Notes: generated from the letters alone by a model not told the origin. 64,000 bases of DNA from Lingula anatina (GCA_051362555.1 CM120640.1:60242788-60306787); one strand, 5' to 3'. Counted from the first letter of the stretch, positions 1-64,000 are shown. Numbers and translations: made by a program.

Positions 1-168
1 TGTCTGTATAGAAGATGGGTGATAGATGTAGCTGGACATTGTATATGTTTTATTGGTCATCCCATATGACCTAAAATAAAAATAGTTGTGGTGTGTACGA
101 TGTTATAAAGCTAACAGTGCTGTAGTTTAAGTGCAGAAATTAAAATGTAATTGTTTCTTGATTTACAG

Positions 169-3100
169 GCAAGAAAGCAAAGAAATGAAATTGAAGGCAG
201 CACAAGCACATTTGGCCTTGGGTGAAGTGGCTCTAGAAACTGGTAAATGCCCCTTTCCATGTTTTGTACCCATTACATAGGGTGTAGATATTTAGTTGAA
301 GTTTTGTATTCACATTGCAGAGTTGAGAAAGCATTCAAAGTAAACCAGTCTGATATTGCTAAGAGTGGGCGAGATAAAATTATCAATTCAAAACGAATAT
401 AGTTGAAATCAGTTTATTGCAATTTGTATATTGCAATTGTAAAATTGCTGTCTATCATCATGTTATGGCCAACAATATATTTGCTGTTCCTTACAGAACA
501 GTATGAGAGTGCAATCGAAGACTTTACAAAATGCCTGAATATACAGAAGGAAAACTTGGATCCCATGGATAGATTGATTGCAGAGACGTATCCTTTACTT
601 AATATTTACTGTCTGTTATTAAGATTAATATTTTACAGGATATTGGCACGGTTTTTGATATCATACTTTATGCAAACTGTTGTGATTTCTTGACTTCTAT
701 GCAGACAATACCAACTTGGCTTGGCTTTCTCTTTCAACAAGCAGTTTGATGAATCACTAAAACATTATAAAGATGCCAAACAAGTCTTAGAGAATAGAAT
801 CGGTACGTTGCATAAAGTTCAGTTGGTATGTGAGTTGATCTTGAGCAGTAGCGAAGTTGTTAAGAACGATCATCTGCTTCTTTGCAATATTTTGAATTTG
901 GATTAGTGGAACTCTAAAAACATGCATCTTAAATGTTTTAGCAATGTTAACCAAGAAGGTAGAGGAGGCTGAAGCACAGGACAAAGGGAAAGGTAAGTTT
1001 TTCATTTGGAGTCTTTGTGTGGGAATTTTTTACTAACAGGATGAAATTCATAAAGAGCATTAACTTGTAAAAAGGAGACATCAGTTGATATGTGACTATG
1101 TATGGATCACTTTCACTGAGAAAAGTCGCAACTTGAAATTTCATTTATTATTATTATTATTATTATTATTCCCCCAGCAATTCCAACAGGGGATGATCCT
1201 ATAGTCGCAGCACGCAAGGAACTTGGTGATCTAAAGGAAATCATTCCTGACATTGAAACAAAGGTAATGCCATATTGTGGGGTGTTGAAGTTCTCGTGAG
1301 AAATATTGATTCATTAAAAAGGCAATGTTACTTTTAAATTACTGTATGCATTGTTATTCATCAGCATTTCTAAGTTACATTTCTAAATGTAATTTGGGAC
1401 AGTTTGACCAATGAACCTCTTAAGGATGTAGATAACAGTAAATTGTCAAAATTTGGGTGTTTTTCTGAATTTGTCAGTATTAGATAGATGAAATATCAAC
1501 TACATATCAGCCTATCTTAAAATAATGGAAGTTTACAAATAAACCCATAATTTTAGCCTAATTGCTGATTTACCCCTGTGGTAGCGTGTCTGAGTTTTAA
1601 AGTAGGTCACACTTGTCCATATATGTGTTTGATTGGCAGCTCCACTGTGCAGCTGTATATTTCCCGTACTAGATTGCTGCTAACCTTTCACATTCTGTGG
1701 GTAACGTCGCGCTTTCACTTGCCAAACAATACTTTTAATTTTGAATTTATCAGTGAACTTAATTCTGACGATCTATTAAAGCTTTAAAAAGCAGACATAT
1801 AGATGAGACGTATATGGGCAAAGGCACTCCCCCTAGGTGTCACGTGGTGAAGAAGGCTGACGTCACGACTAACATGGTGGCTGCTGTCAATACATGGAGG
1901 GGGCCTCCGGTTGAAAATGTTCAATAATAATGTTGAAAATGGATGAAAGACATAGTGACAGTTACATAGGCAGTGAGTAGAGGGCTGAACCAGTATAAAT
2001 AACTAAATTTCTCAGCTTGCCAATGCAGCTCACTGATTATATAACGTTGGAATCTCCGGGGAGCACTAAAAGGCTGATTTCTCCGCTTCAGTTTATGGCT
2101 TCAAGAGAACGATTTAGACCAGTGTCAAAATTAATTAGAACTCTCAACCAATGAAAGCTGGTATTCATTCGTTAGATCTAAGGTTTGTCTGAAAGTATGT
2201 GTCTGGGATTTCATAACATCAGCTCCGTTTTTTCAACTTAGGCATGCTTTAGTTAGACTAGGGGGTCTCGTTGAACTGGAAGCCAAGTTTATTTTGATAT
2301 CTCTGCTAATTTAACACATATCGCTAATTTGAGGCGCATTCTTGTTGATCCCTATGAGGGCTCACGAGTCAAGCTGTCTACACATGTCCATTTGTAGTGG
2401 ACTTCTAGTTTTTAAGGTGTAAAGATCATGTTGAGCACACCTATTAAGCATTATATCTCATTACGTAACGATTACATAATAAAATAAGGATATGAAATGA
2501 AGAGCTGTTGAAATAAGCTTTCTATTGATATGTAACATGTTGGTATATCTTGGCCGGTTTAGAAGATAGCTACCCCTGTTATCTACATCCTTAAGTCCAT
2601 GAATTCCTCTTATTGTATTTGTGTATATTAACATGTTTATGCAGTTCAGTGATTTACATTCTAGATGGAAGATGTCCTGGAAGAGAGGAGAAACCTTGAT
2701 ATGATCAAAGATATGGCCAAGGCAGCAACTGGATTTGAGAAACCTGCTTTTGATGCACCCAGTAATGCTGAACCAGCTCAGTCGGTGAGTGCCTACAATC
2801 CTATACTGAGCTTGTTCAACCTCTGAGCTAAAATGATTTCATGCCTAGATATTTTAGGGTCCTCTTCTGCTGCCTGATTAGATAATTAAGATCTTAAAGA
2901 CTTGAGAAGGAAAAGGATATCTCATAGTCAATATTAAACAATAAGAGGTTAGAATCAAATAATTTTTTCACAGTGCTTATGTGGCTTGCTTTATTTTAGA
3001 TTGCAGTGAAAAAAGCCACAGAAATTAGTGTTAGAAAAAAGGTAAGATTCTGGGTGCTTACTCAGCTTTAGAACAGTAGATAAAGAATAACGATAAATAA

Positions 3101-3646
3101 AGAATTGTATATATGTTGATTTTGAACAGTTTTTTCCCCTTATTCTTCTTGATATGTACATCGAATAGTTCTAACCCATTAGTAACATAGAGTGGGTTTT
3201 AAAGGGAAGGCAGATTTACTTATAGTAATATTGTATTCACAGAGGAAGCCTGATGAAGAGGAAGCTGGTGGTGATGCAGAAAATAAGAAGCCAAAAGTCA
3301 ATGGACATGCCATTAATGGGAATGCTGAAGAAAAGGTAGTAAACCAAGTGTTTTATCACAGATACTTCCCTCATCAGAAGCTTTTGGCTTTAAGGAGTGA
3401 AATAACCATTTTATTGATGTTTAACTTGGAATGACAGTAGTTGCCCTGATGGTAATTGGCAGTGACCTAGGTATTTTTCAAGGGTAATGTTTAATGGATT
3501 AAAAATGATTAGGTTCTAATTTAAGTGCGGTTAGGGGCTCATTAAATATGATGAACCATTCACTAGATATGAATCAATATATTTTTCAGATTGCTGACAG
3601 TACAACCTCAGAAAATGCTGCCAAACCAACCGAGACTGCTGTTTAA
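169..3646 (+). CDS. NASP: Nuclear autoantigenic sperm protein (histone chaperone NASP), 5'-truncated by the window. Exons 169-242, 497-587, 705-802, 942-992, 1178-1263, 2665-2784, 3000-3041, 3243-3335, 3590-3646
   Basis: The spliced translation QESKEMKLKAAQAHLALGEVALETEQYESAIEDFTKCLNIQKENLDPMDRLIAETQYQLGLAFSFNKQF matches the NASP SHNi-TPR repeats. It ends in a VRKKRKP...KKPK basic NLS tail. All junctions are GT-AG and in frame, with stop TAA at 3644-3646. Confidence 0.93.
588..704 (+). other. U12-type (minor spliceosome) GT-AG intron in NASP
   Basis: Donor GTATCCTTT at 588. Branch-point-like TTTCTTGAC at 686-694, 10 nt before the end of the acceptor AG at 704. Splicing restores ETQYQLGLA. 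Confidence 0.88.
1424..2590. mobile_element. Non-autonomous DNA transposon, Kolobok-like (TTAA target site), in a NASP intron
   Basis: cTTAAGGATGTAGATAACAG (1419-1438) is the exact reverse complement of CTGTTATCTACATCCTTAAg (2576-2595). TTAA flanks both ends and the termini are RR...YY. No transposase ORF is visible. Confidence 0.75.
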
Positions 3647-5372
3647 ATTGTAGAAATTCTTGTTGAACACATCATTATTGAAGGGAACAGATCTGAGTTT
3701 GGTGCTAATGCAAGAAACAAAAAAGTGCTGCATGTTCTGATCACTTGAAAGGCTTCATTATCTGTTGTAAATATTCAATCATGTCTTGATAAATCATGAA
3801 ACTAACTGCTGCATACACTGAATGCTGTGAACCCTGGAAAAGAGCAATAAAGACGCATTCATTTGTACATAAAAAAAATTAGTCTGTATATATAAATGCC
3901 AAAAGTCAACTATGTCTTGAATCTAGAAATTGTTAGTCATTTACTTTTGTTCTGTGGAAATTATATTCATGTTTCAAATACATTAATGCTTTCTATGTGT
4001 TCAGTGTTGTTTTTCAGTTTCCTGTTATGCAAACTGAGATGCAAGTATTAGTGTTAAAAGCTGTCTTGATAATTCACTTGCATGTAGTAGAAAAGTGCTT
4101 GTATCTTTCTCCCGAAGTTGGCATTTCAAACGTGATGCACTTGAATTTTGCTTTTAAGAGAAAGAAGAGCTTGGAGTATTGAAGTGCATTAAAATTGATA
4201 CAATTATCTTAGTGCTTGAAGCACCAGCCATTAGATAAGGGTTATGTTTTCCCTTTCAAACTTGTTTTGTTTCAGGTGAAGCTTAGGCTGACTTACACTG
4301 GCTTGGTTTTAAAGGTGCATATGAACCGAACGACAGTAGGGCATGGATTTCCAGTAACCCATATAAAATACTACTATTAGTTTCTTATACAACTCCAATA
4401 AAGTCGACAGTCCAAGAGATAAAGTCCCTAAACTTTTGGGCGTAAACTTAACCTACTTATCTGCCCATTTATTTTACAAATAAAAAGAAAGTGGAAAAAT
4501 CTGTTCAAATATTTTTCAAGTAATATGAAAAGATGCCTTTTGGTATGTAAGCTATCCTATTTGAAACTGGTGACGTTTGGTCAACTTTTGTAGCAAAAAA
4601 TTAACTTCATATATATCTTGAAGACTTGAGAAAAAAAGATGCCAGCCTTTAATTTTTGTGAAATGCACGTCTAAAATTTTTGCACCTGAACTGACTAGAA
4701 ACTGCGTATAACTAGTACTGGAGTACTTTTTTAACTTTTGGTTTTTCATTCTTTGAATCCAGTTTTGTCACTTTATCACAGGATCGTGCCTACTGCAACT
4801 CTTCTACTCATTCAGTAACAATAAAAGGTATTCGTACCAAGTGAAAAAACCTAGACAGCAAAGCTATCAAATGTTCAGTCATGCAGAAAGTGCACAAAAA
4901 TGTTTTGGCCAATTTCGACATTATGTACTACAGGTAACACGGACACTGGAAAACTAACTACTGATTCCATTCCATGTAATATAAAAGCCACTGAAAAACA
5001 CAAAAACAATAATTATCATAAATATAAACCAATCATGCTGATTTTTGAAAGCAACCTGTCTCTTTGCCAAACAAATCCAAAAGTAAAGTGAAAATGTGGT
5101 TTGGAAGTTCTGGGACGAACGTCATGTGTCATACTGCAGTGGCAATGACGGCCACATGGGCAGACAGACCAATCAGAATATGTACACACAGTGTCTCTAT
5201 ATAAAAAATGACCTCGACATAGTAATTGACATGGAACACTATCATATCAACTCAACTTGATATTTATTAAAAGGCTGGTGAATCAAAAGTTTATGCTCAT
5301 ATATAGATAAAGTCTAATATACTGGTCAATTAAAATTTTGAATTAAAACATTCCTGTATTCAAACTAACTGC

Positions 5373-8300
5373 TCAAGTGGTACTCTCCTTGTGTTTCTGC
5401 AAAAGTTCCATTTTCTGTTGATGGTTTTTGGATGTCTTTGCAAAAGAACTCTTTGTAACCTGTAAAGGAATGTCTTTACCACTAAGTGGCAGCTTATTTG
5501 CAAAACTGTCCATCCCAAAATTACCAATCTTGTAAACTTCATCAGTATGTAAAGTATTGCCATACTGGACAACATATTTTGCTAGCACAAAACCAGTCAT
5601 AAAGGCATCAAATCCAGCCCTGTGTCCACCTGAGTTGGACTGTGATTGGCTTAAAGGAGTTCCACCTTCTAAATGACTGGCAGTCAGGCTACTTGGGCTA
5701 TCTTGTTTAGAAGATGGTAAAGTATCTTTATTATGAACAGAACTGGAGTGAATTTGCTTCACAGCTTCATTTGCATTATGAAATTCTCCATCTTTCTGGG
5801 ATTTGGTGCATTTGGATAGAACATGGCTTGACTCCATGTCAACATCTGCACTGTTTGCATCACTTTGATCACAGTCATCTGTATGTCTCTCAGCTTCCAT
5901 GGAAGCAGCTTGACCTTTCTGCCTTTTTCTTCTTCTCTTTTTCCCTCGCCTTTCTTCCTCACAGTCCAGTATTAAGTCAATGTTGTGGGATTTCTGACAT
6001 TTTCTCAGTGAAGGACACCAACCATGAGCCTATAAAATATTGAAGCACGTAGTTAACACACCACAGTCAAATGAGCAAAGGATAGATCAGTAAATTCAAC
6101 TTTTTCGTTTTGTATTCTGGTAAAATATTTTGTACAAATTTCATCTTTATTAAAGCAAATGCAAGACAAAAATGAATTGTGCAGTGAATACTTACTGCAA
6201 AGACTTGACAAATACTGGATGCATGTTTTCTCTTCTCTTCTGATGTCCAAACAGATTTGAAACCCGGTAGTCCAATATACTTGTGTTTCACATTTTGAAA
6301 GGACGAGGGGTAGGACGGAAACTGGAGGTGTACATAATTCTCTTCTTTTGAAGCACTGAATGCATTGTCTCTTTGGCTGAGTGTAAAAATAAAGTTAAAT
6401 GAATTTTGAATTGTGAAGGATACATGTATTTACCACACATACCACTGAGTAATTCTGACGATTGTAAAATACATGTATGAACTATAATTAAATATCCACT
6501 TTATCAAGAAAACTCACCATTTTCTAAAAGCATATTCCAAGAAGGATGCCTGCAGCCTGGCTGAGAACTCGGTGATGTATTTTGTGTCGTAGATGCCTGC
6601 TGGGAAGACCTCCGAGAGATCTGCGAGAAAAGTGGACAGCTTTGAAGGAAGTTCTGCATAAAAGCTGTGATAGAGATAGATCAAGTCTACCATTCCATTG
6701 TGGAAAGCGATGGGAACTCTGCTCAGTATCAGCTCTGATATCAGCTGCCTGACTGTCCTCAGTTTTGTGTCTCCTGCCTGAAAGAATGCATAAAAAGTGA
6801 TCAAGTTACATACAATGCAGACTGTTACATTGACTTAAAGAACTTTTAAAACATCTTGTATATGTGTGAACTTTGGACATGCCTAATTTTTGTAATTCTT
6901 ACAAATAATTATTTTAATATGCCTTCAAAAAAATGATCCATGATCTAATGAAAAACGATTTGACGCATGAAAAATGATTTGATGCACATGTAGCACATGT
7001 GGCACCCTGAGCTTCAGAGATAACTTGACACTAACCTCTTCACTATAGCCTATCTTCATCGTGTCAAGTTACCTCTGACCACATTCGATTGCCTCCGCCG
7101 CCCGCCAATCAAATTTAAAGCCCGCACTCAATGCCTCATTGAACGATCTAGCCAATGAACGCGAACGAGTCAAAGCGCGCTTTGTTCAAATCCGGACCAA
7201 TCAAAGATAAGGCTGAATATCAGGGACTTGCCGTAACCTGTGGGCAGCACGCAAAATACATCATCCCTCAGTAGATAATTATGCAGGGCATCAAACTGCT
7301 CTGGTTTCAATTCCGATATACTCCATGCTTTCTTTGTGTACGGTTATGCACTCGGAACTACTCGGATGTCTCCGCACTCGACAATAACTATGTTGTTAGC
7401 ATGGAGCTTGCGGAATCAGCCGAGGATTGCCGATTGACGGTCAACCAATCAGCGTTTTCACCAAACTTTGGTGAAAAATTTTGAAACATGGATTCGATTG
7501 GCTTATATAAACTAGGTCAAACTATTTTCGTCAGAGGTAACTTGACACGATGAAGATGGGCTATAGTGAAGAGGTTAGTGTCAAGTTATCTCTGAAGCTC
7601 AGGGTGACATGTGGGAGCCAACACGTGCATTTTTTAAAAATCCTTACATCGAATATATATTAGCAAAGTGTGACATATACCCTATCATTCCCCCTATAGT
7701 ATGAGACACCCAAAGAATACTGTTTGTTGAAGTCAAACCCATGGTCCACTAGAAACTGCACACTAGATGGCTCCACCACATAATCTTCGCTGCACAGCAG
7801 TGTGATATTGTAAGTTTGTACAAAAAAAGTCACTTGGAGGTCATTACTTGGCTGCTGTTTGAAGCACGATATGCCTACAGAGAGTACAGATCTGGTCCTA
7901 GCCACTTCTCTCAATGCAGAATATCGATCATCTATTGACCTGGATGAAATTAGTTAAACTGGTATTAAATTAATATCAACTTTTTATGCTAGAGTACATG
8001 TATGTTATTGTGCACCATTAAAAACACAAGAGAAAGATGATCTGTTAATTCTGGTAACAAAACCAACTAAGATACAACAGCATAGCCTGACTCTCAACAA
8101 AGACCAGGGACTGGGGCTACTTGCTGGTCCTTACAGTATATTCCAGCATGACATCCAGTCTCTCCCACTAATGAGGGCGAGGGCAGGGCTTCCGCTTTTG
8201 TGCCATCAAAGAACACCATCTACAGTAGTGAAACAAAATCATGTATCATGAACAAAACCAACTGTTCACTATGTTAGTTCAGGCTTCAGCTATAAATTTT

Positions 8301-9247
8301 TGCATCGAATTGTCAGATCACCTCTCTCCTATATATGTTCAGCACATTGCCTCAGTTTTTAGCCTTACATGCAACACACAGGTAAGGCCACCAAATACCC
8401 AGTGTTAGAAACTCTCCTGAGTATATGTGGCATCACTTACAAACTACACATATAAGCGCTTTAGAACACCACTGAAAAAGCTGGAATGAAAAGAGTAAAA
8501 CATCATAAATTGATACAAAATGACTTTATTATTTGCAAATGATAAATTTAAGCTTCAAAATGTGATGGAGGGCACAGTTACCCCAGGATGTGGATATTTA
8601 TAGCCCCGAGAGTTTTTAACACAGGGTTTTAAAAGGCCTTGGGAATAGCCTTGCATGTAAGGCCAAAAACTGAGACAAAGCAGAAAAATAATCTAAAAAT
8701 AGTCTCCAAAATCTTCATTTTCCACAAGGTACTATTGATATAGCATAACTCACATGATATTATAATTATCAGTTTTATCTTTTTGGACTTAAACGCATAA
8801 AAATTCAACTTCAGTGAATGCTTTCACTGAAGTGGCCTATCAGAGAACAGACAACAATACTGCAATGCATAATCACTTACTTAGCTGTCAACATCTTCCT
8901 ATTACCAAGTCCACTCAGTTCCTAGAAATTCAACATATCCACATAACGATCATTTAATTGGCATACAATCATAATATACAATAAATTTGCTTAACAATAC
9001 CTTTACTCTCACCAAGGACGTCGTAATATCTGATTAACGAGTAACTGCCCTAAGAGTTTATAGTCCGCCTACAACAAAGAGCAGTTTTCAATTTACATTG
9101 ATAGTTAAAGGTACAAGTGTCGCTTTATCTCACCAAGTCCAGTGCAACTAATGTGGACGTCCTGAGAGCCAGCACCACGGACGGCCACATTTCTTCAAAG
9201 TTGTCATCGTGGATATCGATGACTGGAACGTTACTTAAGTCCGCCAT
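5373..9247 (-). CDS. TOE1: Target of EGR1 protein 1 (CAF1-family DEDD deadenylase with CCCH zinc finger). Exons 9134-9247, 8881-8921, 7681-7939, 6518-6777, 6196-6376, 5373-6029
   Basis: Motifs [80 protein letters not shown], the CQVFAAHGWCPSLRKCQKSH zinc finger, a basic NLS, HRAGFDAFMTG and NKLPLSGKDIPLQV. Junctions are in-frame GT-AG. Confidence 0.95.
7003..7606. mobile_element. MITE with 77-bp TIRs and 8-bp TSD (P-element- or hAT-like) in a TOE1 intron
   Basis: TIRs 7003-7079 and 7530-7606 differ by one mismatch. Termini are CACCCTG...CAGGGTG. The direct repeat ACATGTGG lies at 6995-7002 and 7607-7614. Confidence 0.9.
8347..8678. mobile_element. Probable MITE remnant (28-bp inverted repeat) in a TOE1 intron
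   Basis: TTGCCTCAGTTTTTAGCCTTACATGCAA (8347-8374) and TTGCATGTAAGGCCAAAAACTGAGACAA (8651-8678) are complementary at 26 of 28 positions. No clear TSD. Confidence 0.55.
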
Positions 9248-9525
9248 TGCAGGCTAAATTTAAGCTATCACAATCAGGCTACCGCGTAAAAAACATCAAG
9301 CCCTAGTTTAAAATGCCCCCATAAAATAATAGTGCCAAAACGAAAAAAAAAACGCCAATCGAATGCACTCGCTGTATTAACCCACGCAGTTCATGGGCGC
9401 AGACATCTTGGATTGACGTCATCTCGCGCTACTTCCCGCCAGAGTTTGATTGCAGGGCCAAGAACTATTTAACTATTTTTCTCCGTTTCATCCGTGTATT
9501 TGGATGCAATTTTTCACTATTTAGA
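9248..9525. promoter_or_regulatory. Bidirectional TOE1/MUTYH promoter
   Basis: The divergent ATGs are 278 bp apart in a CpG-richer stretch. It contains CCAAT (9355-9359), a palindromic CRE TGACGTCA (9414-9421) and an E2F-like TTCCCGCC (9433-9440). Confidence 0.8.
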
Positions 9526-12500
9526 ATGACAAGGAAGACTGTGAAAGGCAAGCGGAAATTTGCTTGCAAAGCAGAGAGAGAAGAGACAGAAACAGGCACT
9601 GGAAATGGTAACTTGATGAACCTGATGTACCCTGGGGTCACAGTAATGGTACATGTACATTATGTAGTTGTACCAGTAGGAACAGGTCGTTGTTTTACAG
9701 ATGGGTTGCTCATTCATCACCTTTGCTCAAACTGGCCGGGCTCAGAAGCAGATGTCCCTACGTCAGATATGCTAGCATATGCATATTCATATGTACATGT
9801 TTGACCCTGTGCTAGAAACTAGAATGTGGTTTTAAAATAACAATTAATTTCAGACATAAATAATTATCTGCCTTAGGCTGTGTTCCCATAAACCCATTTT
9901 ACTAGCTGGATTGATCTAAGTCTGCGGGGCTTCTTGTTAAAGTGCTTTCAGTGTAATCAGCTTAATTGTCTGTAATAGTAGTTAGATCCAGCTAGTATGA
10001 TGGGTTTATGGGAATGCTCCCTTATTTTACTGTTTGAAAGACTTATAATTCCTCTTCATCTTGCAACATAAACAATTGGCATTGTTTAGGATACAGAAAA
10101 GCAAGTGATTTTACAAGTATGTTGGAAACGAGGAGGCATGTTAATCTGGATAGCATTCAGCAAGAGTCCCCGCAGAGTTGAATGGATCTATATGTAGTGG
10201 TAGAATGAAAGTTTCATTGTGAAATGAGCCCTAACACTTTGACATAAAATGGGCTGCAACATTTGATTTTAGAATATAACGGAGGTTATTGACACACTAC
10301 ACGGTTGTAATAAATCATGTAAAACTTTGGATTATTGTTATTCTTTCAATACATTATGTATAAATAATAATTGAGCATAATAACAGATTCAAATTTAGTT
10401 CATGATAATACATTTAAAAAGTTGCAGCTAAGACAAGAGAAACTGCGAAAAATAACTATTATGAGGCCATCTAAATGTGACCTTCTTTTTTTTACCTAAG
10501 AACTTCTTTTTTTTTCTTTATTGGTGCATAAAGGCCATTTTCTCCAGAAATGTTTATGTGGATTTATCTCTTCAAGATATCTTTTCAAAGAGAAAATAGT
10601 TTTGTATTGTTTTTTGTATGCAGGGCATGTTATATATTTTGTTAGTGAACTTATGTTTTAAATCATGAAGTTCCCCTGTGTATTATTTTGTTATTGTATT
10701 TATCTACTTTGTCTTGTTTCAGTATGTGCAGTGACTACAGAACCAAGGGGTCCCTGTTGTAAACAGCATCAACCATCAGATCCAGATCTTATCAGACGAG
10801 ATCTGCTCAGCTGGTACGATGTTAATAAGAGAGATTTACCTTGGAGAAAGGTGTGATATTTTCAACAAAAAATATATATGTTTATATTCAATTGTGTAAA
10901 ATGCATTTTTTTTTTATAATTTTTAATATTCATTTTCATAATATTATTGCTTTGTGGTAACTCCAAAGTTAAGACACCTTGCTTTCAAATTGCTTTTTTA
11001 TGACCATTCTTTTTTTCAATTCATTGCCTAGCAACTGCATGATTCTATTCAGTCTACTTCTAGCTGATATACAGTTTAGTGTACTTCTTCTTTTTCTAGG
11101 TTTCTAGTCATGATATCAACCAGAGGGCCTATGCAGGTAAAATACATTGGTACAGAATAATGACATTGTACAGAATAGAGTTAAATGGGCATTCTGGCAT
11201 TCAGATAACAGTAGAACAAGAACTGCTACATGAATCTTGAATTATTTGACACTACTATAAGCAGTTTGATATAAGATCATACATTTGCTAAAACTGTATA
11301 GAGTCTATAGGGTATCCATCTTGTCATAGTCTACAACATTTTAGAGGGCTTGACTATGAAAAGGATAATGTTAATTATTATTGTATCTTATTTTTCAGTG
11401 TGGGTATCAGAGATTATGTTACAGCAGACCCAGGTTGCCACGGTCATTGATTACTATAATAAATGGATGAAGGTAGGCTACAATTTAAACCTGAATCATT
11501 AGAAAAATGATGTTGACAAGCAAAAGCATATTGACTGTTCAGATAAGATATGACTTAAAGTCAACTCAAGTGAATAAGTTATGGAGTTGAGGTATTTGGC
11601 AGACTTGTTGACAGTGAAAAAGCATCTTTGCAAGAGCAACAGCTACTTTCTGGTGAACTAGCCTCCCTGTATGTTGATTGTTTCAGAGATGGCCAACACT
11701 ACAGCACCTGGCAAAGGCAACGTTGGAGGTAATTCCTCTGCAGTTTAGTATCACACTTATTAAGCTTGTCAAGTACTTGTTTTTCACAAAATAAGTAGAA
11801 CTTTGTGATTGTATCTTTTTTACATTAGTTAAAATGTTTCTTTAAAACATTTTTGTTTGTTTTGTCATTAAATATCTCAGTTTTTCTCTTAAATGTGATT
11901 ATTGATTACAGGAGGTGAATGAAATGTGGGCAGGGCTCGGATATTACTCTAGAGGAAGGAGATTACATGAGGGTGCAAAAAAGGTAGCTTACTGATAATT
12001 CCATAGAAGAGGACTATTACTTAAAAAAGCGAAATTCAATTATTTAAAGATGTCATAACTGTATCTGAATTTGTTCTGACACATGGTTTTTAACCTGGTA
12101 ATACAGTATTCATCTTCATTTCTTTAGGTAGTTGAAGAATTAGGAGGAGAGATGCCCAGCACAGCAGAGACATTACTGAAGCAACTGCCTGGAGTTGGAA
12201 AGTATACAGCAGGGGCCATTGCATCCATTGCTTTTAATGAGGTAGGGAGAAAAACAACTGGGGCATTTGGACACCTGTTTGGGTAGAAACTTTGACATGA
12301 ATAAGTGCATGTTTCTTCAAGTAGTAAAACCATATATATTTAGTGTGGAGGAGGACAAAGTTTTGGAAACCACAGGCAATATATGGTTCTCATCTTCAGG
12401 TCACAGGTCTGGTGGATGGAAATGTTGTGCGGGTGTTTGCCAGATTGTTCATAATAGGTGGTGATAGTACAAGTCAAATGGTAACAGATACCCTTTGGTA

Positions 12501-15500
12501 GGTACCCACTACCATCACCACTACACCAATACCAACATTAACACCATCACTGCACCACCACTAGCAACAATGCACCAACATCACCACCACTGCACCAATG
12601 TTATCATCACTGCCATCATCCTCACCACTCAACCAAGTCACCAATACCTATATACTGATACCAGTATTACTGCCACCAGCAATGCCACTACATCAACATC
12701 ATCTTCACTACACTAACACCACTACCACCGACACCACTGCTTCAATGTCATCACCAGTAAATTTTCAGTATCAGGGATAGATAAAATGGTCCTGTAGACT
12801 GGAGGTTTTTGTATTCAGTGGCACAATCCAAGTTAAATGTTTAGATGTAATTTATATGATAAATCCTCTTAGACAATGTTTCAAAGATTTGCTAGAATAA
12901 TTCTTTTAACCTTTAAAAACTCTAACTGTGCACTGTTATAAATTGTTACATATAGAACAATGTAACCATCTCTGTTCGTAGGAGCCTGGCCAATACACTA
13001 GTAGACCTTGACCAGCCTGGGAATTTTAACCAAGCATTGATGGAGCTGGGGGCCACAGTTTGTAGCCCAAAGACTCCATCTTGCAGCAAATGTCCACTAA
13101 AATCTCACTGTAAGGCTTACTCACAGGTATTGATACTAACTCATTTTATGAATATAAGAATATTCTTAAGTATCATAGTTTATTATTATTATTATTAATT
13201 TTTGTGAAGAGTGTTCTGTACCATTTCAGCAACCACAGTTATTATCCACAAGTAAACATTGCTTTCATTCCATGTCGTATGCAAATTTCACTATTAAAAT
13301 GTAAATTTTTATTCATCCAGTTGTGATGTTTAAAGGTAAAATTATAATAACTCTAATACAAATTTCACAGTCTTTGTAAGGTGTTCAAGTGTATCTGTTT
13401 CAGGTAATAGATTGGCAGAAGAGAACTGCATCAAGACTTACAGAATCCAAAGCAAGCAAGGGGAAAGATGCAGATATTCCAGATATTGAAAATGGTAAAG
13501 TCATCCCACAAAACTAGTCAACAGAAGTGATCTCTGATTGATGTATACTTAAAGTCATAATAACTCTTCATTTTGGCCAAAAATTGGATTTTCCTGGAGT
13601 AAGCGGTAATTTTCCCGTACTTACCAATGGTCAGCGACCCCATTCCTGCATTCAAAGTTAATCCAGGGTTTTTTCCTAAAGGTACGGTTTTTTGTTAAAA
13701 TCTCTTAAGAGATTTTAACTGACGGAGCTCTCTCTGACATCGCATAGTCACTGTTGACCTACTTAAAACCGCAGGAAAAGCAGACAACAACAACACTATA
13801 TAAGATTCATGAGATATATTCGTCTTTTTGTTAAAAATACATTAATATCCACAATGTGTGCCATTCTGGGCTTTTCGTTATCCGACGCACTGTACAAAAA
13901 CTCGCAACTTACGTCTGCGTCTGCATTAATGCGTTTGGCGCCATATGTTATTTTGGTCTCGAATGAACGCAAGAATCTGCGTGACACCATTACGTCATTA
14001 GCAACGAATGCCTTGATGACCAGGAAGAAAAGCATCGAAAGCCCTATTGACAAGCACAGATTTTAGTTTTACTACAACAACGGCCGTTTTAGTGGTAAAA
14101 TACAATAGAATATATTTCCATGCGTTGTTTACAATGTATTTCATGCAGAATTTTGAATCTCAAAGGAAGAGTTATTATTGCTTTAAACTATATCAAACAT
14201 ATACCGTCTCATTTATTCCAATTTAAGTTGATTAAGAATAATAAATACCAGTTGACACTGACACATGTGTGATTATACTCATAATATCCACTTTATATTA
14301 CATTACAGCCTCACTGGATTGTAAGCTGTGTCTTCCATCATCTGAACCCTGGGACAGTAGGTAGGTGTCTAAAACTTCAGACAATATTTTGATGTATAAA
14401 CCCTGTGGCAGTGCGTAGGTTTTTAATACAAAGATCCAGTTTTTGTAGCCTGTCTTTGTATAACAGAATATATAACCTTAACATTGTGACAGTTGATAGG
14501 TGACTTAGATTTTGATTCAGATTCATTCAACATTTCAGGCTACTTTTAGTTTGTTTATATTTGTTTATATGGTGAGAAAAAAGTGCTTTGTTGCCCAAAG
14601 GGACTTTCTGCATTATTTTTAATGCCAAGATATGAAATGGCAGTATTTGCCTTGATTAAGTATGACAGAGCAGTTTTATATGTCAGTTTTTTTGTTTTTT
14701 TTTTCAAGTTTAGGAGTTACAAACTATCCCCGCAAATCTAAGAAGAAGGCTCCAAGAGAAGAACAGACACCAGTGTGCATTGTTCAGAACTGCAAAGATG
14801 AATATTTGATTGTCCAAAGGCCCAAAACAGGTATATATTCAATTTTAGTTTGACTGTTTTGATTTTGTGATCTAATGACCCTTAGAAATTATTCTTATTA
14901 GGATAAACATTGATATCAACTTCAAACTTTTTTGAAAGTACTGTGGATACACTGTCCTTTTTTTGTAACTGTTATGGACTAAAAAGCAATAGTTTGAGCT
15001 CACTTCTATATTCAATTTTTACTGTATTCTTATCAACATTTTTGTTACCCAATTGTAGGTCTGCTGGCAGGTCTGTGGGAGTTCCCAAGCGCAACCCCTC
15101 TTGGGGTAGAATGTGACCAGACTGAGGCTGTCCGACACTTACAGCAACATTTACACTCAAAACTCCATATTGGAGGGAAAGATAAAAACAACTTAGCATA
15201 TGTTGGAGAAGTAAGAATTACCAATATTTTTTCTTTGTGTTCAACAAACTAATTTGTAGGCATACTGTAGTGTGAATTTTATGTGCCAAATGTTAAATAT
15301 TATATTCATTGGGTTATTGAATAATTACTTTAACATTTTTCCACAATCTAACATTAATATAACTACTTATTGCTGTTTGAACTTTTTATTTGAAGTTTTT
15401 CTGATTGTACAATGTTTTGAAATAATAAAAACTGTGAAATGTGTTACTGTTGATTATTTTTATCACATCCAGGTTAAACATTTATTTTCCCACATCAGCC

Positions 15501-16236
15501 AGACCTATGTGGTGTACCAGCTGACCCAAGTGGACAGTGTGTTAGGTGAGCTAGGTGGCCAGTGTGGTGACCAGTGTGCTAGGTGGGTTGACAGAGACCA
15601 GTTGATGGAGGCTGCAATATCTACTGCAATGAAAAAGGTGAATATTTCTTTCTTTTTCTAAACACTAGGTATATTAGTGTCAGCTTTTATGGTCCCAGCT
15701 GTTCAAAGATAATGAAAACTTTTTTACCAGTATATGACTGTATTAGTTTGTAATTTTGATTTAGTTGAATTTTTCAGCTTTTTGGACAGACACAAACATT
15801 GTTTATTGAAACCAATAATCCTCAATAACTGCCTTGTATATTTAAGTTTGTATGAAAAGATATACTAAAAGAAATTCAGTTAAGTATTGATTACTGCAGG
15901 TATTCAAGACATATGAAGTCAGTCTAAGTAAACAGAGTGATGGAGAGAAAAATTGCAAGGTGAGATAATTTATGTTATTTTTGTTTTAATTTCCATTATT
16001 AACAAGGATATGAAACCTTTATTTCCCTGACTGATATTGATTTGCTGCTCATCTTTGATACTATTCCTTTGGAGTCTTTCTGTTGTAGGATGTAAGGATG
16101 GTGCTAGGTTTGTGTAAATTGCCGTGGAATGCTAGATTTGAGTTATAAGACTTCAAAGAGAACCCCTAAAAAATGTATAAGTAGATCTCATTTTACTGAA
16201 GCAAATCTAAATGTATATTTATTTTTTTATTTTATT

Positions 16237-16267
<31 letters not shown>

Positions 16268-19200
16268 CATCTAAACTTGTGACATAGCTTACCTAGGAAT
16301 TTTTACTCTGTTCTGTAGCATCAGAAGGTTGAAAATTATATTTTCATCTCACCTGCAGTGATATCATCTCACCTGTAGTGATATTTACCTGCATTGTAAC
16401 CTGTTGTTCTAAACAAGAAGGGAAGTGTGTCCTGGATGCCAGACAGGATACAAGGTTTTGTGTTTGTAACCTGGACTCTTTGGGTGAGGGGAAATACTTT
16501 TGGTGTCATACACATAATTCTATGACCATAAAACTTCTAAAATATTGCAATACAACATAGCTGGCAAATTGATGACAAGCCTTGTCAAAACTTGACAATT
16601 GTAGGCTTAGTAAATTCAGGTAATGCCATCAGCAACAGGTCAAATGAGGGGAAAACTTTTTTGTCCCTTTGAATTGTTGTTGATATTAGTTATCTGTCCT
16701 GTTTAAATTTTGTCCTTGCTACAACATTATTTTGTTGGTTTCATAGCCTGTCCTGGCTGCAGTATCATTAATCCACTAAACTATTTCTCTGTCCTCATAA
16801 GTTTTGCTACAAATTGACCTTGTAACTATTACTACTACCAAACTACTTCTATCAGTAGTATATACAGGGTTTAGGGCTGCTGCACTGTCTTATAACAGGC
16901 ATTATTTTGTCAATACCCTCTGTTGTAAAAGTTAAAGTTCTATTATCAACTCCTACTCTTTTACAGCATTTTGGAAACAATTTGAAGATTGTGCTGAACA
17001 ATGACTACACACTATCTCAGGCTTGCTTCTTTTTTTATTTTATCTGTTTTCTAGGGGTAAAACAATTTATGTTTTATATGTATTTTTAAATTCATTTTAT
17101 ATACAGTGGTAGAATAAATTTTATGATTACTCTATTATGCATTTTTGCATGTTGATCTTTTCCAAGAGATTAAAAATTAAACCAATTCCAGATTTGTCCC
17201 ATTATTTCATTGTTTGGCTTTTCACGGTATACCAAATTGTAACCTGTATTCTGTAGTTTGAGCTCCATGGGTAGGGCGGGATGGGGAGTGACGGCTGTTT
17301 GCTTATCTTTCTTTTCCTCAGGTGAAAAACAACCATAAGTTCCCTCAGTTTCCTGTTTTTTCATGTTCAGTAAAATCACATTCTCAGTTTTATCAGCATA
17401 TTTGTGGTGCAAGATAGACATATTTGTAAAGTTGTCATGTTTATATTATTTTACAGCCTTAGATAACACTTCTCCTTCAGCATTAAGCTGACCCATGGGA
17501 CTGGTCATAGGTCCCCTGATTCCATTTAGTCATACAGGATCCAAAGAGCATGTAGATAAGACTGCAGTATTAATCTCAATTTTCAAATTTCAAAAGTAAA
17601 TGTTATTAATATAAGGTGTGGTCAATAGAAGATGTTTCCTACATTTTTTTATTATTATTGTAACTGCTGCAGGTGGACATATTCATAGTTATTAGTCATT
17701 AAAAACCATTTGAGTATACACACCACCCACTTTTATAAAATGTAAAAATGCCATTTAATTTTAAAAAGAATTCCCCATATGACTGTTGTGTCGGTGGTTC
17801 AAAGGGAAGCAAGGTTTGTTGAAGTAAAAAGGGGGAAGGGAGGCAGCATCAATACTATACAGTGGCAGTTGGTAGATCTTTTTATGTAAAAAGAGAAGAT
17901 ATGATTGTTATTTAAATAAAAATGTTAGATAAGCCTGTGTTAAATGTACTGAAAACTCCACACATCCTGGGTGTTCTCCAGTTTAATATCTGTCTCTGTG
18001 ACAGATGTGAAATATTTGCTGAGTCAGTCAGTCCTGTGACTTGTGTCAGCAAAAAAAAAAAAAAAAAGATTGATATTTGAACTGTGTTAAAGCTTAAAAT
18101 AATTCATTTGTTCTTTGCCCTCTGTTGCCAGTTCAGTAAATACTTTATGGTTCTTTTCCCCTGACTTTGATCTGTTTATAGCTGATTTATCCTTTATTTA
18201 CCTGATACTGCAGCCTTTTGAAGGAGCTTCCTTGCCATGATCACCTTTTGAGAGGTTGAGAGTGATCTGTTTATTTTATCAAGGCTGGGAAGGTTGCATT
18301 TTTGAAACAGTTTACCTCATTCTGCATACCAGCTCAACCATTTTTTCAGGGTTAGTGTGGTGGCAAAATAAAAGCATTCCTAATATTATAAATCCAAAAA
18401 AATATAATTAAAAATTTTGGGAACCTAAAATTTGTTTTATAAGATAAGAGGTAAAAGATTAATGAACCAGAAATAATCTGGTTCTGGGAGACAAGTGAGA
18501 AAAAGAGGAGAGTGAATACCACTTTTATAACAAACACACACACACACTAAAAATGATGTAATATATTTCAGTAATTTGTTATTTACTTAAAGTCAAAATC
18601 ACAAAAATCTGCAAAACGGAATGGTTATGTTAGGTGGAGAAGAGTTATTAAGATAGCTAATTCTATCGTTATCTCAACAAAATTATTGTGAAATAAGAAA
18701 GGTTTGCATTAACTGCCTAGTCACATGCCTTTTACATAAGATACATTAATGATTAATTTTATGACCTTAAAATATTTGCTTTGTAGAGTTTTTTTTTTTA
18801 ATTAAGCTGATCTTTGGCTTATCATCGAGGATCTTATCACTTCAGGAAGGGAGATGGGGAGGGGGGGCTAGTCTACTTTGGACCTCTGATATTCTCAATT
18901 GTTTTATTACATATTACCACACTCTGTAATCACATATGGTTATTCTGTCACCTTTATTCCAGGCTCCCATACATGTAATGTGATTTGGATAACAGGCCAG
19001 TTGCCCATGCATTTGAAATTTGTTTTTTAAATATTTCATTATTGATATAATCAGTTGTACATTGTCATCCTTACAACCAATCCTCCTTACAACCTCAGAA
19101 AACAATATAGTGGTGTTGTTGCTATGGCTCACAAGGCAAACAGTGGTTAAATATCTGAGTTCAGTACCACACACTCATTGGCTCTGTTCTCACAACTTTT

Positions 19201-19744
19201 AGATCGATCTATCACCGCGGGGAGTCTCACTAGATTACTGTCAGATAATCCCCCTTAAGTGTCCGTCCCCGCCTACTACAAGCTTTAAGGGGTAATTAAC
19301 TTTCGTGTCCGCCCGGCTGACAGCTATTTAGCGTGAACCCCCAGGGAGTTAGGTCGATCCAATGTAGGTCGATCTAATCTATGAGAATGGGGTGATTCTC
19401 TAACCAAAAGTGTACCACAAGATTTAGTAGCCTGAAAAAACATAAAAATGTGATAAATTGCTCAATTTTAGAAGTATTAATAGGTTCATCCTGAAAAGCT
19501 GATGGATGCCAACCAAAGGGATTTGACATTTATGTACAGAGTTGTCTCTACTAAGAGAATGAAATATTGATATGATGATGATATGGGAGAGAGAAACGCT
19601 GGATGCTTTTTTATAAATTCATAGCTTCTTATGTTATTTTTCCAGGTCAATAAAAGGAAAAGAAATGCATCAGGGTCTTGGTCAAGAAAAGATGGAAAGA
19701 AACAAATGGCAATAGAGGCTTTCTTCCAACCAAAACCCAAGTAA
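9526..19744 (+). CDS. MUTYH: Adenine DNA glycosylase MutY homolog. Exons approx. 9526-9607, 10723-10850, 11100-11136, 11399-11472, 11687-11728, 11912-11983, 12128-12241, 12400-12497, 12982-13126, 13403-13494, 14309-14360, 14709-14830, 15059-15210, 15473-15637, 15900-15959, 19646-19744
   Basis: Motifs [50 protein letters not shown], the Hh[26 protein letters not shown], the Fe-S cluster [29 protein letters not shown], the NUDIX-like [10 protein letters not shown] and HLFSHI, and a C-terminal PCNA PIP box QMAIEAFF. Confidence 0.95.
9873..10024. mobile_element. Short palindromic MITE (Tourist/Harbinger-like)
   Basis: TTCCCATAAACCCATTTTACTAGCTGGAT is mirrored by ATCCAGCTAGTATGATGGGTTTATGGGAA. 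It resembles the palindromic elements near 19180-19395 and 38075-38300. Confidence 0.55.
12505..12755. repeat. Degenerate (CAC/CAT/AAC)n low-complexity intronic repeat
   Basis: Runs of CACCAC/CATCAC immediately follow the MUTYH donor at 12498. Confidence 0.8.
13553..14182. mobile_element. Non-autonomous Kolobok-like element (TTAA flanks) in a MUTYH intron
   Basis: TTAA-AGTCATAATAACTCTTC...GAAGAGTTATTATTGCT-TTAA forms imperfect TIRs. A diverged relative lies at about 61720-62140. Confidence 0.65.
19180..19395. mobile_element. Palindromic MITE-like element
   Basis: Inverted arms TTCTCA..TAGATCGATCTA..GGGG and CCCC..TAGGTCGATCTAA..TGAGAA. The central GGGGTAATTAA is shared with the 38075-38300 element. 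Confidence 0.5.
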
Positions 19745-22700
19745 TAATCTCTCTCTCTCTCTCTCTCACACACACATGCTGTTGCCATACATTGTGACAT
19801 GTGAAAAGACTATTTTGAAATATATTCCTTCCTCAGACAATATAATCATCAAGATGCTAGACCATGTTGATAGATAGTAATAAAAAGGAAAAGGTCATCA
19901 GTTAAACATTGCATTCCAGTTATAATGTGCAGACACAAGCTGTTCCTCGAGACATCGGGTGGAATATAGATGAGGAAGAACAAAGCTAGCACCTGGAGAA
20001 TTCCATACTTGACACTTTTTTATTTTTATCTTGCCATAGTCAGGTTGTGCACTTGTCAACTTTGTGTCCCCAAAAATGTTTGAACATAATTGAGAAACGG
20101 GTGTATAGCATGTCCTCTTGTCAAACTACATATTTGAAAATTATAAATGTAAATTATTTTTGTAGTGATATTCCAGCACACTTGTTATTTCTGAGATATA
20201 AAAGTATGCTTAACGAGATTAGACCTGGTATTTTCTTTTGTTTAATGACAGCTATTAATTTCTCAGCGCTGTAGATCTCAGTCCTGATTATTGTTTTGTT
20301 AACCATCAGTGAATGAAATCTCTAGATTCACTGATGTAGGTAATTTTATCAGCACAAGAAGAACATACATGGCTAATTAACTGCCAAAAATAGAAGCACT
20401 TTCAGTATAGATAGTAGAAAACACAATGTTCTGCCTAATGACTTGTGTAATTGCATAATTATTCTAATTAAATAACATGGTTAGGAGTGATAGTGCAGGG
20501 TTTTGTACCTTATGTACCATGTTTTACATTGTTTTTGTTCTGGTTGCTCTAGCATGGTTCACACAAAGCACCAGCACTAACGAGACTCTCCCTCTGAAAA
20601 GCAGTTGTTCCAATATATATTTTGTGGTTGGTTTGCTTGCTCTCAAGTCCCTGCTCGTAATATGAACGTATTCTTGTGGTAATATTTTAGTTCATACAGT
20701 GGAACACTTGTTAAGCTATTTAAGTAAGGCTAGCCATTGCCTGTCCTCTGGTGCCAGTAGTTTTATGTAATTGGCAAAGATTTTTAAGTGCTATTTATCA
20801 TGTTTTCTGTTGTTTTCCAGGTGAAGGTAGTAAAAATCATGAAAAATGAGGTCAATGAAGACTAAACAGGGGGTTTCTTCACAGTGCTTTGTGGGCATTC
20901 CACAGAAAATGAAGATAAATTTGATTGAACTGAGTCTGATTGGCATCAGCATATATATCATCTATAAGACTTGTTCTTTGTGTATCAAGAAAATTGCCAA
21001 CATTTCTTGGTATCATGCCATTCAGTGCAACTCTGTAAAGATTATGTCAGATACTTGCCTATACATGTATCTAGCAAAGTAGTCGTCCAAATGATTGTAT
21101 TTGTGATTAGACTGTTTTCAGTCTTCATATATTAGATGTGCAAATTACTGTTATATGATTAGAAATTTGGTAAAAAAAAAAAACAATGCATTTTATTTTA
21201 CTTGCTTTAAAAAAAAGCAAACATTTTATGCAAATTCTATTTTGCATGGCAATCCCTGTTATGAAATCCTGTAATTTTTTAGTCTATACACCATTTTTTC
21301 TCCTCGTGCCATTCTGCTTTAGTCATGGTACTTGTCTTGAAAAACATTCCTGCATAGTAATATACTAAAGTCATTATTCGTTGACAAAATTTCAGACAAC
21401 AATTACTATTTCAATTAACTGTGAGAACGGACAATACAATATAGTAATGTGTGCCTGTCATGAAAATCTTCAGCGTGTTGTCCTGTCCCTCCATGGGACC
21501 CAAGCACCTGCACAGGCACCTGCTAAGATTAATGCGACACAGAGGCAAAAATGCAGCTTTGTTTCTATTATTAGAATACCTGAGGGTTAATAAACTACAA
21601 TTGATCTGTAACATAGTAATGACTGGCCCCAGTTTAACTCCCGTTTTTCTATTTTTAGTAACTGTAAAACATGTTGGATGCAATCAAGTCCATGCCACGA
21701 AAAAAACAAACGTGGTCGCATGGAGAAAAATAAGCTGCCAAACAAACATCTCACGAATCCTCTGTCATTGTTCAATGTGGACACCATGTCTTAAAATTAA
21801 TTTAGTGACAAGTACACTTCAAAAGTTACTTGTTGGTCATGGAATAGTACATCTTGAGTGAAGCCTGCAACTTTCACCGTTTTTCTTGTCTTTGCTACTT
21901 TGAGTTGACCTAAAACTACTATGTTGGAAACGGTTTAAAAGATACCATCAAACGTCTCATTAAACGCGTGTAAAATGTCAAACACATAAAAATGTTACAG
22001 ACAGCACCTTTACTATTTCACTTTTTAGTTTTTGGTAATTTTTTTTTAATCATTGGTTCACAGCATGCCTCAGACTGATGCACTTTCCACTGAACACGAT
22101 CCCTGCTGATTTATCGACTTCGACCCATTAAAAGACTAAAGCGTAGGACATGAAAATGTTTTTCGTCACTGAATAAATAACTTCGCCTAATCACTAAGGT
22201 GAACTACGTGAATGCCTGAAATAATCGTTTCTTAGTTTGTAAATAGCCCCCTTGTTGGTATTTTTGTCTCATCGGTTGCCATAACAGCAGAACATTGAAG
22301 AAATTTGTTATAGATACTTGTGTTTGTGTTTGAAACTTGGTCAGAAAGAGCAAAACGTTCCGAAGTTCATTAATAATAAGGTCAGTGGCATTGCATTTTT
22401 TCATCGTTGCACCTCAAATAAACCAGTTTGCTGTACAGGGAAGAACGTAAACAATTCAGGGATCGACCCGGTGCTAACTGGTGTAGATTTCTTCTCTTGA
22501 CATTTTAACACTTAATTTTCATGAGAATTTTTTGTGGGAACTGCAATTCTCAGGTCAAATTTTCTCCTGGTTAGCTTAGCACAGTATCAATATTTTGTTT
22601 GTTTACTTTTATGAACAGAAAAAGTGTACTTCACGTCAGCCCAGGTGGTTAAACGGTGGGACCCTGTGAACTCTGACAATTTAATAAACAAGGTAATACT

Positions 22701-25656
22701 ATCAAATTGAGTCGCTCAATTTGATGTCAATGGAGTGTACGGCAATAAACTGATTAGCTTGTGAGGGCCTGGTTATTGTCCATCACCAGTGCACCTCCTA
22801 GACACACTAGGCTGGTCGCATGGTTCATTTCACCTCAGAGTTGTTTACCACGCACGCACGTGCTGGGAACTCTGCTATGGAGGGAAGGGGGGGGGCATAG
22901 GACAGTTTCTCCTAGGATAAGATTAGGACCCAGTATACTATATACTACGTTCTAAGTTCGTGATTAACGCTTGAGAGTGCTACTTAAGATATTCGGGTAA
23001 CATGGCTCCTTTTGTTAAACAACTTGGAAAAGGCGGACATTTGATGTTTCTCATTTGTGAAGTAATTTCTTGTTATTGAGTCACGTTCCACTTAAGATTT
23101 TGACACCTTAGGGGTGTATTTGTGATATCTATCCAGTAGCTGGCACTCGTAAACAAATAGGATTAGCAAGTTAAATAGATGCAGTATATAACGATATTCT
23201 AACTGTTACTGTATGTTGTTTTGTGTATGGTGCAAACCTGATGACCCCATACTCTTAAGCATATTGCAACCGAAAAGCTCAGCTACTGTGATTTTTCTTT
23301 CATAGTTTTGTTATTGCGAAGGTTACTGAACGAAAGAGAATTTGGGCTGGGTCCAAACAAACATTAGAAAAAAGTGACCGATTTTTCAACGAGCACATCA
23401 TAGTCCATAATCTGCTTCTCTTTGCTGTCAAGTTGCACGTGTCTCTGTTTGGGAAAAGTCGGACATATCGTTCGGTTTCCATCAAACATTGTCACAACTG
23501 CCAAATGCGGAAGACGAAAGTAATAACATTCTGTGGCAGTCACACACTGCAATTTTGATATTGCATTTACATTTCGAATCGTTTTGTAAGTTAAAAAATA
23601 TTTTGATTTCAGTAGGTTATCGTGAGTATTATTTCGTTTATGTGTTTACTTTGTCATCCCGCATAATCCAGGTTTATTTGCTGTCATATTTTTTTACGTT
23701 CCGTGCTTGGTTGTCAGATGAGTGTTTGTCTAGATGGCACCACGAATGTATTGTCACAATGTATTCATTAGCCCCTAACTGCTCTCCTGCACGTGTGTAT
23801 ATTGGCATACTTTGTTGCGTATCACACTAATTATGTGGGTAACTACACTATCTACACCGTAAGCGTGACATCTGTGCCATTAACGCAATTGAATTTCACT
23901 AGATTGCGTTAGAGATTAAGCCCACCTACAAGTACATCTATTCTGTTTGGTTTGTCATAGATTTATCTGTAGGGTTTTTTTCCTGCCCAATTCTTAACCC
24001 ATAGCTTTATAATCTATAATAAACTTTACTACTAATATTATAGAAAGAATGGGAGTGACTACTAGTAAATTCTCATCGAATCGATGCATTACAACTGATT
24101 TAATCGCAAGAATGAATAGATGAAATTGTTGAGAAATGCCAGATACACGATGCCAAATGTCACTTTTCTGATCAAGACCGCAGAACAAAAATTTGGAAAT
24201 CACTGTACCTACGTGTCACAACGAGCGGTCGTTACATATCATTTGATAAACTGGCACCATCTACTTTAGCTTTACTTAGGACCCAAGTGACACTCTAAAT
24301 TATATACCTGTTCACTTTAAAGTCTAGCTGATCGATTTAACAGCCATGTCTACCTATATGACATTTGACGGTTATTCTGGCTTTCGCCGTTCACCCCAGG
24401 TCTCACTCTGACACCTGAGATAGATCCCAGCAGTTCTATCTGACCATTGTGATCAACTGTACTTAACAGGTGTATGGTGACAGGTAGTACTTCGGAGATA
24501 TTGAGTCTTTGTGCCACCAGCCACCCGTCAAATTGCTCACAATTTCTTTGTTGTTTCCTCTGCGCCCATTAGACAAACCTGTATCATTAATCTAAAAGAC
24601 ATCAGCTAGGGACGAGCATATAATATCTAATAACGTTGTCCATATTATTAAGATTCCCTGGACTGGCAAAATAAAACTACTCTATTTAACATTTCATTAC
24701 TTCAAATTTATTTCCACGGTGTCTTAGTCGATAATTTCCACGGTGCAATTGTATAATTAGGTGGTTATACGGATATCGTCGGAATTTCGTTTATCAAAAG
24801 ATGCTCTTTTGTGGCTCCTGTACAGTGCACAGAGTTAAACGCAAAACTCACAAATTTGTACACAAAAATACTAAAGAACCCCGTAACACGAGCCGAGTGT
24901 ACACAATCTGAGTCAACCAACATGAGGAGCTGGTATTTAACTGATTTAACAGTCTACATCTCTTAAAGAGAGAGGTGTATTTGATTTACTTCTATGTGAC
25001 ATTGATGGCTCTTGAATTAAACTTAAACAGAAATGTTGGTAGTTACTGTCGTTCACGTGACCAAACATTGAAAAAATAATGAAAACAGTTTTGAGACGAG
25101 GAGCGTGACTTTGCAAAACTCCGACGCCGGTGATTGAAATATTTATTTAATTTCTACTTTAAAGGGGCACCGATGAAAGGTTGCATGTAAAAACTGAATT
25201 TGTCAAAGTGTATTAGTAGTCAGTTCGCTATCTTGGTGGTATTATTTAGATACCTGGCTGATAGACCGATAGATAGAACCTTGAGCATTGTTTCCATCCG
25301 TTAAATGAGAGTGTGGCGCCGCAGACCTGACCGCGAGGCCAAAACGAGGCTGACGTTTACATTAAAACTAACCGCATACCTGTCTAGCTTTCAGTTGATT
25401 GCTTACATACTGAAGGGACCGACTGGGATGTTTTTATGATTTGTTTTTATTTATCTAGAGACAGCGCCCCACTACAGGAGTTTTTTACTGTGACTTTTGT
25501 TCTACGGGAGACACTGGCAGCCGTATACTGGGCAGACAGAAGAACCTCATTAAGTTAGAAAAACTAAGTTACATTGTGACGCGCTGTCAATAGCGAAACT
25601 GCCTGTAAAGCAGGTATATAAAACAGACATAAGAAAAAGACACGGTCACTCTGACA

Positions 25657-28600
25657 ATGGCGAAGACCATGCCCGTGTTCAGATACTCGGTGAGTGGGGA
25701 AGAAGAAGTAGATAGCTACACGGCGTCCATCGAACTGTCCAACACATGCAGACAAGTGTATCTGGAAAGGAGGAAGAACGCAGACATAGCCAGAAAGAGA
25801 CTGAATCTTGAACGAAATACAGACGAAAACTACAACAACAGAAAGAAGACTTCTATAGATCACAAAATGGAACTATTGCGCAAAGAAATGGTAAGTTTTC
25901 TGCTCATGAGAGAAACCCATTACACGATTACAGTAGTCGACTTTATTCAGAATACGAAACATCGTTCAAAAATTTTCCCCCCGCAGTGTAATTGTTATAT
26001 CATGCCAAAAATATTTCGAAACAAAAATGAAACGTCTCAATATCCCCCGAAGCTTATCTAGCCGGAGTTCTCGTGTTCCTGATTAAGTCGACAAAAATGT
26101 AAATAATTCGATTGTAAACGGAAACCGAACATTTGTGTGGAATTCTTTCTTGTGGAACTGCGGTCATGCGTTGTGAATTAGTACAATAAAAAGCCATGGC
26201 AAAAGTGTCGCGGTTTTGTTATGGAAGAAGGGATGGTATCTCGGCGGAACTTGACCGGTGTACATTTGTCATCTGCCATAACATCTTATCTTCTGATACA
26301 CCACAAATTAGTAGTTATTTCTTTGCTATCACAATACAAAACACCCCGTCACGTTATGCTGTACAAGTCACGTTTCGGTTAAGCAAGCGGGTAAATTCCA
26401 TTTATTAATATGAGTCATGCGCGCTATTATCCACGTACGCATGTCGTTTGAAGGGCATTGTTTTGGCAACATTAGTTAAGAAACGAGAATTTACAACCCG
26501 CCTGACAGACTGGTGAGCATACTAGTTTAGCCGTTTGAGTTAGGAACACAAGTCTGGCTTGACATTGTGACATGGTTAATTTGCCCGTGGATATATCTTT
26601 GTCTTTTGTATTTTGGCCGTAAAGAAGTACATTGGCTCCCGTTTAAACGTCGGCACCACAAGTCTGCTTGATCTGTCTTGTGTTTTGACTTGTTCGTTTT
26701 AACTCTGGCCAGCTGCCACGATACCTGGGGTTGTTGATTTACTATAACGAAGAGGCATTGTGTGTGTCATTTCGTGTCACAAATTAAGATAAACACTGGC
26801 AGGTGTAAATATACAAAGGTTGTGGCAGAAATGAAGTGACCATCTTGCGTCATTTTTATTACCAGTAAGTTAATAATTGAACCTCTCAAGGGCGTCTACG
26901 CAAGTCTCCAGTCTGTCAATAATATGGTAATCTCTCTGATAACAGAGTAGACAAGGACAGGGCACCTTGTTTTGAAAGGTGTCAGGCGTCAGGTATGGCA
27001 GATTCACAAAACGCGTCTCTACGAAACACCAGAGCTAAAATAAGACACTTAAATTTACTTAATTATCAAACCACGCTTTCATAACCATAGCTGTCAGTTG
27101 CAGACAACAATCAATCCTGTGGTCATCTTCGTACCTCCTTGTTAAAGGTAATTGTTTCATTAGAAGCGTGAATCTCATGTCTGCTATGTGAGATCGGTAC
27201 TTCAGACAATCCCGTAGCACTTTTCTTAAAATACGCGAGTCACGAACATGAACTACCTCTGGCATTCAAACTGTACATACCTGTACGACTATGATGTAGT
27301 GGAAAAGAGAGGAATTGAGATAAGACGCAGAGGTAAAAAGCAATATATTCAATGTTTCCATATGTCTCAGATTCAATCATGACCCAATAGATGCATCGTG
27401 TTTATTGAACGATTTTAAATTTAGATAAGCAGATAAAACGGCGTTGGCGTCGAATCCTTTTCTACACAAAACGGACGTCTACAGACGAATTTCTGTCTTG
27501 GTGTATATTCTCACCAAACAAATTGAACAGGATGTTACGTGCTGGTATACGCACCTTGATATGGAACTCTATCTTACCCCTTTGAACCAGTGTTCGGCTG
27601 ATAGAACACATCGGAAGGATTACACCGCACAATCTCCATTAACCGCACCTTCTCGCCAAAACCAGTTAGGTTTTCGATTTTACTATCAACTTACGAAAAA
27701 TACAACTTCTATTTTGTAATTACATGATCCTTCAGCTATGAAAATAGAAAATTATTAAGCAATTAAGTGTCTTTTTTCTGTAATTACTTTTGAATGAATA
27801 TATACAATATTTTGGGGTATATGAAGGGAATTTAACATTCAGAAGTTACTATTGTGGTAAAAGAAAGTTTTATTGCACTGATATCAGCTCCTGGTGTGCG
27901 GTCATTCTCAGAAAAAAAGGTACCCGTGCACGTTTCTTGTTTTTGTTTTACGCATTAATGTCACTTAAATATCGCCAGAGCGTGGTCGATTTTCGACATA
28001 AAAGTTGCAGCTAGTTTTGTTTTCACGACATCTGTTCCCCCAATGTTCTACGGCTTTTGTTAAGAAGTAATTAAGATGGCGTTAAGCGTCCAGGTGCACG
28101 TTGACATACTGGCGGAGAGGTGATAATCGCACGTGTAACAGCTTGTAACCATCTCCGCCGTTAAATGTAGATAACGCCAGCGGTCGCTCATTAGAAGGCA
28201 AATCCCGCGAAAATCACGATCATCTTTCCTTTAGGTATGGATAATTACCAAACACTTCGTCAGGGTGCAGAGAATCTATTTTCTTTCACTGGTTTCATAT
28301 TTGTCTCGTTATATTTCCACTTTTCGTATATATTTAATTTACGAGCTAGTGTAATGGTTGAGCTTTCAATAAACTTCCGCTAAACACCGAATATTGATTA
28401 AGAAACACGCCGTACGATTAATAATATTTACTTTAACTTGGCGGCAACCCAAACATGACCGAAGCTCACAGGTCAGTTATCTTAGAACGGAAGATCAAAA
28501 GTGCTTCTACTATAGTGTGGTGCAGCATTTTAATAAAATCCCCTTTTGTTGATAAGATCGTCGATGCAATTGTTTTTTTTTCACATGAAGGAGCAGGCAA

Positions 28601-29857
28601 ATTTACGGTATTTTGCGATTTGACAATTCAAATGCGAGAGAAATAGTGTGGCTGACTAGAATAAGCAGCTTTGGAAACAATTCAAAGACGGGAAATAAAA
28701 CGGACATAGTACTATTTTATCTATTTCATGTAATTCCTCAAAATTAAATAAATGTGATTTAGTATGATGCAAGGTGACAGAGAATCGAGCTAAAGTGTGT
28801 TTTATGTTAGCAAATGTCTGGACTACCTGGAGAAGAAAGTTGGGAACGGCGTTCATATGTCACTTCATAAAAAAATAAATGTTGAGAAAACTGTATATAT
28901 AAAAAAAGTCCTTGATTATACAAATGCGACCTTTTGTTGCAGGCAAGTTCTTATGGAAAAACTGACTCCTGCGGCTTTTATTCATCTACGTTTTTTAATG
29001 GAGACGTTGCGTTTTTTGCATTGCATCAAAATGGTCTCACATATTGTAATGAGTTTTTGTCATGATTCTTTTTCGCTGAGTGTTTGAAATACGATACAGG
29101 ACTCAGGATTAGAGACGTCCGATTATTTTTCTTTTACACGCGACACTCGTTATAAAAATACTCCCGGCGTCAAAACGTATGCTTAATCTAAAAGGCGATA
29201 TTACAAGGTATTTTATCTGATCGCTCGTATAAAAGGGCGGTTGGTCTTTTATTCTTTGTTATCAATTCAGGCGACTCATCTTTAGCAATAGAAAAAGAGT
29301 TATATTTAAAGTCATTCAAAAGGTAAACTCTGCTCTTCATATTCACTCTTTGTTTCTTTAGAAATATTATACTGATTTTCTTGTTTCTCTTTTTTCAGTC
29401 TTCCTTGATAGATCAGGACTTGGCACTGATGAAGCAGCTGCTTACACTGAACGAAACAATAGAGGACTTGAAATGGCAAAGACGCTACGCATCCAAAAAT
29501 TCTTTTGACTCAAGTAGTTATCTTGTAGACGTTAGCTGCTCCTGCGAGGACTTGAACGAAACTGAAGACTTAGACGAGGACGACTGGCAACTTAGTGCCT
29601 CTTCACCGCCTTGTCTTTCCCTCGTGAAAAACTCACGCACTAAAAATGTCCTCCTTGCTAAAGCGGAGAACGTTTCTTCAAAAACTTCTTGCTCAGTGCA
29701 CGCTAAGAAAGACTCTGTATCTAAAAGTGAAGACAAGTCCAGGAAGCATGCAGACAGTGACCTCCGCTCCAGTTCAGTGAGCCTCAAGACATCTCACGGA
29801 GAACAGAGTTCGGTGGATTCCGGGATTCACGAGCCAGACACTGTGAGTGTCGCTTAG
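25657..29857 (+). CDS. Leucine-rich adaptor protein (LURAP1/FAM89 family). Exons 25657-25890, 29399-29857
   Basis: The spliced IDHKMELLRKEM|SSLIDQDLALMKQLLTLNETIEDLKWQ is the LURAP-domain coiled coil. It is closer to LURAP1 (QQLVTLNEGIEAVRW, from memory) than to FAM89. The intron is phase-0 GTAAG...TTTCAG, followed by an acidic Ser-rich tail. Confidence 0.8.
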
Positions 29858-31016
29858 CGTTTGTTCGCGGAGACCTTATTTATTCGAGGCGCCTGTTATA
29901 ATGCGGTATATAACAGAGGCAAGGGCAGTGTAAACGAAATATATTGATATTTCGTCAAAATGATAATCTACCAGACAAATCACCATATAACTATTGGCCT
30001 GTACTGACTCCGAATTTGTTGTTGTGTTTAAAATGCTCAAACATTTTTGAAGACGCTCATGATATTTGATGTCAAACAAATGCGTCACGTTATGACAGCA
30101 ATAACTCAGCAGTTTCGAATGAAAGCTCAAAATGTGTATTTTGTACAATTTGTATATACTGTTGAATATTAAATATTGATAAATTTGAAAGATCTGTTTC
30201 CATTATTGCTTGCATATTTGGGGAAGGAGGACCCTTAGGTGTTAAGGGAGAAAAGGCAAATTCTACCATGCCAAAAAGATCGAAGTAGTAATTTAATATA
30301 CTGACAGTCAATGAAAACTCATCAGAAAACTTTCTTGTACTTTTTTACCGAGAATCGATTCCAACCATATAAACGAGTACAAATGCACTTGTTTGGTCAG
30401 AAGACAGTGGGATGACCACTATTTCATATTTCAAATATTTCACACGAAAACTTATTTTCTTAATGTGCCAAAGGAACTTAAAATATTATTTGATAAATGA
30501 ATGATGCGTTTTCTTTGACTGTCAGTATATTAATAGAGATTTTTATAAATCCAGTTTCATTTATCAATTAAAATGTTATTCAATATACAAATTTTCGCTA
30601 TAGTGAGACCAATTAAAACTGATTAAAGGTATACTGTACGCGTTTTATAACTTCCCAAAGTCACATTTTCTATGTCTACATATCCTTCAAATCAACTGAA
30701 TTTTTCCAATTCAGACCTATACAGCCTCTCAAATAGTTCCGTATGAAATGCACAGGAAAACATGGGGTTTAAATGACTGGCCCTGTCATTAGAACTAAAC
30801 CATTCAATTGGAAATGATATGCAAAATTAAATCCAAGTACAGGGAGGGGTCGAACAAAGGTTTTCCCGAAGAAAACTCATTTTGGCGTGTATATCCCGTA
30901 TAGAGTGCCTTAAAGAAAGGTATACGGCACAATGCACACTCTGCTCATCTGACACACTTAAAGTATTTTAAGGAGAACGTCTCAACTAATGCAACTTTCC
31001 ATTCAGTAACGACTGT

Positions 31017-32890
31017 TTATGTCCTATTCAAATCATTCAAGACCGCCTTCATCCCGGTCTGATGGCGCTGCAGATCATATGCATTTGAGGCTAAATGTCC
31101 TTGCAGGCTACGTTCAGGATTGAAGCGCGCAGACTTATAGAATAAATTTTGTTGACGCTGAAACTTTGGTACAACATCAGACAGATCATCATCATCGCGA
31201 GGGTTTCGATATTTTTCAGCACTGACAATGTCAGGCTCTCTCGATTGCTGCTGGTGCAATGCAGCATGTGTTTGTAAATTTTGGCTGCGGTAACTTGGTT
31301 TACGCTGAAAATTTGATTTCGGTTGGTCAACAAGTCCACCTTTCTCCAACTGTCGGGGTAAGCTTCTGTATTCACCCTCGAGCTGGCGTCCTATGCCATG
31401 CTGTGGCGCCGGACGGATATGTTTGTTTTGAGGAGAGGTTATCTTTGGGCGTGGTCGCTCTAAGGTTTGGGCCTTCCTCGGAGCTGCCACTGTGACCCTT
31501 GGGATGCCGTAGACGAGATAGGATAGCTTGTCCAGGGATGTTTTAACTGAGACTGGGTTGTAGGCCAAATCTAACACGGTCGTGGTAGCCTTAGCGCTCA
31601 TTTGTTTAGGTAAAGATTCCAGTGACAGGTCCTCTAACGGTCTGTGCGATATTAAGTACGTCGCTAACTGTTGGTTAACATCTTGTCTCCAGGACGCCCA
31701 CTCCCGAATATCCGCTGGCCCCTGACTGCCCACTTGGTGTAGGTGTGTCGTAAAAGTTCTTTCAACTGGCCGTACTGGCTTGGGCAGCACCTGGGGAGGT
31801 ATGGTCACAGCGTTCCTTGGCACACCATTTACCATGGGATTTTCTCTTGAAGGACGTCGTTGTAACTTGGGTCGTATCAATGACGGCGGCGGTGGAGGAG
31901 GAGGAGGAGGTGGAGGTGGCGGAGGGGGAGGCTGTGAAGCTGGAGGGCTAGAAGGCGGGGGTGGGGGAGGAGGAGGGGGTGGCGGTGGTGGTGGTGGTGG
32001 TGGAGGAGGTGGTGGCGGGGGTACCTTGGGTGATTGTGTGGACACAGTGTGGAGGGAAGCCTTAGCTTGTGATGGTAGAGCAGATGTTAATACGCGAGCT
32101 AGGGCCTGCTGGCCCTCGGGGACAACGGCAGCGTAAGGCTTATGACGGGGACGACAGACTTCATCTTCGGAACCTGTCATGCCTGTTTCTTGAACAAGTG
32201 GCTTTGCTGCCAATGCAGCGTTCTGTCGTTCCTCTTGTGCCTTCCTAGCCCGAGCCATTCGGTAGGTTCTTTTCCCCATACCATATTTGTGGCGCCATAT
32301 CGCAGATGAAACTATGGAGGCCCCGGAACCACTGAAAATAACCACTAGGCGTTTGAGAACTGCTTTATCAAAATTGTACTCAACCTACAATAGTTATTCT
32401 CATAATGATATTTTGACCAATAGACCTGCATTTCTCACTTCTAAATGTGATTAGAATACAGTATAGGTCACGCTTTTCTTCTTTATTTCATCAATAATCC
32501 GGATTTGAACGATTCTAAATGGTTAAAATTATATGAAACTACTGGCAGTTGGACATTTCGTCCTAGATCAACAAGGCACTACATATTGCGGTTAATTAAG
32601 TTATATAGGCCTATATCATATCATATCACACGTTATAAACCATGCTGTACATATTGTCATGTCAGGTGTTATAGAAAAGACCGTAGTACCAAATGTAAAA
32701 CTGACTCATCAACTACTATAGTGCTTTAGTTATCAATAGAAATAACATGATAAAATCAAAGATTATTTTATGCTGGCCGATGCAAATATAAAATCGCAAA
32801 TCTCTTCATTTTTTACCTTCTCGAGCTCCTCCGTTTTCTCTTTCTCTTTTGGTTTTTTTTCTTCTTCATTCTTGACTGATCAGATCCCAT
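31017..32890 (-). CDS. Uncharacterised protein, family member A: N-myristoylation-like and polybasic N-terminus, polyproline tract, WxxWR...GIPR domain. Exons 32817-32890, 31017-32331
   Basis: A 442-codon ORF. The upstream exon MGSDQSRMKKKKNQKRKRKRRSSR ends AG|GTAAAA (phase 2) and joins the acceptor TTTTCAG|T at 32331 in frame. Confidence 0.75.
31885..32021 (-). repeat. Coding (CCN)n polyproline repeat
   Basis: GGN triplet runs on the + strand encode two Pro tracts on the - strand. Confidence 0.9.
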
Positions 32891-34875
32891 CTTGAGCTGT
32901 CTGCGTCTTTTCTAAGGAAAGGACTTCCCCGCCGTAAGAAAATACATTTCATTGTTTGAGACAATATGTTCCGCGTGAATACAAAAACAAGACAAAGTGT
33001 ACCATGTGTCCGTGCAAAGACAAGACGAAATGTACCAAGCTGTCAAGCCACGCCTAGACAACATGTGTTGCTGTCGCTGTTAAGTGAATATACATTGACA
33101 CAAATCTGGGCACTAACTTGATGTTGGTACATGTAGGTACAATGTGTGCTGTATTTCTTACCCAGAGTGCGTCTTCCTATAATGAAAACTTAATATCAAG
33201 ATCTGATCGAGCAAAATCACATTTTGCCGCAATAAATCTTCGTTGCTTTATTACATTTGATCCCTTGGGGCGCATTTTAGGGCACTGTAAGGCTAACGTG
33301 AGACGTGCAGGCAGATCGACAAGACCATTGCGGCAGAGGCGTGCACTAGAAATCGACCTTGTACATTGTGCTAGACGACAGCTGAGTGATTAAACTAATT
33401 CTATGCAAAAATCCCCCCTTACAGTAAAAATAATTGTCATGAATTAGCCAGAGACAGCAAAAAATCAATCTGTGACCCTCAGAGAGGGTAGAATGACATC
33501 TACCCTTATCTGGGCCACAGACAGAATTAATTTTTACTAGATATTCATAGATCTTTCTCTAGTTATTCATAAGCCGTGTACCCTTCTCATCACTTTGGCG
33601 AGGATTCTTGCACAACAACCACATCATCACCCAACTGGTAGAAAATAAAACGACACCCGCAGGTAACGCTATATAATGATAACAAGTTCCCTTTAATATG
33701 ATTAAATTTAAGATTTAAGACATTATTTCAAAATCCAACAATAGAACAGAATAGTTTTAAACTGGAGTGACTTTTGTAATGTCCATTGGTATATTCATTG
33801 CTTAGGAAAAGAAATTATTAAGTTTTTCTACATATGTTAATGATATGTAAACAAATATTACCGCATAATGACTTATAAAATATGTAAACTGTTGAAAGAT
33901 AACATATCTAGACCAATAGACACGCTGACAGATTAGAGAAAGAAAATTAAACTTTTACAATTTCATTTCAGCGTTCAGACGGCGATGTTTCCACCTCGCC
34001 CACTTGCACATAAAATCTACGCCCCGATAGTATTGGAACTGAAGCCAGTTTTTTTTTATTTATTGGTATATACACCTTCAGAATGTGAGGATAAACATAA
34101 ACCAAAAACTTAAAATAACAATTATATTTTATAACCATATAAACAATTGCTTTATTGAAAATAAATAATTTTGTTCCTTTAATTGACACCTTTAAATACA
34201 ACTGTTGAGTGGTATTATAATGTATGATAAGTGTATTATAAGACTAGCTAATGTCCTTTTTTTCGAGATTTTTTAACCCAAACAGCCGTCACTTTATACT
34301 CTCTGAAAGTATCGAGATTATTTTTTCTTCATTGAGTGAAATAAATTATTTTGAAAGATTCGTCTGGTCAACGTGCCTAACGAAAAAACGTAGGTATGTT
34401 CGTTTCTTAAACAAGGTGATCATGTGATCTTACAGATTTCACTTGACAAATGTTTTGTAAAAACTGGCAATGCCATGTGCCCGTTTTCATTTCTTCGTTT
34501 TTATTAGAGACATAGACTGCTTTTTTTAAATAATTTTCGCGTAAGTGCGCAGTTACTTAGTTCCCCTAGTCACACGATTTAGAGTGATATCAATATATAT
34601 TCTACCGAACCAAGCAGCGATTTGTGCAGAAGCAAGAAGCACTGGGTGAGTATTAAAAGCATTTCTATGAAAAGGACAAAAAACGGCTATTGTTCGGATT
34701 ACTGGCAGGAAGTGATGTAAATAGGTATGCGCATGAAATGTAATGAAAATAATATTTTAAAATTGTTACTTTTCTGCCATAGTTTGGGCACCATTATTGC
34801 CTCGAAACACTAGTCCATTTCGTTTCACATTGTGTGCAGATAGTATTATTGCTGGCGACACTGTACACAGAGAAG

Positions 34876-35457
34876 CTATTTCCGCGTTAAGTCCTCCCAT
34901 CCGTCATTGATACCGGGCTTCCCCCGGGGTTCAGCGTAGTTATAGTAGACGCCGTTCGGGCTTTCGGCAGGACGAGGCTGGGTCTGCCGCGTGAAGTTGT
35001 AATATTCATTCTCCATGGGTTCTGCGGGATCTCTGTATTCCTGTCTTGGACCGAACCCATTCGTCATGTCCATAGGACCAATGTCATTGTTTAGGTGCGG
35101 GGTAGGGACTGGTTTCGGAGGTTTATTGCCCAGTCTAACCCTGGGGATACCGTAATTAATGAACTCATCAGGGTACAGTACGGTACCATTATTAAAGGAG
35201 GTAGTGTAAAAGAAAATTGGTTTTCCGTGAAATTTCTGTGATCTTTTTGACGGTAGAAGTTGTTTTAAAGGAGGAAGTTCCGATGGGGTAACCGCTCCGT
35301 GATGCTGCATCAAATCGTCAATAATCCCGTCGTTCACTTGGGTCCGCCATGACACCCATTTGTGGAGAGGGGCGTGTTCGTTATTGACTTTCTTCTTCTC
35401 ACGTTGAACGTGCCCGTGGCCGTGTGGTCGGGGTGGAAGGTCTGGGGGATGATCCAT
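34876..35457 (-). CDS. Uncharacterised protein, family member B (WxxWR...GIPR domain), 193 aa
   Basis: An ATG-initiated, GC-richer ORF with an in-frame upstream stop. LHKWVSWRTQVN and FINYGIPRV are shared with both neighbours. Confidence 0.75.
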   Translation of the reverse strand: MDHPPDLPPRPHGHGHVQREKKKVNNEHAPLHKWVSWRTQVNDGIIDDLMQHHGAVTPSELPPLKQLLPSKRSQKFHGKPIFFYTTSFNNGTVLYPDEFINYGIPRVRLGNKPPKPVPTPHLNNDIGPMDMTNGFGPRQEYRDPAEPMENEYYNFTRQTQPRPAESPNGVYYNYAEPRGKPGINDGWEDLTRK

Positions 35458-37130
35458 ATGACACTCTCAACCTTAGAACCAGAATATGTTAATAATTGAT
35501 TAATATCACTATTCAAGACGTCATTCTTAGATAAAAAAAAAAAAAAGATGCGCGTGTGTAGGTAAATATTGAGCATTTCGAACATTGTTGTAGGCTTATG
35601 CCTTATTAGCAGGCCTTAGATTTTATCGCCCTTTTATAATACCTGTGTTTGTGAATTTTGACTTTCTTATTGCCAAGATTGATTCCAGATTTTTTCTATG
35701 CATCGTATGTACTGTGTATTTCCTCTGACCAAATCTTGGTTATAACTGCGTTACGACAAGTTACAAATATTTTTGGTATTTTGATCACAGTCTACACGGG
35801 CATAATATTGTCGATAATGTACGACCTTTGTGTGCAGGCAAGCGACATTTCATTGTGTTTTACTATGTGAGTGTAACGTAATTCAACACTGCTGAAGCGA
35901 GTGTGATAAGTAGTGCATGCAGGTTAACTTAATGCTTTAGGTGAAACACTCCCATCAATAATGGTTGATATTGGTCATAAGTCTGACGGTGAACTCTTTT
36001 TGAGCTCATGTACCCAACAGGATGCACGCAAATACCCTTTTAATTTTGCGTCTTTCCTAAATTTTCGTAAAAAATGCCCTCTTAACAAATTGACGATCCA
36101 CCACCCCACCCACCCACGGGCCGACAGGGCACAGCATCAGGAAACAATGCTATATGCATGGCCTTCAATAACAACACTCATCTTTAATACGGCTTGCAAA
36201 CACAAATGGCGTTCGATCATTTATGTATCAAAATGTGACAGTTACCCTTATGTTAGAAGCAAATCTTCACATGATTTTAACAATATCTTACCTACTATAG
36301 TACCAGTAGATATCCTCTCCCTACTTGTCAACTGGTATTGATTGTAAAATAACCACAATTGGTAGTAAACAGTCTTACAGAGAGGGTTTAACGCAGATCG
36401 CCGTCTAGATCATGGCTACTTTCAGGTGAGTATTCGATCTCTCACCACACCTTGAACACTGACCCAATTTGAATAACAATACAGTAGCGACATCTAGCGG
36501 GTAGAGCAACCATTGATTGGATTATAAAGGTGTGCAGAATACTGCATGAGGGCAAGATTATGACCAACAGGACAAAGTATCGCGGGAATTCTCGATACTT
36601 AAACACAGGAATGAGCTATTCTTTATTTTTTTAGCTTTTTCATGCTATGTCATGCCGATTTGAATCGCACGACAAACATTTTTCTTTTTTAAAAAATTAA
36701 TACAATAGCTCAATAATTAGCGTAGAGTCCGTATAAATTGCATTATCATAAATGGCTACAGAAACTTGAAATTCCTTATTACATAGGTTTAATCCTAAAA
36801 AATAACAAATAAGAATGTGCGGTAACAAACAATAACTTATACTGAGTGTGCAGTCAAATTTCTAACGATATTTTTATCAAAAGAAAGAAGACCCCGTTGG
36901 CTGGTTTTAATTGCTGAACTTTCAACGGGAACATGTGATCTTTTTTACTTTAGATTTTTTTCTCCTTTCTTTTTCATTTCTAATTTTATACTTTGAAACG
37001 AGTAATGCATTGTAAACAAAATAATATGGATGACAATAGCTGCTAAAGTAGACTTTTCTCTTATTTCCAATAACAGGCCCCATGTCCACAGTGGTTTTTC
37101 GTGACTGTCTTTAACGTGCAACAAATGGTT

Positions 37131-37710
37131 TTACCAGAACTGTGCTGTCACTGTGATAGAGTCGGTTTCCCTGTTTTCGTCGTAAAACAAGGGGTTAGTT
37201 GGCCGTTGTAATAGGTGAAGAGGACGTGTGTATAACCGTTCACATTCCAGTAGGACTTCCTCAGCGATAAGATCCGGGGTCGAGTCTTCACTGTCGGGTA
37301 CAGGACTAGGGGATGATAGTTCCTCTTCGGGGATGGATGGAGTGGGGCGTCTCTTGAGACGCGTCCCTTCGAAATTCGCAGAACTTGGCGCTGAAGTGGG
37401 ACGCTGCACCTTTGCTCTTGGGATACCAAAGCTGACATATGTCTCGGCATCTAAATTTATATCTGTCCTTTCAGGGAAATCCGCCACTGCGTAATGAAGC
37501 GCGAAATCACAAGTGTTTGAATCAATAAAAACCGTAGGTTCCGTCTCGGGTGTGAACTTGCTTTGGAGGAAGGGGTCTAAGGCTAGATCTATGAGTCCGT
37601 GATTCAGGCGAGTCCGCCATGCCGTCCACCTACGTAAACCTATAGGTTTATCCAAGGGCAGAGCGCTGAACGCCATCTCATTTGACATCTCAGTTCGCCG
37701 ATTGTTCACT
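37131..37710 (-). CDS. Uncharacterised protein, family member C (WxxWR...GIPR domain). Possible upstream exon 37780-37829, otherwise start at ATG 37689
   Basis: A 192-codon ORF containing LRRWTAWRTRLN and YVSFGIPRA. The acceptor TCTTTCAG at 37711 is phase 2, as in member A. Confidence 0.72.
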
Positions 37711-38074
37711 CTGAAAGATAACCACGATTCAAGATGAACACACTAAATACTAAAAGGTCTGATATTGTTTTTGTTTTACCTTACCTGAACGCTGAAATAG
37801 AGCACAAAAAGGACATATCTTAATGGCATAACAAAGTGAGCAAGAGACAGTTTGACACCTCTGGCTAACTTTGCAACACTATGTCGTTCAGCACCTCATC
37901 CTCTCAGTCTGTAAACTACATAATCGATGGAATTTCAGTCAATTTTAAATGTGATATCCATTTTTGACTTTAGCCTACAAAACTCATCTTTCTCTATTCG
38001 TACCTTAAAGACGACAAACTCCCTCGACCGAAATTACCCGATGTCAATATTAAAATGTCAAGAAGAGTCTAAGA

Positions 38075-38300
38075 CTGGGTTCCCATACCTAGATCGATCT
38101 AACAGGGATCGATATATCTCCAAGGGGATTCTCGCTAATTTGCTTTCAGCTGAAGTGACTTAAATGTCTGTCACGCCTACTTAGCTACCAGGGGGTAATT
38201 AATTATCGTTTAGCAGCTTCAGTAGGCGTGCCAGACATCTAAGCCACTTAAGCTGAAAGCAATTAAGCGAGAAACCCCTTAGAGATGGATTGATCCACAG
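38075..38300. mobile_element. Palindromic MITE-like element
   Basis: A long fold-back: AAGGGGATTCTCGCTAATTTGCTTTCAGCT..TGTCTGTCACGCCTACT pairs with AGTAGGCGTGCCAGACA..AGCTGAAAGCAATTAAGCGAGAAACCCCTT. Confidence 0.65.
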
Positions 38301-39532
38301 TTAGTACGATAGGGTCTGGAAATGGTCCCTAAATAAATCATGATTCGTTTTCTTAAAAGATCTAAGAGTTAGAAACGGTACAAAACACTGAGTCCAAGTG
38401 CTGGAAGGGGTCGAGCTATGGTTTGTGAGTAGGATACTATTTCCTTTTTTCTTACGGAAAAAAGTTTTGGCGAGAAAATCAGCAAAGGTTACTTTAACAA
38501 GTATGGGGCACTGGATGGTCAGTGAAATGACCTTATATAGGCCAAACAACTCAGAATAATAAAAAAAATCTTTACATGTTGATGAACTTTAAAATTTTGC
38601 ATTTCTCCTAAACCAGGTGTAATTTGTTATCAACGTTCACTTATCCATAATTTGTGTGAATACCATTGACACCGAATTCCTGACAGTAATATCAGGAAGG
38701 TGAACGTATTATAGAAATATATTTATATCATCAAAAGTCACGGGAATAAAACCGATACACCATCAATCAAGGGAGAGAGGTTTCCGATATCCCTTCGTCG
38801 GTCACGTTTAGCATTCTCTTTTGAACCTGAGTAAATAACAAAAGCACCGATCAATACTCACCTCTCCAGTGCGCCACTGCCTCTACGACCAAACCGCTTC
38901 TCATACATACGGTCAAATGGCGATTGGAAAACCTCAATGTTTTTATTGTGTGTCTCAGTGCTTCTGGACCGGTCACTCATTTTCATGCAAACACACGTGC
39001 CTACCCACCGTTTCAGCTGCACGTACGCACAGGTTGCTGTCACAGCCAAGAACTGCCACACAGATATACAGCACCACAACGAGGCTGCCTGAATGCGCGA
39101 CCATCGTCATGACAAGTGGTAATCTATTTTTTCCAACTTCAGATGTGGGGAAAATTGTGTTCAAAGGATTAGAGCAAACTAAGCCAAGTACTATATAAAC
39201 CAGTACTTTAGCTCACAGATTTATACGCGTCACGGGCGATGTTTTATATTGGATGCCTCTTAACTATTCTCGAGTCTGTCGTTATTATGCCAATAGTTTT
39301 TAATATTGAAAGATCTTGGCATTACGGTTAGCATGACTACTAACAGCCGCTATATAAAATCTATTATTCATCCCTTTGCCAAGTCCGTCAATTGACAACT
39401 AGTCGATTAAGAAGGCCACTGAACGCAAGTCGTTACGTAAGAAAACAGGCACTCGTCGTCATTTACCTGGCACCATACTGTTGGAGTATAGTTAAAACGA
39501 ACTTGACCTCGGCCTCGTCAAGTCAAATTGAA

Positions 39533-39533
<1 letters not shown>

Positions 39534-39575
<42 letters not shown>
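39534..39575. repeat. (ATT)n microsatellite
   Basis: About 14 perfect trinucleotide units. Confidence 0.95.
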
Positions 39576-39576
<1 letters not shown>

Positions 39577-40086
39577 CCAAAACTTAGCTAGCTTCAGCTG
39601 CCAGTCTAAATGCTGGAGTGAATTCAGTTATCTGCAAAAACTACATCTTAGACACGAAAAATTGAAATTGCAGTCATTAACATTGATTTATTTACACAGG
39701 TCGTCATCAACAATATTTTTTTAAATCGCTGCCTACAGACCGTAGTATGTTGTTCGGCTCCTGACAGAGGGAAGCATTTTACTTTGAATGTAGGATGGAT
39801 TTTTATGGCATCAGAGCTATAACATATTCTATAGCATTTATAATAGTCAGACATTGTCCCTTCAGTACTGTAGTTTTACTCTAAAAGGCGCGGCTCACGC
39901 AGCTACCCATTGTCCTGATGTGTTAGTTGTATTGCATCGCAGACTGACTACACAGTTCCCAGTCATCTATTGTCCTCATAGATGAGCACTAGTAGCCCCT
40001 CACATTAGCGCCGACCACAAGACAGCGTGAGAGGTCATTTCTCCGGCTCAAAGCGAAAAGTGCACAAAGAGAAAGAGCTGACAATC

Positions 40087-42018
40087 ATGGAGTTTGTTTC
40101 AAGCGGGGACGACGAAGATGACCCACTTCATACAAATAGTTTATTCAGTACATCTTTCACAAGGCACTCCACATCAGTGAGCAAAACACAAACTTCGACA
40201 CCTGATAAAACTGAGACAACAATACTGTCAGAAGATTTCACCTCAGCTTTTTTTAACCCAAGTACAGTCAACGCCAATGGAGCATTTAATGTCATCTATC
40301 CAACAACGCCAATGTCAACAACAAGGCGTTCCTCCAAAAATATCATCGAGTACGTCAGAAACGATGGGGTAAGTCTAGGCGTGCTGATCCCTATGGTGTC
40401 CCTCTGTGCGTTCTTACTGTTTGTGATGGCATGCCTATGGTGGCACGCTCGCAAGGATAAACTCGAAGCTAGAAGGTTAAAAGCAATGGCTAACATAAGA
40501 GCTAGAAATGGGATAGCTCTGACCAATTTTAACCATTACCATGACAGCAGTAGTTACTACCGGCCATGGAGGAGTTCGCCTGCTCTGGCTGACGGTACCA
40601 TCAGCGACAAAACCCCACTAAACACACAGGACAGGTTCGAGCACGTTATGTCAGAAAACCCCGCAGCCTCCTTCATTCCTTCAGAATTTGAACCTACATA
40701 CATGTTTGTAGAGCCTGCACAAGTCTACACCCCTAGCTCTGTCCTTCTGTCAGAGAGTGCCCGGGAGGATTCCATGAAGACAGACCAAAATATGAACTGG
40801 ATGACATCATGTAATACGTCCCCAGTCCCAAGGAGCACCAGCTACACCGGGTCTCATCTCTCCAAGTCTGATTCTCACATCTGGAACAAGATGTTATCGT
40901 CTGCCTGTACATCTGACATTTCCCACTACCAGCTCACCTGGGTAAGTCCACGACGGCCCAATGAAACCATGTCGGAGCCCACCAATGTTGGCCTGCCAGA
41001 GACCTGGGACTCAAGCACCGATTACCATCCTCCAAATAACACACCTGTTAAAAGGACAAGCGAATCTACGAGTACTGGCAGTAAAATAATCAATTACTCA
41101 TACAAATCTCCTTTCCATCCCAAGTTCAATACTCCAAGTGTTACCAATGACAGCGATAGCGACGTATTTCTCTCTTCTGCCGAGTGTGCTGTTGTGTACC
41201 ACACCCCCGCCCGATCACAGCAGAGCGGAGCAAAAAATGCTGCTGGATTTCAACCTAAAAACACGGTGTCGACTGGCACGGGAACGCCCCCGCGTGGCAG
41301 TAGCGAGAGAAAGATTTCCGAGGGCTCCCTCTCCAGAAGAATATTTGTTCGAGGAAAATTATATCACGGTATCGACGCAGCGTCTGACGTTAGCGCAGCT
41401 CTCAGTAGCCTAAGTAACAATGGTTCCTGGCAGTACAGCACACTGTATCAGACCTTACCCGGGCCAAACGTCTCAACCGCACCTAGCACCGCACTAAGCA
41501 TAGCGATTGCGCCACCACAAAGCAGTAACACATCTGTGGTGGAGCAGATGTTCCCGTCAGCGAACACCTCCCTCATCCCCCAGCCCGGCAGTCAAAATAC
41601 GTCAGCTCTCCACGCGCAAAGTGCCGTCAACTCGAACAACACGTCAATTTGCCCTGTCACGGGTAGCGGTAACGCCACATCATTAGAGCATCTGGCCATC
41701 GAGTCCAGTCAGCCGTCCACTTTGCCCAGCAGTATAGCCCCGTCACATAGCAACTCTTTCATCCACACTGGTCAGGAAACTGCCACCGACGTGAAAGCCA
41801 GGGCTGAACCCACCTCGAGCAAAGGTCGCATGCGGAGTCTGGAGTGGGATAACTATCCATTCAGCGCAACCCACCAGTCCCTTGCTGATCTGCCTGGAAG
41901 AGAAGTCAGTCCCAGCGGTGGTAACGTTGTCCACCATATACATTACCATATGCCAAGAGAACCATCGACTCGCGTCTGGATACAACCCTTACTGTCAAAA
42001 GCACAATACTGGGTTTGA
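40087..42018 (+). CDS. Uncharacterised single-pass membrane protein with a long Ser/Thr/Pro-rich cytoplasmic tail (intronless as seen; first ATG 40087)
   Basis: A 663-codon open frame. A Thr/Ser-rich N-terminus is followed by the hydrophobic segment LGVLIPMVSLCAFLLFVMACLWW and the basic HARKDKLEARRLK. The protein ends QYWV. Confidence 0.82.
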   Translation: MEFVSSGDDEDDPLHTNSLFSTSFTRHSTSVSKTQTSTPDKTETTILSEDFTSAFFNPSTVNANGAFNVIYPTTPMSTTRRSSKNIIEYVRNDGVSLGVLIPMVSLCAFLLFVMACLWWHARKDKLEARRLKAMANIRARNGIALTNFNHYHDSSSYYRPWRSSPALADGTISDKTPLNTQDRFEHVMSENPAASFIPSEFEPTYMFVEPAQVYTPSSVLLSESAREDSMKTDQNMNWMTSCNTSPVPRSTSYTGSHLSKSDSHIWNKMLSSACTSDISHYQLTWVSPRRPNETMSEPTNVGLPETWDSSTDYHPPNNTPVKRTSESTSTGSKIINYSYKSPFHPKFNTPSVTNDSDSDVFLSSAECAVVYHTPARSQQSGAKNAAGFQPKNTVSTGTGTPPRGSSERKISEGSLSRRIFVRGKLYHGIDAASDVSAALSSLSNNGSWQYSTLYQTLPGPNVSTAPSTALSIAIAPPQSSNTSVVEQMFPSANTSLIPQPGSQNTSALHAQSAVNSNNTSICPVTGSGNATSLEHLAIESSQPSTLPSSIAPSHSNSFIHTGQETATDVKARAEPTSSKGRMRSLEWDNYPFSATHQSLADLPGREVSPSGGNVVHHIHYHMPREPSTRVWIQPLLSKAQYWV

Positions 42019-42703
42019 GCGTGAATGACTGCATATTGTCCCGTTACCTTATACAAAGATAGAACGCTCGTTTCCATAATTTAGTCATTAATATGTTTTT
42101 TAATGTTCAGTCTATAAACTTATATCACTCCCCAAGTTATGAGATTTATGATTATGATTCAGATTTGTGATAATGTATTGATGTTAGTTTTTGAGTTATG
42201 TTCAATTTGTACAAAAAATAGCAGCACTAGTTATGAGATTTATATAACAAAGAAACTGTTAACAAAATACTTTATTTCCAAAAATGCCTATATTAAGATA
42301 CATAATTCTCCTTTCCTGACATAAATATCATTAACGATAACAATAAATAAAAAAATATTAAAATCGTCACGCCATTTTGGATGCTGTGTCATAATATCAA
42401 AACGATAATCAATGAAGCGAATGTAAAATTTACAAACATCCTTAACAAATACACGATGATAGACAGAATACCCAACGTCCTAAGCAGACCTGAAAGTTCG
42501 CGTGCAGTATATGTTCAAAGGCGCGATAAATATTATCCTTTTAAAACCATGTCCAGGGAAAGATCCTCTCTGACACCATGTAATTCGTAAACCGTAATCC
42601 TTCTAGCGTCTAGAAGTTCCACCAAATCCTGGAAATGGAAAGAGTCGTCTGCAGTCTCTGAGAAGAAGACTTTTATCACTACAGGTTTTACACTAACAGT
42701 TGT

Positions 42704-45700
42704 CTAGCGTCTTCTTGTGCCTCCAAATCCTGTTGAAAATCAAAAATATTTGAACTGAGACAATCCTATCCTATATCAAACATAATAATGTAATATTTTT
42801 CTCTGTACTTTACATGCATATTTTACATCTGTACATACATATTTTACATCTTTTAGCCGTCATATATCATATTTCTAACCTAGTCCATATATTCTGAATA
42901 AAAAGAATTAGAATAATCTTGTCAACTGCCTAGGAACTACCCTGGGATCGTCTTGTTGCTATGGATGACAGGCAGTTGATAGACATCCACAAAATTTTTG
43001 TTAAGAGATAGTGTAAGAATACATAATGATGTGTGTTTAAAATATAATACAATGACCTTACCATGAAGCTTAAGGTATAAGATATAATAAGACCCACTAA
43101 AAACCAAAGCAACTGCTCTATTAACTTAAAATAACAACATTATCTACCATATCTAGATTTATTCATCAATTTCTGATAGGTGCACAACTTACCTGATGCT
43201 GTTCTAGTTCCAGTGCTGCCAGAATTTGATCCCCAAGACGATGAACTGCTTGAAGACCTCCCAGATCCCCAGTTAGAGCTCCTGTTGGAACCCCATCCAG
43301 ATCCCCATCTTGATCCCCATCCAGATCCCCATCCAGATCCCCATCCTGATCCCCATCCAGATCCCCATCCAGATCCCCATCCTGATCCCCAGCCAGGGCG
43401 ATGATGATAATAATGGTGTTGTCTTGACCTGTTACTACCCAGTAAATATCCTAGGATGCCACCACCTGTAAACCCTGACCAAAACCCTCCCCCAGTAGAC
43501 TGACCACTATTGGTATCTGTCCTGGTGTCTGAACAATAACCTGAAACACAAATAACATTCAGTTTTATTTTATATGTATACAGCATGATTTCAGGTTATA
43601 AAAATCTCTCATAAAGCCCATTTCGAACAATACTACTATGGGTCAACAATCAAACTACTTTTTCATCAAAAGAACTTAAACATGAATATTGGTCTTAACC
43701 ATTATAGTCTGCTTTTAAGATAAATTAACAGAAGTTCAATTAAATGCCCTAGGGGACCCGTCTTATAACATAAAATCTGCTAATATTTCAGAGCAAGGAA
43801 GACTTTGTGAGCTACAATAGATTAATTTTCATAGTAGAACAAATTTGAAGTCTTAATTTTAAGACTACTTCTGGGCTAAAGATGTGAACCTAGCCCCTAT
43901 TCAAATGTAAACCTGTTCCAAAAGTATGTACAATGGCCATGGTATTTTGTAATCAATGTTTTTCTTCAGTGCCACCCTTGACACTGTGATAAAGGATTTA
44001 TGATAATCCCTTTACATACCTCCTTGTGTCTGTGTACACTCTGGCCTGAATCCTGGGGGTGGTGGTGAAAACCCTGAGGGCGGTGGCCCATAGTTCCCAG
44101 ATGTAGCATCCTGATATGAGGGTGGAGCTTCATAAGGTGGTGGGGCTGAGGGTGTTGGTCTTTGGTACCCAGGGGTACCAACAGGTGGGGCATCTTGTGC
44201 TCTGTTTGGTGTAGACAGACACATCTTGTAGATTCCATAGATCATCAGACACACTATAGCAAACACCATCAGGTCACCAAAGAATGTGCTGTGCTTTTTT
44301 GGCTTGAAGGAGGAATAGCTAAAATGTGCGAAAAAATAAGTTTGTTCTTTAATTTTCATTTCACTTAACTTACACATTTCTGAAATGCTTAAATAATGGA
44401 TTTTTTAAGAAAATGAACTATTTCAAAGGCATGTACTCTGATTTAGACAGTTGTGTGGGAAAGTGAAATATGCTAGAATTTATACATACACATTATTTTT
44501 TTGACAGATTTAGACAACTTAAATTTTGAATGTTTCAAGGAGGAAGATCGTTTAAAATTTCATGAAAATTCAACAATCATCATTCTATGTGATGATGGAT
44601 ACCTGTCATGGTGATGATCACTGTTAGGATAGTACTGATGTCCTCCCTGACGCTGCTGCTGTTGGTAACCTTCTTTGGTAAAATCTATAGTGTATTCCAG
44701 CTAAAAATGTAAATATTTAAAATCAATCAAACTTATTTATCAATTCTTATGCAAACAATATACTTATTTATCACACTGAGTGTATATCATACCAAAATGG
44801 CAAAAACATTAATAAAAATTAAAGCAATGTGTCACATTTTTGATAAATCTTATTTAAAAACTTCATAATAAATTATATTTTACCCATTGTTTTTACCCAT
44901 GTTTTATATTTACATAATAATAAATAAATAAATAAATGACTGTTATTTGCAGGAACTTGATAACTGGAACCTACACCACAAGATCCTTTGAGAATGTTTG
45001 GGTCATCTGGATATTCGTAACCTTCACATGTCACCTCCACTTTACCAAATCTGACTGCATTGTCCATGTCTGTCTTACACTCCCACTGTAAGAATTAAAA
45101 GCATATTATGGCATATATCTAATGACAAAATCTATTTATATGTATTATGTATAAGGTGGTTTGTTTGAAGTGTTTCTTTGGCTGGGTTAGTATGTATTTC
45201 AGCTTCTAATTAACAGAATGACAAATAAATTCATTTTTGTATAGCTATTATTCTTTAAATACAAATTAATAAATCCCATTACTTTAGTATCATTATAGAC
45301 CTATTCCATTCATCAAGCAGTTCTATAACTGAAACAGAATTACACCAGTATATTTTTCTAAGCTTGTCATTTGCTTATCCATTGTGATGATTTAAGAATG
45401 GCTGAACAATAATGCTTGTTTCACCAGATTTGGTGCTGCTCACATTATCATATAGACACAAACATGTTATCAATAAATAGCAGAATTCTTTACCTGTAAA
45501 TCACTGCCATCAGATCCCATGTTATAACATTGTACCACCTGGGGCACAAAGGCTGTACACCCTGCTGTACCACCAACACACTTTAACTGTGGTACTGGGG
45601 AAGACCTACGACCATTGGTCATCCTACCCTGAGACAGTGTCAAAGTTTTAACGTCTGATAACAGGACCTTATCTTTATTGCCTGAAAATGAACAATTCTG

Positions 45701-45993
45701 ACATTATTTACATTATGATCGTGCAGTTCATGAAGTGCAAAAATCAACAAGACATAAGTTCCTGTGATAGTAAATGTATGCATTCAATTTCAACTGAAGT
45801 GAACTAGTGACTAAATTAATTCACTAACATTAAATATTTACCCATAAAGCGAATAATTGAACCTGAAGCACATTTAAAAGATAATCTTAGGTTTAACAGT
45901 AAATAAAATCTAGTTACCCCACGCTTTGGCTTGACACAGAAACATTAGGACCAATAACATGGAGAGTAAACCAGAAATCCACATCTTTTTCAT
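42704..45993 (-). CDS. SARAF: Store-operated calcium entry-associated regulatory factor (SARAF/TMEM66). Exons 45918-45993, 45494-45681, 44975-45085, 44603-44700, 44020-44318, 43193-43540, 42704-42729 (alternative last exon 42603-42628)
   Basis: A signal peptide, then DKVLLSDVKTLTL..GRMTNGRRSSPVPQLKCVGG, QWECKTDMDNAVRFGKVEVTCEGYEYPDDPNILKGSCGLEYTID, a TM helix, PPPY, GFWSGFTGGGILGYLLG and the C-terminal TRTASGFGGTRRR. Confidence 0.95.
43288..43395 (-). repeat. Coding 12-bp tandem repeat encoding (GWGS)n in SARAF
   Basis: About 9 copies of CCAGATCCCCAT on the + strand. Confidence 0.9.
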
Positions 45994-46189
45994 TCTTGTT
46001 GCTTTTATCAGTAAACTGCTGGCTACGTAAATGTTGGAAAGAATCTGTATAACACCCTGAGTGTCACATTAAATTGTCTTCTATGACACCTGATGTAATA
46101 TATATAGCTTAGTTAAAGCGTACGTGGCTCTACAAGACGTTTCGCCTAAAACTGACTCAGCCCCCACATAAGGACAAACGTAAACATTG

Positions 46190-46270
46190 CGCGACTTCCG
46201 GAACCAAGACGAGGCTTTGATCAGTGCAGTATGGGAGCACAGGTCTCAAACTACTGCACATGCGCGAACA
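46190..46270. promoter_or_regulatory. Probable SARAF promoter elements in the divergent SARAF/RNF14 spacer
   Basis: An ETS-type ACTTCCGG near 46194 and an NRF1-like TGCACATGCGCG near 46255, about 200-270 bp from the SARAF ATG. Confidence 0.4.
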
Positions 46271-47347
46271 GTACGCTGTTTGAAATAAACAAATGGTGAA
46301 ATTGACAAAGCCTGTCGGTGTTTACCGTCTGGTTGATTTGATTTCATTTGCTTTCTGGTGTTGTTTTAAGAAATTATATTAGAAATATTCTGTTGATTGT
46401 ATGTTTTAAAAAGCAAATCCATCGAACTTTCCTGATTAACATTCATAATTGCCGCCATTGTAAGGGGGATTCCCTTCGCATTTATAGTGTTATATGTGGC
46501 CCCAAGGGGATTTTCCACCCCTCCCCCACTCTTGATTAATAAAATTCTTCATCTGGAGGATTGTAAATTATATTGCAAAATACATTGAAAATCGTAGGAA
46601 GGTTAACTGCAGTTAATGCTGCGAGGATATTCTTAACAGTGGGGGAACTCGGCCAATATAAAATTTTTAACTTCGTTTTACGATATTGGAGCGCCTGTTT
46701 TAATTTTTGAAAGCGAGGCAATGGAACCAAACAATGCGATACAATTTTTAATCTCGTAAAAATTGCTATTTTTATATAAAGGTCATAGCGTGGAGTACAT
46801 CGAAATGCAACTTGTTTATTATTATGATCTTAAATAATAATTAATATAAAACAAACGATATAATATGTTCTTAACGTTAGCTTATTTATTAGCTTAATTG
46901 ATTATTTTTCGTATTTGGAGATTAAAAACACAAAAGTTGTCTGGTTTCATATCGAGGCACTACGTTTCGTTCGTGTGCTCAGTATGGGGAAGTTTTTCAA
47001 ATAGTTTTAACGCTTTCTGCCAAAACATATATATTATTATGATTACTCTTTCATTCGTAACAGAGGATTCTATGAAATGACTTCACATTATCCCAGGGAT
47101 TCCGAAGCAAAAGAGATTCCATACGGACTCGATTTCGATTTTCTCTTTAACTTTCCTGTAATAACAGCATTTTTCCACAAGGAGACTGAATATCGCGCAC
47201 GGAATTGTGGGTTGTTTTCGTCTGCAAACGGATGAAGTATTAGGTGTTACATGTATCTTACATCATAAGTTTAAACGTTATTCTGTCGCTCAAATGACTG
47301 AAAATTTAATCGCGGGTATTTAGCCGTAGTGACATGCCCTTCTTATA

Positions 47348-50029
47348 ATGGCAGAAGGGGGGACGCTGGCCTTGTTGCCACAAGATCAGGGAAATGCCGA
47401 AGAACAATCTGATGAGGTTTGAAATTGAAATTTCATTAGATCTAAGTTTGCCTTGTGATTAGTGTCACGCCAAGTCAGGCATTAAAAGTGCCATTATAGA
47501 TATGACAGTACTGTGGTACTGTTTTTAACCTTACTCTGAATGCATTAGTACTATGTCAACATACTTATTTATCTTCAGAATTGCACAGGTACCTGTAGCA
47601 ACTACTGTACATGTACTGAGTACATGTACTCGATCAGTACGAAGTACTACAGTACATGTACTGAGTAGTAGTCATGTACGTCAAAAATCTAAGGCAGTGT
47701 ACCCAGTACACGTACGGGGTTGCTAACATGTTAAACCACAGTGGCCAAAGGATGTACGTAGACCCACTATTTGGTAAAACTTTAACATGATACCATTGGG
47801 AACAATACGAAAGGCTTGTATCATGTCCAATAATGGCATGTGCAGCTGAAGTTATCCTGTACATATACATGTATATACAACTGGACCCAGTTTCATCAAC
47901 TATGGATAACACTATTCTTTGGTTATAATTGTTATCCTCTGGAAATTTATCCTGAGGAAAGCAGCATTTTTTAACCACTGGAATTCGGAAAGCAATATCA
48001 GAAACAAAAATAAGTATCTGGTGTTTGGTAAACATTTCTTTACTCACAGGATAATTGCCCAGAAGATAACAATGCATAATTGGACCAAATATATTAATTT
48101 TTAAAACACAAAGAGTAGTGCAAATTGACAAATGTATCTCTTAACCTCATTTTCAGGTACTGGCTTTAGATTCTATATTTGATGGCACTGGCAGATTTCT
48201 TGTTGTGGATGGTCCACTTCAGGATGGAGACAGGAAGAAAAGCCAGGAATATGTTCTTCAGGTACAAATAAAGTGTATCATAGCCTTTTGAGACAGAGCT
48301 AATTTTTTCATGAAGCTGCTTTTTTATCATCATGTACAGTGTTCCATAATACTGTCTGTATTGGCTTGCAATTGATCTCAGACTATCCTTCCTTACATCC
48401 CTGCTTAAGTGTACATGTGTATATTATAGTATACAGTATATGCATACTGGTACAGGGTTCCTCTTTTTTAGCCAAATCACAACAATCTTACTAGATTTAC
48501 TACCCTGTAGAGCCACCTGCTCCCTAGCCTAAGTCTTCCTTTTCTTCCACTTTCTTCTGACAGTAAGTACAGGCAGTTGTAGAAAAACCTATAATTGATA
48601 TAATCAGTGAATTTGTTAATACTGGCACATGCCAGCTTACTGTATTGGGATTTATGCTAGACAATACTGTTTTTCTGTGATTTGAGATCTGAAATATTTT
48701 GTAATATTTAAATTGAAATGCTAGGCCTTTTGCACAACAAAATATGTATCATGCAATGTTTGTTCATGTTCATTTACCCCAATATCTGTTTTTCTGTGTA
48801 GCTGTGTTTGAATATATAAGTACATGTACCTCTGTTTTCTTGAAGATACTTGTTCAAGTGAAGCTCCCAAATGAGGAAATCTCTGTAGAAGCCTGGGTTC
48901 CAGATGATCATGATATAACAGCCACTTATCAAGCCATGGCTGAGATGCCACCAAGCAACAGGCCAAAGTTTGAGAGATCTTGTTCAGGTGGGGCTAAGCC
49001 ATCTAAATATCATAATGTCACTTCCTACAACAGATTTTGATAAATAAACCAGTAAGTCATGTAGGACTAAATTATAAGTGAGTTCAGTATGAATAAAATC
49101 ATTTCATGGTACATGGACATTTGTGGCATTGATTTAACTTTAACAAAGCATATTTTGGCATAAAAAGGTAATACTATAGCATTGCCAAAGTATTTCATAT
49201 TCTTTTCCATTATTGTAATTATTATTGTGTCAGGGAGAAGATGGCTGACTGCCTTAAAGATGAAGCACCTGACCCCTATGTGTCTCCAGCTGACCTTACC
49301 CAACAGTTACCCATCCCAAGAAGCCCCCTCCTTCAGCCTGTCCTGCCTGTGGCTGACTGCCACCCAGCTGGGGGCACTGTGCCAGCAGATGGACAAGTTG
49401 TGGGAAGAAATGCATGGGATGCCCATCATTTATACATGGGTGGATTGGCTGGAAAACAATGCTCTCAAGTAATCTTAATTTTTCACTTGAAAATAGTAGT
49501 ACGTATATTATGAAAAAGTTATGTTGCTGGAGTTATGGTGTGTGAGTTATGTTATTGACAAAAAACATTGTCTATGGAGGAACACATGGTTTTCATGAAT
49601 GCCATTTTTCATTAAATATGATGAGAACTGAAGTGAAAGTTGTTTTACAATTGTTGTTCTTATAACAAATTAGAATTTAATTGATAACGAGAAAAGAATG
49701 AAAAACATGTACCCAGTAATATACATTTTGTTTCTTCAATTACTTTTGAATGTTGTCTTTTATTTCAGTTTCCTAGGTATAACTGATACAATAATTATTA
49801 GTCCTCCCATAGATTTTGGGCCAGATCAAAGTATTATAGACCAACGTGCTATCCCTGAATGCAGTGACTTGGAATCTGACATTTTGACAATGCTCAGGTA
49901 AGGGCCCAAATGGTATCAGGACAGCCCAGCCTCCCCTGGATCTATAGCATATAAGAATTTTAGGTGACTCTTAGGTCTGTTTAAGTGCATAAGTGAACCC
50001 AAATCTTGTAATAAATAGCCAATACTTTC

Positions 50030-50063
<34 letters not shown>

Positions 50064-53000
50064 CAAAAGCAGTGTACTGAGGTAGTATTTTCTCCCCTGG
50101 GAAGGGGTGTGTGTCTTGTTGGGGGGGGGGGGGGGGGGATTGTCCTAGAATTGGCTCAAATACTGGAAAAATTGCAGCATGTTATGTATTGTGGTTACAG
50201 TATATGTTGATTTATGAGGAACAGGGGTATTGATACTTTTATTTCAACACTGCAGACTCTTAATAGATTGAAGCTCTAGATGAAAATTGCAGTGTAAGAA
50301 TAAGAATTTTGTTACTCCTTCTAAAATGCTTTTATTTATCTCTATCAGATATAGTGCAGCCCAAGAACTAGAGGAGTTTCATAAGAGCCAGCAGGAATGT
50401 GAAATTTGTTTTGAGGAGAAACAAGGATTTGATTTCTTCCGCCTGTCTGATTGTAAGCATCACTTCTGTAGAGAGTGCATGACAGGGTTTTGCCAGATGC
50501 ATGTGAAAGAAGGCACTGTACAGCAGCTCAGGTAGAAAATGCTCAGGATTGGTACTTTTCTTCTTGAATTAAAATTATGTCTTCTTTGGTTTACAAATAG
50601 TACACTCAAAGAAAAATTGAAGAGCAACCAGTTTACCTCCATGTAATATGTGTAGGTTAAGTACATTGCTTAATTCAAATATCATAGAAAGGACTTGTTT
50701 GCTACATATTTAGAATTCATGGTAAAATTTGATACCTACATGCATATTGCAGGTGTCCTAATAATGAGTGCAAAGAAACATTACCACCATTTATAGTAAG
50801 GGAAGTGCTTGGAGAAGAAGAATATATAAGATGGGAAAGACTCCTGCTACAGGTAAACTATTGGTAACTTATTTATATTGGTTGATGAAAAAGGAGCAAT
50901 ACGTTGTGGATTTTACCTATTCATATATGAAAAAAGATCTAAATTAATAATAATAATAATAATATTTATTTCTTTTATAGCGCATTCCATTTTTTACATT
51001 TCAATGCACTTTACAAATAATTAAAAAGTCTAAAAATAACAATACTAAAATACTCTAACATTTACTGATAAAATTAATTAATTAAAGAAAGCAGAGAAAA
51101 TTTATTGATATAACTTTAAAATACTACTAAAATTAACCCAATTATTACTTACGTTTTAAATTAAACATCTTTTTCACGTATGTCACAAATAATTCCATGT
51201 GCATCATTACACAATAGTGATTTGTCACACATGCTGTGCATTTGGTTGTGATGTGCATCACATCTTAATGGTTTCATACAAGATAGGTCATAATATTTCC
51301 AGAGAGCATTGGAAACTCTTGGTGATGTGGACTGGTGTCCAAGGTGCAACAGCCCTGCCACACGAGAAGAAAATTTTGCTCACTGCACATACTGCACATA
51401 CAGTTTCTGTACACAATGCAGGGAACCCTCTCACAAGGTGATATTCCAGTACCTTGTTCACTAAACATTCAGCATGTATTGTATACAATGAATGGAACCC
51501 CCCCTCGCCTTGGCCTTTCCATATCTAAAAATTTGAACTACTTTGTTAGTTATCAACATGGTGACATATGAAGATGAATTAAAAATAAGTTGCCGTATTA
51601 TGTTTCATATACTTAATATAAATACACACAAATAGGAAAGAAATTAATATCCTGGCAAGTCTTATTTATATGAATCAGTTCTGTTAACCTTTCTTGACTA
51701 ATGTTTAGGAGTGCTGCATGATTATTGTGTACTTAATTGTAGGGCAGTAGATGTTCAAGTATAGAGGAAAAAATTCAGAAACTGGAATCAGAAATGAGAG
51801 CTGTTGGCATTGATGAAAATGTACAGTGTTCTCAAAGAAGGAAGCGGGAATTAATCAAAGAATTGCTTCTGTCCAAAGAACAAATTGATAATGAATGCAA
51901 GAGATGTCCAAAATGTCAAGCCCCAATATATAAGTTTAGTGGGTAAGTATATCTTCATTCAGTTTGAGTTCTGAATGTGAGGTTGTGCAGTTACAGGTAC
52001 AGAATTATGTTTGTGTATTTACAGAGTTATGTTCATTCATTATACATTCTTGCATTGGTATGGTCAGTGAAAATTGGTAAAATGTTGGATCTTCTGTCTC
52101 TCTGTCTGTCCAGTCCTCCCAGCCATGCATTTGTTGTGGACCAACATCCATCAGCAATGTCTATTGTCCCAATGACAGTAGTTTTTACTTGAAAAACTGT
52201 GCGAGTCAGTGGAATGATTTTAATCATTATTCTATCAGTTTCAATTGTTTAATTCACTTTCTGTTTTACACAAATTGGAATTTCATGTCTGTTTGTTTCT
52301 CTTTGGACATTAACCCCTGTCCCAGGGATAAGGTTCTTCAGACTAGCGACAGATTTCTGATTTTTTGGGTGGTCCCAGGTGTTGGTGCTTACAACAGTAA
52401 TGACATATTTCTGATATCTGACAATCGGGGGGATTTCTAACTTTTTGGGAGCCAAAAAGTCTCATCCCTGCTGTCCCGTCTTCCTTAAAAAAAACAGATG
52501 TTTGACAAATGTATTTGCTTGACCATTTGAAATCGTGCAGCCTTGTTTGTTTTGTTTTTTTTTTTTTATTTCCAGGTGTAACAAAGTGGTGTGTACCAAT
52601 TGTTCTACAATGATGTGCTTTTTGTGTGGCAAGAAAATTCAAGGATATGATCACTTCCAAGATGCCAAATGTGAGCTATTTGCTATGGAGCCACTTGTGA
52701 TACACAGAAGACAACTACAACCACGCCCCCGACATGAAGTAATTTTTTTCCTCAATCAAATAACTTTTGATGGAATTTGCAGGTGTAGTTCCTTAATTTT
52801 ATGTGCATTTTTAATGGACACCAACAGGCAATTTGAGTCTGGACATTTATGTTATTTATATTTTATTTTATTTTATTTATCTCTCTCTGTTTCATATACA
52901 TATGTTGCACGTAGGTCAGAATTGTACACAATATTAATAAACATTTATCTATTCAAAGGGGGCAGTTCGTGTTGAAGCCCAGTTGGAGGAAGACCCAAAT

Positions 53001-53183
53001 GCAAAGAATAACTTAATGAAGTGTTTGAACTGCAAGCAGCCAAACATAAGGCAAGATAAAAACAACCACATCAAGTGCTGGTGTTGCAAGATAAATATGT
53101 GCTTTATGTGTAAGAAGCGTTTTCAGGAAACTGTTACACAGCACTATACCTCAAGTAAACCATGCCAGCAGCACACTGATTGA
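47348..53183 (+). CDS. RNF14: RBR E3 ubiquitin ligase, RNF14-like (RWD-RING1-IBR-RING2 plus an extra C-terminal Cys-rich module). Exons 47348-47416, 48157-48261, 48846-48987, 49234-49468, 49769-49897, 50349-50531, 50753-50852, 51303-51437, 51743-51942, 52576-52738, 52959-53183
   Basis: RWD: EEQSDEVLALDSIF and HLTPMCLQLTLPNSYPSQEAPSFSLSCLWL. RING1: CEICFEEK..CKHHFCRECM..LRCP. IBR: DVDWCPRC..CTYCTYSFCTQC. RING2: CPKCQAPIYKFSGCNKVVCTNC..CFLCG..YDHF. Confidence 0.88.
47600..47680. repeat. GTAC/TACATGTA-rich degenerate repeat
   Basis: Repeated GTACATGTACTGAG units in RNF14 intron 1. Confidence 0.6.
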
Positions 53184-56100
53184 ATGAGGAGTACAACAGT
53201 TTTTTCATATAGAAAATCTTGTGAAAGCAAGGAGATTAAGTCCCTCGCCAGTAATCAAACTTAATGCAACATTTTATTTATCAACTTGAACAGAGTTCCT
53301 GTGTGCCATTAATACACTCACAAGTTGTAATTTTTCTGACCTCAATTTTTGTTTAGCCCAAGTGCTTTATTATAAAAATTAAAGCACTTTTATACCAGTA
53401 AAAATGAGGTTTTGTGATCTGTAAATACTAAGTGTGTGATATCATGTCATTCTGTGAAAATATAATAATATGTTTTTATCAATAAAATTTTATTTCTGGC
53501 TACCATGTTACCTCTTGCAGCCCCTTTTTTGGGATATTTGTAAGTAAACAAGTTAAATTTTGTACATTTATACCCCTATTGAACAATTATTTTACTTAAA
53601 AACATCACTGTTATACATGTATGTATGGTGCCCAGCGTGAGGCGCAACCGGTACCATACAGATAACCTCTTGCAGTCCTCTTTTTTTTTTTTTGGGGGGG
53701 GGGGCATATTTGTAAATGAGCAAGTTAAATTTATTCACGAGAAGTCATTCTCACAAGTCGTTATTTCCCACAAAATTGGCTAAAAAGCAGTAACCACACT
53801 ACCGGTAGTTATCATTCATCCCCAGAGCGTATGAAAGAATAACTGGATATGAACACATTATTAATCGGATAACCGGCATGTTACTCTGCAGTCTCGAAAA
53901 GGTTTGGTGACTTCGAAATATGTTAATGCGACTCAACACGTTCGTCACACTTAGATTTTGGCTCGTTTCTGCGTTCAAACAAAAGGTGTCCTTAAACCGC
54001 GAGAGGACGAAATATTTCCCTTGTAACAAATTGCCCTTTTAATGGTTTTGCAAACTGTGAAACAAACGCGTTTTTATTGTAGACAGACTACAACACGTTT
54101 AATAAGCAACGTAACTAGGTTTAACTACATTGTAATATACGGATATTGTATCCTACTACTATTCCTAGTTATAATCTAGGCCCCAACATACTAAGCCAAT
54201 CAAGGAGTGAATTCATAAGCAGACATAATAAATGTATGTACCGCGCCGGAATATCTGAAGCAGGATGCACCACTGACAAGTTGTTTTTCTAAATATATAT
54301 TTATATATGATCATTGACGATTTGTATTTCAAATCATTAAACGGAATGTACTAGTAATATGTTCCTGTTATCTTTGAAAATGAAATCACAAAATATTATT
54401 TAAGACTAGGAACGTAACAAGTATTAGGCTACTTCGACCACAAGATATTGTGACTGCCTTATTTTCCCCTTTTCTGGGTGCATGTGTTGTATACTGCCAG
54501 GTTGCCAATGACATTTTTTAAAGAACACTGAGCATTGTATTATCCCACCCAAAGAAAGCCAACATTATATTTTACAGACTTCATTCAAAGTGGTATAAAG
54601 GAAGTCAATGAACTGTAAACAGGCTAACATCTATAATTTGTTGATTGACCTGATGTCAAATGCGTCTGAATGGCAATCTGTTTTGTCAATTGTTTCTTTA
54701 GAGTTTTTGACTACTAGTATGTAAACATCAACGTTTGCATGCATCATTATCGTTGTTTACTGTTTAGGTATTACACCTAGAACAAAACTTTCATTTAAAA
54801 TGCTGCAAATGAATCGGAATGAATATAGATTAGGCCTTCGAGTTAACCTATGCGCGGTACATTGTCTACATGCTTTTTGTTAGGATTTGTTAGCGTTTCA
54901 AACCCGTATAATTGGCCACGTGACATCATAAATTTGTTTACGTGTCCGAGGGTCCTTTTTACTTGGCTTTGTTAAAATTCTGATTAAAACAGAGCTGAGG
55001 CACCAAACAACAAACAGGTGGGGAGTGTGGATATGGACACTACAGAATGTTTCAGTTTGCATCAACAATTTTAATTGCTTAAAAGCTCAGTAATGTAAAG
55101 TTCTCGTTACTACACCGTAGCGGTATTAGTACAGCACTGGCTTTACCGGTACATGTAGCTGTCATAACTGGGTTAAATGCGTTAAAAGTGCACTTCATTA
55201 AGTGTCCCGGCGGAGGTTCACTTCGACCATATTTCGGTTCTTAAACTACAGCTAAGTGTTCTGAGGTGTTGACAGTGTTCCCTTTTCACCGTTCAGTTTG
55301 TTCCAGTTTGCATTATCTAGCTCACTCTTAGATCAGCTACATTTTTGTTGATTATGGTCCGCGCTGCTTAAATTATTTTACGGATGGTCTTCGTAATAGA
55401 TTAATTTCATTCCACGTAGCTGATGTATTGCAATATTCTTGACTGCTGTCTATTGACATTCCGTACAACGTACAACAGTGGTGCAAATGTACATGCAGCA
55501 AATATTTCTGGTTGCAATTGGTATTGATTATATGTCGATATAACTTTACAGCTTGCGTTACCGGCATCCCAGCTAACGCTTTGGAAAAGTTAGTGCTTAA
55601 ATCTTTTTACCGACGCAAAAACTTTTTTGATAATGTTATAAATATGTTATCGATAATACGGTTAAAAGAAACACTTACATAATTTTTTACATGTAATGTT
55701 ATGGCTCTAAACATGGTCAAGATACTGCTATTATATACGCCATTAGTTAACATCAATAGTATTTTTTATGTTATATATATACAATTTATATAAACTCTGC
55801 ATAAATAGTTTATTGGTTTTCATATAAAATAATTGCGTTTAAAAATATCCCTATGATGTTTTAGAAAAAAAACATTAAAAAGCTAATAATAATTAATTGA
55901 AAACGTTTTCAAGGCGTGTGTTAGCTGGGGTCGTAGATCAAAATTACATATTTAAAGGTAAATCACTTAGCCGTTTAGGGCTGGACCTTAAGTGAGGTAC
56001 TAGTAACTGCAAACAACCTCCTCTGTTATGTAGCAGGGATCATACCCATGACCAGTATGCTATTGAAATGTCAATTTTTTCTTTGTATTTCAGATTTTCT

Positions 56101-56406
56101 TTCGTATGTGCTGTATAGTTTATTGGGCGTGATCTAAAAATAACCAATAGACACCACGAATCATTCCCATTATCCTTGCTACCTTGAGACAGCACAGCGC
56201 AACATACAAAGTTAAAAAAAAGTAATAAGAAAACAACTTTAAAGAACAAATACATCTCTCTCGGGACAATACGTGAAAGGTCCAGGGCTAGAGACTGCTC
56301 ACGTTAAGGTAGTTTTAAACGAAGAGGCAAGGTGAAGTTCTTGACATTACAGAAACTATCGAGACTAACACAGTAATAAGACACAAGTAAAAGGAACGAC
56401 TCCAAC

Positions 56407-59400
56407 ATGAGTGGATTAATAATAGAAAATAACAGCACGACTCGTACATATAATCAAGAACTGCAGAACATAAATGATCGCTTTTCCAATTATGTCCAGA
56501 TGGTCCGAAGTATCCGTGATCAAAGCTCCCAAGTGGAGTCAACTGCCTTTCTGACCTCAGTGCAGGTGTTGGAGAAGGAGGTGGTCAAACTCAAGAATAT
56601 GTATGAATACGAACTGGAAAAACTCAGGTAACAACATATCAGTCGATGCACAGATGTACTTTTTAATGTTCCGGGCACACTGAGTCATTGGTTGCACCTG
56701 CTGTGTCTGTCCTTTTTTGCCACTGTAACTTGAAGTTACATATAGAGCGAGCGTAGACATCCAGTATATATGAAGTACTTTTACGTGTTTCTTACATGGC
56801 TAAAATAAAGTCGACATGCCTTTGATATTTCTCCAAGTTGTACTTTTTGAAACTATATGATGCCTTTCAGTTGTTTTTTGTGGCAAGATTTTGACCTTAA
56901 ATGCATCTTTAAAATGAGAAACTTAATATTTTAATACGTCTTAATCTTATACACCTATGCCCATCCGTGTCGTTACAGATGCTGAAACAGTTGTTAATGA
57001 TTCTAGTAGAGCAAACCCCATGGATAATCCCCTCCCTCCGACAATCTCTCCCCAAGACAAACCCCTTCACAGAAAAGAAAAAAGGGTGCTTCTGAATTAT
57101 CTGTTTGAGACATTTATACATTTCTTGAATATTTTACTAATGTAAAAAAGAAGACAGAAAATGACATTGAAATTAGCTATTTTAATAAATGTACGAATTC
57201 GGACAGCTTACTTATGCGCTTAGTGGTGACCTTAAACTATTAAGTGCAATAGATGCAATTTTTGCAAATTTGCCATAACATGACATTTTAAATCAAACAA
57301 ATACTATCATTTCATCAAAAGGATACATGGACGAGTGAGATTATTTCCTTTACACCTGTACCTTGAGATACGTTTTTTTAAAGGCAAACATTTATAATTT
57401 TTCTCAACATCACATTTTTATTCAGAGTATGGTATTCATAACAGGAGGGGGGTTGTCCGAGAGGAGGTTATCCCGGGGGTGGGGGTGGGGTCTTGATACC
57501 GCCAAATATCTGATATTTGCCAAGTTGTATTTTGTTTTACGTTAAATAAAGAAGTTTCCTTTGGCAAAAAGCTGTGTTAGAAAATCCTATTTACTAAAGT
57601 TATTAATATTTATTTATTATTTTGCATAATATTTGCTAGATTCACAGCATAACTGTCATACCGTGTTTTGTTTTACTTAATATCACTTGATTTCTTCCCT
57701 TTTGCAAAAAGGAAGGTAGAATTAGAAAATTATCTTTGTCAAATCATTTTATTGGATTTTTTGTGACGTTCACCACATAAATGTCAAACTATTTTTTTAC
57801 TCGAAATTTGCTAGTAGGTTTGGATAATCAGCATAATAGGTAAATGTTCACAAAATTTATTGGTGGGAATTGTTCGGAATCTAGAGTACCACCAAGCTGA
57901 AAGTAGCTGATAAAATGAACTTTTCCGATATTTCATCGTATATATGCCAAACAAAGATGTGATTTAAGTCATATTTTTTCCATTCTTTAACAGGAGACGC
58001 CTGGATGATGTGAACCATGAAAAGAGCCATTATCAGGCACAGAGCGTGAAAAACGAGAATCTAGCTTCACAGCTTCAGAACCAGCTTCACCAGGAGACAG
58101 ACAAGAGCAACGGCTTGTTTGACCAGTTGAATGTTCTGCACAGGACCATAGCACAAAAAGAGCATGACTTTCAGAGAACTTTGGAGCAATTACAGATGGA
58201 CTACACGAATGTTCTCAGGGAAAACCAGGAATTAAAAAAGAGGTTTGGCATTGACTTGGCACATGGATTCGTTTGTATGTGGTTTAGATAGTAAATTTAA
58301 GGCATTTTAAATAGAGGGCTGTAAGCATCAGATATACTTGGGCACAATCCGACAACTTGCCTCTTCTTCTTCTTCTTCTTCTTCTTCTTCTTCTTCTTCC
58401 TCTTTTTTTTTTTTTTTTTTTTTTTTTGTCCAGTGATACATCTACATCCAAAAAAGGGCCTTGTTTTTTTTACTAAGTGAATTAAATTTGGGCAAATTTT
58501 GCGAAATTGGAAAAGTCAAAGAAATAAAACTCGTCAGATTATGAATCATTTTAGTTTTAACTCGAACTAAGGTACAAAACTAAAACAGAAAAATTCAAAT
58601 AGAACGTTTTGACTATGATTATGATCGTTTGAAATCAATTTTTAAACAAGAATTTTGGTAACTATTTTGCAGCTTATGTGCACAAACGTTGATTTTGACT
58701 TTTGAAAAAAATTGGGTGAAATTATTCTACGTTTTAGGGCGGGTTTGTTTCAAAGTTTCCAATTTCTCACATGTGTTTAGTACTTTTCTTAATCCTTCCC
58801 AATGATAAGAGTTTTTGCCAGAAAAAAGGCTGTGCTATAGCATTTTCACATTTTTGCAGATTTTGAATCTTTCATGATATTTCATTCTGCCATTTCTCAA
58901 TCAGATTTCCATTTTAGTTATTATAATTGATTTGACAGCATTAAAGGCATTGGCTAAAACATACCGAATTCATTTTTCACAGTTCCACAAAAATAATATT
59001 ACAAATGTTCCTAAAATCTGCAGACGTCTACTGGCGAAATAAATTTCTTGATGACACCAAATGGACATGCCTCTCACACTCCTGTAACATTTATACAAGA
59101 CGGTTTTCCATCAACCTTGTCGCTTTTAGATTAAGTCGATGGCTTTATACAATTTAAGAATAATAGTTAAATAAGTAAATACTTGATGAATCAATTAAGA
59201 GACGTGTCAAACGACATGTGTATAAACACCGGTAGCCACTACATGAAACGTGAAATGCACAAGGAAATGAGCCGTATGTGTAGATATTTCAGGTAATGTC
59301 CCAAACACGTTGTATACCTTCTAAATGATATTAAGATCAGAAAAAAATTACCAATGCCATATTTTTTTCCATTTTCAACAGATGTGAACAAGAGACAATC

Positions 59401-61489
59401 AACAGACAGGAGGTAGAGCACAGGAACCGCACGCTTCAAAATAAAATGGATTTTCAACAACATGTGTCAGCTCAGGAGATGAAAGATATCAGGGTGAGGC
59501 TGGACAGCTCTGCTAACACTATTCTTCACCTGGAATCTAAGGTGAAAGAGACAGTAATGACGAACAACAATCTTGTGGAAATGTTACAGAGAGTGAGGGA
59601 GACAGCACAGGCCGAGTTAGACAGATATAAAATCGAATCGGAAGAGAACTTCAGCAGAAATGTAAGTACATAAATATTATATCTAATTATTTTTAGATTA
59701 AAAATTAGATCAAAACCTTTCCTTGTTGTTTGTTAGAGTTTTAGTAAATTATTTCAAGGTAAATTCTCAAAGTTATTTGACTTTAATGAATAATTCCTAG
59801 AATGCTATTATTTCCCTCTATCAGGCTTCTGCCTTAAAGGCACACGTGGAAATTGATCGTCGAAATTTAGAGGCCATGTCTGCTGAAAATACGAAATTGC
59901 GCAGTGAAGTGGATTTGCTGGCAGTCAAGATAAGAACTCTCAGAGAACAGGTAGTGCAGAACTGGTTGCTTTTCTTTGTAGTTATGTTTAACTTAAAAGT
60001 GTGCAGTACTGGACATTTTACGACAAAACGGATTCAAATAGCTCATTGCCTCTAGACGATAGTTTCATGGCCCTTAAGATTGTAACCAACGGGTTCGTCC
60101 AAATGATGAGACCACGTTTGATACTTAGATATGGTACCTCACATTCATGTTTGCCAGTTGCAATAGATCGACAAGCTAACCAGTTTTCATGTCGCATCCA
60201 GCTAGTCAACTCTGACAAACTTTGGAACTCATTTTCTAGCCGATGTCCAGCAGTGATAGAATCACTGTGTAACAATCACTTATGCATAGTTACTTGGATA
60301 CAAAACCTACCACACGCTGTCGTACTGACAAACCAGTTGTTTTTATTTCTCATCTACTATGGTACACGACTGTATGGAACGTTTGCTTAAGTTTTCAGTT
60401 TAATTCAACAGTTTAAGTTTTAAAATCGGTTAGATCTAAAATAATCCTTTGCAAATTACCAAAAGCAATCATTAGATTTTAAAGTCGTTTTTGTCAAATC
60501 AAAATTACAGATGGCATCTTTAGAAACTGAGAAAAAGAACATGGGGGAGATTTTGGAGCAAGAGCGCCAGCGTTCTGCACATCACGTTCAAAGATTGGAG
60601 ATGAAGCTGCAGGAGGTAAATGACTTTCTTTTCCAAAAGATGAAGGAGGTTAATGCTGCTAAAGACGCACAGATCCCACTTAAAGCTGAAATAGAGACAT
60701 TCAAGACTCTGCTAGAAGAAGAGGAGAGAAGGTAAACATTCCTGTTTTGTGATAATACAAATGTTGGTTTTAGATATATCTTTTTCTGCAAGACGTTGTC
60801 ATCAAAGAATGCACAGAATATAAATTCATTAAGATCATGATTATCTTTCAGATTAAAACTACAAATGAATATGGAAAACAGCAAAATAACTCTGCCTCCA
60901 GTGATTTCCACTGCCCCTATCTCAAGAGATCTGAAAGCTCCCCAACTCATCTACACTCCCCATCCTCCCAACAACAACAGCAGGCAGCGCATTACCACCA
61001 ATGCCACCTCTTCACAGATGGTGAAAGCCAGTGGAGACCTTTGGGTTTCGCCAGAGATGAAAGCCACTGGTGTTACTGAAGGAGGCAGCAACAATGCACA
61101 AATTGCCCCAAAAACGGGGAATAAAAAATCGAAGAAAGTTTCTACAACGCATACTGATGTCGAGTGCACGAGATGCCGTAAATGCCGTGCTCCCCTGCAG
61201 AAGTTTGATGGGTGATTTGTCATTTAATTTTATTTTTTATTCAGTTCATTAGCTTGTGAAATAGATTGTAAAAGGAATGTAAATTGGTAAAATCAACATT
61301 CTTTTGTCTGACATTTTAATTTTATTACATTCATGATATCTGTTCATCATCTATTCATTTTCAATTATTTTCAGAGGTAGCAAAGTTGTGTGTAGCAACT
61401 GTTTTACGTGTGTGCACTACATGTGCGGCAAGGCTCTTGGTGGAAACGATCACTTTGAAAACCTCAAGGGTAGCCAAGCAGAATTATAA
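56407..61489 (+). CDS. Intermediate filament protein (long, protostome/lamin-type rod) with an RNF14-RING2-like C-terminal tail. Exons 56407-56627, 57994-58242, 59382-59661, 59825-59950, 60511-60731, 60852-61211, 61375-61489
   Basis: The rod starts with ELQNINDRFSNYVQMVR and ends with LKAEIETFKTLLEEEERRL, spanning about 350 aa. All junctions are GT-AG and phase-compatible. The tail is ECTRCRKCRAPLQKFDG|GSKVVCSNCFTCVHYMCGK..NDHF. Confidence 0.88.
58361..58427. repeat. (CTT)n microsatellite followed by poly-T
   Basis: Directly visible in the sequence. Confidence 0.9.
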
Positions 61490-61719
61490 ACAACCAACAT
61501 AGCTTATATATTTGTAAAAAGGCTATGATGAAATGTCTAACCAGTTAATATTGTGTAAAAACTTGTGACATTCAAAGTAGATACATGAAGAGCGAGAGAA
61601 ATAGCGCCAGTATACGATAATACATTCAGTCTGCACTCACGGAATCAACTGTCTGGAACACCTCAGCTCTGTGTGGGCAACTAGAATAAGGGACAAACAA
61701 GGTTATAAAATACCCTAGT

Positions 61720-62140
61720 TTAAGGATAACAACACTTCATTTTGACGGGAAAATTGTTATCAAACCGTATTTCTTGGGGTAAACCACAATTTCCCCTTGT
61801 TTACCAATGGATAAAGAATCCGTTCCAACATTCAAAGTTGGCCGATTATTTTAAATTAAACTTTTAATAAATTATTATTATTTTAAAATTTATGTTATTT
61901 TATTCATATATTATTATTAATATTAATAATAATATTCATATTATTTTTTTTAATTAAACTTTTAACAAATTATTACGGAGGGTAGCAATCTATGAAGGTC
62001 CACGTGGTCCAATGGCAAGCACAGATTTCAGAATAATTGCGATAAACGCCGTTTTGGTGGTAAAATGATATTTATTATATTTGTTTACAATGATTTATTG
62101 TGGAATTTTGAATTTCATGTGGAGAGTTGTTATATCGTTG
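61720..62140. mobile_element. Diverged relative of the 13553-14182 element
   Basis: Shared blocks in the same order: CTTCATTTTG..AAAATT, TTACCAATGG..CATTCAAAGTT, GCCGTTTT.GTGGTAAAAT, TTGTTTACAATG and GAATTTTGAAT..GAGTT.TTAT. Confidence 0.55.
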
Positions 62141-62244
62141 ACTTGATTGATTTGCTTTTCTTCAGATGTAGGCCTACATGTAATAATTCTGTTTTAATAT
62201 AAGTGATTTTTTTAACGTTATATAAAGAATCTAATGGTCAGTAA

Positions 62245-62482
62245 AGCCTAGGTCCCAATCGAACGTACGGGCTGCTACGTGTGGTCTACGGCCGAAAAAA
62301 AGGGGAAAACGTGGGAGTTCGTGCGTGAGGAGCACGTCCATCGTGCGACATTTGGAGGATGCAAAGAGCACATAGAAACTTTTCGACATGATCAACAGCC
62401 GTTACGTGCGATCTAGCTACGTCCTAGCCGGACGCAAGGAACCTAAAAATCGTGCGTCCAAAACGCAGTTGGGACCTAGGCT
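62245..62482. mobile_element. Tourist-like (PIF/Harbinger) MITE
   Basis: Perfect 14-bp TIRs AGCCTAGGTCCCAA / TTGGGACCTAGGCT, flanked by TAA on both sides (62242-62244 and 62483-62485). Confidence 0.85.
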
Positions 62483-64000
62483 TAAGTGATCTTGGGATTT
62501 TACCCTTTACGTGAAAACAGATATAGAAGAGGTTAGTTCAAGTGTATAGGCCTATGTGACGCTTCTCAAATAAAATAAATAAAAAAGAAGAAGAAAAAAA
62601 CGAGGTCCCACCCTCATGTTTGGTACGCTGTTTGAACTGCGTTACAATTTTAATGGACATTTTTGTCGATTCTTGTAGTTTTATTATCACGCACTTGGAT
62701 TACTTTTTAATTAGCAAGTGATAATCTGTTTGGAAAGTGTTTCTTATCTTTGATAGGGCCTACATGTATAACATCTACACTCCTCTTTTCACACTGTTCC
62801 AAGAAGAATTATAACCAAAAGAGCATGGCTTGTTTACCGAAACTTGTTGAAGTGAGGATGGCTTTTAATTTAAGCAAGGAGTTTCAACAGTTTCTGTTGT
62901 AACTCCTTGATTTAAGAGGACACAAATTTGTTTGTCTCATGTGTGTGCTTTATTTCCTTTACTCTTAATAAATGTATGTTCAATTTGTGAAGAGTATTGT
63001 ATTGTTTATTTTTGGGGAAAGGGAAATGCTTTCCTGGCGTCAATTGCTGATTTTGAAATTCATTGCAGTCAGTAGGTGGTAGTTTATATCCAGGTATTCT
63101 CGCCCTTCATCATCGTAAAAGTTCGGCAACTTTACCGCTGCCGCCAGAAGGCACTGTTTTCCCCTGGAGTATTTTCTATTTGCTATAATTCCATCAGAAT
63201 AAAAACACCCAATGTTTTTGAAGAATCTGTTTCATATGTTGTACACTAATACCAATGTAAGTTTTATAAATTAGTTCAACCTGTAACCATCAAAAGGTGT
63301 GTTCCTCTGTTGGGTAAAAAGTTGCCAACGCACCTGCTCACATGTTGCCTAACTATGAGATGCGAGGTGTGTGACCTCTTGTGTAAACACACTCGACCGC
63401 CTGAGCTTGGCAACAAACAACAAACTTCGGGAGAGCGTGGATATAGACACTACACAATGTTTCGGTGTATAATAACAAATTAGCATTGTTTCTTCAGATT
63501 TTGTAAAAGAAAGGGAATTTTGTCTGGAAACGGATAGAATACCGAAAATTTAAAAGAAGTCCAACCTAGAGCTAAGGGACAAGGATATTTAAAGTAAGTG
63601 AAGAGAAGATAAAATTTCAAGCACATTTCGCCGGCTATATTAGACTATATATAATGTCATGGTATATGGCATTAGCAAATATATTATATTATATTTAGGC
63701 AAATAGTGGCAAATAATTGACTTGTTTTCTATGGCGGTATATTTGTAAGAAGTACACGGTAAAAAGAGAAAAAATTACCCTATATTTTGAAGTCTGTAGA
63801 GATGGTGCCACATGACAAGAACAGAAATTCAGTTTCAATTAATGTATATTTTGATACCTGGTGCAGTTAAACATACAGTATTTCAGTATGTGACACAACA
63901 TGATTTAGTGTGTAGAAGATTAGCTTCACTAATCATTCATATAATACATTGTATTACTGCCTCATACCTTTCCTGTCTTAGTGTGTGTTTTTAGCAATTG

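What the first reader, a model, noticed from the sequence alone, without database searches (positions are those of the whole stretch)
60852..61489. Chimeric gene: intermediate filament with a catalytically dead RING2 domain copied from the neighbouring RNF14
Seen: the IF tail DVECTRCRKCRAPLQKFDG|GSKVVCSNCFTCVHYMCGKALGGNDHFENLK aligns without gaps to RNF14 DNECKRCPKCQAPIYKFSG|CNKVVCTNCSTMMCFLCGKKIQGYDHFQDAK, about 9 kb upstream (27/50 identical by hand count). Both are split by a phase-2 intron inside the same Gly codon (51942/52576 versus 61211/61375). The RBR active-site Cys (GCNK) has become Gly (GGSK). The first four Zn ligands are kept, and one later Cys is now His. Known: long-rod protostome IFs usually end in a lamin-tail Ig domain, and the RING2 Cys forms the ubiquitin thioester in RBR ligases. 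Inference: a local genomic duplication grafted two RNF14 exon pieces onto the IF gene. The open frame and retained ligands despite about 46% divergence suggest selection as a non-catalytic Zn module, perhaps a cytoskeleton-tethered pseudo-ligase or decoy. I do not know of a described IF-RING2 fusion.
Basis: partly seen in the sequence, partly recalled or inferred. Interest (0 to 1): 0.88.

Follow-up and report, generated by a model that had tools for sequence, protein, structure and literature searches.

The report
Cilin filament with captured dead RING2
A lamp-shell (Lingula) gene joins the rod of a duplicated intermediate-filament gene, likely of the cilia-associated cilin family, to a piece copied from a ubiquitin-ligase gene, likely the one next door; the piece has lost its catalytic cysteine and two predicted zinc ligands, so it is likely a young, weakly expressed, loosely constrained chimera and not an enzyme.

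Summary
The chimera is real. Seven GT-AG exons (56407-61489) encode 523 aa and match an independent RefSeq model of Lingula anatina (XP_013406849.1, 'lamin-L(I)') at 515 of 523 residues.

Residues 1-432 come from a duplicate of the Lingula cilin (nematocilin/LMNTD1) gene, not a canonical protostome IF. The join lies inside exon 6.

The catalytic Cys is Gly. Zinc site 1 is intact. The ubiquitin-binding linker helix looks eroded.

Selection is weak: tail omega ~0.5 (0.21-0.94); rod branch 0.27 versus 0.006 for the parent; 8 amino-acid differences between haplotypes versus 0 of 561 in RNF14. The frame nevertheless stays open. The tail diverged earlier than the rod, suggesting a two-step origin. 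RNA reads are few, lie on the exons, and show splicing only indirectly. No second example was found.

Verdict: a real, apparently undescribed IF-Rcat architecture; the pseudo-ligase or decoy role is unsupported.

The parts
56407..56627 (+). Exon 1: ATG, ~15-residue head and coil 1A of the cilin-derived rod
   Evidence: Splice model; Pfam Filament 4-60, E=3.9e-6; 58/74 identical to parent P0002
57994..58242 (+). Exon 2: coil 1B, with an in-frame loss of about 10 codons relative to the parent
59382..59661 (+). Exon 3: rod; parent-gene reads cross-map here and give dS 0.28-0.35
59825..59950 (+). Exon 4: rod, 24/42 identical to the parent
   Evidence: RNA reads
60511..60731 (+). Exon 5: coil 2B with the IF rod-end motif
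   Evidence: Pfam Filament 241-311
60852..61048 (+). Exon 6, 5' part (aa ~366-432): cilin-derived Pro/Ser/Thr-rich start of the tail, with in-frame deletions
   Evidence: Aligns to P0002 up to its residue 596
61049..61211 (+). Exon 6, 3' part (aa ~433-486): RNF14-derived IBR-RING2 linker and first CxxC of RING2. The fusion point lies near 61045-61054, inside the exon
   Evidence: DNA alignment
61212..61374 (+). Phase-2 intron at the same codon as RNF14 intron 51943-52575; non-consensus GT donor; in-frame TGA at 61213-61215 if retained
   Evidence: depth profiles
61375..61489 (+). Exon 7 coding part: rest of RING2. Catalytic Cys is Gly487; Cys492 and Cys495 kept; site 2 reads His500, Cys503, His512, Gly518; stop TAA
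   Evidence: RNA reads
61490..61871 (+). Likely 3' UTR: reads reach ~61700; AATAAA at 61866
   Evidence: the end is inferred
47348..53183 (+). RNF14-like RBR ligase gene, 11 exons, 561 aa (RWD-RING1-IBR-RING2 plus an extra IBR-like domain), the likely donor; identical to RefSeq XP_013407476.1
51791..51942 (+). Donor segment 1: linker and first half of RING2, within exon 51743-51942
52576..52687 (+). Donor segment 2: catalytic Cys434 and second half of RING2, within exon 52576-52738

Best explanation
This is a transcribed chimeric gene, likely young and likely restricted to Lingula, in which the rod exons of a duplicated cilin-family intermediate-filament gene are joined in frame, inside an exon, to a degenerate RING2 fragment likely copied from the neighbouring RNF14-like gene, and its protein is predicted to act as a non-catalytic coiled-coil subunit with a one-zinc cap in place of the lamin-tail domain.

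Shown: the gene model, the two-parent homology, the shared intron, the loss of the catalytic Cys and of two site-2 ligands, the absence of RING1, IBR and LTD, faster protein evolution than either parent, and low-level exonic RNA reads.

Inferred origin: two DNA-level steps. An older tandem or partial copy of RNF14 arose just downstream of RNF14; later a copy of cilin exons 1-6 landed in it and read through into its last two RING2 exons.

Inferred function: the rod would dimerise and may join filaments in ciliated cells or sperm, where cilins are reported. The tail would fold around zinc site 1 only. It cannot form the RBR thioester and likely does not bind ubiquitin. Selection mainly keeps the frame open, with weak constraint on the tail core.
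For: Gene model: matches an independently predicted RefSeq protein at 515/523.
Rod: sister to P0002 at SH-aLRT 100, inside a clade with three LMNTD1-named vertebrate proteins at 100 against 12 lamin-like rows. The parent shares a post-LTD tail with them, E 1e-13 to 2.5e-12.
Tail: 42% over 84 aa to RNF14, including the linker.
Relaxed selection: branch 0.27 versus 0.006; relative-rate p<0.05 with 8 of 9 outgroups; 8/523 versus 0/561 amino-acid differences between the same two haplotypes, Fisher p=0.003; tail omega 0.48 (0.21-0.94).
Some selection remains: P(no stop in 432 codons) is 0.001 at d=0.13 and 0.03 at d=0.07; all indels against both parents keep the frame; pairwise tail dN/dS 0.18-0.47.
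Two steps: tail d per branch 0.69 (0.35-1.16), with 0 of 3466 accepted simulations at or under 0.17, versus total rod dS of 0.28-0.35 in exon 3.
Expression: exon reads in 3 of 6 runs laid.
Against: No splice joint reached the tool's listing floor of 3 reads per run; splicing into exon 7 is inferred from depth (about 1 read in X8, about 2 in X9), and about one X8 read runs into intron 6. The 3 positive runs are from one study; 3 runs of two other studies showed nothing on the exons. No protein, localisation or assembly data exist. The head is ~15 residues and coil 1B is ~10 residues shorter than the parent's, which may prevent filament assembly or in-register pairing. The rod dS rests on 74 codons that passed a likeness filter in a truncated table, so gene conversion or bias could explain the age gap. 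Other Lingula RNF14 paralogues could not be searched because no genome is held. The AlphaFold models are low-confidence for both tail (pLDDT 50.8) and donor control (45.8).
Confidence: 0.55

Rival explanations
1. A decaying duplicate: a truncated cilin copy picked up a stop codon and poly(A) site by reading into an RNF14 remnant, and the tail is a passenger. The gene is on its way to becoming a pseudogene.
For: Nearly all rod change is on the chimera branch. There are 8 replacements between haplotypes, one in the coil-1A consensus (N23H). Tail differences by codon position (16/14/23) resemble a neutral simulation at d=0.35-0.45 (14/14/19 to 17/17/22). The omega interval reaches 0.94. Expression is low: 13 of 16 reads at 59529 and 15 of 17 at 59628 carry the parent's letter.
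Against: No stop or frameshift in 523 codons in two haplotypes; neutral P(no stop) is 0.001-0.03 for the rod and 0.13-0.24 for the tail core at d=0.25-0.45. Splice sites are kept. The omega median is 0.48 with P(>0.8)=0.11.
Confidence: 0.27
2. A selected pseudo-ligase or decoy: the dead RING2 on a filament binds ubiquitin, an E2~Ub or RNF14's partners and localises or dampens RNF14 signalling.
For: The catalytic Cys is lost while all four site-1 Cys are kept (P about 0.04 site-blind). The copied piece covers the linker plus RING2, the module that binds donor ubiquitin in RNF216 and HOIL-1 (PMC9834252 passages). The best Foldseek row is HOIL-1 RING2, though only at E=0.17.
Against: RING1, the main E2-recruiting module per the same paper, is absent. 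The donor linker's Leu/Ile residues are replaced by Lys, Ser and Thr (read by eye). Two of four site-2 ligands are lost. Expression is low and no orthologue was found. 'First four ligands' is a post-hoc choice.
Confidence: 0.1
3. The fusion protein is largely an annotation construct: most transcripts keep intron 6 and end at TGA 61213-61215, giving a 486-aa tail-less IF with half a zinc finger.
For: The donor is non-consensus (GTGATT); about one X8 read extends ~69 bases into the intron; no joint was listed in either lay.
Against: The RefSeq model of another haplotype uses the same junction. Depth in X8 and X9 starts in the bin holding exon 7's first 13 bases with none in the intron bin on that mate direction. 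Exon 7 keeps an open frame and both splice sites at the donor's position. Other donors in these two genes are also non-consensus.
Confidence: 0.08

Closest known systems
Cilin / nematocilin / LMNTD1 intermediate filaments (Kollmar 2015, PMC4448529; Kremnyov et al. 2025, 10.1101/2025.08.21.671432)
   Same: The rod is nested in this clade as sister to the Lingula member P0002; long lamin-type rod; no CaaX.
   Different: The LTD and the conserved nematocilin tail are gone and replaced by an RNF14-derived segment. The head is short, coil 1B is ~10 residues shorter, and evolution is fast. Kollmar describes cytoplasmic IF architectures as conserved within subtypes.
RING2/Rcat domain of RBR ligases (Lingula RNF14-like XP_013407476.1; RNF216, ARIH2, HOIL-1)
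   Same: Same Cys spacing for zinc site 1, same intron, 27/50 identity to the neighbour; Atlas feature hits to IBR families at 0.92-0.93.
   Different: No RING1 or IBR; catalytic Cys is Gly; two site-2 ligands changed. A 2014 review states that no obvious protein with an isolated BRcat or Rcat had been identified (PMC3940038).
Salmon-louse LhsLamin-C (Kollmar 2015)
   Same: An IF-family duplicate that lost its tail (NLS, Ig, CaaX) and gained an unrelated domain.
   Different: That is a lamin with an N-terminal PDZ domain; here it is a cilin with a C-terminal dead ligase domain whose likely donor is adjacent and identifiable.
LTD-less cilin-type duplicates in molluscs (Mytilus P0016, Dreissena P0018)
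   Same: Rods in the same clade with no LTD hit, so tail loss recurs.
   Different: Their tails show no RING2 similarity.
Young chimeric genes such as Drosophila jingwei and Sdic (recalled, no call)
   Same: Origin by duplication and fusion of two parents, with asymmetric fast evolution.
   Different: No retroposition here, since the donor intron is kept; the parent pair is new.

Membership tests
Intermediate filament proteins | Rod domain with conserved coil-1A and coil-2B end motifs | tested here: met
   Pfam Filament aa 17-366, 86.6 bits versus cut-off 40; best PDB hit lamin A/C, E=1.7e-9
Intermediate filament proteins | Assembles into filaments | not testable with these tools
   Needs protein work; the short head and coil-1B deletion raise doubt
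Cilin/nematocilin/LMNTD1 | Rod groups with the cilin clade | tested here: met
   SH-aLRT 100 with LMNTD1-named rows against 12 lamin-like rows; 32 of the 50 rods were used
Cilin/nematocilin/LMNTD1 | Ig/LTD domain followed by the conserved nematocilin tail | tested here: not met
   Absent from P0001; no remnant in 53200-64000; present in the parent P0002. So the gene is cilin-derived, not a full cilin
Cilin/nematocilin/LMNTD1 | Expression in ciliated cells or sperm | not testable with these tools
   Run tissues are coded
Nuclear lamin (the RefSeq label) | CaaX end, LTD and grouping with lamins | tested here: not met
   No CaaX or LTD; outside the lamin-like clade, 8 of whose 12 rows end in a CaaX-like motif
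RBR E3 ligase | RING1-IBR-RING2 triad | tested here: not met
   Only linker and RING2 are present; no other RNF14 exon was found in 53200-64000
RBR E3 ligase | Catalytic Cys in RING2 | tested here: not met
   Gly487 aligns to donor Cys434, which aligns to the GCN cysteine of RNF216 and ARIH2
RING2/Rcat (IBR-fold) domain | Zinc site 1: four Cys | tested here: met
   Cys474, 477, 492 and 495 kept in sequence; zinc binding itself untested
RING2/Rcat (IBR-fold) domain | Zinc site 2: four Cys/His | tested here: not met
   Donor C/C/H/C is H/C/H/G; ligand assignment inferred from the ARIH2 alignment; a new Cys498 might substitute
RING2/Rcat (IBR-fold) domain | IBR/Rcat fold | tested here: inconclusive
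   No Pfam IBR hit on P0001; Atlas TM 0.56-0.65 over 51-61 residues, under its naming bar; AF2 pLDDT 50.8 and no Foldseek row under E=0.001
RNF14 as the specific donor | Tail groups with the neighbour in a tree of RING2 domains | not tested
   No RBR set was obtained; the assignment rests on linker homology, DNA similarity, intron position and adjacency

The most novel reading that the evidence does not exclude
A natural stand-alone, catalytically dead Rcat domain that has been selected as a binding module on a cilin filament, tethering ubiquitin-pathway or RNF14 partners to cilia or sperm flagella in Lingula. This would be an RBR-derived pseudo-enzyme caught at birth, with both parent genes still on the same scaffold.
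Probability: 0.12. Interest if true: 0.8.

Novelty: new variant of a known kind. Interest (0 to 1): 0.5.

Why it matters
It breaks two stated regularities: cytoplasmic IF architectures are conserved within subtypes (PMC4448529), and Rcat was not known outside the RBR triad (PMC3940038, as of 2014). Both parents survive nearby, so the origin can be reconstructed exactly. That makes it a clean case for asking how a captured enzyme domain decays or is re-used. Public annotation calls the protein 'lamin-L(I)' with only a Filament domain, so the tail has gone unlabelled. The limits are one species, low expression, weak selection and no evidence of function.

Tried and rejected
Genome search: no whole genome is held, so paralogues and the parent's position could not be checked.
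Second example: the word-index search with tail residues 425-523 returned only P0001 among 48 candidates. It also missed the known donor, so this is a weak negative. The HMMER search of 1.84 billion representatives gave 343 hits; of the 150 listed, none but P0001 had a best stretch beyond query residue 426. The tail matched only P0001 and P0005 among the 154 proteins then held. None of the 49 IF hits scanned had an IBR family. The 193 unlisted hits were not seen.
RBR set for a RING2 tree: not obtained (one search gave only the donor; one search gave 0 of 25 candidates confirmed), so no tail tree was built.
RNA: the index listed no RNA holder; six raw-read runs of nine were laid and three (X2, X3, X6) were not; no joint was listed. 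RNF14 and exons 1-2 were not covered by either lay.
Intron-body homology: not significant.
Structure: both AF2 models are low-confidence and cannot tell tail from donor; the wide structural search did not run because the machine was busy. No complex prediction was sent.
dN/dS: YN00 failed and LWL85 failed for 50 codons; 100 of 300 bootstrap samples were saturated.
Rejected: retroposition (intron kept); exon shuffling through introns (join is in an exon); lamin identity; canonical protostome cytoplasmic IF identity; an assembly artefact (same fusion in another haplotype's RefSeq model).
A basic patch at aa 453-461 resembles a nuclear signal (consensus recalled), but it lies over a basic stretch of the donor and one allele changes Lys460 (codon effect, whose residue numbers run one too high), so it was not pursued.
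Earlier scan findings: none.

Full report
OBSERVATION. The window holds two plus-strand genes in tandem. A search with exon 3 returned a 523-aa RefSeq protein of Lingula anatina, XP_013406849.1 'lamin-L(I)' (P0001), and a 1036-aa paralogue, XP_013408098.1 (P0002). One GT-AG exon set (56407-56627, 57994-58242, 59382-59661, 59825-59950, 60511-60731, 60852-61211, 61375-61489) gives 523 aa matching P0001 at 515 positions. The same fusion therefore exists in another haplotype and is no artefact of this assembly. The neighbour at 47348-53183 equals XP_013407476.1 (RNF14 isoform X1) at 561 of 561 residues. All three RefSeq proteins list a contig of 1,102,736 bases, which I read as the same scaffold.

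The core is 27/50 identical, BLASTP gives 42% over 84 aa at E=9e-17, and the DNA scores of 102 and 97 exceed shuffle maxima of 61.5 and 80. The phase-2 intron sits in the same Gly codon in both genes. The catalytic codon is TGT in RNF14 and GGT in the chimera; the donor Cys aligns to the GCN cysteine of RNF216 and ARIH2. The last predicted zinc ligand is also Gly, so site 2 reads H/C/H/G instead of C/C/H/C.

THE ROD. Residues 1-432 are 64% identical to P0002, which has Filament and LTD domains. In an IQ-TREE of 32 rods (of the 50), P0001 and P0002 are sisters at SH-aLRT 100. They lie in a clade with three vertebrate proteins named 'lamin tail domain-containing protein 1', at 100 against 12 lamin-like rows, 8 with CaaX-like ends. 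P0002's post-LTD tail matches those vertebrate proteins at E 1e-13 to 2.5e-12 and none of the lamin-like rows. Kollmar defines nematocilins as rod + Ig + conserved tail (PMC4448529, passages). A 2025 preprint unites nematocilin and LMNTD as 'cilin', enriched in ciliated cells and sperm (10.1101/2025.08.21.671432; abstract, passages, sections 10 and 15; it does not mention Lingula). So the chimera is a partial duplicate of Lingula cilin, and the intact parent remains. No other cilin or RNF14 exon was found in 53200-64000. Parent homology ends at residue 432 and donor homology begins at 434, both inside exon 6. The join is thus an in-exon DNA break-join; the kept intron excludes retroposition.

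EXPRESSION. No RNA holder was indexed, and nine same-species raw-read runs were offered; six were laid. At 95% likeness X7 and X9 had depth of about 0.2-3 on exons 3-7 and none in the bins that lie wholly in introns; X1 and X4 had none on the exons. At 84%, X8, X9 and X7 covered the tail and X5 did not. No joint reached the floor of 3 reads. Indirectly, one mate direction shows 0 depth at 61214-61300 and 0.16 (X8) or 0.34 (X9) at 61301-61387. That is about 14 and 30 bases, where exon 7 contributes 13, which fits about 1 and 2 spliced reads. About one X8 read runs ~69 bases into the intron. Parent reads cross-map on exon 3 and dominate: 13 of 16 at 59529 and 15 of 17 at 59628. The gene is transcribed weakly, and all three positive runs belong to one study.

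SELECTION. Rod: the end branch is 0.27 versus 0.006 for the parent, and relative-rate tests are significant with 8 of 9 outgroups. Between the same two haplotypes the chimera differs at 8/523 residues and RNF14 at 0/561 (p=0.003). In 74 codons of exon 3 the parent reads show 23 listed differences. I classed them by hand as 11 replacements (all matching P0002) and 12 silent, of which 2 may be shared alleles. This gives dN 0.064 and dS 0.28-0.35; the table was truncated and the region filtered for likeness. Tail: pairwise dN 0.35-0.44, dS 0.86-1.9, ratio 0.18-0.47. Because RNF14 contributes silent change only, I simulated the chimera branch, assuming donor omega 0.05 and forbidding stops: omega 0.48 (0.21-0.94), d per branch 0.69 (0.35-1.16). 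Keeping the first four ligands has P=0.04 and keeping 6 of 8 has P=0.10 under site-blind change. A neutral 432-codon frame would stay stop-free with P=0.001-0.03, and all indels are in frame. Conclusion: the frame is under selection, and amino-acid constraint is relaxed but probably not zero.

ORIGIN. The tail is further from RNF14 than the rod is from cilin (0 of 3466 accepted simulations at d<=0.17). The simplest reading is an older RNF14 duplicate later invaded by a cilin 5' duplicate. Gene conversion of the rod or an unseen RNF14 paralogue are alternatives I could not test without the genome.

MECHANISM. RBR catalysis needs RING1 to recruit the E2 and the RING2 Cys to take ubiquitin; donor ubiquitin binds the IBR-RING2 helix (PMC9834252, passages). 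The chimera lacks RING1, IBR and the Cys, and the donor's Leu/Ile linker residues are largely replaced by polar ones (read by eye). It cannot be a ligase and is a poor decoy candidate. Atlas feature hits are IBR-family clusters at 0.92-0.93, and its structure rows have TM 0.56-0.65, under the naming bar. AF2 models from a 2-row alignment are weak for both tail and donor. Foldseek's best row is HOIL-1 RING2 at E=0.17. I commit to a non-catalytic coiled-coil subunit, likely acting where cilin acts, with a one-zinc cap (0.55). The rivals are a decaying duplicate (0.27), a selected decoy (0.10) and a mainly intron-retaining transcript (0.08).

NOVELTY. No second IF-RING2 protein was found: weak; it missed the donor too; 150 of 343 hits seen. 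Ten literature searches listed nothing that by title or abstract start describes this fusion; 'Lingula' plus 'RNF14' gave 0 papers. The library lacks most subscription papers, and no supplements were read (sequence lists in the two IF papers might include this gene). PMC10125929 (passages) does not mention Lingula. PMC3940038 (passages) says no isolated BRcat or Rcat protein was known in 2014. The nearest precedent is the salmon-louse lamin duplicate that gained a PDZ domain. Chimeric young genes as a class are well known (recalled).

VERDICT. Observation confirmed, interpretation partly supported. A new variant of a known kind; interest 0.5.

Noticed in passing
window 52959-53183: The RNF14-like neighbour ends in an extra IBR-like zinc domain after RING2 (Pfam IBR E=3.7e-4), and its RING2 second half aligns closely to RNF216. 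The 'RNF14' name rests on RefSeq and the RWD+RBR layout; orthology to human RNF14 was not tested.
   Followed up: partly
window 54999-55071 and 63409-63481: A 73-nt direct repeat (78% identical, 8410 apart) flanks the chimeric gene; similarity does not extend beyond it. It may be a dispersed repeat or a trace of the insertion.
   Followed up: partly
window 31017-32384, 34876-35466, 37131-37742 (all minus strand): Three tandem ORFs share two motifs (W-x2-W-R-x3-N and G-I-P-R) and have no Pfam hit at E<=0.01: an unnamed small family or a repeated exon.
   Followed up: partly
window 62210-62517: MITE-like element with 49-nt inverted arms; RNA reads with loose ends show it is a dispersed repeat. 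The stretches at about 62000-62040 and 61801-61841 behave likewise.
   Followed up: no
window 38093-38310 and 6994-7613: A 220-nt self-complementary stretch (79%) and an 86-nt inverted pair (96.5%).
   Followed up: no
window 43140-44404 (minus), 29327-29857 (plus), 40009-42018 (plus): SARAF-like exons with a GWGS repeat, a weak LURAP-like exon, and a 669-codon ORF with a hydrophobic stretch and no Pfam hit.
   Followed up: partly
P0002-P0004 (RefSeq XP_013408098.1 and isoforms): Labelled 'centrobin', but it is the Lingula cilin/nematocilin (Filament + LTD + conserved tail). Mytilus P0016 and Dreissena P0018, labelled 'prelamin-A/C-like' in their clusters, are LTD-less members of the same clade.
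   Followed up: partly
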